Shown in pieces: positions 1 to 64,000 of a DNA stretch of 64,000 bases. The stretch is from Vicugna vicugna (lineage: Eukaryota). The stretch covers positions 589,502-653,501 of the forward strand of contig MU057700.1 of NCBI GenBank assembly GCA_013265495.1. The letters run 5' to 3'. Each line of letters starts with the position of its first letter. Positions within the stretch are counted from its first letter, which is position 1. Both the position numbers and the translations under genes were made by a program. The notes beneath the pieces are model-generated. The model saw nothing but the letters and a program-made list of their open reading frames with translations, had not been told where the DNA came from and made no database searches.

Positions 1-758
1 TTTTAAAAAAAATTTCTGAACATTCTATATATTTGTAATATTCTAAGGTCCTATTTTTGAATAAGATACTTTCCTCATTATATTTTCTTTTATGTTACTG
101 CATTTTACTTACTCAAGGAATCCATGATTATATTTTTTGTTAAAAACTCAGACCTTTCAGATAAAGTTAAATCCCCTTTTTGCCATTTATCTGCAACCCC
201 AGAGGGGGCAAGGTGTAGGTAGGTGTGGATGCCTCTAGACCTTTTTCTGCACCTGTGCATACACATTTGTATCCACAGATACACAGAATGTTGTTCTGCA
301 TGCCCGTGGGTGTGTGTGCATGTCTCTCATTCCATGTGCAGAACCAGAGCATGAGAGAAACAGCAGGAGGCCAATCTAAGCTCATCATAAACAGTTTTAT
401 TGACCATCTTGATAAAGGATGAGAAATGACAGCTCTGGATCATCATTAAACATAATGTGGCCTGTGACTTATATTCCCAGTTGGTGCAGCTGATTCAGGG
501 ACTGCTACACAACACTGCTAACAGTTACCATTTTTCCCCTCCTGGGACATGCATTGGGGTGTTGGGAAGCACACTGGGGGCACTGGGATCACAGGCTCCT
601 TACCCTCCCACCCATCTCCTCCCCCACTGCAGCTCAGTTTACTGAGTGGCACCAAAACCAGGCCTGGCATACCCATAGGTGCTCAGCGAATACTTGCCAA
701 GGGCATGGGATGAATCCAGGGGGACCCTTGGGAGAACAAGCAGCCTCTAGCCAGTGGC

Positions 759-900
759 ACCAGTCAGGGCCCCGGTGTGCTTCATCGGATAAAAGAAGGT
801 CTATTTGTAAAGGTAGGGGAGGTCAGAGAAGGTGTGAAGGGACAAAAGCAGGGCATGGTCATTGCTCTGGAGATGGGGCTTGACGGGAACTGGGCATTTG
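759..900. repeat. Segment A, source copy of a 142-bp duplication
   Basis: Identical by eye to 3414-3555 (accagtcagggcccc...aactgggcatttg). Confidence 0.95.
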
Positions 901-2500
901 GTAGAGGATGCCACCACCCATGGCAACCTGGTGATGAGAGTCAGGAGAAGAAAAGGTCACTCTCTGCTACCTGTTGGTGCCTCCTAATGTCTGAGCCTAG
1001 TGGGAGCCAGAGGCCAGGGAGCCTGCAGCGGGACAGAGGTACAGGGACAATGTGTGGTACTCACTCCTTGGAGCCATCCATGGTGTAGGAGGAGGTGGAG
1101 GGCCGGCTCTGTCTCTGAGCACTCCACATGCCCCCTATGGCAGGAGCATGCCCTTCTGATGCCTGGCTCAGAGGTTTAGCCACAGCCAGAGCCTGAGTAA
1201 AAGCAGGGTCTCGGAGGGTTTCCTATCAGCCACCTCAAGGCTCCCACCAGCCCCACCGCACTCCAGCAGCAGTAGCAGATGGAGTGCGTACCTGGGCATC
1301 TGGCCAGGTGCAAGAGGGCTAGGAAACTGAAGCGTACTCCTGTTCCTCTACAGCTGATGACCTCAACTGGTGACGTCATCGGGTTTGTCCTGCAGGTGGA
1401 GGGCTCCTGAAGTTCAAATAACTCACTGGGGAGGCGGGTGAAGGATGGCGTCAACTGTAGAGGCTGCGCCAGGAACGCTCCTGCTGGTGTGGAAGGGGCC
1501 CCGGCGGGAGGACAAAGCCTTGTGCAGCTGTCTGAGGTTGTGACCCCAGCTCTGAGCTCAGGAAGGGTTGTGCACAGCTGGGCTGCTTCTGAGTGTGTGA
1601 CTGAGGTAGGGGGTGGGTACCAGGCCCCGGCATGTGGGACTGCATGGAAACTGCAGGTAACATGTAGCTAGCCCTCCCCAGGTGCATCCTTTCAACAGAA
1701 AGACTGTGAAGGCACTTCCCTTTTTCAAAGAGGGAGGACCCTACCCCGACCTCGGTTATATTTGGGCTGGAGATCAGCCCCCACTTGTCTTCTGGTGCCT
1801 CCTTTCCACCTGCAGGCCGTTTCCTCCTCTGCTGCCTCCAACCTCTCCCCTCTACACCATCTTCCATGCAGGGGTCTCTGGAACAAAAGTCCAGATGCCA
1901 CTCAGAAACTGTCCTTGCTCCCTCTGCCTCTGAATAAAGTGCAGAGCAGGTGTAAGGGAGCCGAGGAGAGAGCTGGCCCCCCCAGGTGGCTCAAAGGACT
2001 CAAGTGTGTCCCTCCACCTCCCGCTGAGACCTATGCGGCCAGGCCTGGGAAGCCAGAGGTGGTGGCCTCTTCCTTCCCTCGTTGTTCCCGCCGGTGCCCA
2101 CAGCATCCTGAATGGAGGGGGATGAATGGGCTCTCATCTGACTGTAACGGGGATGGGAAGGAAATAAAAGACAATAAAATAAAGAAGCCATAAGGGGAGA
2201 GAGGAAGAGCCACCAAGGAGTCCTGATGTGTCCTCTGGTTTTGTCAGACCTGCTTTGGGCCACGCAGGGAGTACTAGAACACTGTGCGCTTCCCCATGTC
2301 TCTCTGATGGCGCTTCTCTGGCCATAGTCAGAGGGGTGACGCATGCTGCCTGGAGAAGGACTGTGGTGTGGGGCAAGGTCCCTGGAGTGAGTGGTGAGGA
2401 AACACCAGGCCAGTGTCAAAAGTGGGGACAAATCCCCTGCAGCCCCCTAGGCTGATGTGGGCCACATGGGGGCACCTGCCAGCTGCAGGATGCTCTGTGA
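901..2500. repeat. Segment B, first copy of a 1600-bp direct duplication
   Basis: Matches 4511-6110 at constant offset 3610; three substitutions seen (1251/4861, 1911/5521, 2032/5642). The ORF track repeats accordingly. Confidence 0.97.
1176..1650 (-). pseudogene. Putative decayed exon: SEA-module-like remnant plus frameshifted transmembrane-like segment (duplicated at 4786-5260)
   Basis: Acceptor ttacctgcag| at 1651; frame-switching translation gives LSSELG-HNLRQLHKAL, STVDAILHPPP, then QFPSPLAPGQMPRYALHLLLLLEC/AVGLVGAL. Needs stops and frameshifts; family call is inference. Confidence 0.3.
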
Positions 2501-2540
2501 AAGGACCCACCCTCCCCACCTCACTAACCTGTCCTCGCAC

Positions 2541-2650
2541 CTTTGGTGATGGAGAATTGGCAGACTATGGAGGTGATTAGACAGAACAAAATCCTGGATG
2601 CTGAGCAGCAGTGAGAGGGGAAGACGAAGGGCGTGGGGCCAGGGGTGAGT
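2541..2650 (-). pseudogene. Putative decayed exon (110 nt)
   Basis: Long pyrimidine tract plus cag acceptor at 2651 and AAG|gtgcga donor at 2540; one frame reads THPWPHALRLPLSLLLSIQDFVLS. Confidence 0.35.
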
Positions 2651-3099
2651 CTGGTGTTGGAGGGGAGGACAGGAGATCAGAGAACAAAAGCAAGGCCTAT
2701 GCCAGGAGCCCTTTTATCCATTTACAGAGAAGGGGTCAGGATTAGGATCCCGCTGGCAGAGGTCTTTCTTCTTTGAGCACAGCGGTTTGCCAAGGTGATA
2801 GGGCCTGCAGACTGAGGGGAGCTGACCCCTAAAAAGCAGTTCAGGGTCTTACGGGCTTAGGTCCCCGGAAGGAAGGAACCCTGGTGTGGCCCAGGCAGGA
2901 CAAACTGCTGCTGCTTCTCCCTCCTGGGAAAGGTGAGCCATGGCCAGAAAGAAAGGAAGCAGCAGGGATGGGGCCTCATTCAGGTGTCCTTTGTCCTGCT
3001 GCCTGACTCCAGGTACCCCGGCCCACTGGGTGGGGAGAGACCACCCAGTGACCAGCTGTCACCCCAGGGAGGTGGCCACGCTGACCACTAGTCACTCAC

Positions 3100-3232
3100 C
3101 TCCCCAGCATCCTGAGGGCCATTGTCCTGGAACAGGCTCTGCGCTCTCCCCTGATAACCCCATCACTCTCTCCCACCTTCCAACATCCCTGGAATGATCG
3201 CCCCTGGGAGGGGCAGTTCACAGGAGTGCATT
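3100..3232 (-). pseudogene. Putative decayed exon (133 nt)
   Basis: ctacag acceptor at 3233 and consensus GAG|gtgagt donor at 3099. Confidence 0.35.
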
Positions 3233-3279
3233 CTGTAGATCAGGGACCCATAAGGTCTGTTCATTACGTATATTGGAAA

Positions 3280-3570
3280 AGGCTGCACCTCACTCCCTTC
3301 TGCTGACTGCCAAATTTTCTTCTTAATTTCTAAGGTAGATTCACCAGATAAAAGGCTCTGACAAGTTCTGCAGCAAATGAATATGTAACGGGGGGGGGGG
3401 TGTCTTTCTGCAAACCAGTCAGGGCCCCGGTGTGCTTCATCGGATAAAAGAAGGTCTATTTGTAAAGGTAGGGGAGGTCAGAGAAGGTGTGAAGGGACAA
3501 AAGCAGGGCATGGTCATTGCTCTGGAGATGGGGCTTGACGGGAACTGGGCATTTGATTTGAGATGAACTA
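3280..3570. mobile_element. hAT-Charlie-type MITE relic (MER112-like) interrupted by segment A copy
   Basis: aaaggctctgacaagttctgcag...tttctgcaaac / atttg...gaac resembles the recalled consensus, with 3414-3555 in the middle. Confidence 0.45.
3414..3555. repeat. Segment A, second copy
   Basis: Identical to 759-900. Confidence 0.95.
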
Positions 3571-3859
3571 ACTAAAGTACAGGTCTATCATTTCTTCCTT
3601 CAGCACTCAGGTGCCTCCTTGGACCTGTCCTTTCAGCTCCAGACAGGCCCCCTTTGGCCTTTGTCATTCTTGCCTTGCTCCAGGATACATGTCCTTTGGT
3701 TCATCTGCCCTCCGGGCTGTCCTGAGCATGCCCCTGACCTCTCAGCCTGGGTTCATGCCCCTCTATGCCTTCCACTCACAGCGTGGCGTTCATGCAGTCT
3801 CTAAACACAGCACGTCTCCTATGCCTCCTTGCCCCTGTTCCAGCCCTTCTCCCAAGTGC

Positions 3860-4140
3860 CCACTCCCATCCCTTTTTCCATTCATCCAATTCTAACTCAT
3901 CATTGACCAACTCTCAAATGCTGCCTCTTCCATGAAGCCTTTCCTGATCTCAGTCAGGATGACTCACTCCAGATGGATATTGTTTCTTTACTACTCCCTT
4001 CTTGCCTTCAGCTGAGTACTCTGCATGTCCCCCAAAGACTAATCCTTGTGGGAGTGTTCCAGATCTGAGTTGACTCTGTATCCCTCCCCAACCCCATCCC
4101 CCAGGACCTTGCACAAGACTGTTCTAATAATATTTCTATC
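3860..4140 (+). mobile_element. L2 LINE 3' fragment
   Basis: ctcaaatgctgcctcttccatgaagcctttcctga motif and L2-like tail. Confidence 0.6.
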
Positions 4141-4462
4141 AAGCAGTCAGTAGATGTTGTAATCACTTCTCCCACCTACCTCTCTGTTTTGCCTCTAGGA
4201 AGAGCCCCAAGAGGCCAAGGGTTCCTTTTATGGGAGTTTCAGGATTGTGTGCAAATTTCCAGGAGTCATATATGTAAGAGTAATGAATGTTGCTGATTAA
4301 GCCTGGGGCTCCTTAGAATAACGCATTGAATGAAGCATGGAATTCAACCCTGAGATAAGCCATCCTAAAGGTACCAATGAGGCTGTACAGGGTCAACAGA
4401 GGCCGGGGACCCTGAGGGCCAGCACAGCGTGCTCCATGAGAGGCGGGCCCACATGAGGAAAT

Positions 4463-4508
4463 GGGGATGGGAAGGAAATAAAAGACAATAAAATAAAGAA
4501 GCCATAAG
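4463..4508. repeat. Segment C, 46-bp templated copy of 2149-2194 (also 5759-5804)
   Basis: ggggatgggaaggaaataaaagacaataaaataaagaagccataag occurs three times; this copy directly precedes the second B. Confidence 0.93.
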
Positions 4509-4510
4509 AG

Positions 4511-6110
4511 GTAGAGGATGCCACCACCCATGGCAACCTGGTGATGAGAGTCAGGAGAAGAAAAGGTCACTCTCTGCTACCTGTTGGTGCCTCCTAATGT
4601 CTGAGCCTAGTGGGAGCCAGAGGCCAGGGAGCCTGCAGCGGGACAGAGGTACAGGGACAATGTGTGGTACTCACTCCTTGGAGCCATCCATGGTGTAGGA
4701 GGAGGTGGAGGGCCGGCTCTGTCTCTGAGCACTCCACATGCCCCCTATGGCAGGAGCATGCCCTTCTGATGCCTGGCTCAGAGGTTTAGCCACAGCCAGA
4801 GCCTGAGTAAAAGCAGGGTCTCGGAGGGTTTCCTATCAGCCACCTCAAGGCTCCCACCAGTCCCACCGCACTCCAGCAGCAGTAGCAGATGGAGTGCGTA
4901 CCTGGGCATCTGGCCAGGTGCAAGAGGGCTAGGAAACTGAAGCGTACTCCTGTTCCTCTACAGCTGATGACCTCAACTGGTGACGTCATCGGGTTTGTCC
5001 TGCAGGTGGAGGGCTCCTGAAGTTCAAATAACTCACTGGGGAGGCGGGTGAAGGATGGCGTCAACTGTAGAGGCTGCGCCAGGAACGCTCCTGCTGGTGT
5101 GGAAGGGGCCCCGGCGGGAGGACAAAGCCTTGTGCAGCTGTCTGAGGTTGTGACCCCAGCTCTGAGCTCAGGAAGGGTTGTGCACAGCTGGGCTGCTTCT
5201 GAGTGTGTGACTGAGGTAGGGGGTGGGTACCAGGCCCCGGCATGTGGGACTGCATGGAAACTGCAGGTAACATGTAGCTAGCCCTCCCCAGGTGCATCCT
5301 TTCAACAGAAAGACTGTGAAGGCACTTCCCTTTTTCAAAGAGGGAGGACCCTACCCCGACCTCGGTTATATTTGGGCTGGAGATCAGCCCCCACTTGTCT
5401 TCTGGTGCCTCCTTTCCACCTGCAGGCCGTTTCCTCCTCTGCTGCCTCCAACCTCTCCCCTCTACACCATCTTCCATGCAGGGGTCTCTGGAACAAAAGT
5501 CCAGATGCCACTCAGAAACTATCCTTGCTCCCTCTGCCTCTGAATAAAGTGCAGAGCAGGTGTAAGGGAGCCGAGGAGAGAGCTGGCCCCCCCAGGTGGC
5601 TCAAAGGACTCAAGTGTGTCCCTCCACCTCCCGCTGAGACCCATGCGGCCAGGCCTGGGAAGCCAGAGGTGGTGGCCTCTTCCTTCCCTCGTTGTTCCCG
5701 CCGGTGCCCACAGCATCCTGAATGGAGGGGGATGAATGGGCTCTCATCTGACTGTAACGGGGATGGGAAGGAAATAAAAGACAATAAAATAAAGAAGCCA
5801 TAAGGGGAGAGAGGAAGAGCCACCAAGGAGTCCTGATGTGTCCTCTGGTTTTGTCAGACCTGCTTTGGGCCACGCAGGGAGTACTAGAACACTGTGCGCT
5901 TCCCCATGTCTCTCTGATGGCGCTTCTCTGGCCATAGTCAGAGGGGTGACGCATGCTGCCTGGAGAAGGACTGTGGTGTGGGGCAAGGTCCCTGGAGTGA
6001 GTGGTGAGGAAACACCAGGCCAGTGTCAAAAGTGGGGACAAATCCCCTGCAGCCCCCTAGGCTGATGTGGGCCACATGGGGGCACCTGCCAGCTGCAGGA
6101 TGCTCTGTGA
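4511..6110. repeat. Segment B, second copy
   Basis: Matches 901-2500 with three substitutions. Confidence 0.97.
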
Positions 6111-6675
6111 GAGAAGTGATGGAGGAGGAGAGGGCAGGAGAGGGCGGGGAGGAGGCTCCACCTCCACTCTCTCCCAACTATAAGCCCTGGTCACAAGCCC
6201 CAGCTGGCCCTCCCAGCAAAGCTGTGTGCATGCAGCCTCCCCTTTCCTGGGTGCATCTTTCTGAAAATGAGCTTATGAGCCCAGGGGTCAATCTAGACGC
6301 TTGTCCTTGAAGCAGCCACATCATTGACACCATGAGCTTGGCCCAACCTAGTCCCCTGGACCAGGATCTGGGTTTCCCCAGGAGCCCTGGGGGATCTATG
6401 GGCAAAGGTGTGAGAAAGGCCCATGTCAGGTGCTGTTCAGCCCACGTGACTTCTGCATTCATATGACATATGACACCTTGAGGTGCAACCCATCTTAAGT
6501 ATCTTGGTTCTCTGCCCTCCCCCAAACCCACCCATAGAATTTGGCTCTAAACCTGGAAGGAGGTCAGTGCTCAGCAAGGAATGAATAAAGCAAACGAAAT
6601 CAGGTAACCGGGCTCAGCACTCTCTTGAAGTCTTAGAAACTGTGCTCTCTCCGATCATAGGAAATCATAAGCCAC

Positions 6676-7230
6676 CTTCAGATATTTGCACTGGCGTCTC
6701 CACTTCAGGTCATCTGTCAGTGGAACCAGAGTTAAACAGCAGATTCTTCCTCACTCAACTAGAAGAAACAGTGGGGGTTGGTCTACCAGGGAGAAGAAAA
6801 TTTTGCTTCAGGGGCTTTAGAAACATTGCCAGACCAAGTGAATGCAGGCTGAGAGCTGCCAGCTATTGTCATGGTCCCATTATGCATACTGGGATTCTGA
6901 CCAGAAGCGTCACCCTCCAGAGAGGCAGCTGTTCTCGTCCGCAGGTGGAGTATCTGCCTGACATCACTGGAGCTGGAGGCAGACGGTCTCCTGGACAGCC
7001 AAGGACGAGGGCGGTGGCCTTCCAACAGAGCCACCTGCCACAGCCTGACAGATTGACGTAAGGAAGGTGGAAACGGTCTGTTCCTGGCCTTGTCCGACCA
7101 GCGGAGGAGGATTGAGAAATGTGTCTGGCATTGGTGCCGCAGGAGAATACATAAGCAGCCAACTTGCTTACTGGAAAAGGAATGAGCTAATCCGCCAAGC
7201 CAGCCTGAATCTTAATGGGAAGACCATGCA
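6676..7230 (-). pseudogene. Putative decayed exon with SEA-like motifs
   Basis: Across frames: VFPLRFRL ... GGSV ... RRPSASSSSDVRQIL; candidate donor AAG|gtggct near 6676. Interrupted by stops and frameshifts. Confidence 0.25.
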
Positions 7231-7571
7231 GTGGGGTGGGAAGGCTGGCAAAAGGGCCTGGTCTGTGCCCTGGGACTGGGGGGGGCCGAGTGCCTTCCAC
7301 TTCATGTCCTGCTCCGGGAGCCGCAGAGCGCCTTTGCAAGCAGCGATGGTTCTGAACATGATACTCTTTAAGCCAAGAGCCAACCTGGAGGAGTGAAATG
7401 CACCCAAGAAAAAATGAGGTTTAACGTGAGTGTGGTCAGCAGGAACCCAGACCATCATGACCTGGCCCACCTGCCACCCAAGAAATATTTGATAACAATG
7501 AAGCCCACCAATGTGCTTTGTGGAGAACACCCATCACTCTTTTTCCCTCTTTATACCAATTAATATGTATT

Positions 7572-8372
7572 AGTCAAAAATGGCCATCATTAAAAAGTCC
7601 ACAAATGATATATGCTGGAGAGGGTGTGGAGAAGAGGGAATCCTCCTACACCATTGGTGGTAATACAGTTTGGTGCAGTCATTATGGAAAACAGTATAGA
7701 GATTCCTCAAAAAACTAAAAATAGACTTACCATACGATCTAGCAATCCCACTCCTGGGCATATCTGGAGGGACCTCTAATTCGAAAAGATACATGCACAT
7801 CAATGTTCACAGCAGCACTGTTTACAATAGCCAAGCCATGGAAACAACCTAAATGTCCATCAGCAGATGACTGGATAAAAAAGTTGTGGTGTATATATAC
7901 AATGGAATACTACTCAGCCATTAAAAATAATGTCATTTGCAGCAGCATGGATGGACCTGGAGATCATCATTCTAAGTGAAGTAAGCCAGAAAGAGAAAGA
8001 AAAATACCATATGATGCCACTCATATGTGGAATCTAGGGGGAAAGAAAGAAAAAAGAGGACACTAATGAACTCATCTACAAAACAGAAACAGACTTGCAG
8101 ACATAGTAAACAATCTTATGGTTACTGGGAGAAAGAAAGTGGAAAGTGATATATTTGGGAGTTTGAGATTTGCAAATGATAACCACTATATATAAAAATA
8201 GATTTTAAAAAAATTCTTCTGTATAGCACAGGGAACTATATTCAATATCTTGTAATAATCTTCAATAAAAAAGAATATGAAAACAAATATCTGTATGTAT
8301 GACTGGGACATTGTGCTGTGCACCAGAAATCGACACATTGTAACTGACTGTACTTCAGTAAAATAAATAAGC
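7572..8372 (+). mobile_element. 5'-truncated LINE-1 (ORF2 C-terminus and 3'UTR)
   Basis: gatctagcaatcccactcctgggcatat, atggaatactactcagcc, A-rich end; similar to the 3' ends at 26.6-27.4 and 27.9-28.7 kb. Confidence 0.95.
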
Positions 8373-8444
8373 AAAAAGGAGAAATGGAAACCCCTCATCA
8401 TCCTGCACACAGACATTGAGAGTGAGTGAATGCTTCACTGCAGG

Positions 8445-8530
8445 GCACTCTGATTTCTGCGTTTCTGATAAGTTCCTGGATGATACAGAGGCTGTTGGTC
8501 CAGGGACCACACTTTGAGTAGCAAGGTCCT
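8445..8530. mobile_element. MER5A-like hAT MITE fragment
   Basis: tgttggtccagggaccacactttgagtagcaag terminus. Confidence 0.75.
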
Positions 8531-8589
8531 GTCAGATGTTTTAAAATATGCATGGATATACATTTTGTTCTAAAAAGTTTCCATAGTAT

Positions 8590-8960
8590 TTTTAACATGA
8601 TTCAATTTAAGAACTCAAATTTTAAGAACTTAAATATTTTGGACACATTTCTGTATCAAAAATATACTTCAACAATAAATTTTAGTGGCTACAGAGAATT
8701 CCATTGTTTATCAGTTCCAGAATTTATTCAACAAATCTCTTATTGTTAGACACATGTTTTTTTTTTCTACTACAAATAGCATTTGCCAAGATAAGTCTTG
8801 GGATAAACCTTATCAAACATCCTAAATTATTTCTTTAGAATTTCAATAAGTAAAAAACATGCATACTCTGAGAGCCTTCCATGAAGGTTACTAAACCACC
8901 CTCTGAAAAAGTTTACCAACAAACACAACCACCAGCAGTATAACAATCAATCCTGTTTAA
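8590..8960 (-). mobile_element. Old L1M fragment, antisense
   Basis: Degenerate antisense L1 3' region (ttccattgtttat..., tttaccaac...ccaccagcagtat). Confidence 0.5.
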
Positions 8961-9689
8961 AACAATTCTGCAGGGAAGGAAAAATCAGATGATGCCCTCA
9001 GGTTCCTGTCTCAGCTTTTGCTACATCAGGAAAGTCATACAATTTCCTAACAGGAAAGCACAGGCTCTCTCTCCCTCATTCACTTCACATTTATTCACCA
9101 CCTACTATGCAGTGAGGCCTTGTGACGGGCACCAGAGAGGTACAAACCCAATGCAGTCACCATCCAGAAAAGAACAAAGATCCCACAGAAATGGTCTGTT
9201 TTCCCTACTTTTCTCCAAATATTTATTTTCTTAGACAGTCCTACTGAGATGCTCTATCTGGTGCTTTAGATTTTTCCAATCAGTGACTTGAAGCCAAGCA
9301 GTGCCATGTCCTGCACACAGTCTCAGATCTCTAAGGAACCTTCCCTGTGGCTCGCCCACCCATGCTCCTTCACTCCCACCTAACCTCGTTGGTGCCCCCA
9401 ACAAGAGTGCCTCTCCATCCTTGCCTGTCTCCACCAGGTCAGATGTTCTGCTCCTCTGATTTCCTACATGCTTGGTTGGTGCATCTCACTGAGGTACCAG
9501 GCTGTGCTGGGGGTCAAGGAAGGAGGCTGTGCAAGGTGAGAGGAGGCTACCAAAGAGAGGGCTGGAGTGACCTGAGCCATGTCAATCTACTGGGATCTGG
9601 TGTGCACCATGCTGGTCCCAAGTGCCTCAGGACCCAAGTGCACTTGGAATGAATGGTCCAAGTCAGCCTATGCCACCTCCAATGCAAAG

Positions 9690-9858
9690 TGTCTAGGGTG
9701 ATGGAACATTTCCCTTGGGTATTACAGGGACTAGAAAGAGCAAGTCTGGGAGCAGAGGTTAAGGGAGTAATTTGGAACACAATAAATTTGAAGTGCCTCT
9801 GGGACAGCCCAATGGAGATGTTTGGTAGGAACTTGGACAAGTGAGTCTGGAAAAGTGG
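9690..9858 (-). mobile_element. L2 fragment
   Basis: aaatttgaagtgcctctgggacagcccaatggagatgtttggtagg...gagtctgg is antisense L2-like. Confidence 0.65.
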
Positions 9859-9863
9859 GTCAC

Positions 9864-10344
9864 AATGATGGTTAATTTTATGTGTCAACTTGACTGGGCT
9901 AAGGGATGCCCAGAGAGCTGGTAAAATATTGTTTCTGGGTGTGTCTGTGAGGGTGTTTCCAGAATAGATTATCATCTGAATTGGTCAACTGAGTGAAGCA
10001 GATGGCTCCTTCCATTGGGTGGGCTTCACCCAATCCACTGAGCACCCAAATAGAACAAAAAGGCAGAGGGAGGGTGACTTCAGTCTCTCCTTGAGCTAAG
10101 ACTTCTGTCTTCTCCTGCCCTGGGTCATTGGTGCTCCTGGTTCTCAGCTTTTGGAATCACATCAGAACTTGCACCCTCCCTGATTCTCAGGCCTTCAGAC
10201 TCAGACTGAATTCCACTACCAGCTTTTCTGTTCTCCACCTTGTAGATGGCAGATCATGGGATGTCTCTGCCTCCCAACTACATAAAACATATATAAATCC
10301 ATACCCTACTGGTTCTATTTATTTGGAGAACCCTGACTGATACA
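9864..10344 (+). mobile_element. MLT2 (ERVL) solo LTR
   Basis: tgatggttaattttatgtgtcaacttgactgggctaaggg...ggagaaccctgactgataca; imperfect 5-bp TSD gtcac/gtcat. Confidence 0.9.
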
Positions 10345-11074
10345 GTCATTTACCCTGAGTCCCAGTAGGGACCCAAGAGAAAGCTGGTCTAGGGGTCCCT
10401 GATGTCCAGATGCCTGCTGAAGCAGGAAGGGTAGGTGGACGCAACCCCAGGGCAGAGCAGCACCAGAGTGAAGAGGGCTGAACAGAAAACCCTGCTTCCC
10501 CCATCTCCCTGGGGGTCTCTGGGCATTCACTGGGCAGGTGGGCAGATGCTCGGGAGGAGAGATTGCAAAGGGGGGTCAGAAAAAGACAAGCAGACACACA
10601 GTGAGCAGCTGAAGGAGGAACATTGCCTTAAAAAGATCCATTAAAACTATAAATGCAGTTTCCTGTTGACCCACAAATCCACCTCCAAGAATCTGTCCTT
10701 CAAAACCACTTACACAAATGCTTGAATATGCTTACAAAAATATTCCTATTTTTTTGTAAGAGAGAAAAATTGGAGTCAACCCCAGTGCTTAAGGCAGCAC
10801 CTGGCATCCAAGAGCACTCCATACACCATTCATTTAATGAATGAATAGACTCAATTTCATTAATAGAACTATTGATTACCCAAATTATGGAAGATCAGTT
10901 CCAAGGGGCCTCCACTGACATAAAAAAAATTAAGTAGATTTACATTCAGAGGTGTTTATGATGTTCTATAAAGTGAAAAAAAAATCGCCAAATGCTTCTG
11001 ATCAACATGAACTCCTTTCTGAAAATACCCACATGTATAAATGTGTACATATGTCTATATATTATCCATTATCC

Positions 11075-11450
11075 ACTGACATTTACATGCAAGGGGTTTT
11101 TTGAGAGAGTGCTCTCAGGTGAAACTTTTAAGGGACTGCGAGAAGCAGGGCAGGGCAGGGAGAGAAGACAGGTAAGGTCATTGGCCCAGCGGAGGCCTCA
11201 CCTGATCCCACCAGGAGCATGAATGGCACCATGGAGCTGCTGCACCTCAAAGCAAGGGGCCAGACTTCTGTACCCGCATGATTCAGTCATTGGTTGGGGG
11301 CTGCCCCATGGGATGGGCATTGGCCTCCCAGACATGCTGGATGAGACAGACCATTTTGGCTCAGGGTGATTCTCCAGAAAAGGGTATAACTCTGAACCAT
11401 TAGCAGACGGGATGGGTGCACTGGTCAGATGAAGAAAATCTTCACAGCAC
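11075..11450 (-). mobile_element. Old MLT1 (MaLR) LTR fragment
   Basis: gagtgctctcagg...gaagcagggcagggcagggagagaag...cagtcattggttgggggctgccc pattern. Confidence 0.55.
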
Positions 11451-11477
11451 CAACAGTATCTAATAGAGATGTACAAA

Positions 11478-11504
11478 TGTGTGTGTGTGTGTGTGTGTGT
11501 GTGT
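11478..11504. repeat. (TG)n microsatellite
   Basis: Direct inspection. Confidence 0.95.
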
Positions 11505-11969
11505 CTTTGTGGGTGTACCGGAAAAAAACTGGAAGAATATCCCCCAAGGTATTGATAACAGATACCTCCAAAAATGGAAATGGGGATTGGAGGAGCGCTA
11601 TAAGAGAAGAAAATTTTATATTTCACTTAATATATTTCCGTATTAGTCGTATTTTCTTGCAATGAGCATGTATTACATTTGAATTAAAAAACAAAAGGAG
11701 GTTAGCCAGCAGAGTTAAAAGCTGCAGACAGGCCAAGCCACCTAAAAATGGAGAAGACCCTCTGTGGGTTCATCAGAAGAACCCTCTGACTGCAGGGTGC
11801 TTGGGATCCAGGAGCACTGGAGGGCCACAAAATAGGGCTATCAGTCAAGCAAAAGGTGTCAGTGAACAGGGTGGGTGGCCAGGAGCCGCACCTCCGGGCC
11901 AGGCAGGGACCCTTGGCCAAATCAGCCTGGGGCTGAGACTTCCCATCACATGTCACTGTCTGCACTCAC

Positions 11970-13820
11970 CCTGTAATGAATGATTTCTTCCTTTCTCTTG
12001 AAGTGAATGAACAAACTGGAATCTTAAGGACGTTATACCAAGGGTCAGATGTTCCTTCCCAGAAGAGAAATTGTACACATTGTCATGAGGGAGAACAGGA
12101 ACTTGCCAGGAATTATGCTTCTTTGCTACTTGAGGTTCCTCTTAGAAACTCGAGTGCCAGAGCACTTGGCCCACTCAGAGATGGGTGGGTCGGGAGGGGG
12201 TGGCGACTGGGCAGACCCAGAGGAGACTAGAATGCTTGCATCCAATCCCCTGCTACAGCCAAGCTTCTCCTGAGCCCCCCAACCCAGCGACATCCTGGTC
12301 CTCTTCAGGGGAGGGGAGCCAGGCTGAGATCCTGACCACCAAGTAGGGGGCCGCCGACAATGTAGCAGAGAGTGGAACTCTGAGAGACTCAACCAGTGTC
12401 TGCTGGTTGAAAGGAGGGTCAATCACCCATTGGTGTCTGTTTCAGTGAGCTTGAGCTGCTATGACAAGACGCCACAGACCAGGTGATTTAAACAACAAAC
12501 ATTTGCTTCTCAACAGTTGTGGAAGTCTAAGATCAGGATGCCAGCATGGTCGAGTTCTGGTGAGGGTCCTCTTTCTGGTTTACAATCAGTCACTGTCTTA
12601 TTGTATCTCCACATGACAGCCACATGCCCTTCATGCCCTTCTTACAAGGGCGCTGATCCCATCACGAAGGTTCTATACACATGACCTAGTTACCTGCCAA
12701 AGGCTCCATGTCCTAGTACCATCCTACTGGGGTTAGAGTTCTAACAGAGGAATTTGGGGAGGTCACAAACATGCAGTCCATAACAGCAGTGATGTTCCAA
12801 GATGGTAAATCTTCAGGGGAAGACAACTTTGTGAATATGGTTGATGTATTTATAACATGTCATATGATGATGACATTTAAGTGGATGGTTCTGGTAGGAT
12901 CTAAAAGCATGGAAGTGCTGAAAGGTGTTCTGTCGTGGCAGATGAGCCTGTAAACATGACTGGGCAAAGGGCTCACTCTCCAGGAAACACTGATCACTTC
13001 AGAGGGGGCTGCCAAGACCCTGTATTAGCTACTCAGAATCTCCTCTATGGAATGTTTCTGTACCATGGCAAGCCTGCTGGAAAAGCATGAGGTCGAAAGA
13101 AGAGAAAGGAAATATTAATGCTGAATTAACACAACAAAGTAAATAGGCTTGATATGGGTGTTACAGCACAAAATCTGAATGTGCAGAGCCAACTCTTCTG
13201 TCTGTTGTCAGGAATGACAACAGTTGGGACTGCTCAAGATGATGCTGGGACACATAAGACAGGTGGTTATGGTGTTAGAGACCAGCCATTGTGGGTGTCC
13301 AAGGATTGCAGTTTAGAAATGATGGCTGTGGGTCGCACAGACCACTAACACATTTACCAAATATTCCTAGAGTAGGATGTTGAGACTTGGGGTCCAAACA
13401 TGGGATTGGCGTGTAATAGTGGGTTTTTTTCTCCAGATAGACTACAAAAATTACAGGATAATGCGGAAAAGTGCAGACTCCATCTTTAGCACGAGTAGGA
13501 CACAGTAATGATCTATTGACTCACATTTTGTGTAAGGACTATCAAAATAAACTGATATCTGCTTAGAATTCACATGGGAGAAGCTGACCTGGAGAGGAGC
13601 CCTTGTGAGCAGAGGATCTCGGGAGATAATCACAAATACCACCTTTCCTGTAGGTAAGGGGCATACTCCGGAATGGTGGCCCTACATTCATGACTCATCC
13701 CAGTGGCTGTGGATGGAAGAGCATGAAGCAGGAGGCAGTAGACCCAACAAACGAGGAAGTGCTATGAAAACATCTAGTGAATGAGGCTGCAGTTGTCAGA
13801 AATTACCAGTAAAAACATTC
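11970..13820 (-). pseudogene. Putative large decayed Ser/Thr/Pro-rich exon interrupted by an MLT1 LTR
   Basis: Consensus donor CAGG|gtgagt at 11969; stop-interrupted reads such as RTPFSTSMLLDPTRT, INTSTIFTKLSSPEDLPSWNITA, SVRPTAIISKLQS. 5' boundary undefined. Confidence 0.3.
12438..12785 (-). mobile_element. MLT1A-like solo LTR
   Basis: gctgctatgacaagacgccacagacc...aagatcaggatgccagcatggtc...acaaacatgcagtccataaca. Confidence 0.88.
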
Positions 13821-15655
13821 CCTAAGATAACTTCCTGCTGATACTGAAGCAAGGAAAAGCCAACCCATTACACAAAGAGCTAAAAGGCTGTTGGCATGGG
13901 ATCAATACAAAGATAAAATCAGAAGGAAAAAAAAAGTGAGTACGGTCAGCAAAACTTACCAGCCAAAGAATACCCATCTGAAAAATGTTACCATAAAATT
14001 ATTAATAACAACATCTTTCTATAAATCGGAAAAAGAAAACACCTTATAAAGCAACGATATATTTGAAGGAATATCACAAAGCAGAAATACAAGATGGCGA
14101 GCAAATAAAAGAGAGTGTAGACATGAGGAAAACATATTAAGGGGCTGGGAGGATAGAAATGAGACAGGCAAGCAAAATGAAACGTGCAAGAAAGAGCTGA
14201 AAAGAATTTAAGAGAGAGGGAAAAAAAAACAATTTGAGACAGAGATCAGAGTTAATATATCTGGCCTATAAATAATTGTAAATCAGTGCTCCTAATCTGT
14301 TTTTTTAGGAAAGGATTTTCAGATTACATCATGAAGTAAAACCTGACTCTATACCAAATACAAGAGAAGCACCAAAAGATGGACGAATATTCCAGGCAAA
14401 TGTAAACAAATAAAATCACTCACACAGTTCTATTAAGTACATGTTCTTTAAACATGTCTTGCAGGAGCATGAACTACAAGAAACACACACGTCTGAACAC
14501 AGGGCTTCACAAACACAACTATGCTCATCTTCTCATGCAGTGTTTAGATATGTCTAAAACGTCACTCTGTAAAACGCTGTGTTTAGAAGTGTTTGGTTCC
14601 TGGAGTTCATGATGGGACTGCAAAATGGTGCAGCTGCAGAAAACAGTTGATCATTTTCTTAAAAAGTTATAGATACCCTTATTATATGATCCAGTAATCC
14701 TACTCTTGGGAATTTATCATAGAGAAAAGAAGATTTATGTCCCCACAAACACCTGTACACAAATACACCTAGCAGCTCTATTTGTAATTGCTAAAAACAA
14801 CCCAAATGCTCTCCAATGGACAAATGTAGTATCACCACATGATGGAATACTACACAGCAATGAAAAGGAATAAAATACTGATACCCAGAACAATTTGGAT
14901 ACATTTCAAAGGCATTGTGCTTAGTGAACATAGCTGGTCTCAAAAGGATAGACCATATGATTCTACTCCTCAGAAATTTTCTAAAAAACAAAATTGTAGT
15001 GATGGAGCATAGATCATTGGTTTACAGGAGCTAGAAATGGGGGGAGGGTGTGAATAGCATGAGAGGGTTTCTTTTTTTAGGTCATTGAACAGTTCTGCAT
15101 CCTGATTATGGTGTGGTTATGTGAATATATACTTGTTTTATATATCATATATCATATATATATATAATAATTCATTGAACTATACATCAAAAGGATTTTT
15201 AAAAAGTCGATTTTACTATATGATTACTTTTGAAATAAAGGTATTTAGTCATTTAAAGAAAAAATAAACTGAAATAAAACATAAAGAAGTCATTGACAAA
15301 GTTAAATACATAAACTAGTGATTTGGACAAAAAGAAAAATTGCCTAATTGACAAATATATTCAAAACCTTTTTGCAGGAGTGGATGGTGGTGGGGTAGAA
15401 TCTATAAACTCCTAAATAACATGAGGAAAAAGGGTTTTTTTTAAATATCACAAAGAAGAATAAAAAGGGAGAAATAACCAGAAACAGAAAATTAGAAGAA
15501 TTATAAAGATTTACTCAGTCAGTTCTATTCAAATATATTTGAAAACATTTAGGAAATCAATAATTTCCTAGAGAAATATAAACTATCAGAAAGAACTAAC
15601 TCCAAAAGAGTTAGAAAATGCAAATAGAGTCATTTGCGTGAAATGATAAGATTGT

Positions 15656-16082
15656 TGTTATGAGCTGAATCTTGTCACCCAAAGTTTATGTATTGAAGTT
15701 CTAACTCCCAGTACCACAGAATGTGCTTTCATTTGAGGATATGGTCATTGCAGATGTAATTAAGTTGGGATGAGATCGTACTGGGACAGGTTGGGCCCTA
15801 ATGCAATATGACCAGTGTCTACAAAAAGGGGAAATTTGGGCACAGACATGTGCACACGAGGAGAACACCATGTGCAGATTGGAGTTATGCTGCCACAAGC
15901 CAAGGAACTACCAGAAGTTAGGGAGAGGCCTGGAACAGGTCCTACCCCAGAGTCTTCAGAGTAATGTGGCCCTGCCAACACCTTGATTTCAGACTTCTTT
16001 GAACTATGAGAAAATAAATTTCAGTTGTTTAAGCCACACAGTTTGTGGTACTTTGTTATGGCAGCCCCAGCAAACTGATACA
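15656..16082 (+). mobile_element. MLT1B/C-like solo LTR
   Basis: tgttatgagctgaatcttgtcaccc...ttgttatggcagccccagcaaactgataca. Confidence 0.9.
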
Positions 16083-17236
16083 GTTTTTAATGAATTATTC
16101 TCCTGAATAGCCTAAGATAATTTTATAAGGGAGTTTACCTAGCCTTTAATAAATAACAATATTTTCAGTGCTTTTTAACCTGCTACAAAGTGTTGAAAAT
16201 GAAAAAAAACTTCCAGTATTTTCCTATGAGGTAAATATAACATTGAAATCTGAGAAGGAATGTACCCACAAAAAGGAAGAAGATATAGACCAGTCTTAAT
16301 TATTAATTCAAATTTTAAAATCCTAAATAAAATTTAGAAAACAGAATTTAGCAGTGCACTAGAATAAAAATACATTATGACTAAGCATAATTTATTCCAG
16401 AAATGAGAGCATACTGAATATTAGGAAATTAATGTAATTTATGAATTCAACCATAACAATTTTTATATCTAATCTTAGTTTAACTATTTTAAATAAAATA
16501 ATAGATTATTACTTCACAACATGGTGAATATACATCTATCTCACCTCCAAAATTCATATCAATAAAATAATTCCTATTAGTGTCAGAAACAAAACAAGGA
16601 TGCCCTCTATTACCATTATGATCTAATATTGCATTGGAGGAACTAGCCAACACAATTAGACAAGAGAAATAAATTAGCAGAAAAATTGGAAAGAGAAACT
16701 ATCTTTTTGTAGATGATACCATAATGTACACTGGAAAAATCCAAGATAATCAATGAAAAAGTACAGTAAGCAATAAGAAAATTTACTAAATTAGCCAAGA
16801 ACAAAATTAATACACTAAAATCCATAGCTTTTCACACATAGAAGCAACTATCAAGTAGAAAATGTGAATTATCAACCCAATAAAAAAGACAAATAGCCTA
16901 ATTTTTCAATTGGGCAAAGGACTTGAGTACACACTTTTAAAGAAGATACAAAAATAGTCAAAAAACATATGAAAAGATGTTCAACATAATTAGTCAGTAG
17001 GGGAACATAAATCAAAACCTTAGTGAGATAGCACTTCATATTCTTTAAAATGTTTTTAATAAAAAAGACAGACAATAACAAGTGCTGATGAGGTTGTATA
17101 GAAATTGAAATCCTCATAAACTATTGATGGGAATGTAAAGTGGTGCAGCCACTTTAGAAAACAATTTGGCAGTTCCTTAAAATGCTAAAAATAGAGTTTC
17201 CATATAACCCCGTAATTCCATTGCTAGGTATATGCC

Positions 17237-18191
17237 TGCAATATTGTTATTTATAAGAAATATATATTTGGCCATTCAGATGACCAAAATATTTTTCTCA
17301 TATATAGTTAGTCTGTTTATAGTTCCTGGCTCACAGCTCCCAAACCCCTTGTCATCTCCTGAGTGATAAAAGCAATGGGAACATCTTCTGTTACAATGTT
17401 TGGTGTCTTGCTCTCAGTTCCTGAAATGACTTCAGAGCCATAATGGTGAAATAAGTGTCTTGTTATTCACAACAAGCCCCTTTCCACCACTACTGGGTTT
17501 ATTTTAATAAGGTGACTTTTGGAAAGCACCTAAAGATGGGGGCTGGTTGCCAGAGAACCAACCATAAATGGAAGGTTGGGACTTTCAATTCCGCTCCTTG
17601 ATTTCCAGGCAGTGGGAGGAAGGGCTAGAAGTTGAATCAATTGCCAATGACCAATGATTTAATCAATTGTGATTATGTATGGAATAAAAACCCCAAAGGA
17701 CTGGGTTCAGAGAGCTTCCAGGCTGGTCAATACATGGAGATTTGGAGAGAGTACCCTCAGGGAGAGAGAGCGTGGATGTTCCTCACCCCTTTCATGTGCC
17801 GTGTCTTATGCCTTTCATCTGGCTCTTCCTGAATTATATCTTTATAATTAAATTGATGATGTAGTAAGTAAAATGTTTCTGTGACTTCTGTAAGTCACTT
17901 TAGTAAATTAATTGAACCCAAGGAGGAGGTTATTGGAACTTCCAATTTATAGCCAGTTTGTCAGAAGCCTGGGTGATAACCTGGACTTTTGATTGACATC
18001 TGAGGTAGCAGAAGTGAAGAGGGCAGTCTTTTAGGGCTGAGCCCTTAACCTGTGGAATCTAATGCTATCTCCAGGTAAACACTGTCAGAACTGAGTTGAG
18101 TTGTAGGACACTTAGCTGATGTCCAAGAATTGCTTGGTGGTATGGGAAACCACCCCCCACACATATTGAAATTAATTCCAGAACCTCTTAA
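17237..18191. mobile_element. MER21-like LTR inserted into an L1 3' end
   Basis: Host L1 reads ctaggtatatgcc | tacccaagagaatttaaaacatgtccacac across it; imperfect 4-bp TSD tgcc/tacc. Confidence 0.8.
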
Positions 18192-20402
18192 TACCCAAGA
18201 GAATTTAAAACATGTCCACACAAAAACTTGTATATGAATGTTTATTATAGCGTAATTCATAGCAGTCAAAAAGTGGAAATGACCTAAATATCTAACACTT
18301 AATGAATGGATAAACAAAATGTGGTATATCCACACAATGGAATACTATTTTGCAATTTAAGAATGAAGTACTGATACATTGTACAACATGAATGAACCTT
18401 GAAAACGTTATGCTATACAAGAGACCACATATTATATAATTCCATTTATGTAAAATGTCAAGAATAGACAAATCTATAGTGGTAGAAAGTAAATTAGTGG
18501 TTGCTTGCGGTTGGAGCAGGTTGGGGCAGAGGGAGGAGGGGGAATTAGAATGACTGTTAATGTGTACCTGGTTTCTTTTTGTAGTGTCAAAGATGTTCTA
18601 AAATTAGTTTGTAGTGATGTTGCCCAACTTTGTGAATATATTAAAAATCACTTTAAATGAGAGAATGTTATGGCATGTGAAATATATTTCAATAAATCTC
18701 TAAAAAAGAAAAAAATATTAAGAGACTTCAATTTCAACATAGTTTTATTAAGTCAAAACATCTAGGAATAAACTCAATAAATATGTAAGACCTATATGTT
18801 AACTTTAAAGTGAAGAAAACCTTGAAATATTTTTTAAAAATACCATAAGAGAAACAAAAAAGAATTCTTGAACAAATGGAAGGGCATACCATAATATTGG
18901 ATATGAAGAACTGATAACATAAAAAGAAAAACTCTCCCTAACTTACTTATAAACTTAATGTGAATTCAATGAAAATATCAATAGACATTTCTTAACTAGA
19001 CAAAGTGGTCCTTAAGCATACACTGGAAAGTAAAAAAAAAAAGCAAAGAATGTCCAGTAAAACTCTGAGGGAGAAAAGTAATGACAGGATAACAGTACCC
19101 TAGTTATTAAAAATTTTACAAAGCCTCAATGACTAAAATAGTATGATATTGATTTCATGGCTAATCAGAAGGACCAATAGAATATATTTTAAATCTAGTA
19201 ATGGATTCAGATATATACAGCAAATTAGTATACATTATAGGTGGAATCTCAAACAATGGAGGAAGATGGATTTCTCATTAAGTAATTTGGTGACAACTTG
19301 GTAAGCATCCTGAAGTAAAATTAGTATATTTGTACTTGACCCATCAAACCAGGATATATTCCAAATAGATCAAAGATCACAATATTAAAAACTGAACAAA
19401 AAGTTCTAGAAGAAAACATTTTTGGAAGATTCTTTTTAAAACTTTGAACTAGGGAAATTCTTTTTTTTTTTTACTATAACTCGAAATTTAAAGTCCATGA
19501 AAGAAAATATTGATAAATGTGCCTATAAGAGAATTTTTAAAAATTTGAATTATAAAAAAATCCCACAAATGCTATAAGCAATTTCAAAAGGCAAATGATA
19601 ATCTAGGAGAAACACTGCATCTCATATCAGACTGAGAGATCATATCCCTAGTATACAAAGAGCTCCTAAGATTTATCATGAATAAGACCAATAATTCAAT
19701 TTTTAAATGTATAAAGGCCCTGAATAGGAAGTCTATTAAAAATACAAAGAGCTCTGGAAAGATGTTTAACCTGAGTAAAAGCAAATTAAAACTACACTAA
19801 AAATTATTTTTCACCTATCAGATTGGCAAAATCATTTAAAAATCTGAGATATTTTGTCTGAGGCTGGGGTGTGGACAGTAACAGGAATATGTTGTTGGTT
19901 ATAGTATAAATTGTCCCATAAATTGCTATGAAAATCAATTTAAATGTCAGAAATCACAGAATCAGGTGCCCCTTGAGTCAGCAATTCCAGTTTAGGGAGA
20001 GTTATCCTATTGACATTCTTTCAATGTGAGGTAGTATAGGCTATTCACTGCAGGAATATTTATAATGGTAAACATTGTTTGGAAACTACCTAAATGTCTA
20101 GTTGAGAACATTCATAAGGCAGAAAAGAAGAAAGTGCTTTAAACTATAAAAGCAAGCTAAAAGATATGGAAGATAGATGTGTAAGTATCAACATCCAGAT
20201 GAGGAGGAGCAAGGAGGAAGTAATGGAATCCTAGAAGAAGGAGGAGGAGGAGGAGGAGATATTGACTGATTTGAATAAAGGTAAAGATAAATTTCCCAGA
20301 AATAAAGAATTCAGATTGGAGAGATTCATAAAGTGCCAAACAGAAAAGATAAAGACACACCCAGTCTCATCACAGGGAAATTTAAGAAAACAAGAGACAA
20401 AG

Positions 20403-23400
20403 AGGGTATTGCCAAGATGGCAGAGTAGCAGGATGCATATAGCTCATCCTCTCCCACAAATACACCAAAAATTACACCTACAGATGAAACAATTCACACA
20501 GAATATCTACTGAACTTTGGCATAATATCCCTTACTTCAGAAATGCTAGAAAACCACAATGGATAGGAGAAAAAGAAAAAGGGAAAGGAAATCAGTGCAA
20601 GACCTGTCCTGTGTGGAAGGAGTGGTAAAGGAGGAAAAGCACCCTCACTCTGGGATGTTCCCTCTCCAGTGGGGAGGTTAGTGGGAACAGAAAGGGAGCA
20701 TCTGAGGCTTTGAGGAGAAAACAGCAGCTCCTTGGCAGACAGAACTGACAGAAACCAATGCAGAGGGTCCTTGGGATCCCTAGCCCAAAATGTAAGCAGG
20801 CAGGGGTGGGCCAGAACTGGCTGCTGGATCTCAGGCTTCTGTGGATGAGCCCTGGGAAAGGAGTGGAGCTGACTGCAAAGAGGCAACCTCAGGGGGCTGG
20901 GGTGTGGTGGCTGGGAGTGTGTGCAGAATAGAACAGCCTAGGACCCCAATAAAAATCACCACTACTGGTATGTGGAGGGAGGGGTGCAATGCAGACAAGC
21001 CATAGTGCCTATCTAGGCTAGCCCAGAGGGCATTTCTTGGCACCATTGTTGGTGCATGTTCTCCTGAGAAGAGAGGTAAGATTCAGACACACCCATCTTC
21101 TTGGCTTGCTCCAGAGGAACACAATCCCTGGTGTGCCAAAACCAGGCAGAGGCAGGGCTGACATCTGAATCCATGCGCAGTGTCCCACAACTTAACAGGT
21201 GGGACAGAGATTTGATTCTAACCCCAGTCAGCAATGGTGTTTTTACTCTGGTGGTGACATTGTGGACCCTTGCCTCCAAGATGAACCAGTGGAGTTCTGG
21301 CCCATGTCAGGGACAGGTTTGGCATTAACAGCAGGCATGCATACCATAAGCAGATGTGGGGCTGGGGTCAGCACTGACCCTGTGGTGCACCTTGGATCCA
21401 AGTGTGTGACTGTGTGTTCACTGACATGTCCTAGTACCTGACATCAGCAGATCTGGACTGGTGGCTCTGTGGGTGCAGAACCTGGGGGACACCAGAGCAG
21501 GTTGACAACATTACTGCAGCTAAGGTGAAGACAAGGGTAGCATCAACAAAGTGTACTTTGTATGCCCACATAACAAGTGACAAACAACATTACAGAAGGA
21601 ACTTCCCAGTGGACATCTCCTGTGGAGGAATACTCAGTGGCTCCTCTTCCAATAGAAGCACTCCAAACCCATGTACCATGCACCACAACTCAGAAATGGG
21701 TCTAGAAGCCTATATTCTGACAATAGGGGAGCAGACTCAGTCCCTGTCAAGGCTGTGACAACCACAAAACAAAAAGGAGGCCCAGCTCAGCAACTAGGGC
21801 AGGCTCTGATCACAACACCAACCACACCCACAATCAAAGGGATAACAGCCAACACACATAGGAGAAAGATGTGGCAATCACCCATACTAAAAACAGCCTT
21901 TGTGACAAAATTATTAGTCTATACAGGAATGCTCCCACTTTAAAAAAAATAGAAAAAAAAGAAACCCAGCCCTTCAAGACAGTAGATAACTGATACTTAT
22001 AAATCCAGAATCAGAGAAATATAAGTAAAATGAAGAAGCAGTGGAACCACTCTCAATTAAAAGAACAAGAGAAGTCCCCTTAAAGAATGAACAATGAGCT
22101 AGATCTCAACAGTCTATTAGCTCATGACTTCAAAAAGGGGGTGATAAAATCACTGAAGGAAATAAGAGAGACTATGAATAGAAATGCAGAGTACTATAAG
22201 AAGGAAAAAGAAATGACAGAGAGGAGCCAATTAAAATCAGAAAGCTCAATTACTGAGATAAAAGCCAAGCTAAAGGCAGTCAAAAGCAGACTAGATAATG
22301 CAGAAGAATGAACAAGTAATTTAGAAGACAAGATAACAGAAGTTACCCAATCAGAACAGCAGACAGAAAAGCAAATGAAAACCAGTGAGAGCAATTTAAG
22401 AAACATATGGGATAATATAAAGCACGCCAATCTATATATAATAAGGGTCTCAGAAGGAGAAGAAAGAGAGAAGGGGATTGAAAAGGTATTGGAAGAAATC
22501 ATGACTGAAAACTTCCCAAACATATAGACGAAAACAGATACCCAATTACCAGGAGCATAATGTTCCCAAGCAAGAAGAACCCAGACAGACCTACATCAAG
22601 ACATATTATAATTAAGCCGGCCAAAGTTTTAAGATAAAGAAAAGATTCTAAAGGCAGCAAGAGAAAAGCAAAGAGATAGTTACAAGGGAAACCCCATAAG
22701 GCTTTCAGCTGATTTCTCTACACAAACACTGCTTGCCAGAAGGGAGTGGCAAGATATATTCAAAGTCCTGAATGAGAAAAAGCTGCAACCAAGGATACTC
22801 TATCCAGCAAGACTACCCTTTAGAATAGGAGAGATAAAGAACTTCACAGACAAACAAAAACTAAAAGAATTCAGCAATACTAAACCTACCCTAAAAGAAA
22901 TATTGAAAACCTACTGTAAATAGAAAAGCTATGGAAAAGAGAAAACCATAATTGGAAATGTGATAACTACAATGAATTGCAAGAGAATAAAAATGAAGAT
23001 GTAAAAAAGGACATCAAAATCATTAAAGGTGGGAGAAGGGAGCAAGAAAATACAGAATTTTTTTCTTTGGTTCTTTTTAGGATGTCTTTGAGCTTATATA
23101 AATACCAGTTTAAAGCAAATAGATATAGTGGTGGGTCAATATACTTAAAAAACAGGATAACCACAAATCAAAAGCATACAATAGAGTCACAAAAAGAAAT
23201 CAAACTAATACAAAAGAAAATTATCAAATCACAAAAGAAAAAAAAAGAAAAGAAAGGAGCAAAGAAGAAATATCAAATCAACTGGAAAATTAAGTTCAAA
23301 ATGACAATAAACACGTATCTGTTGACAATTACTATAAATGTCAATGGACTAAATGCTCCAATCAAAAGACATAAAATGGCAGATTGGATAATAAGACAAA

Positions 23401-26400
23401 AACCTACAATATGCTGCCTACAAGAGATCTAGCTTAGGGTGAAGGACACAAACAAATTGAAAGTGAGAGGATGGAAAAATTTATTTCATGCAAATGAAAA
23501 TGGCAGGAAAGTGGGAGTATTAATATTCATATCAGACAAAACAGACTTTAAAACAAAGGCCATAAAGAAGGAAAGAATACTATATAATGATCAAAGGAGC
23601 AATACAAGAAGAGAATATTACAATGGTTAACATATATGCACTTGATATAGGAGCATCTAAATATAAAAAACATATTAACAAACATAAAGGGAGAAATTGA
23701 TGGGGACAAATAATTGTAGGAGACTTTAACAGCCACTAACATCATTGGACAGATCTTCTGGAGAGAAAATCATTAAGGCAACAGAGATACTAAATAGCAC
23801 AACAGAATAGTAGGACTTGGTTGATATTTTTAGGACATTACATCAACAAAAAACAGAATATCCATTCTTTTCAAGAGAACATGGAATGTTCTCTAGGAGA
23901 GACATCTTCCTCAGACACAAAAGAAGCCTCAACAAATTTAAGAGGATAGGAATTATTTCAAGTCTATTTTCTGGCCACAGTGGCATGAAACTAGAAATCA
24001 ACCACAGAAAAACAAATGAGAGAAAAAGACTACATGGAGATTAAACAACATGGTGCTAAAAAACCAATGGGTCAACTATGAAATCAAGGAAGAAATTTAA
24101 AAATACATTCAGACAAATGACAATGGAAACACAATGACACAAAATCTATATGGTAGAACAAAAGCAGTCCTAAGAGGGAAGTTCATAGTGATGCAGACCT
24201 TCCTCAAACAACAAGAACAATCTCAAGTAAACAACTTAACCTACCACTAAAAGAATTAGGAAAGAAGAGCAACAAAACCTAAAGTCAGTAGAAGGAAAGA
24301 AATAACTAAGATCTGAGAAGAAATAAATGAAATAGAGGTTAAAACCATAGAAAAAATCAATTAAACCAAGAGCTGGTTTTTTGAAAGTGTAAGCAAAATT
24401 GACAAACCTCTGGCCAGGCTCACCAAGAAGAAAAGAGTGGACACAAATAAACAAAATAAGAAAGAAAAATGGCTAAATTACAACTAACACCTAGGAATAC
24501 AAAAACCATAATAGAATAGTATGAAAAGCTATATGGAAACAAATTGGACAACCTAGAAGAAATGGAAAAGTTTCTAGAAATGTACAGTCCACCAAAACTG
24601 AATCAAGAAGAAATATATGATTTGAACAGACCAATCAAGAGAAGTGAAATAGAATCAGCAATATAAATCTTCCCTGCAAACAGAAGTCTAAGACCAGGTG
24701 CCTTCACTGGGGAATTCTACCAAACATACAAAGAACTCATACCAATAATTCTCAAATTCTTCCAAAAGATTGAAGAGGAGGGAATATTCCCAAACTCATT
24801 CTATGAAGCCACCATCACCCTGACACCAAAACCAGGCAAAGATACTACCAAAAAAGAAAACTATAGGCCAAATTGTTATGAACATAGATGCAAAAATCCT
24901 CAACAAAATATTAGCAAACAGAATCCAACAACACACAAAAATGATCATACACTATGATCAAGTTGCATTCATCCCAGGGACACACAGATGGTTCAACATA
25001 TGCAAATCAATCAGTGTGATACACCACATCCACAAAAGAAAGGACAAAAACTGCATGATTAACTCGATGCAGACAAAGTATTTGATAAAATTCAACACCA
25101 GTTTATGATAAAAACTCTTACCAAAGTGGTAATAAAGGTAACATATCTCAACATAATAAAAGTTATTTATGACAAAAACCACAGCCAACATAATACTCAA
25201 TGGTGAAAAGTTGAAAGTCTTCCCACTAAAATCTGGTACAAGACAAGGATATCCATTCTCACCAATTTTACTCATAGTATTGGAAGTCATAGCCATAGCA
25301 ATCAGAAAAGAAAAAGAAATAAAAGAATCCATATTGGAAAAGAAGAAGTAAAAGTGTCACTATATGAGGATGATGCAATACTATATACAGAAAATGCTGA
25401 AGACTTATACAAAAACTCCTAGAACTTATACAAAAAGTTTGGCAAGGTAGAAGGATACAAGTTTAACATACAGAAATCAGATCCATTTCTTTATACTAAC
25501 AATGAAATATCAGAAAAAGTAAAGAAACAATCCCTTTTAAAATCACATCCAAAACAATAAAATACTTAGGAATAAATCTGATCAAGAAGGTGAAAAATTT
25601 ATATATGGAGAAATATAAAACATTGATTAAGGAAACTAAAGTTGACTTAAAGAAGTGGAAAGATATCCCATGCTTTTGGATTGGAAGAATTAATATTGTT
25701 AAAATGGCCATACCACTTGAAGCAATCTAGATTTAATGTGATTCCTATCAAATTGCCCAGGACATTTGTTCACAGAACTAGAAGAAATAATCCTAAAATT
25801 TCTATGGAATCACAAAAGACCTAGAACTACCAAAGCATTACTGAAGAAAAAGAATGAAGATGGAGGAATAACCCTCCCAGACTTCAGACAACACTGCAGA
25901 GCTACAGTAATCAAAACAGTATGGTGTTGGCACAAAAACAGACATATAGATCCATGAAACAGAATAGAGAGCCCAGAAATAAACACACAGACCTATGGTC
26001 AATTAACCTTTGACAAAGGAGGCAAGAATACACAATAGAGAAAAGACACTGTCTTCAGCAAGTGGTGCTGGAAAAACTGGACAAATACATATAAATAAAT
26101 GAAGTTAGGACACTCCTTCATACCATACACAAAATAAACTTAAAATGGTGTAAAGACTTAAACATAAGACAAGACAACTATAAACGTACTAGAAGAAAAC
26201 ATTGGCAAACATTTTAGCAATTTAGAAACCTTAGCAATGTTCTTATGGGGCAATCTAACCAGGCAATAGAAATAAAAGCAAAAATAAACAAATGGGACCT
26301 AATTAAACTTAGAAGCTTTTGCACAGCAAAAGAAATCATAAGTAAAACAAAAAGACAACCTATGGAATGGGAGGAAATGTTTGTGAATGGGCAACTGACA

Positions 26401-27385
26401 AAAGCTTAATTTCCAGAATACATAAATGACTCATGCAGCTTATAATAATAAAAAAATCCCAAAATGGTCAGAAGACCTAAATAAGCAATTCTCCAGTGAA
26501 GACACACAAATGGCCAATAAGCATGTGAAAAAATGTTCAATATCACTAATTATCAGAGAAATGTAAATCAAAAATATAATGAGGTATCACCATACACCAG
26601 TTAGAATGGCCATCATTCAAAAGTTCACAAAGACATTCTGGAGAGGGTGTGGAGAAAAGAGAACTCTCCTACACTGTTGGTGGGAATGTAGTTTGGTGAA
26701 GCCATTATGGAAAACAGTATGGAGATTAAAAAAAAAACTTAAAAATCTACTTATGATAAGATACAGCAATACCAATTCTGGGCATATATCCAGAGGGAAC
26801 CTTAATTCAAAAAGATACATACACCCCAGTGTTCATAGCAGCACCATTACAATAGCCAAGACATGGAAACAACCTAAATGTCCAACAACAGATGACTGGA
26901 AAAGAAGCTGTGGTATATTTATACAGTGGAATACTATAAAGGAATAAAGCCATTTGCAGCAGCATAGATGGACCTGGAGATCATCATTCTAAGTGACGTA
27001 AGCCAGAAAGAGAAAGAAAAATACCATACGATATCACTCATGTTTGGAATCTAAGAAAAGAAAAAAGAAGACAATAATGAACTTATGTACAAAACAGAAA
27101 CAGACTCACAGACATACTAAACAAACTTATAGTTGCCAGGGGAAAGCAGGTAGGAGGGGATAAATTGGGAGCTTGAGATTTGCAAATGTTAACTACTATA
27201 TGTAAAATAGATAAACAACTAGTTTCTTCTGTATATCACAGAGAACTATATTCCATATCTTGTGGTAACCTACAATGAAAAAGCACATGAAAATGAATAT
27301 ATGTATTATATACATGATGGAAACTGCTGTGCACCAGAAATTGACATGCTGTAAACTAAGTATCATTCTATTAAAATTAAAAAGA
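20403..27385 (+). mobile_element. Full-length, inactivated LINE-1 (about 7 kb)
   Basis: 5'UTR from ccaagatggcagag; ORF1 about 22030-22920; ORF2 from ATG 23301 (ITINVNGLNAPIKRH endonuclease; [21 protein letters not shown]) to about 27050; 3'UTR and A-rich tail; many stops/frameshifts, RT motif reads YEDD. Confidence 0.97.
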
Positions 27386-27457
27386 AAAGAGAGAGAGGGG
27401 CAGAGGAAATGGTAATATCTTCCCAAGAGCATTTACACAGGAATAAGAATCACATTG

Positions 27458-28778
27458 TGATACTCTATAGAGAAAACCCAAAGGCTTCACACAAAAACAT
27501 AGGCAAAACATTATCTGACATAAATCTTAGCAATGTTCTCCTAGAACACTCTACCCAGGCAATAGTAATAAAAACAAAAATAAACAAATGGGACCTAATT
27601 AAACTTAGAAACTTTTGCACAGCAAAGGAAACCACAAGCAAAACAAAATGACAGCCTATGGAATGGGAGAAAATATTTGCATAGATGAGACTGACAAGGG
27701 CTTAATTTCCAGAATACATAAACAGCTTATGCAACTTAATAAGAAAAAAACAAACAACTCAATCCAAAAATGGGCAAAAGACCTAAACAAGTAGTTCTCC
27801 AATGAACACATACAAATAGCCAATAGGCACATGAAAAAAATGCTCAACATCATTAATTATCAGAGAAATGCAAATCAAAACTACAGTGAGGTATCACCTC
27901 ATTCCAGTCAGAAATGGCCACCATTAAAAAGTCCACAAATGATAAATGCTGGACAGGGTGTGGAGGAAAGGGGACCATCCTACACCGTTGGTGGGAATGT
28001 AGTTTGGTGAAGCCATTATGGAAAACAGTATGGAGATTCATCAAAAAACTAAAAATAGATCTACCATATGATCCAGCAATCCCACTCCTGGTCCTATATC
28101 CAGAGTGAACCTTAATTCAAAAAATACATACACCCAGTGTTCATACCAGCACCATTTACTATAGCCAAGACATAGAAACAACCTAAATGTCCATCAACAG
28201 ATGACTGGATAAAGAAGCTGTGGTATATTTATACAATGGAATACTACCCAGCCATAAAAAGAATAAAATAATGCCATTTGCAGCAACATGGATGGATCTG
28301 GAGAATGTCATTCTAAGAGAAGTGAGCCAGAAAAAGGAACAAAAATACTATATGATATCACTTATATGTGGAATCTAAAAAAAAAAAGAAAGAAAGATGA
28401 ACTTATTTACAAAACAGAAACAGATTCCCAGACATAGAAAACAAATTTATGGTTACCAGGACAGGAAGGGTGTGGGAAGGGATAAATTGGGACTTCAAGA
28501 TTTGCAGGTTCTAACTAACACAGAAAAAAATTAATGAACAACAAGCTTATATTGTATAGCACAGGGAACTATACTCAATATCTTGTAGTAACTTTGGTGA
28601 AAAAGAATATGAAAACATATATATATATGTTCCTATATGACTGAAACATTATGCTGTACACCAGAAATTGACACAACATTGTAAACTGACTATACTTCAA
28701 TAAAAATACATACATACATACATACATACATACATAAGTAAAATTTTAAAAGAAACAATATAAAAATATATTTTAAAA
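27458..28778 (+). mobile_element. 5'-truncated LINE-1 with internal deletion and perfect TSD
   Basis: 13-bp TSD aagaatcacattg at 27445-27457 and 28779-28791; tail contains (TACA)n. Confidence 0.95.
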
Positions 28779-28791
28779 AAGAATCACATTG

Positions 28792-29800
28792 GCATCAGAC
28801 TTTCAAAAGCAACACTGGGAGCAATAGAACAATTGAAAAATATTTTTAAGTATTGAAAAAAAGAACTTTGAAACTAGAATTTTAATCTCTAGCCAATATT
28901 TCACAAAAATCTTAGAGTATATTAAAAGAAAAAACATGCTCAGCCATATGTAGGGCCTCAAACTTGTCACTCAAAGACCCACAAAAAGTGACAATGAAAG
29001 TAGTTTTAAAGAAAATGAATAAGAAATAAGAAGAGAAACAAATTCAGAAGTATGATATAAAGATATGGGCAATAAAGTCTGTCAAATACATCAGCAAATA
29101 TTGTCTTTGTTTTATAAAGAAATGAGTGATTAAAAAAAGAAAGGAAGGAAGATAGGGAAAAATTAAGGTAAGAAGAAAAAAGTAGAAAGGAATGAAGGAA
29201 GGAAGGAAGAAAGGAGGAAAGAAACATAAAACCAAAGAAAAGAAAAGAAGAAAATATATTCATGACAACTAAGAACTAAGATTTTAAACAATATCATCAT
29301 GAGAGGAATTGGGGTAGCAGAAAGAAGAGATCAACAGTATTGTGAACATCTAGTGTACATCTGTAGGAGAAAAAATGTATATATTAATATGCTTAAGAAA
29401 ATAAAAGAGGTAAATAAACACATATTTGGATTTTAAGGCAATTGTCATATGAGTAAAGATAATGGTTATAACTTTTAAATTAACAAAAGAAAACAATATA
29501 TTCAATGGAAAAAAGTAAGTAATGGAAAATGAAATAAGTACACAGAAATAATTAGAGTAATTGCAAAAATATAAAAGGGTTAAATCCAACAATTAAAAGG
29601 CTGAGAGTAAAACAACAACAAAAAACTGTTCCAACAATACGTGGTCTCCAGAAGAAACTTTTAAACAAAGAGAAACAAAAGACTTGGGGGAGAAAAAAAC
29701 CTGGAAATAGACATTGCATGAAAATACAAACAAATAAATAAAAGCCTTGTGGAATAACTGTAATATGTATATTGCATAGTATCTGAAGTTTCATCAGTTA
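28792..29800 (+). mobile_element. Continuation of old host L1M (ORF1 end to ORF2 start)
   Basis: gaatcacattggcatcagactttcaaaagcaacactg continues the old ORF1 seen at 20150-20400; endonuclease-like start near 29560. Confidence 0.65.
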
Positions 29801-29977
29801 TATTATTTTATGTAAAGTAAGAAAGAAAAGAATCCCTACCAATTAAACCATGTCACGCTTATTATTTTGAGTTTTAATTTTATATGTATTAAAATAACTT
29901 TTAGACCTATTTAGATGTAGAATTATATCATACATCATCCTTGTTAATACATAAAAGAGAAGATTAAAACTTTTTCA

Positions 29978-32386
29978 ATTTCCAGTCAAGATGGAGGAGT
30001 GGTAGGACCACAATCTCACCTCTCCTCATGACTGCAACAAACCACAACTGAATGCTAAACAACCATTGGAAAAAGACTGGAAGCTAGCAAAAAAGATCTT
30101 CTGTAACTGAAAACATAAAGAGGGAACTACAGCATGATGGTAGGAAGGGTGTACTCGTGATATAATTGGACCCCATGCCCCCTAGGTGAGCGATCCACAA
30201 GCTGAAGAATAGTTAAGTTGCAGAGGCCCTCCCACAAGAGAGCTGTAAGCCCCATGTCAGACTCCCCAGCTTGGATCCCAGCACTGGGAAGAGGAGACCC
30301 CAGGACATCTGGTTTTGAAGGCCAGGGGTCTTGGCTCTGGGAGCCTCACATGACTGGGGGAAACAGAGACTCCATTTGCTTGAGAAACGTACACAGAAAC
30401 TCATGTGTACCAGTTCCAAGGGCAGAGGCAGTGATTTCATAGGAACCTAGTCCAGACCTGCCTTCTGGATTTGGAGGGTCTCCTGGGACAAGGGGGATGG
30501 CTGTGGCTCACTCAGGGGATATAAAAGCTGATGGTGGACATTCTGGGGATGTTCATCTACATGAGCTTTCCTGGAGGCTGACATCTTGATGGGATCACTA
30601 GCACCAAGACCTAGCCCCACCCAACAGCCTGTAGGGAAGCCTCAGGCCAAACAACATGTAGGGTGGGAACCTAGCCCCACCCATCAGCAGACTTCTTAAG
30701 CCACCAAGGCCTCTAGATGCAAACTTACCCACCACAGATCCAGGCCAAGTTTCACTCAGCAGTGGACAGGCATTGGCTCCTCCTGTCAGGAAACTTGCAA
30801 AGCCTCTAGTCCAGCCTCATCCACCAGGGGCAGATACTAGAAATAAGAAAACAACAGCCCCAAAGCCTGTGGAAGGAATTCACAAACAGAAAGATAGACA
30901 ATCTGAGGCAGCAAAGGAATATCTCCCAGGCCAAGGCATGAGATAAAATCCCAGAAGTAAGTGATGAGGAGATAGGTAACCTATCTAAGAAAGAGTTTAA
31001 AGTAATGATGGTGAAGATGTTCAGAGAACTCAAGAGGAGTATTGGTGCACAGAGTGAAATTTTCAGCAAAGAGTTGGAAAATATAAAGACTACCCAAACA
31101 GAGTTGAAGAATAAAATCGCTGAAATGAACAATATACTAGAACGAACCAAGAATACACTAAATGAGACAAAAAAATGGATCAGTGAACTAGAAGATGGAT
31201 TAGCTGAAATCACTACTTCAGAACAGAAAAAAAGAAAGAAAAAGAAAAAAGAATTAAAAGGAATGAGGATAGTTTAAGAGAACTCTGGGACAACATTAAG
31301 CACACTAATATTCGCATTATAGAGGTCCCAGAAAGAGAAGAGAGAGAGAAAGTACCTGAGGAAATTTTTGGAGAGATAATCACTGAAAACTTCCCCAACT
31401 TGGGAAAAGAAACAGTCACCCAAGTCCTGGAAGCGCAGAGAGTACCACACAGAATCAGCCCAAAGAGGAACACACCAAGGCACATAGTCATCAAATTGAG
31501 AACAATTAAGGATAAGAAGAAAATATTAAAATTAGCAAGAGAAAAGCAACAAGTAACATACAAGGGAATTCCCATAAGGTTATCAGCTGATTTTTCAGCA
31601 GAAACTCTACAGGCCAGAAGGCAGTGGCAAGATATATTTAAAGTGATGCAAGGGGGAAACTTACAACCAAGAATACTCTACCCAGCAAGGCTCTCGTTCA
31701 GACTTGATGGAGAAATTAAAAACTTCACAGTTTAACAAAAGCTAAAAGATTTCAGCACCACCAAACCAGCTTTACAACAAATGTTAAAGGACCTTCTCTA
31801 GTCATCAAACCATAAGAAAAGAGAACAAAAAGAAGAAAGAAAACAAAAAGAAAAAAGAGAAAAAAGAGAGAGACCTACAAAAGATTTCTTTGGTTGTTTG
31901 GTGTCTTTGGTGGTTTCTTATAAATTTTGGGATTGTTTTTTCTAGTTCTGTGAAGAATATCACTAGTATTTTGATGGGGGTTGTGTTGAACCTGTGGGTT
32001 GCTTTGGGTAGTGTGGCCATTTTGATGATGTTGATTCTTCCAGTCCAAAAGCACAAGAAATCTTTCCATTTCTTTGTGTCATTTCAGGTTTCAGAGTATG
32101 GGTAACCTCCTTGGTTAAGTTTGTTTCTCGGTATTTTGTTGTTTTTGATGTAATGGAAATATCTCTGCCAGTTACAAAATTCTGGTTTTTGAATGAAAAA
32201 AAAAAAGAATGAAGGGCTGCAAATGGCAAAATATCCTTCTTTTTTATGGGTGAGTTGTATTCATATATATATGTATACATATATGTATCTTTTCAACTAC
32301 TGATGTGCACTTAGGATGCTTCCATATCTTGGCAGTTATAAATAACTTTGCTGTTATAGCAGAGTGTATGTATCTTTTTGAGTTAA
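29978..32386 (+). mobile_element. Composite ORF1-only (HAL1-like) L1 derivative, copy 1, 3'-incomplete
   Basis: 5'UTR, disrupted ORF1 (about 30903-31801; GIPIRLSADFSAETLQARRQW), then antisense ORF2 piece 31883-32160, linker, antisense L1 piece 32216-32386; same junctions as copy 2. Confidence 0.85.
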
Positions 32387-32489
32387 TTCTTAATTTGTGG
32401 TTGGCTTTATTCTTTTGATAATTATGTAAGTTTAAAAAGCTAAATCTCTAAATGTTCTTAGAAACAATGAACAATAGATACATGTAAAT

Positions 32490-32832
32490 CAAAAGATATA
32501 TGTGCAGTAAAAAGAATGATCTATCAAGCCATGAAAGACATGCAAGAAACTTAAAAGACATGTTACTAAGTGAAAGAAGCAGTTTGAAAAGGCTACAAAC
32601 TGTACAATTCCAACCAATTGACATTCTGGAAAAGGCACAGCTACAGAAACAATAAAAAGATAGTGGTTCCATGGGTTTGGGGAGAGAGATGGGGGGAGGA
32701 ATGAATAATTGGAGAGCAAGGGATTCTTAAGGGAATGAAATTATTCTGTATGATACTATAGAGGCTACATGTCATTATGCATTTGTCAAAACCCACAGAA
32801 TGTACGACATCAAGGGTAAACCCTAATGTAAA
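32490..32832 (+). mobile_element. L1MC-type 3' fragment
   Basis: aagccatgaaagacatg...aaaggctacaaactgtac...gtcattatgcatttgtcaaaacccacag...aaccctaatgtaaa. Confidence 0.8.
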
Positions 32833-33904
32833 GAATAAAAAAAAAAAAAGGAACTAATTCCTGAGTCAACTAATGCTAAAAGGTTTGGAAGAAAAATAGA
32901 AACCATCAGCGGAGTCGCAGAAGGAAAGGCCAGTGAATTCATAAAAAACCAGAAATCAACAACGAAAACAATTATAGAAATGGTGTAATGTAATTAACTG
33001 GAATCTATATCATGGAAGCATTACAAAGAGAGAGACTGACTGTGTCAAATGAAGCCAATAAACAAAAGTGTGAATTGAGAAATCTTTTTTCCTGTGATAG
33101 AATTGTTCTGAAATGGGATTGTGAGGGAGACTCAACTCTGCACATTTACACACACAAAAACCAAAGAAGTCTGTATTTAAATGAGTCAATTTGTGGCATG
33201 TAAATTATACCTCAAGAAATCTCTTTCAAAATGAAGGAGTATTTAGCACATATCTACCCAATAGAGCTGCTCCCAGGTATTCGTCTCACAGGGTAAATGA
33301 AAACAGATATTTAGAAAAAAGATGCATCCATAAATATACAAAAATATTTATTCATAATAATCCACATTTGAACTAACCCAAATGTCCATTATTAAGAGAA
33401 TGGATTAATATTTTGTGATGTAATCTTACTAGGTCAAATTACTCAGCCCCACAAACAGAATGAATGGCATACTCAAATAAAAACATGTATCTCTAAAAAC
33501 ATTACTTAGAGACAGACATCAAAGTATACATTGTGATTTTTTTCATTTTTATCAAGTTCAACCCCCATCAAACTGATGGATGCATGTCATGAGAGTGTGT
33601 GTATTTCAATTGAAATGTGACAGAGGGTATATATTCTGTGTTAATGAATGTGATTCAAACATATGGTTCATACATTGAATTTTCTGATACTGTCAAGGGT
33701 TAGAAATTTGAAAGATTTGTGAAATCATAAACTTTACATTGACACATTTCACTATATTTTTATTGTATACAGATATAAACACAAAAAGAAAGAGATAAGA
33801 AAAAATTACCATTAGACAATAATGGAGAAAATGACATTTTAGTTACAACCCTCCCCTCTGACAACACCCCATCCTCCCTGTGACACTGACCAGATAACTG
33901 ACCA

Positions 33905-35110
33905 ATTCCGGATGTCAGTTGCTGGTTGGGTTCCAGGTGGAATGTTGGGGTGTCCCCCGGGGGCTTGTTGTGGCTGGTGGATCCATGGTAACTGCACAGA
34001 GCCCTGGGTGGATCAGTGCCATGGAGGGGCTACTGTCCTCTGTGGAGCTTGGCTTTGAGCTGATCCTCAGGAAGTTGAGTCCGGTCCTGGTTTTGCTGCT
34101 GCCCAATGGCCTGTGTTCTCAGTTCATGTTCCAGAGCCTCCACTGGGAGACAGTGTTGAGTCTGCCTTTCCTCACCTTGTTGGTTGGTGTCTTATTTCCT
34201 TTCAGACTTATTCAGTTTTTTAGAAGTCAACTTAATGGAAGACATGAAAAGCAACTGGCAAAAACACTGACTGCACAGATTGAGGAGAAATGCCACCTCA
34301 TCAACCAGCTTTGTGTGGCTAAATAGGAGTATGCCAGGATGGAGACAACTTTAAAGAATGCCAGGCTAGAGGAGCCAGTAAGTATACCCAACCTCGCTGA
34401 CACTTACAGAAAGTTGATGACGGTCAACCTGACTTCGAGGAATGAAATCAATTTTCTCATCCAAGAACTGAAGAGAGAGAGAGATCCCTGTAGTCTATAC
34501 AGGAAGAGATGGTGGAGACGCTAAAAGTGCTCATGTTCCTGGAAGAGGTCATGAGAATCAGCACATCACAAAGGGCTTTTACAAACCAGCCAGGGGATGG
34601 AGCACCAAGTCCTGATGGTCCCTTCCCCAGGAGTGGACCCTCATCTGAAAGCTGTGCTGTTCCCTCCCCTCCACTCAGGCCTCCCAAGCTGCCAGGCTGC
34701 ATTCACTCACTCAGTCAGATCTCCACCTGAGCTGCACCGAGGCCAGTTGATGGAGGGCAATCCCCTCCTTTGGACCAGAGTTCCTCCAACTTTACCAGTG
34801 AGGACAGCAGTGAACTCCCTCATGGTCAGCATCTCTCACCTAAAATACATTGGAATTCCCAGAACACGCCACGAAGCATGGGACTTTTTAAATATTCAGC
34901 AAATGTTTGGATTATCTATTACTAGTTGTGAAAGAAATGTTGTAATTGAACTGATCTTCTGCTTAGTTTGAATCTATATTAAGCCTCATTTATCAAGACA
35001 GTTTGGGTAACTTTTATATATCAGCAATGTAAGTAAAGTGTATATATAGTTATTCTGTGTACAAATATTGCATTATAATTTGAAAATGTATGCAATTTGT
35101 CAATATAAAC
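33905..35110 (+). pseudogene. Intronless cTAGE/MIA2(cTAGE5)-family pseudogene, short form
   Basis: ATG 34021: MEGLLSSVELGFELILRKL...LHWETVL...TM...RSQLNGRHEKQLAKTLTAQIEEKCHLINQL parallels cTAGE5 N-terminus (FPWELVI...RSRLYVGREKKLA..LSGLIEEK); in-frame TAG 34324-34326; frameshift in (GA)n near 34480; Pro-rich end to TGA 34730; cTAGE-like 5'UTR. Confidence 0.88.
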
Positions 35111-36799
35111 TTTTACATGGCCATAGCACTTATTTCTAGAGTTTAATTTTGAAGTCATAAGTTTAAGTCAAAGAACTTTTTTTTCCTGAGTATGCATAGT
35201 TTTTTTAAAAAGAGATGAACTTTTTAAAGATGAAGTTAAATTGTAGTCTTAAAAGAAACTTTTATCATTTAATTTTTATATTCTGCTATAACAATATCCA
35301 TAATAAAAGTAAATTTGATAAATTAAAAAAAAACTTTTTCACATCAGAGTATAACTCCTCTGAATTGCTTTTCCACTCAGTTACTCAAGCTTTTAAGTAC
35401 ACTAAAATGTTCTCCTGGATAATAATAGAATTTGTGATGAAGCATTGTTTAAGAGTGCTCCACTTTTCTCTTTGGCACTGTTTTCTTTTTCCTTCCAGGA
35501 CACTGACATCAATCTGCAAGTTGATCCTAGTGCTTTTATGATCTTACCAGAACTTGCCAGTGGAAGGTTTTCAGACAACAAACAGAAATCATTTTCTTTC
35601 TTCAAATAGATCTTAAATGGTTCGTTGATGGAATCATCAAGGGTCACACTCTGGTCATGCCTCATGAAATAATAACCAACTCAATTCACTTTTTAGTGAG
35701 TTTGTTCTTTATCTGGTCAGATGTATCAAAACAAATCTACTTGATTAGTTAGGTAGGTTCCTAGACACCTATTCCAGATTCTTTCAGTTAGTCTGCTCTC
35801 ACTTTACCTAATGTCCCACTTTTTTTTTTTTTTTTTTTTTGAACAGATTTGGGGAAATATCTCATTCTTAGTTATTGCTCTGTGGTTTAAAATTAAATAT
35901 AGTGGCAACTTTCAATTTTGGTAGTTATTCATAACACCATAGTGATGCACTACTTTTTATAACCTGTACTCATAATAAAGCAACTTTTGCAATGTCTCCT
36001 AAAAGCATGAGGGTTTTATTAGCATTTTTTATTTGATTTAATTTACAGTATCATGTTTTTGCTCAACTGAATCATGTATTACTAGAAGTTAAATAGCTTC
36101 AGATCAAGGCAGCAGGAAGTTCTGACAAAGTGATTTTTGACATCTTTGACTATAGTCCTGCATGACATATCAATAGGCCACACCAGCCTCATGTTGTTTT
36201 TAATTTTCTACATCCATCCCAAGGGATTTGATAAACTAACCTACCTCTGACCGGAGTACTTGGTGTGATAGGCAATATTTTTGCATGAGTCTTAGTAAAA
36301 AAAAAAGAAACATATCTCCATCTATTTGTGGGTATCTTCAGTTCTTGAGTTCCATAAAGCATTTGATTATTGCTTTGCATATTAATTTAAAATTTCCGTT
36401 ATTTTTCCAATGACAAATATTTGTTTTCTTAATATCAAATGCATTACCTCTTGCTCTACTTCCACATCTTTCCGCATATATTATAACTTTTCATTTCATT
36501 GCAAAATTGTAAGTTTTTGAAGACATTTTAAATAGCAGCTAAACTCAATATGTATAGTACCAACAATGCACATAACTCAATTGAAATAATGACAAAAAGA
36601 ATAGCTATCATTATGCACACATAAATGCAGGCAATGACAACTAGGCCACATCTGCTGCCTCCCTGACAGCAAGTGTAAGGAGCAACTCAATTTAGAGATG
36701 TCGAAATGTGGAAAGATGCTCGACTTAGAAACAATGAAATATGGTATCCCACAAAATAGAATTAGGATAAAACATTAGGGAAAATTAAAGATATTGTAA

Positions 36800-37222
36800 A
36801 CTACTTAAAGGAAAAATAAAATACACATACTACACTCATGAAAATATGTGTCACTACCATTAAAGCATCAAAATATATAAAGCCACAATGGACAAAAATT
36901 ACAGATATGAATAGATACACCAATATTTTAGCACCATTTCAGAAACTGATAGATCAAGATGACAAAGAAAATAAACACACATATCAAGATCTGAACACTA
37001 CAATTAACAAATACATAGAGAACTCTAAACCTAACAAGTAGTTGATACACATTGAATTAGAGTATATGTAGAACATGTACAAAAACTGACCATGCTTTAG
37101 GATGTAAAGAAAGCTGTAATGAGCACATATGGAACATAAACAAAAATTGACCATGCATTAGGATATAAAGAAAGCCCTAATGAATTCCAAGAGATCAATT
37201 TCACACAGAACAAGATTCCTAA
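36800..37222 (+). mobile_element. Old L1M ORF2 endonuclease-region fragment
   Basis: IKASKYIKPQ...QDLNTTINK...IENSKP resembles L1 EN; continues the host L1 left at about 29800. Confidence 0.7.
37060..37181. repeat. Diverged 61-bp tandem duplication
   Basis: 37060-37120 vs 37121-37181 (gaacatgtacaaaaactgaccatgctttaggatgtaaagaaagc vs gaacataaacaaaaattgaccatgcattaggatataaagaaagc). Confidence 0.85.
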
Positions 37223-38572
37223 CAGCTACCTGTAAAGAATAAAATTAGAACAGTCTCTAACGCAATATACAAAAATAAACTCAAAATTGATTAAAGATCT
37301 AAATGTAAGACGGGATACTATAAAACTCCTAGAGGAAAACATAGGCAGAACATTCTAACAAAAATTGCAGCAATATTTTTTTGAACCAGCTTCTAGAGTA
37401 ATGGAAATAAAAGCAAAAATAAACAAATGGAGCCTAATTAAACTTAAAAGCTTTTGCACAGCTAAGGAAATCATCAACAAAATGAAAAGACAACCTACAG
37501 ACTGAGAGAAAATATTTGCAAATGATGCATCTGACAAGGGACTAATTTCCAAAATATATAAACAGCTCATACAACTTAATTTATTAAAAAAAAAGAGCAA
37601 CCCAATCAAAGAATGGGCAGAAGACTTAAATAGACATTTCTCCAAAGAAGACATCTGGATGGCCAACAGGCACATAAAAAGATGCTCAGCATTGCTAATT
37701 ATTAGAGAAATGCAAATCAAACTACAATGAAGTATCACCTGACACCAATCAAAATGGCCATCATTTAAAAATCTACAAATAATAAATGCTGGAGAGGCTG
37801 TGGAGAAAAAGGAAGCCTCCTACACTGTTGGTGGGAAAATAAATTGATGCAGCCACTATGGAGGACAGTATGGAAGTTCCTTTAAAAATTAAAAATAGAC
37901 ATAAAATATGATCCAGCAATCCCACTCCTGGGCATATACCCAGAGAAAACTATAATTTGAAGAGCTATATGAACACCAGTGTTGACAGGACTATTTTTTT
38001 TTTCTGGAGGTTTATTTATTTATTTTAGAGGAGGTACTGAGGATTGAACCTAGGACTTTGTGCACGCTAATAATATGCTCTTTGACTTGAGCTATACCAT
38101 CCTCCCTTACAGCAGTACTATTTAAAAAAGCTAAGACATGGAAATAACTTAAATGTCCATCAATGGATGAATGGATAAAGAAGTGTGGTATATTTATACA
38201 ATGGAATACTACTCAGACATAAAAAAGAATAAAATAATGTCATGTACAGCAATATGGATGAACCTGGAGACAGCCATTCTAAGTGAAGTAAGCTAGAAAA
38301 AGAACAAAATATATCCTATGATATTGCTTATATGTGGAATCTAAAAAAACACAAACGAACTTATTTATAAAACAGAAACAGACTCACAGACATAGAGAAC
38401 AAACTTTTGGTTACCAGGGGATAATAGGGGTAGGAAGGAAGCAATTGGGAGTTAAAGATTTGCAGATACTAACTACTATCTATAAAGTAAACAACAAGTT
38501 CATATTGTATAGTACAGGAACTATATACAACATCTTGCAGTATTCTATAATGAAAAAGAAAATGAAAATGAA

Positions 38573-38613
<41 letters not shown>

Positions 38614-38707
38614 CTGAAACATTATGCTGTACATCAGAAGTTGACACAACATTGTAAACTGACTAGATTTCAATAAAAATAACACAAATTTGATAAAAGA
38701 AAAAAAT
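37223..38707 (+). mobile_element. 5'-truncated LINE-1 containing a SINE and (TA)n
   Basis: ORF2 C-terminal region and 3'UTR ending tttcaataaaaat; (TA)n at about 38580-38611. Confidence 0.93.
37994..38106 (-). mobile_element. tRNA-derived SINE (camelid type)
   Basis: Reverse strand has ggtatagctcaag A-box, ggttcaatcc B-box and aaataaataaa tail. Confidence 0.85.
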
Positions 38708-38810
38708 AATATCTATTTCATTAGGTTGTTTTGAGGATTAAATGAGAGACCATATGTAAAGCACCTAGTACATTTTCTAATCCACAATATGTGATTAATA
38801 AATGTTCGAT
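38708..38810. mobile_element. MIR fragment
   Basis: ggttgttttgaggattaaatgag...atgtaaagcacctag core. Confidence 0.8.
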
Positions 38811-39289
38811 TCCAGTCAATTCAATAAACATGTACCTAGGAAAAAAAAAGAACATATTTTCTAAGCCTAATACAATGTAACTAAAAAAGCATAAGAGACT
38901 TCTTTTAATCCCACAATTTTTGGAAATGAAAACAGCTTTTGGGTAAAAAAGAAATTGAGGAATAGTTAAACTAAAAGATAAAAACACAATTTGTCAAAAA
39001 AGTAGTTTTCACAAGGAAAATTATAGCTTTAAATGTATTTTTGAGAAAGTAAAATTAAGAACAAACTAAGCATTCAGATTTGAAAGGTGGAAAAAGAGTA
39101 ACAAAGTAAAGTCAAAGAAAGAAACAAGGCAGAAGGAAATTATAACCATCAGGGCAATGTTCAAGCAAATAAAACAATGGATAAGATTAACAAAATCAAA
39201 ACTGAAGTCTTTGTAAACATTAAGATAGACACACATCTCACAATACTCCTTAAGGATAAAAGACCAAAAAGTATAAAAGCAAATATGAC

Positions 39290-42200
39290 GATTTCTGGTC
39301 AAGATGGCAGAGTGGTAGGACCACGAAATTGCCTCTCCACATGACTACAACAAAACCACAACTGAATGCTAAACAGCCATCAAAAACAAAAGACTGGAGC
39401 CTAGCAAAAAAGATCTTCTGCAACTGAAAATATTAAAGAGGGAACCACAGTGGGATGGTAGGAGGGGTGTGCTCATGATATAATTAGGCCCATACCCTCC
39501 AGGTGGGCAACCCACAAACTGAAGAATAAGTCACAGAGGCCCTTCCACAGGAGTGAGAATTCTGAGCCCCACATCAGGCTCTTTAGCCTGCGGTTCCAGC
39601 ACTGGGAGGAGAAGACCTGAGGACATCTGGTTTTGAAGGCCAGTGGGGCTTAACTCCAGGAGCCCCATGGGAGTAGGGGAAACAGAGACTTCATTCTCTT
39701 GGGAAGTGTACACAGAATCTTGCAAGTGCCAGGTCCAAGGTTAGAGGGGATGATTTCATAAGAACCTGGGCCAGACCTGCCTGCTGGATTTGGAGAGTCT
39801 CCTGGGGAGGTAGAGGATGGCTGTGGCTCACCCAGGGGACATAAAAGCTGGTAGCAGTCATTCCAGGAGTTTTCATCTACATGAGCTTTCCTGGAGGTTG
39901 ACATCTTGATTGGATCATTAGCACCATGACCTAGTCCAACCAACAACCTATAGGCTTAAAGGCTGGGCAGCCTCAGGCCAAACAACATACTGGGTGGGAG
40001 CACAGCCCCACCTATCAGCAGACCTCCTGAGCAACAAATGCCTCTAGACATGACCATACCCACCAGAGGTCCAGGACCAAGTTTTACCCATCAGTGGTCA
40101 GGTACCTACTCGTCCTGCTAGGAAACTTGCATAAGCCTCTAGTCCAGCCTCATCCACCAAGGGGCAGATGCCAGAAATAAGAAAACTACAATCTCAAAGC
40201 CTATGGAAGGAATTTACAAACACAGGCCAGACCCTACAGTGGGACTGGCTGGATCCTGGCCCTTGGGTGACAAGAGAAGAGTGTGCTGTTGGGATGCATA
40301 GGATGTCTCCCATAGAGGGCCACTTCTCCAAGGTTGAGAAATCTAACTAACCTACCTAAAAATACAAATGGAAAGATAGACAATATAAGTAGGCAAAGGA
40401 ATATCTTCCAGGCCAAGGCACAAGATAAAATCCCAGAAGAAGAAATAAGTGATGAGGAGATAAGCAATATATCTGAATAGGAGTTTAAAGTAATGATGGC
40501 AAAGCTGTTCAGAGAACTTAAGAGTATAGATGCACAGAGTGAAATTTTTAGCAAAGAGGTGAAAAATATAGTCTACCCATATAGAGTTAGGAATAAAATC
40601 ACTGAAATGAACAACACACTAGATGGAACCAAAATAGACTATATGAGGCAGAAGAACGGATCAATGAGTTAGAAGACAGATTAGTTGAAATCACTAATGC
40701 AGAACAGAAAAAGGGGGAAAAGTGAAAAGAAATGAAGATAGTTAAAGAGAACTCTGGGACAACATGAAGCGCTCTAATACTCGCATTATACAGGGGTCCC
40801 AGAAAGAGAAGAGAGAAAGAAAGGACCTGAGGAAATTTGGGGGGAGATAATCACTGAAAACTTCCCCAACTTGCAAAAGGAAACAGTCACCCAAGTCCAG
40901 GAAGTGCAAAGAGTTCCACACAGGATAACCCAAAGAGGAACACACAGAGGCACATAGTAATCAAACTGACAAAAATTAACAGTAAGGAGAAAAGATTAAA
41001 ATCAGGAAGAGAAAAGCAATAAATAACATGCAAGGGGAACTTCCATAAGGTTATCAGCTGATTTTTCAGCAGAAACTCTACAGGCCAGAAGGGAGTGGCA
41101 TGATATAGTTTAAATAATGAAAGGGAAAAACTTACAACCAAGAATACTCTATCCAACAAGGCTTTCATTCAAATTTGATAGAGAAATCAAAAGCTTCACA
41201 GATAAACAAAAGCTAAAAGAATTCAGCACTACCAAACCAGCTTTACAAAAAATATTAAAGGAACTTCTTTAGTCACCAAACCACAAGAAAAGAGAACAAA
41301 AGGAAGAAAGAGGGGGGAAAAGACCTACAAAATACTGCTTTGGCAATTCGGGGTCTTTTATGGTTCCATATAAATTTTGGAATTGTTTGTTCCAGTTCTA
41401 TGAAGAATGTTGTGAGTATTTTGACAGGGGTTGCATTGGATTGTGGATTGCTTTAGGTAGTATGGTCATCTTGATGTTGATTCTTCCAACCCAAGAGCAC
41501 AAGATGTCTTTCCATTTCTTTGTATCATCTTCAATTTCCTTCATCAATTTTTTACAGTTTTCAGAGTATAGGTAACCTCCTTGGTTATGTTTATTTCTAA
41601 GTATTTTGTTGTTTTTGGTGCAATGGAAATGTTTATGCCAGTTATAAAATTCTGGTTTTTGAAATGAAAAAAAAAGTGAATAAAGGGCCACAGATGGCAA
41701 AATATTCTTCTTTTTTATGTATGAGTTGTATTCCATTGCATATATATGCTACATCTTTTTTATCCATTCATCTATTGATGTGCACCTGGGATACTTCCAT
41801 ATCTTGGCAATTGTAAATAATACTGCTGGTAATAGCAGGGTGTATGTATCTTTTTGAATTAATGTTTTTGTTTTTCTCAGATAAATGCCCAGGAGAGGAA
41901 TTGCTAGGCCATATGGTGGTTCTATCTTTAGGTTTTGGGGAAGCCTCTATATTGTTTTCCATGGTGGCTGCACCAATTTGCATTCCCACCAACAGTGCAC
42001 AAGAGTTCCCTTTCCTCCACATTCTTGCCAACATTGGCTATTTGTGTTCTTTATGATGATGGCCATTCTGATAGGTGTGAGATGGTGTCTCATTGTGATT
42101 CTGATTTGCGTTTCTCTGATACTGGTGATGTTGAGCAACTTTTCATATTCCTGTTGGCCACCTGCACTTCCTCTTTTGGAAAAATGTTCAGTTCTCCTGC

Positions 42201-42684
42201 CCATTTTTAAGTGGGTTGTTTGTTTGTTTGCTTGCTTTTTAATTGGAGTACAGTTGATTTAAAATGTTGTATTAGTTTCTGGTGTGCAGCATGGATGGAT
42301 TTGGAGGCCATTATCCTAAGTGAAATAAGTCAGACAGAGAAAGAAAAATACTGTAAAATATCACTTACATGTGGAATCTAAAAAAAAAAAAGCAACAAAC
42401 TAGTGAATATAACAGAAAAGAAACAGACTCACAGATGCAGAGAAGGAACTAGTGGTTACGAGTGCAGAGAGGGAACGGGGAGGGGCAAGATGGAGGAGGA
42501 GGATTAAGAGGTACAAACTATCAGGTATAAAATAAGCTACAAGGATGTACTGTACAACATGGGGAATATAGCCAATACTTACAGTAACTATAAATGGAGC
42601 ATAACCTTTAAAAATTGTGTATCATTATATTGTATACCTGTAGCATATGAAATTGTACATCAGCTATACTTCTACTTAAAAAAC
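39290..42684 (+). mobile_element. Composite ORF1-only (HAL1-like) L1 derivative, copy 2
   Basis: 5'UTR, disrupted ORF1 (about 40383-41272), antisense ORF2 piece 41333-41630, linker 41631-41685, antisense L1 41686-42215, short antisense L1 tail to about 42285, sense L1 3' end to 42684. Confidence 0.85.
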
Positions 42685-42709
42685 ATAGCATTGTAAAATA
42701 AATGCATTT

Positions 42710-43790
42710 TTAAAGAAGATTGGCAATACAGTGTTGATGATGTTGATCAATGGGAACTCTGACCCACTGCTGGTGGAACAGTTTGGCATTTCCTAGAAGA
42801 GGTAAACTGTGCATACCCAGCAACTCAGCACTTCATCTCTTGTAAACATATATACAAACCTAAATATATATTTCCTGCAAATATACATATTCACACACAC
42901 ACCCTAGAGAAATTCTTGCCCATGTGTCCTGTAGGATTTCTGGGAGCTCTGTTAGCAATAGGAAAAAAGTGAAAACAACCCATCTGCACATTAGCACAGC
43001 ATAAACAAATAAGTTATAGTATATATACATGATGGAATAAAATTTCACAACAGTGAAAGTGAATGAATTATAGATAACTACATGCATTAACACAGATACA
43101 TTCCAAAAACTTCATGGAGAGTGAGCATCACAAAAGAATACGTGTAATAAAACTGTAATAATACAAAGTTCATCATATATACTAAGAAAGAAGAGTGAGG
43201 ACATTTACCACCAAAGTCAGAAGAGTGGCTGTCTCTAGCAGGGGAGCAAAAAAGGAAGATGGAGGGTATATTCCAAGCTACTGGTAATATCCTGTCCTTT
43301 TTTTTCAAATAAAAATCTATTTTATTTTCTTGATGCTAAATATTTAACAAATATACTTGTTATAAACCCTCATAAATTCCCTTAAAATCACATATAGTGC
43401 AGGTCTACAGGCATATCTTGTTTAATTGCACTTCACAGATTGCATTTTTTACACCTGCATCTAGAAAGTCTATCGGTGCCATTTTCCCAACAGAATTTGC
43501 TCACAGTATTTCAAATCTTTTCATTATTACCATATTTGTTATTGTCATCTGTGATCTTTAATGTTAGTACTAGGACTTGTTGAGGGCTTAGATGATTAAG
43601 GTATGTATGTTGTTTTTTTAGACATAATGCTATAGCACACTAATAGACTATAGACTATTGTAAATATAACTTTCAGGAAATATCCTGTTCTTAAACTGGG
43701 TGCAAGTATACAGATGTTCACTGTACTATTGTTATGGAAACTGTTTATTGCATTATGTAAGTTTTGTCTATCTGTATACTCACATTTTGT
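42710..43790 (+). mobile_element. Old L1M 3' end interrupted by a retrocopy
   Basis: gggaactctgacccactgctggtgg...ctggtaatatcctgt | tcttaaactgggtg...gatgttcact. Confidence 0.7.
43300..43678 (-). mobile_element. Processed retrocopy of a transcript 3' end containing a Tigger1-type fragment
   Basis: 14-bp TSD aatatcctgt(c/t)ctt at 43286-43299 and 43679-43692; T-run 43298-43305; minus-strand AATAAA at 43321-43326; Tigger1-like terminus ta|caggcatatcttgttt from 43408. Confidence 0.75.
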
Positions 43791-43819
43791 TTCATCAAAA
43801 GGTGTGTGTGTGTGACAGG

Positions 43820-44050
43820 GCTATCAAGGGACAGTGTGAGCAGTGTGACAACTGGGGAAAGGCCAGGATGTATGGCAGCAGAGACGGAGTACCTGTCTTA
43901 ACCTGAAGTTGTGAGTAGATGTAGGAGAAGGCTTCTAATGTGCAAACTGAGAAGTGAATTGTGGATAGGAGTTCACCAGGCCTGGAGCAGTGGGGGAGTC
44001 TCCCAGGCAGCAAGAATATCATGTGCAAAGGCCCAGAGGTCACCTGGTCA
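43820..44050 (-). mobile_element. L2 fragment
   Basis: ccaggcagcaagaatatcatgtgcaaaggcccagagg motif. Confidence 0.7.
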
Positions 44051-44406
44051 ATGGGAAGAACCCTAGTCTGTTGGGTTTCACTTTCTTTTACCCCTCACTG
44101 TCTGACATAAAACATGCACACATATGTACACATGTGCATGAAAAGTAAGAAAGAATTTAACGTGTCAATCTCCCTTCTTCCTACCTCATCTCCTTTCTTC
44201 CTACCACACACAGACACACAAACACACACACAAAGTGTGCATAAGCCTTTTCTCTAGTTGTGCCTTTTTGTTCAACTGTGACTTTCATATTTCATCATTA
44301 CACCAACCTTTGTAATCCAGCTGTCATCCTCTGTCTGGTTTTCAAAGGTGGATTCTTGTGTTCACTTAGCTACTTGGCTCTAGTATTGCTTTGTTTGCCC
44401 TTCCAT

Positions 44407-44442
44407 TGGTTGGTAGGGTTGGTAGGGTTGGTAGGGTTGGTT
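44407..44442. repeat. 9-bp tandem repeat (ttggtaggg)x3
   Basis: Direct inspection. Confidence 0.9.
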
Positions 44443-47400
44443 GAAGTGAGCCCTTCTTCTTTCAGAGTACAGTGAAGACCTCCTTTGTAAGCTGCAATGC
44501 TCCGTGTCTTTACTCCAGACAGCACAGCTCAGAGTGACCCAGCTGCTGTGGCCACAGCATGGGGCCAGGTGGGGTCTTACCCTGTGCCCCTGTGAAAGAT
44601 GTCACCAAAGGAGATAGGGCAGAGCCTGTCTGTGGAGTCAGGGCTCCAGAGCAACCCTCTTCTCAGTGCTCGGCAGAAGTGACCCCACAGTGAGGTGAAG
44701 AGGCTTAGGGGCCCACAACCAGGGCTCAGATCCCCCTGGCCTAAGTTCCTTTCTGCCCCACCCAGGGCATCTCAAAAATCCCCACCCAATACCTAGGGCC
44801 TCAGATTGAGATCCATATGCCTTCTATTTGCTGTCAAGTCAACATCCACTGCTGAAGGAAAAAAATCACACCTTCTCTCCTCTGCCCCAAAACATCCTCC
44901 TTGTTCAGCCAAAGCCACTTTCCCAGTTCAAAGAGGCAAGCAGGGGCCCTTACTTCATGGGGATGGTTTGGGGTTAGGGGCAGCAGACCTGGCCTCAGAG
45001 CCTATCTGTAACAACTGGGGCGTCTGCCAGGCCTAGTTCTCATTCCTTTTCCAAGAAATGAGGGGAAATTCATTTCCTTTTCCAAGTCAGCATTTAAAGG
45101 TTTCTTCTCACTGCATTACTTTAATGATGGAAAAAACAAAAAAGACAAAATTATCCAAGACAGAGACACATGGCTTCCTTGACCTAAAAAGCAATCACAA
45201 CCCCCTGAACTGTAAATAATCATGACTCCCAAACAGTTCTAGGAGTTATCGCCACCCCAAATGTACATTTAACAATCAGCACCATGCACTAAGCCAGCAT
45301 TTGTGATACCTACTTTATGGGGAAGACCATTACAAGGATAGTTATTACCTTGATGAGAAAATGGATTTATGTATTGATAGAAAGAGTTATGGGAAAGGTG
45401 CTTGGGTGTCGGGAAGCAGACTTTTAAAGGAACTTGCCCTCTTGCTGTGACAGGCAGGGCTTCCACCTCTCCCTGGGTCTCTTGCTGGGTGATCTGACAG
45501 TTCTGTCCTCTCACTTTATTTCTGGTAAACATAGGTGGCCAAGACCACTTGAGACATGGATCTCTTTTTCCTGTGAGCTATCATTGCTTCTGGACAGTCT
45601 TGATCAGCAACCTTTCACCAAATACTGGATCATAAAAAAGACAAATAAAATACACATTACAAGGGGATTTTTTTTTCTTTATTCGAGCTAAGAACATACT
45701 CATCAACTATCAGCCATGCCCACATCTCTCCAAACTAAGATAAAACAGAACCATATCCTAGTCGCCTTCTTAGGGTCCATGAATTTCAAATTCAGTCCCA
45801 TGTTTCATTGAAATAGGTAGAGTCTGTGATGTGGATGAAGTGAGCAATTATCTTAAATAAATGCCTTTAAAATTTTAAAATACATCCTTCTTTCTCCTCT
45901 CCAACATACACATATTTCTTTTGGAACTGGACACTATCCAAGGTCAAGACAAAAGAAGTAGCCCTTCTGTAACATGAAGGGACACATGTCCTCTGTTAGC
46001 ATAACAGCTAGAGATAGGTGAGTCAGTGGTTCATTTTCATAGTGTAAACTATATAAAAGATTTTCTATTTCACTCATAAGAAACTATACCTGGAGTGGTT
46101 GTTACAAAGAAATGAGTAGCTAAAATACCAGGTTTGCTCTCAGCTTATAGCCAAGCCCCTATAGGAATAGCCATGTGACCATCCCATGGGAGACACATAT
46201 TTGCATTCCTTTATTGTGTTACCAAGGCAACATCAAAATCTAACCTCCTTTTTACCTTATTTGAGACACTAATGGGAAGTTTTCACCATGGTCTTTTATG
46301 GATCAATAAAAGCAAGCATGACTTCAAACAACAAAGGATTCCTAGCAGGAGACTGACAAATGGACAGCCCATCTCAGAATAGGACATGACCAACTCTGGG
46401 TATCTTGCTTAATAAAATCCATAGACAATTGTTACTGTTAATCCAATCAACTTGCCATGAAAAAGAAAAATTGTACATGTGATGTAAGAAAGCCTCAGGC
46501 AAGGCCACGGAAGGACAGAGTCCCCACCCTCCTCCTTACTAAGACACTTCCCGACCCCAATCAGCAGGAATCTCTGATGGAACAGATAACACCTGAGGAG
46601 CTCAGGCAGGAGTGTGGGTGCCAGGGAAGGTGGGCTTAGGAGACAGAAGGGAAGCCAAGAAGGCTGTGAAGACAGAGGGATTGCAGAGGAGGTGGTGAAG
46701 AGCCCATGGAGATAGATGTTTTCTGTCTTCTGAGGAAATAGTTGCAGGGGTTCTGAGACGGGGGGACATTAAGGACACACTGGTGATGATAGAGAAGGCC
46801 TCTTGGATCTCCTCCACCATGTGGACTCTTTTGTTTCAAAATCTGGGACTAACCCTCTGGGGCTCAAGGCTTAGCCCTCTGAGCTAATGATTCTCCCATC
46901 AGTCTTCTTTTTTCTTAAAGGATAGTACATGAGTGGTTTTATCAGCCCATTTCTTGCTTATAGAATTTGGGGGTGGGAGGGCCCAACAGCCTTCTTTCCT
47001 TTTTTTATTCATTTCATTTTTTATTCTCTCTATACTTTTCAGTCCAACCTGGCAGTGTTTCTGCTGGTGTAGCATCACCAAGCACCTTGTGAATCTCCCC
47101 TGTATGTCTCAGGGATTCATGCCATTAGACGAGAGAGGCCTTCGTAGAGCTTTCCTAGAGCTCAGTATCACCTTCAAGGGGGAGAGATTGGGAGCCCGCT
47201 ATCAACAAATGGCCAGGAGAAATGCTCACTTTCTTTGCAAGATTGAGATTTGCTTCCTTATTCAGAAATAGCAGGGCCAGGGATTAGGCACAGGCAGAGG
47301 GAATCCCACCACAACAGGTACTTAACCTGGAAGGCCCTCTCTGTCTCCTACAAGCAGGAAAGATCTTGTCACAACAGGTACCCAGTCAGGAAAGCCTCTT

Positions 47401-50400
47401 TGTCTTTGCAGGCTTGAGACTTCTCTCCCCCACTGAGTGACAACAGGCTGACAAGTCTAGAGAAATCCCTCAGCATTCCAGATAACAACAGGAGGGACCA
47501 AGGGGACCCTGGCAGCACCAGTTAAATCAAGCAAATGCAAATAACACCACAAAGTGAAAATTAAACTATCATTGGAACCGAAGCCTGCAAAAGTAAACCA
47601 GGACCTGTGCACTAAACCTAAAGAAGGTGACTGTATGATAAAATAGAACATTTAAATAGGAAACAGAGTCTTCTAATACAGTAGACAGAAATGCCCAGGA
47701 TATAATTTTTAAAATCACTCATCATACCAAGAACCAGGAAAAAAACAACTTGAGTGAGAAAAGATAATCAAATGACACTAACACTGAGATAAACCAGATG
47801 TTGACATATTCTGGCAAGTGCTTTAAAGAAGCCGTCATAAAAAAAAAATGCTTCAACAATCAATCATAAATAAAAAATAGAAAATATTCCCCCAAAAAAC
47901 ACTCAAAAAAGACTTATAAACACTCAACAACAGAAAGGGAAGGAAGGGAGGGAGGAAGGCTGGAAGGAAAAGAAATTCAAAGAAAAGAAAAGAGAATAAA
48001 AAATAAAAAGCATATACTAGCAAACAAACAGAAGTTGTAAAAAAGAACTGAATGGAAATTATAAAACTGAAAAATACAATAACAGAAATTTAAAACTTGC
48101 TGGATGGGACCAGGAGTAGAGTAGAGATGACGGAGGATAAAATCAGCAACTTGAAGCAGATCAACAGAATTTACCCACCTGAATAATAGAAAGAAAATAG
48201 ACTGGAAAAAAGTGAGGTCTGTGGAATAATAATAAAAGATCCAATCTCCATATTATAAGATTCTTAGAGAGGGAAAAAAGAAAGCTGAAAGGGTATTTGA
48301 AGAAATAATGGCTGAAAATTCCCATTTTGATGAAAGATATAAACCTACAGATTCAAGAAACTGCAATAACCACAAACAGGGTAAAACCAAAGAAATTCAC
48401 AGCAAGATAATTAAACTTCTTAAAACTAAAGATAAAGAAAAAATATTGAAAACAGCCAGAAAGAAATGACACTTTACCTATAAGGGAATGTCTATTTGAA
48501 TTACTGTGGATTTCACAATTGAAACTATGGAGGCCAGAAGGAATTGGTATGACATTTTTCAGATGCTGAGAAAAAAAAAGGGCTGTCAGCCACAAAGTCT
48601 GTATCTGGTGTAAATATCCTTCAAAAGTTAATGGGAAAGGAAGACATTCTCAGATAAAGGGAAACGAATAATTTGTCCCCTCTAGAGCTATCCTTAAAAA
48701 TTGGCTAAAGGATGATCTTCAAACAGGAAAGAAATTATAAAAGAATGAATTATGGAAGATCAGGAAGGAAGAACAAAAGAATAATCAGAAATATACAAAA
48801 AATAGACAATCCTTTTTCTCATAAATTTTATAAATCATTTTAAAGATTTAAATAAAAATTATAGTATTATCTGATGCTCAAGACTATAGTATATAAAATT
48901 AGGGAAAGCAAATGGACCTAAATGGAAGAAAGATTTCCACATTTCACTTTAAGTGTTAAAACACTGATACCAGTACTTGTAATAAGTTACACATGTATAT
49001 TGTACTATATAGAGCAACCAAAATGAAAACTATACAAAGAAGTACATTCAAAAGCGTATACATACATAAAAATGAAATACTAAAAACTATACAAGTAACC
49101 CACAGGAAGACAATAAAAGAGAAACAGGAATGAAAACCAGAAAAAAACAAACAGAAAACAAATAATAAATTGTCCAGCTTAAGTTCTAACATATCGATGA
49201 CTACCTTAAATGTAAATGCTCTAAATTTACAAATAGATAGGAAAAGCAGATTAAACAAACAAATAAAAATCCACAGTTCATCTACTATTTACCAAAAAAA
49301 CCCAAAAACCAAAAAGCTCACTTTAAATTCAATAACAGAGGTAGGTTGAAGGTAAATTGATAGAAAAAAAAAAACTTACCATTTGAACACTGGTTTTTAA
49401 AAAGCAGGAATGAAAATTAAAAATTAAAGAGCAGGAATGGCTATATCATCCAAGTTAATCTTCTTAGCTTCAGAGCAAAGATAATTACTAGAAACAAAAA
49501 GGAATATTACATAATGATAAAAGAATCAATCCACCAGGAAGTCATAAAAATTCTAAAATGTATATGAATCAAAAACAATGCCTTGAAATACATGAAGTGA
49601 AAACTGAAAGGAAAAATAGATAAATCAAAATTATAATTGAAGATTTCAATACTTCCCTCTCAGCAACTGTTAGTACTACTAGACAAAAGATCAGCAAGGA
49701 TGTAGATCTGAATAACACAGTTGGCCAACAGGATCCAACTGGTATCAGTAGAACACTCTACCCAAAACCAAGCAGAATATACCTTGTTTTCAAGTGTGCA
49801 TTGAGTAGACACCAAAATACCATACCCAGGGCTGTAAAAAAGCCACAACAAATCTAAAATACTAGATATCATACAGACTGTTTTCTCTGACCATAATATA
49901 ATCAATCTAGAAATCAAGAACATAAAGACAGCAAGGAATTCTCTAAACACATGCAAGTTAAGCAATCCAATTCTAAATAACCCATGGTCAAAATTGAAAT
50001 CCTGAAGTAAAATTTTAAAAATACATAGAAATGAATGAAAGTAAAGATACAGTATATCAAAAATGTGAGATGCAGCTAAAGCAGTCTGATAGGGAAACTG
50101 ATAGAGAAATGGTCTCAAAATACATAATCTAAGAAACTAGAAAAGGAAGAGCAATGCAAACCCAAAGCAAAGAAATAATAAAGACAAGTGCAGAAATCAA
50201 TGAGATTTAAAACAGAAAACAGTGGAGAAATTAATAAAATAAAAATCTGATACTTCAAAAAGTCAATAACATCAATAAAAGTCTAACAGTACTGACACAG
50301 ATTAAAAAAAGAAAATACACAAATCACCAATATGAGAAATGAAATAGGAAACTCACAAAAGATCCTGCACTCATTAAAAGGATACTAAGAGAACACTATG

Positions 50401-50443
50401 ATCAACTTAAGCTCATAAATTCAACAGTTTAGAAGAAATGGGT

Positions 50444-50564
50444 TGGGGGAAGTTACAGCTCAGTGGTAGAGTGTGTGCTTAGCATGCACAAGGGCCTGGG
50501 TTCAATCTCCAATACTTTCATTAAGAAATAAGTAAGCCTAATAAACCCACCAGCCCCGTCCAAA
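50444..50564 (+). mobile_element. tRNA-derived SINE (camelid type)
   Basis: agctcagtggtagag A-box, gggttcaatc B-box; perfect 13-bp TSD agaagaaatgggt at 50431-50443 and 50565-50577. Confidence 0.93.
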
Positions 50565-50902
50565 AGAAGAAATGGGTCAAAGAAGAAGTCTCAAAGTGAA
50601 GCTTTAAAAATGCATAGAACTATATGAAGTGAAAATAGTACATATCAAAATATGTGGGAGGCACCTAGAGCAGTGCTAAGGGGAAACTTACAGCACTAAA
50701 TGCTTGTATTTAAAATGGGGGAAAATCTCATTTCTCAAATGAATGAAAACCAGAGCTACCAAAACTCAACAAAGATGAAACGCATAATTTATACAATACT
50801 ACAACTATTAACAAAATTGAACTTTAAATCTGTAATTTTAAATCTCCTGAGCAAGAAACCTCCAGGCCTTGATAGTTTCACTGGAGAATTCTCCAGTGAA
50901 AC

Positions 50903-50947
<45 letters not shown>

Positions 50948-50962
50948 ACACATACATATACA
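50903..50962. repeat. (TA)n(CA)n compound microsatellite
   Basis: Direct inspection. Confidence 0.9.
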
Positions 50963-52270
50963 ATATATTCCCCTAAAATAGAAGAAACACTTCTCATTTT
51001 ACAAAGCCAGTATTACCACATAAAGCCCGACAAAGCCAGCACACAAAAAGAAACCTGCAGACCCATATCTCTCATAAACTTAGACACAAAGTTCCTCAAC
51101 TAATTGTTAGCAAACCAATTGCAACCATGTTAGCGAATGGGATTTATTCCAAGTATATAATGTCATCAATTATACCAACAGACTAAATCATGTGATCATA
51201 TAGCTGGTGCAAGAAAAGCGTTTGACCAAACCCAACACCCATTCTTGATAAAAACAAAACCCAGAAAACTCCCATTATGTTAGGAATAGAGGGGAATTAC
51301 TTCAGCTTGATAAAGAGCATTTTTATCATACCCAACTAAGATCACATTTAATGGTGAAAGACTGGATTCTTTTCCTTAAGATGTCCATTCTCACCAATCT
51401 TAATAGTTCTGGAAATTCTAGCTAGCGCAATGAATAAAGAAAAAGAAATAAAAGAATACCCATTGGAAAGAAAGATATAAACTGTCCCTGTTTGCAGATG
51501 ACATGATTGTCTACATAGAAAACCCTTAAGGAACCTCCTGAAAAAAATCAAGAACTAAGAAATGAGTTCAGCAACGTCTCAGGATATAAGATCAATGCAC
51601 AAAAATTATTTGTATTTCTATATACTAACAATGAACAAGTGGAAACTGAAATTTAAAATACACTACCATTTATAATCACTCCAAAGAAAATTAAATACTG
51701 AAGTACAGACTTCTTAACAAAATATTTACAGGATCCGTATGCTGAAAACTACAAACCGTTGATGGAAAAAAATCAAAGAACACTTAAATAAATGTAGAGA
51801 CATACTGTGTTCATGGATTGAACGACTCACCATTGTAAAGATGTCAATTTTCCTCAAATTGATTTATAGGTTTAATGCAATTCCTATCAAATTCTTAGCA
51901 AGCTTTTTTGTAGGCTTATGCTTCTCAAGCTTATTTTAAAATTTACATGAAAAGACACAGGCCCTGGAATAACTAAAATAGTCTTGACAAAAATAAAGTA
52001 AGAGGAATCACTCTACCTGATGTTAAGGCTTACTATATATACAGTAATCCAAGCTGTGTGGTATTGGTGGATGGACAGGCACATAAATCAATGAAACAGA
52101 ATCAAGAACCCAGAAATAGACTAATATGGATATTCTCAAGTTATTTTTGACAAAGGTGCAAAAGCAATTCAAGATAGAAGAACAGCTTTTAACAAGTGGT
52201 GCTGGAGCAATTAGGTATCCATAGTAAGAAATAAATCTTAAACTGAAACTTTATGCCTTATATACAAATT

Positions 52271-52924
52271 AACTCAAAATGGATCATAGACTCAAATGTA
52301 AAATGTAGAAATATTAAAATTTTAGGAAAAAAAATAGAAGAAAATCTCTGGGGTCTAGGGTATGGCAAAGAGATCTTAGACTTGACCAAAAAAGCATAAT
52401 CCATAACAAGAAAAATTGGCAAGTTTGACCTCATCAAAATTGCAAAACTCTTACTCTGCAAAACAAGTTGGTACTAAAATTAAATTAGAGAAGAATAGTA
52501 AAATGGGATGCAAGACAGTGATCTGAGGTGTTTCTTGAGAAAAGTTTATTGATATTCATTAACTTCAGCCTTTTTAAAGCAAATTAAACCACAAAGATAA
52601 AACTCAAAATGGATCATAGACTCAAATGTAAAATGTAGAAATATTAAAATTTTAGGAATAGAAGAAAATCTCTGGCTCTGGGGTTAAGGGAATGAGATCT
52701 TAGACTTGACCAAAAAAGCATAATCCATAACAAGAAAAATTGGCAAGTTTGACCTCATCAAAATTGCAAAACTCTTACTCTGCAAAACAAGTTGGTACTA
52801 AAATTAAATTAGAGAAGAATAGTAAAATGGGATGCAAGACAGTGATCTGAGGTGTTTCTTGAGAAAAGTTTATTGATATTCATTAACTTCAGCCTTTTTA
52901 AAGCAAATTAAACCACAAAGATAA
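52271..52924. repeat. About 330-bp tandem duplication
   Basis: 52271-52600 repeated at 52601-52924; identical apart from a shortened A-run and one cluster of changes. Confidence 0.95.
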
Positions 52925-54510
52925 AGAATAAAATTGCTATCATTTGTCCATAGAAAACCCAAAGGAATCCACAGATAAATTTTAAATGAATAAATGATTT
53001 TAGCAAAATTGCTAGATAAAAGATCAATACAGAAGTAACAATTGCATTGTTATGTATCTGCAACAAACATGAATTTTTAAATTTTCAAGTGATATCATAT
53101 ACAGAACCATCAAAAAAGAAATCAAATGCAAAGGAAATAAATCTAAACAAAACATGTGCTGGAGCTCTACACAGAAACACAATATCTAAATAACTGGAAA
53201 AATATACCATGTTCTCAGATTGGAAGATTTAATACAGTGAAGATGTTAATCATTCCCACATTGATCTATAGATTCAATGTAATCAATCAATCACAGACAA
53301 AATCCCGCCAGGGTTTTTAGAGGGACTTGACAAACTCATTCTAAAAATGTGTAGAAGAAAAATGAAATGGCCCCCAAATAGCTAAGACATGCTTTAAGAA
53401 GACATGCAGGGTGAGGAGACTTGTTCTACCAGATAGCAATAAAGATTATTTTAAGCTGTTTAACAGAGTGGTCTTGGTGCAGGAATGGACAAACAGATTA
53501 GTAGAACAGAGTGGAGAGGCCAGAACCAGTCTCGTGCATCCACGGGCACTTGATTTTAGCCAGAGAACAAAGGATGGAGTTTTCAATAAATGGTTTTCAA
53601 TAAATGGCCCTGGGACAATCAGATATCCACAGGCAGAAAAAATAAAGCTTGACTCTTACTTCACAACATACATAAAAATCAATTTCATGTGTATTGAAGA
53701 TAATATAGGAGAATGATTTGGGAAGTAAGGAAAGACTTCTTAAACAGGATACAAAAAGCACTAACCATAGAGAAAGGTTACTAAATTGTACCACATTAAA
53801 GTTAAAAATATCTTTTCATTAAAAGATACCCCTAAAAGAGAGAAAAAGCCACCTATGGACTGGGAGAATATATTTACAATACATGTAAAAAACCAGATTA
53901 CTTTAATTCCTTCTATATATCTTACTGACCAATAAGGAAGAGGCAGGTAAATCAAAAGAAAACCAGCCTAGAAAATAAAATGCAGAATTCATATAAGAGG
54001 AGATGCCAGTGGCTAACATACACATGCAAAATTACTCAATCTCATCAGTAGTTCAGGGATATGCAAATTGACACCTCTTTCAGCTGCTATTACACATCCA
54101 CCAGACTGGCTAAAATTTAAAAGACTAACAATATCAAGTATTGACAAGACTGTGGAGCAAGGGGTAGGTACTCACACACTGCTGGCAAGAGTTTATATTG
54201 TACAGCTATTTTGGAAATCTGATAGCATCACTGAATGCAATTTAATATAAGCATATCTTATGGCCCAGAAAGTTTGCTCTTAGGTATATACCCAATATAA
54301 ATGTGTGGACATGTGTCTCGAGAGTCATATACAAGAATGGTCACTGCAGCATTATTCATAATAACGAAGGATCAGAAACAAGCCAAATAGTCATCAACAA
54401 TAGGATGGATAGAGGATGACATAGTCATTCAGTGAAATATTATATAACAGTGAAAATGAATACATGACAGATACAGGCAACAATAGAGATAAATCTAACA
54501 AGCAAGGTAT

Positions 54511-54646
54511 TTTATTTATTTGTTTGTTTTACTTTTGAAGGGGGGAGGTAATTGGGTTTATTTATTTTAACGGAGGTACTGGGGATTGAACCCAGGACCT
54601 TGTACATGCTAAGCACGCACTCTACCACTGAGCTATAACCTCTCCC
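54511..54646 (-). mobile_element. tRNA-derived SINE (camelid type)
   Basis: Reverse: tatagctcagtggtagagtgcgtgcttagcatgtacaaggtcctgggttcaatcccc; degenerate TSD tctaacaagcaaggtat / tctaccaaacaagatac. Confidence 0.92.
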
Positions 54647-55074
54647 TCTACCAAACAAGATACTGAGTGCAAAAAGTGAGGCATATAATAATTCATACTG
54701 TATATTTGCTTATAACACATCATTGATGAAAAGAGTACATATCAAAACCTGAGAAATGCAGCTGAAAGGTACTTCTAAGGAAACTTATAAATTTTAATGT
54801 TATCTATTAGAAAAGAATACTTAGAGCCCAAATGAAGCAGTTAATAAAAATAAAATAATAAATCTCTAGAATGAAGAAGGAAATAATCAAGATTAGAGCA
54901 AACATTAATGCAACAGAAAAAGAAGATAAAATAGAAAGGATCAACCAAACCAAAAAGGCAGTCCTTTGAAAACACTAATAAAAATAAATGACAAAGAGAA
55001 TGAAAAGAGAAAAAGGATTAACAAATAGTATAAGGACTCAAAAAAGTATATAATTTTTTTCCTTTTCTCACAGG

Positions 55075-55307
55075 TTTTTTTTCTTGAAGTATAGTTGATG
55101 TACAATATTATACAAGTTACAAGTGTACAATATAGTGATTCACAATTTTTAAAGGTTATATTCCATTTACAGTTATTATAAAATAGTGGCTGTATTCTCC
55201 ATGGTGTACAATCTATCCTTAGAGCTTATTTTATACCTAATAGTTTGTACCTCTTCATCCCCGGCTTCTATTACTGTCCCCTTCCCACTGGTAACCACCA
55301 GTTTGTT
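55075..55307 (-). mobile_element. Short antisense L1 3' end
   Basis: ttttcttgaagtatagttgatgtacaatatt...ggtaaccaccagtttgtt. Confidence 0.88.
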
Positions 55308-57390
55308 AAAAGAGGATATAATCTTAAATATAACAAAAAAGTTTTAAATGTAACTATAGATCATTAGTACGCCAATGTCTTTGAAAACTTTGACAAAATG
55401 GACAATAACTTGAAGAAACAAAATTTGTCATCTTACAAAGAAATAGAAAACTGAATATGCTTCAAAACTTGAGGATTTAAAATCTGCTCACAGAACCAAC
55501 CACCATAAAATCAGATCCAAAGATCCACAGATGCTTTCAGACATACAATGTTGTCCCAGACCAGCTCTGTCAGTTTGTGGACAAGGGGACCTGGCATGTC
55601 TGTGATGCTCAGGGTCTCCCCTGGGCAGGGTCCACCCAGCCGGCCCTCCTCCTCCAGCGCCCTTTGCTTTGTCTCTCACCCTTGCACACTCACACTCATG
55701 CCACCAAGGGAGGTAATGAGATCGCCATTCACTTGGGGAACCAACAGCTACACTGTCTCCACTGGTTCACTCTGGTCTCCCTGTGAAGCAGCGAATGGCA
55801 CACCTCAAGGACCCCCTTCCCTCCAATGTCCCCTGCGTGGCCCTGATAGTCCCCTCACTCGGCTCCCTCTACCCTCCTGCTGTCCATGCCCAGACCCCCT
55901 TCAGGGGGCCCCCTGGCTCTTCCCCGCCCCCGCCTGCCACCTGCCCTCAGCCTCGGCCCTTCTTGCTCTGCCCACTCCCAGGGGCCTCTGGACCTTCAGT
56001 GACCAACTCACTAGGAACCCTCCCATCACGGTGACTTCTTCAGTCTCACCCCGTCAAGGACACCTCTGTTCCATGGTCCAACACAGAGCTAGTCAGCTCC
56101 CCTGGAGAAACAGATCTCATCTACCCGCCCCTGGACACCCTACTGTGACCTTGGGCAGGTCCCTGCCTCACCCCAGTGCCTGGTGGGTCCCCAAGTCCTT
56201 GATCATGGCTCCTCTATGCCTCCTCTTCCCCTCTGTAGCCGACTTAAGGGACTGACTCCAGCCTTGGTCACCGGAAGCCTCCTGGCTGACGTCTGCCTTC
56301 CCTGCTCGTCATCTGCCAGCACAGCCTCAGGACCTGTCAGAAGCACAGTCTGAACAAACCTATCCACGGCGCCACACCACACTAGGGCCCAGGTTAAGCT
56401 CCTGGGAGTGTCTGTCGCCCTCTGAGCCTCGCCTGATTGCCTGGCCTCTCCTCTTACAACCACACCCTGCCTCCCAGTGGGAGGACCAACCATCCCAGTT
56501 GAGCCCAGATGGAGCGATTTCCTGGCCCTGTAGGACTTTTGGTGCTAAAAGCAAGGAAGTCCTGGTCAGAGGGACCACGTCCCTGCCCCTGGTCTTGTGC
56601 TGGCCTCGTCTCAGCCTGGACTGCCCTCTTTCCCTGAGGGCCAGCTCATCCTGCTCCAGGACTCACTCAGGGGAGCCTGTCGCCCCCCCCACCCCCCACC
56701 CAGTGGGGTGGGGCTCATGTGTGATCCTGTAGTCCGAGAACTTAATGCCTTACCCCTGCAGGCTTTGGCTCCTGCGGGGAAGGGACCTTAGTATTTAACT
56801 CTGCATCCCCCGTCTAGTTAGCACCTGCAGTGATGGGGAGGTATTCGCTTATAGCTTGTTTAGTGAGCATGAAAGATGGATTTGGTGTGTCTCTGACCTC
56901 AGCCTCATTGTCCCTTGAGGGAAGTGGGACCACGGAGAACATGGTAAAGCTCAGTGCCTGATTCTCATGACTCACATCCACCTACAGAAAGCCTGCAGTC
57001 AGCACAGAGGGTCCCTTGTCCCCTGCAGAGAATTAGCACAGTCCCACAGCTCCAAATCCCCTGTCCTCTGACAGGAGGATGTCCCTGGCCATCCTAAAGG
57101 ACACTGGCCTTCTGTCCCTGCCATATAGCCTCACTCACCACTGTTTCTAGCTGCCTGAGGGGCACTTCCAGTTGTCACCACTTAAGTCATAACAGAGACA
57201 GGGGTTGGGTGCAAGAGCTACCCCATGAACCTCCCAGGAGTGACTGTGGACCAGTTCCTGGGTGATGCCCACCAAGATGGTGGAAGGGGCTCATCTTCAG
57301 GCACCGTGTTGGCACCGGGGGCTCCCAGGATCCCACAAGCTGAGGCCACAGATGGCTTACCAGGCCCTCAGCCACACTCCTAACTCTTAC

Positions 57391-57609
57391 TAGGGGCCAG
57401 GCAGACTGCAGCTAGCACTGTGGAAGTACCAGGGAAGGAAGACAGCTGGGCTCTAGGTGGGCAGGAAGCAAGACACTGTCACCAGGAGAGGAAAGCAGAA
57501 GATGCTCCAGGGATGGCAAGCCAGAGCTGGATGCTCCAGCCCCTCAGAGTCCTGTGAAGGCCTTGCTGCGCGCCTGCGCTGCCCTGGGCAGTCTCTGCCT
57601 CAGTGCCTT
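57391..57609 (-). other. Candidate exon with frameshifted signal-peptide-like sequence
   Basis: Branch-point-like ctaac/ctaat plus tctcttcttcatcttacag acceptor at 57610; CTA|gtaaga donor at 57390; reads QLWLAIPG / IFCFPLLVTVSCFLP in two frames, no ATG. Confidence 0.35.
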
Positions 57610-58119
57610 CTGTAAGATGAAGAAGAGACAGATTAGTCTGTTAGCCTGGGTGAGCACTGGCTGCCCTGCCCAGGGCGACTCCTGATGGGGACTCACAGTT
57701 CTCCAAGCCCCCTGCTGCTCCATAGACCTTCCAACCCAGCCCTGCTCCCCGGGAGGTGGGAGGCTGTGCTCTGTCCTCTGTGCCCTGACAGGGGCATGTG
57801 CATCCTTGCCACCCCTTCATTACCATGACCCTGCTGCTGCCTACCCAGGGCCCACCCTCTGTTCCTCTCTACTCCAGTTCACAACTTGTGTCCCCCAAGA
57901 ACCTGAGCCCCACGAGGACAGACAGGTGGCTGGACCACCCCTGGATCCCTAGACTCGTGCCCAGCAGGGGGAGGTGCTCAGGGAGTATTTGTTGGGTGAC
58001 CAAAAGGGAACAGTTAGTGCTTAGAGAGTATTCCGACTTCATTCCAACAAGGATAGTTCATCTGTCTTGTTTGGTTGGTTTTTCATGACTGGCTGGGCTG
58101 TTGTGATTGCCTTCATAAC

Positions 58120-58584
58120 TGTATTAGTCAGAGTTCTCAAGAGAAATAGAACCAATAGGATGTAAATATAAAAGGAAGCTTATTATGAAGAATTGGTTCA
58201 TGTGATGATGGAGGCTGAGAAGTCCCAGGGTATGCAAGCCAGAGACTCAGGAGACCCAAGGGTGTAGTTCCAGCCTGAGTCCAAAGGCCTGAGAAATGGA
58301 AAGCTGATGGTTTAAGCCCTCGTCCAAGGACAGGAGAGGACTGACATCCCAGCTCAATCAGACAGGCAGGAAGGGAATGAATCCTTACTCCACTTTTTGT
58401 TCTATTCAGCCCTTCAACTGCTTATACAAGGCCCACCCATGTAGGGAGAGCAATCTGCTTTCTTTAGTCTACCAGTTAAAATCCTAATTTCCTACTAAAC
58501 ACTCTCACATACATACCCAGGAATAGTGTTTAATCTGGGTGCCGCCTAACCCAGTCAAGTTGACACATAAATTTAGCCATCATG
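58120..58584 (-). mobile_element. MLT2 (ERVL) solo LTR
   Basis: tgtattagtcagagttctc...cccagtcaagttgacacataaatttagccatca; imperfect TSD ataac/atatc. Confidence 0.9.
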
Positions 58585-60500
58585 ATATCTTAGTTATCTG
58601 TACCACACATCTGGCCCACAATCCTGGAGGACTGTTCTTTTGAGACAGGCCACCAGAACTTCAGACACTTTATCAACCAAAAGGACCTCCATCCATCATC
58701 CTAAACATGCCAGTCACTACACGGCCTGTTCCAGGCTCACAGAGCTCTAAGGGGACAGTATGGAGTTTGTAGGCCACACAACTCCCTAGTGGGGAGCTGC
58801 AGTCTGAACTCTGGTCCAGTCTGCTTCAAAGCCAAAGCTCCCAACCATTGGTTCATTGACTCTCAAGGACAGGCCAGCCTGGGGCACTTGAAACTTCCCT
58901 GGTCACCTGATGACACCATGCCAGGTGCTGCAGAGCCTGGCACATGACAGAAGTGACACACACCCAGGGGACTGTAACCTGCCTTCTAAAATCCTTTGAT
59001 GAGGGGCTTATATATGTATCTATACCTTTATCTGTCTGAATGAATTTGTGGCGACCTACAATATAACACAAAGGTAAGAAAACTGAACACCATCACAGCT
59101 AGACAATGGTGTTGTGTGTGTGTGTTTATGTAACAGGATCTCACAAATACCTATTTATTGGCACACGCAGGCACACATGTGCGTGGCATCCACACGCCCA
59201 CACACACGCAGGTCTGCCTAGTCCTCTGGAAATTGTACCGGCCAGCCTCCTGACCATCAGCATCTGACTCGCCTTGCATTTGGAAAATGTATTTGATGGG
59301 AAGGTCCAGGAAAAGAAAAGGGCAGTATGAGGCTTCAATGATTTCTTAAGGACATGTTGCTAAATGATTTAATCCCTTCCTGAGACACTGCCCATGAATT
59401 GATGACCTCTGCTTTTCCTTTCTCCAGTCTGATGAGCAATGGCTTTTCTGACAGGCCAGTAAATTTCTCCCACTGCTTCTGTTAAGAAAAAATTTTTAAA
59501 AGACGAGGGGGAAGTGCTTTATTGCGAAGCACTCCGCACCCTGCCCCCTTTCTGCACAGAGCATAAAGCTACAGGGGAAGGAAGGACAAGCTGGTGGCCG
59601 TGCTCCCAGGATGAGCCAAGTCCCGTTAAATTAAAACAAATGAAGGCGACTTCCAGCTGGTGACTCACACACAAAGGAGGCTGGAGACAAGGGGATGGCT
59701 GGCTGCCTTCCGGAACTGTGCCCAGGCTCTGCAATGAGGCAGGAAAAGAGCACCTCCCTGCCTCCCACTCCTTCCAGAGCACCCTGAAACACTACACTCA
59801 CAGCCAAAGGGGCTGAGGGGATCCCAGAGACCAGAGGGGAACCCCAGTCACTGGCCAGAGCCTACCATCCCACAAACACAATCAGTCTGACAACCACCTA
59901 CTGTGCCTAGCTGTGGCCCAGGTACACAGCCAGCCTGTGCCTGCAGGGACACCTCTACCAGGAAGTCCCCTAGGATGCAGAGCAAAAGAAGTGCTGTGCA
60001 GAGGCCTGCAAGGGAAGGCTCCAGGGAGGGGACAGTGCCTGATCAATGGGACTGGCTGTCAGCCAAGGCACCTCAAGAGGAGGGTGCAGTGGGCAAAAGG
60101 CTGAGGAGATGCTGGCTGTGAGGGTCTTCAGAGTAGGAAGAGCCAGGAAGGGTCTTGCTCAGTGCCTGTGACTCAGCCCCTCCCTGTCTCTGACTGCACA
60201 ACAAAACCTCTCGCTGGTGCAGCACTCCCACCCCACCCCAGGGCATCCTCCAGGGCTTATCCAGTGTGGACCAGTGTGGAGGGCAGTGTGTTGCCACTGC
60301 GGGACATGTCCTTGGAACCTTCCTTCTCACGTGTGGGCAAATTTCTTTGTGGCCGACCTTCCAGGGCTGAGTGGGGAGCTCACCCACCTGGTCCTTCAGA
60401 TCCCAGGATGATGCCATGTGCCCCCAACCCCTGTCCAGGCGTCAGACTTGCCCCTGCCCCCAGGCATCTGGTGCCTGAGTGGGAATAAAGCACAGTGCAG

Positions 60501-60633
60501 GGAGAAGGGTATAGCTCAGTGGCAGAGAGCGTGCTTAGCATGCACAAGGTCCTGGGTTCAATCCCCGGCACCTTCGCTAAAAATACTAAATAAATAAACC
60601 TAATAATCACTCCTCCCATAAAAAAAATAAACA
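60501..60633 (+). mobile_element. tRNA-derived SINE (camelid type)
   Basis: ggtatagctcagtggcagagagcgtgcttagcatgcacaaggtcctgggttcaatcccc; 14-bp TSD aaagcaca(g/a)tgcag at 60487-60500 and 60634-60647. Confidence 0.94.
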
Positions 60634-61580
60634 AAAGCACAATGCAGTGTCCAGGCCTCAATTCCACAAGATGTGCCCCCGAAACCATTCCCAGACAGGC
60701 CCGGTTGGCCTCCAAACTCGGGGTGGGGAATTGCAGATGGACAGGGACAGTCCCCTTTCACCAGCAAAATCGGGGCCAAGACTTGAGTAGAAAACAATCT
60801 GAGTTTCTTAGCAAAAAAACCCCCTGAAATTAGAAGGAAAACAGACTAGAAAATAATTCTATCAAATATGACTGACCTATAACTAATTTTATAATACATT
60901 AAAAATTCCCTGAAATTTTAATGAATTCAGCAAGTCCCTGACTGATAAAGGTGCAATGAGAATGAACAGATAGTTAATGAGAATGAAACATAAATAGCAA
61001 AAAAAAAAAAAAAAAGACAAGAACAAAAAACTAAAGCAAACTGTCCAATCACATAGCCGTCAAAGAAATTCAGACTGAGTGCTATTCCACATTCATGTCT
61101 TAATGCAAACCCAACGTGACAAGTTTGGGTGCAGGAGCAAGTGCCTGGGGCAGTGGCCCGCAAACTGGCCCTGTCCTTCGGCTGGCCCCACACATCACCT
61201 GCGTTCAAACCCTCCTCCTCTGATGCACCACCTCCACATTTGGACCATTACCTTGTGGAAATGATTTAAGAGAAAGGAACAGCTGTATGCACTATTGCAC
61301 TATCTTCATCGGGGGAAAAAATTAGGGACAATCTGAGTCCCAGTGAGAGGTAGGAAGGCAACCAGCAGACACACGCTCATGTAAGCCTGAGGCTTCTCTT
61401 TCTGGCACAAGGTTAATGAGCAAAGCACGAGGCAGACACATCCAATGTCACCTCAAGTACCTTCCAAGACAACCAAGAAATATGAAAGTAGTGACAGCTG
61501 AGTAAGAAGTGTGGGGTTGTGGACTGGTTTTCCCTCCTGTGCATGGTGAGTTTCAGTCATGCTAATTTGCAACACTTCTG

Positions 61581-61586
61581 TTTATT
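61581..61586 (-). promoter_or_regulatory. Candidate polyadenylation signal for the window-end gene
   Basis: Minus-strand AATAAA about 770 nt after the predicted stop at 62357. Confidence 0.3.
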
Positions 61587-62356
61587 TCTAGTGTCCATGT
61601 CATAGGACATGCCGTGATGGCCCCATTGGTGTGCGCTCCTTCACATCTGCTCCCTGGTTGCCATGCCTGAGGTCAATGGCCCCCCCTCTTTCTCAGTCCA
61701 CAAGCCATCACCTATCCTTGGCAGAGAGTCCTTCAAGGACACAGTCACCTCCTATCACTTTTTACTCACTCTTCATGCCTGACCTCCTTTCAGGAAAGAT
61801 GTCCCACAATCAGAAATAACAGGGAAAAAATGTACATAAAATGAGCAACTGGCTATTTGACAAAGAAAGAGATAAGGGGCTGTACCAGAGAACCAGGCCA
61901 AGAAAGGTAGGTGTAGAGTTGAGCATAAAACTTGGCACTGAGCTTCCTGGAAGCCAAGGCAAAAAGGAAAACAGGATATATCATAACCCTCATGATCCAG
62001 GACAAGAAGTCATAATCACTTGCTGAGAATGATCAGTTATTTTCTCATCCCACTCCCAGGGACCTGTTACTCCATGTTTGCTCATATGAAGGGCCTGAAA
62101 ACATCCAAGGGTCTCCATTGGCTTCCTGACTAACACAGAAACATTCTTCGTGTGACCCCGTTTTGCCCCAATCTCACCAAAATGCCTGGCTAAGTTCTGG
62201 TTCTCTGATTTCTGTAGGAGCTCCATAATATAATCCAGACAAGTTGTCTTCTGAGTTAATCCAAAAGTGAATATTGTCAGAAATGGGTGGTAGTCTTGGC
62301 CAACACCCCTGGTTCCCTGACACAATCTGGTTTTCCATTCTGTGATAAGCATGAAC

Positions 62357-63853
62357 TTAGAGGAGGCATAAGAAGTGCTTGGGCTCCTGGGCCAGGAGGT
62401 AGGTGGACGTCTGCCTCTTAGGGATCCTGATCCCTTCTGGGGCACAGAAAACTTCACTTCTATGTAGCCCGAAGGCACCTGGAGGACTCGGGCAAGCAGC
62501 AGGAAGGAGGGGGCTGCCAGCCCTTGATGCTTTCCCAGTAAGCTCTTAGTATGTGGGGACCCAGCTCTCCCAAGAGAGCCGACCCTGCCCTCCGCTGACA
62601 CCCCTTTCTTCTCACAGCATGCCCTGTGGAGGGAGGGGCAGGAGGCCAGACAAACCTGGCTTCAGTCCCAGCCCTGCTTCCGTGTCAGATTTGTCACTGG
62701 GGATGGGTCACCTGGGAACAGTCATGGAGCCTCCTGGAGCCCCGTTTCCTCCCATGTCACCAGAAGGAGTGTAACCTGCAAAATTATTTTAGGGAATTGA
62801 TGGTATGTAAAGCTCCTGGCACGTCATAGGCTCTCAACACGTAGGAACAGCATTTTTTTCCCTAATTTCATGGGCTTCATCCTGATGCACAGAGAGAAAG
62901 ACCGCCCACCTCTCATTTCAGGAAAGGAACTCCTGAAAGTGCTAAGTAGGAAATGGAGAGAATTCACAAGTGGGGCTTGAATGGAACATGAGGGGCATGG
63001 ACAGGTTGGTGGTGGAAATTAATGATGATGTGGCCGTGTCATCATCACCATCCTCGCCATTATTGCCCCTATGTCCAAGGCCCTGCCAGTTCTTTGTCCA
63101 ACTGGCAGCTGCTCCGTGTGGGCGGACAGCGGGGAGGTTGAGTGGGCTGGGGACTTCTGCTGAAGCCAGTGAGATCTGTCTGGGGACCCCCAGCCCCTGA
63201 GCAGACCCAGGCCCAGAGCCCAGGCTTTAAGAGGCTCCCAGGGGACAGCTGACATTGCTCAGCATCTCCTTCCTCACAGCTCTTCTCACAGAAGCCACAG
63301 TGTGCTACCTGAGGGCACGACGGACGGAGTGGGCCAGGCCAGAGGGGATTCCACTCAGCCCACACGGAGGGGGCACGCGGGACAGGCCTCTTGTGCCCTT
63401 GGAGCCAGGCCCTGGGTGCCTGGATGGATACACTTGGAAAAGTGGTTCTGGCCGCTGCCTGGGAAACCTTCACTCCCCACAGGGACTGCCTCTTCTGCAT
63501 CATCCTCGCCTTCAACCTCTAGTCCATGCCTGGCTGGGAAAACCCAGACCCTCAAATCAGCCCCAGACCCTGAGGGCTGCCCACCCTGCATGGCCCCAAT
63601 ACCCCTGTTCTCCCGACTATACCTTACACTTGTCTCTGGAAGGCCGGTCCCCATGTTTTCAGACTTCAGGACACAAAGTTGCCTCTGAGGTGAGTCCTGG
63701 GTACAGACTGGAGTGAGGAGGTCAGGGCACAGGGAAACCCAGGAGCAAGGTGCACCCCAGCCCTCCCTGTATCTACTTCCTGGCATATTTCACCCCAACA
63801 GTCCCCTCTCACCCTGATTCCCCGTGTTTGTCGAGGATACACTCTGGGCAGTC
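62357..63853 (-). CDS. Last four predicted coding exons of an unidentified gene (63813-63853, 63628-63707, 63254-63308, 62357-62478)
   Basis: Each has a pyrimidine tract plus cag; donors gtgaga, gtaagg, gtcagc (weak). Phases join into one frame: TAQSVSSTNTGNQ-VCTQDSPQRQLCVLKSENMGTGLPETS-VAHCGFCEKSCEEGDAEQ-CAFGLHRSEVF...KHFLCLL*. Third exon could instead read through to a stop at 63069. Confidence 0.45.
62645..62840. mobile_element. MIR fragment
   Basis: cagacaaacctggcttcagtcccagccctgc...gagccccgtttcctc...atgtaaagctcctggcacgtcataggctctcaa. Confidence 0.7.
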
Positions 63854-64000
63854 CTGGGGAGAGAACCCAAGGGAATTAACACGACTCTTTTGTTCTGATT
63901 ACAGCTTATTATCATAATGGAGAGACTTTCTGGACTCTCCCCAATTTTCCTCTCTCCTTAAAATTTTCAATTAAGAGCCTAACCTAGATGGAAAATGGCC

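What the first reader, a model, noticed from the sequence alone, without database searches (positions are those of the whole stretch)
29978..42684. Two diverged copies of a composite ORF1-only L1 derivative carrying antisense L1 cargo
Seen: elements at 29978-32386 and 39290-42684 share 5'UTR and ORF1, then switch at the same point (after gacctacaaaa, about 31882 and 41332) to an antisense ORF2 fragment, share a non-L1 linker (tgccagtta(c/t)aaaattctggtttttgaa...A-run) and switch again to a second antisense L1 piece. They have different flanks and many substitutions and indels (about 140 bp extra in copy 2 at 40225-40365). Established: ORF1-only HAL1 elements are non-autonomous L1 derivatives known from several mammals. 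Inference: this architecture was amplified as a family, and its transcript would encode ORF1p while carrying RNA antisense to the helper L1 ORF2, a possible dsRNA/piRNA source. It may already be catalogued.
Basis: partly seen in the sequence, partly recalled or inferred. Interest (0 to 1): 0.7.

Follow-up and report, generated by a model that had tools for sequence, protein, structure and literature searches.

The report
Two dead half-L1 retrotransposon copies
These are two long-dead copies of a jumping gene that kept only the first gene of LINE-1 and probably borrowed its copying enzyme from full LINE-1s, a known way of life, and the second copy seems to preserve how the family's tail was first built.

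Summary
The copies align end to end at 83-87% in six segments and share both junctions and the linker. A third sequence, P0001, reads through the linker, a shared frameshift and the first junction. It is about 11% diverged from copy 1 and shares a 24-nt deletion with copy 1 only. That points to an amplified HAL1-type family with subfamilies, not one local duplication. Corrections: copy 1 probably runs on to a poly(A) at 32849; copy 2's 3' part looks like one twin-primed, 5'-inverted L1 inserted at the linker's A-run; both ORF1s are broken and diverged neutrally (dN/dS 0.65 against a null of 0.67). The antisense/piRNA role has no support: the cargo is 70-74% like local L1s, which are 79-88% like each other. 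I obtained no genome-wide count, found no target-site duplication and could not check Repbase or Dfam. This scan already noted what looks like the same family 25 kb upstream (e1-7856012, unchecked). Verdict: new member of a known kind.

The parts
29964..29977 (+). Left flank of copy 1 with an L1 endonuclease-type TT/AAAA site; candidate target-site duplication, not confirmed
   Evidence: 7 of 12 letters match the 12 nt after the poly(A); flank alignment score 9 against a null median of 7 and 95th percentile of 11
29978..30902 (+). Copy 1: L1-type 5'UTR from its natural 5' end; lacks 148 nt present in copy 2; CpG-depleted
   Evidence: the CAAGATGG 5' motif also opens the unrelated L1 at about 20405; 3 CpG left
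30903..31801 (+). Copy 1: L1 ORF1, broken (no ATG, premature stops at 30939 and 31733, frameshift in an A-tract near 31240)
   Evidence: Pfam PF02994 E 8e-24, PF17490 E 6e-15, PF17489 E 2.5e-5; stops and frames
31802..31883 (+). Copy 1: inter-ORF spacer, cut at junction 1 after GACCTACAAAA
31884..32160 (-). Copy 1: piece A, antisense ORF2 (around ORF2p 780-824), with the 4-5-nt deletion shared by all three copies and a 24-nt deletion shared with P0001
32161..32215 (+). Copy 1: non-L1 linker with A-run (32196-32206)
32216..32387 (-). Copy 1: first 170 nt of piece B, antisense ORF2 C-terminal end
32388..32849 (+). Copy 1: probable 3' tail, old L1MC-like 3'UTR (label recalled), ending in AATAAA and A13
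   Evidence: sequence, A-run; membership of the element is inferred; the length agrees with unchecked note e1-7856012
39290..40384 (+). Copy 2: L1-type 5'UTR from its natural 5' end, including the 148 nt (40223-40370) missing in copy 1
40385..41272 (+). Copy 2: L1 ORF1, broken (four premature stops and several frameshifts)
41273..41333 (+). Copy 2: inter-ORF spacer, cut at junction 1
41334..41630 (-). Copy 2: piece A, antisense ORF2; keeps the 24 nt (41528-41551) that copy 1 and P0001 lack
41631..41687 (+). Copy 2: non-L1 linker; the A-run (41667-41675) is read here as the target site of the nested L1 insertion
   Evidence: the role is inferred
41688..42229 (-). Copy 2: piece B, antisense ORF2 C-terminal region; inverted part of a twin-primed L1
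   Evidence: ORF2p 1076-1157; maps to 28280-27744 of the in-window L1
42230..42292 (-). Copy 2: piece C, inverted extreme L1 3' end with its A-tail
   Evidence: maps to 28726-28651; junction letters
42290..42683 (+). Copy 2: piece D, sense L1 3' end (last about 30 ORF2 codons, 3'UTR, A6)
   Evidence: starts at 28283 of the in-window L1, 3 nt from where B ends; its end is 82% like 55074-55260

Best explanation
Both are dead copies of a non-autonomous, HAL1-type retrotransposon family. Shown: L1 5'UTR plus ORF1, no usable sense ORF2, shared junctions, at least three diverged copies. Inferred founder: an L1 cut just after its inter-ORF spacer was joined to an inverted ORF2 piece (A) and about 55 nt of other DNA. 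A second L1 then inserted at the A-run of that DNA by twin priming (inverted B, inverted 3' end C, sense D) and supplied a 3' end and poly(A), which is the form copy 2 keeps. A later source element lost 24 nt of A (copy 1, P0001), and copy 1's line swapped everything after 170 nt of B for an older L1MC-like tail. Inferred from known L1 biology: the internal promoter drove the RNA, its own ORF1p coated it, and ORF2p of full L1s copied it in trans. The antisense pieces are most likely passengers left from this assembly.
For: Even divergence over six segments. Homology begins at an L1 5' terminus and the flanks are unrelated. P0001 carries the B end, linker, shared frameshift, A, junction 1 and spacer. 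It matches copy 1 at 98 of 127 residues; simulated 5% DNA divergence never fell that low (0 of 3000) while 10-13% fits, so it is not an allele or close orthologue of copy 1. It is about 80% like copy 2 (90 of 113, my count). The 24 nt missing in copy 1 and P0001 are present in copy 2 and in the in-window L1 outgroup, which is a nested, subfamily-type mark. B ends at 28280 and D starts at 28283 on the in-window L1, and the same adjacency shows on another copy (7930/7942); C and D share TGCAGCA. Fourteen DNA-type runs under three organism labels hold 0.44-0.52 of the words of 39000-43000, so copy 2's locus is not an assembly artefact.
Against: No genome-wide count was obtained; the third copy rests on one predicted protein of unknown location (1 candidate; the only true hit of 2; none). 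No target-site duplication was found for either copy. ORF1 shows no purifying selection between the copies, which is expected for dead copies of near-identical sources but gives no positive support. No intact ORF1 relative was found (0 of 224 candidates). With note e1-7856012 there may be three copies within about 70 kb, far denser than its unchecked figure of roughly a thousand copies predicts (about 0.03 expected, my arithmetic for a 2-Gb genome). That the tail 32388-32849 belongs to the element is inferred.
Confidence: 0.82

Rival explanations
1. Old local DNA duplication: the composite was built once in place by nested insertions and rearrangement, then duplicated a few times at the DNA level, and never moved as an RNA.
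For: The copies lie about 6-7 kb apart and a possible third lies 25 kb upstream of the window (unchecked). No target-site duplications. Neutral ORF1 divergence. P0001's location is unknown.
Against: No flank is shared on either side. The left break falls on the L1 5' terminus in both copies. Copy 1 has a TT/AAAA site on the left and a clean A13 on the right. The 24-nt deletion groups copy 1 with P0001 although they are about 11% apart.
Confidence: 0.1
2. Same family, but copy 2's 3' part is secondary: a copy with the L1MC-like tail recombined within piece B with a neighbouring inverted L1 and lost its tail.
For: Copy 2 has no target-site duplication. Copy 2's head to 41863 plus copy 1's tail is 3036 nt, close to the 3059 nt of note e1-7856012, so the tailed form may be the common one.
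Against: It leaves unexplained that D starts within 3 nt of where B ends at the family's own linker junction. Copy 2 also keeps the ancestral state of the 24-nt site.
Confidence: 0.2
3. The antisense ORF2 cargo was functional: it paired with helper L1 mRNA, either tethering the element next to newly made ORF2p or feeding dsRNA/piRNA silencing of L1. This can hold together with the best explanation.
For: A and the start of B are kept in all three copies; both are complementary to the coding part of L1 mRNA.
Against: B is 70-74% like four in-window L1s that are 79-88% like each other; A is 70-74% like the one in-window reference used. A has taken shared deletions and B is cut to 170 nt in copy 1. 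Caveat: the cargo may come from an L1 lineage not present in the window. No small-RNA or expression data were examined.
Confidence: 0.07
4. Two unrelated rearranged L1 insertions that happen to look alike.
For: Inverted L1 pieces are common products of twin priming (PMC2837659, Background read).
Against: Same junction 1, same non-L1 linker and same frameshift in three sequences.
Confidence: 0.01

Closest known systems
HAL1 (half-L1) families of mammals (Smit 1999; Bao & Jurka 2010, PMC2923044, not held and not seen; known here through passages of PMC5753468, PMC3627910, PMC4859970, PMC13756887). Lineage-specific examples named in papers read: HAL1_Ssc (pig), HAL1-1A_ML and HAL1-3_ML (bats), HAL1-1H_Cpo and relatives (guinea pig)
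   Same: L1 5'UTR plus ORF1 only, non-autonomous, arisen independently several times from L1.
   Different: The 3' region is a patchwork of antisense ORF2 pieces with two alternative ends. No camelid HAL1 is named in the papers searched; whether known HAL1s carry antisense ORF2 pieces I could not check.
5'-inverted (twin-primed) L1 insertions, including variants with an inverted poly(A) (PMC2837659, abstract and Background read; PMC2912911, abstract read)
   Same: B inverted and D sense abut in L1 coordinates; short microhomology at the join; an inverted 3' end with its A-tail (C).
   Different: Here the insertion serves as the 3' module of a larger element; its own target-site duplication was not found.
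SVA and LAVA composite retrotransposons (PMC7353768, passages read)
   Same: Non-autonomous, L1-mobilised composites that carry antisense pieces of another retroelement (two partial antisense Alu copies) and L1 fragments.
   Different: They encode no ORF1 and have hexamer and VNTR domains.
Repbase camelid L1-1_Vpa, L1-2_Vpa, L1-3_Vpa (names and coordinates from PMC6726744 supplementary file 4, parts 1-2 of 6)
   Same: Camelid L1 families; L1-2_Vpa and L1-3_Vpa hits reach 86-90% similarity to consensus, a similar age class, so they are possible helpers or parents.
   Different: Their coordinates run to 6207, 5791 and 5168, so they are long elements rather than 3-kb ORF1-only ones.

Membership tests
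HAL1 | L1-derived 5'UTR and ORF1 | tested here: met
   Three L1 ORF1 Pfam domains; 5' motif shared with an unrelated in-window L1
HAL1 | No ORF2 coding capacity | tested here: met
   ORF2 matches are antisense; only the last about 30 codons are in sense, in copy 2's piece D
HAL1 | More than a chance pair: several diverged copies with the same junctions | tested here: met
   Two window copies plus P0001
HAL1 | Dispersed, high-copy family across the genome | tested here: inconclusive
   No genome held; no read-depth count obtained; linker scans of metagenome and viral collections gave only chance hits
HAL1 | Hallmarks of target-primed reverse transcription (poly(A), endonuclease site, target-site duplication) | tested here: inconclusive
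   A13 and TT/AAAA for copy 1, A6 for copy 2; no duplication above chance
HAL1 | ORF1 kept functional in the source lineage | tested here: inconclusive
   Pairwise dN/dS 0.65 (bootstrap 0.42-1.05) against a neutral null of 0.67 over 282 codons; two dead copies cannot show selection on their sources
HAL1 | Identity with a named Repbase or Dfam entry | not testable with these tools
   No repeat library on hand
Twin-primed L1 insertion (pieces B-C-D) | Outer end of the inverted part abuts the start of the sense part in L1 coordinates | tested here: met
   28280 against 28283; 7930 against 7942
Twin-primed L1 insertion (pieces B-C-D) | Microhomology at the inversion junction | tested here: met
   TGCAGCA shared by C and D
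Twin-primed L1 insertion (pieces B-C-D) | Target-site duplication around the insertion | tested here: inconclusive
   By eye, the linker's A-run region is not repeated after D; none is expected if copy 2 is a daughter that ends at D's poly(A)
piRNA or dsRNA source | Germline transcription and small RNAs across the family-specific linker | not tested
   No RNA data were laid on the element

The most novel reading that the evidence does not exclude
A HAL1 family that carried RNA antisense to its helper's ORF2 and used it to base-pair with full L1 mRNA, docking beside newly made ORF2p so as to capture it, or silencing the helper through dsRNA; copy 2 would then be a fossil of how that module was acquired in one twin-priming event.
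Probability: 0.07. Interest if true: 0.75.

Novelty: new member of a known kind. Interest (0 to 1): 0.3.

Why it matters
It adds a probable camelid HAL1 family to the list of independent HAL1 origins and gives a readable record of how such an element is assembled from L1 debris and then changes its 3' end. For annotation, one element would be split by standard masking into five or six L1 fragments of both orientations. Only if the antisense cargo helped capture ORF2p would it bear on an open question, namely how ORF1-only elements overcome L1's preference for its own RNA.

Tried and rejected
No whole genome is held. No read-depth or contig count was obtained, so copy number and the commoner 3' end stay open. 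One search listed five RNA runs with 0.06-0.15 of the words and one doubtful RNA run with 0.23; none was laid, so they are no evidence of expression. Linker scans: 0 matches in metagenome contigs for a 21-mer; 11 and 2 matches for a 22-mer, all 13 chance, with the alignment at the motif no longer than 30 nt and no other match beyond 47 nt. Protein searches: no candidate; one search gave P0001 and P0002, the latter an unrelated repeat protein (30%), dropped; 0 of 224 candidates for an intact ORF1 relative, weak evidence by the tool's own note. Look-ups of earlier findings by sequence, near place and relatives found nothing. Target-site duplication searches were at chance level. Mapping the host flanks on the in-window L1 placed only copy 2's right flank, weakly (E 0.01), so no claim is made on host continuity. 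The RNA fold of 41600-42700 had no shuffle control and is not used. Rejected: the linker A-run as the element's poly(A), since both copies and P0001 continue past it; a selected antisense reading frame, since P0001 was found because its frame is open and copy 1 is shifted at the A-run and has a stop. Bao & Jurka 2010 is not held.
Full report
1. The observation. Self-BLAST of the window joins 29978-32387 to 39291-41863 in two blocks of 79.8% and 81.1%. A global alignment gives 83-87% ungapped identity in each of six segments, K2P 0.15-0.20. Both copies start at the same point, switch after GACCTACAAAA to the opposite strand of L1, cross the same linker and switch again. The linker motif occurs exactly twice in the window and in 0 of 100 shuffles. 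Neither flank aligns between the copies.

2. Anatomy. The 5' end carries the CAAGATGG motif that also opens an unrelated near-full-length L1 at about 20405, so homology starts at a natural L1 5' terminus. ORF1 has the three L1 ORF1 Pfam domains. Piece A is antisense ORF2 around residues 780-824 of human ORF2p and piece B is antisense around 1076-1157. Both copies lack 4-5 nt at one place in A relative to the in-window L1, which shifts the ORF2 frame. After 170 nt of B the copies part. Copy 1 enters an old 3'UTR that I recognise from memory as L1MC-like and ends in AATAAA plus A13 at 32834-32849. Copy 2 continues in B to 42229, then has an inverted L1 3' end (C) and a sense L1 3' end (D) to 42683.

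3. Copy 2's end is one insertion. On the in-window L1 at 27494-28740, B ends at 28280 and D begins at 28283; on the L1 at 7560-8400 the figures are 7930 and 7942. C and D share TGCAGCA. This is the layout that twin priming gives, with an inverted part primed inside the RNA; variants with an inverted poly(A) are described (PMC2837659, abstract and Background). I infer that this L1 went into the A-run of the linker, which is then a target site and not the element's tail. Its own duplication is not seen after D.

4. More than two copies. No genome is held and no read-depth count was obtained. I searched proteins instead with the minus-strand frame that crosses the linker. One candidate came back, P0001 (149 aa, E 9.5e-20); the profile-free HMMER search of 1.84 billion representatives returned it again, plus one unrelated protein. 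P0001 reads B end, linker, the shared frameshift, A, junction 1 and spacer. It matches copy 1 at 98 of 127 residues. Simulated DNA divergence of 2, 3 or 5% never gave so few (0 of 3000 each), 7% rarely (1.2%), while 10-13% fits. It matches copy 2 at about 90 of 113. It lacks the same 24 nt as copy 1, which copy 2 and the L1 outgroup keep. Three roughly equidistant copies with a nested deletion are what successive source elements leave. Its location and species are unknown. Searches for shorter relatives, for an intact ORF1 relative (0 of 224) and for the linker in metagenome and viral contigs found nothing.

5. State and age. Copy 1's ORF1 has no ATG, two premature stops and a frameshift; copy 2's has four premature stops and several frameshifts. 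Over 282 codons dN/dS is 0.65 against a neutral null of 0.67 (P 0.44), and mismatches fall 41, 35, 38 by codon position. Each 5'UTR keeps 3 CpG. Both copies are dead. Half the pairwise distance is 0.075-0.10. That is 15-20 million years at the rate quoted in PMC8605555 (2.5e-8 per five-year generation) and 40-50 million at a recalled slower mammalian rate. Fourteen DNA-type runs under three organism labels hold 0.44-0.52 of the sampled words of 39000-43000, so copy 2's locus is real and shared. No target-site duplication rose above chance; copy 1's best candidate matches 7 of 12 letters.

6. How it most likely worked. Shown: promoter region and ORF1 in sense, no sense ORF2, shared junctions, poly(A)-like ends. 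Inferred from HAL1 biology (PMC3627910, passage; PMC4859970, passage): transcription from the internal promoter, ORF1p in cis, ORF2p in trans. Inferred history: junction 1 and linker first, then the twin-primed L1 as first 3' end (copy 2), then a line with the 24-nt loss and an L1MC-like end (copy 1). A secondary recombination in copy 2 is the main alternative for that last step.

7. The antisense idea. B is 70-74% identical to four in-window L1s that are 79-88% identical among themselves; A is 70-74% identical to the one reference used. The cargo also took deletions and was shortened. This looks like drift, with the caveat that the donor lineage may be missing from the window. Antisense cargo in a non-autonomous composite is known from SVA and LAVA (PMC7353768, passage). 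No RNA data were examined.

8. Results against my reading. The third copy is one unplaced protein. Target-site duplications are missing. If note e1-7856012 (3059 nt, 25 kb before the window, antisense ORF2 scraps and an L1MC tail, roughly a thousand copies) is the same family, three copies lie within about 70 kb where about 0.03 would be expected; a larger family, an L1-dense region or local amplification could each explain it. I could not fetch that locus; copy 2's head plus copy 1's tail adds to 3036 nt, which fits its length.

9. What is known. HAL1s encode only ORF1p and arose several times in mammals (PMC5753468, passage). Nine paper searches (listings seen) showed no camelid HAL1 in titles or abstract starts. 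'HAL1' has 0 occurrences in the main texts of two camel repeat surveys (PMC8605555; PMC6675863) and of PMC12849490. A Repbase annotation of 190 kb of camelid DNA lists L1-1, L1-2 and L1-3_Vpa and short hits to tree-shrew and bat HAL1s (PMC6726744, passages, supplementary file 4 parts 1-2 of 6, 2 of 6 'HAL1' places seen); 190 kb cannot show absence. Other passages read: PMC6501411, PMC3183009, PMC13756887, PMC3342881; abstract only: PMC2912911. Bao & Jurka 2010 was not seen, and it, Repbase, Dfam or unread supplements may already hold this family.

10. Verdict. A real feature; a probable camelid HAL1-type family, new member of a known kind, already met elsewhere in this scan. What this window adds is a second, probably older 3' end and a subfamily mark. 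Interest 0.3.

Noticed in passing
window 759-6113: Near-identical duplication: 900-2503 repeats at 4510-6113 (99.75%) and 759-900 at 3414-3555 (100%); a recent tandem duplication or an assembly artefact.
   Followed up: no
window 33850-34900: Decayed fragment resembling cTAGE5/MIA2; the Atlas look-alikes are TANGO1-like (0.90) and MIA2-like (0.75) clusters, a lead only. Earlier notes e1-7856348 and e1-7801848 describe cTAGE5 fragments spread by L1-derived elements.
   Followed up: partly
window 20405-28740: A near-full-length older L1 (5'UTR, ORF1 69% like the two copies, ORF2, 3' end at about 27377) followed directly by a second L1 3' part, 27494-28740; used as outgroup.
   Followed up: partly
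window 52271-52925: Tandem duplication of about 330 nt at 96%.
   Followed up: no
window 38008-38107, 50445-50544, 54519-54647, 60499-60635: Four copies of a short interspersed element, recalled as the camelid tRNA-derived SINE; the first interrupts the L1 3' end at 37238-38681.
   Followed up: no
window 41398-41748 (-) and P0001: The minus-strand frame through B, linker and A is open for 116 codons in copy 2 and 149 in P0001, because the shared 4-5-nt deletion restores the ORF2 frame; copy 1 is shifted and has a stop. Probably chance plus ascertainment.
   Followed up: partly
window 30888 and 40223-40370: The 148 nt absent from copy 1 are bounded by a short direct repeat (ACAAA) in copy 2 and have no GT..AG ends, which suggests a deletion between repeats and not splicing.
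   Followed up: partly
window 29978-42683 and 25 kb upstream: Possibly three copies of the family within about 70 kb; unexplained if the family has only about a thousand copies.
   Followed up: no
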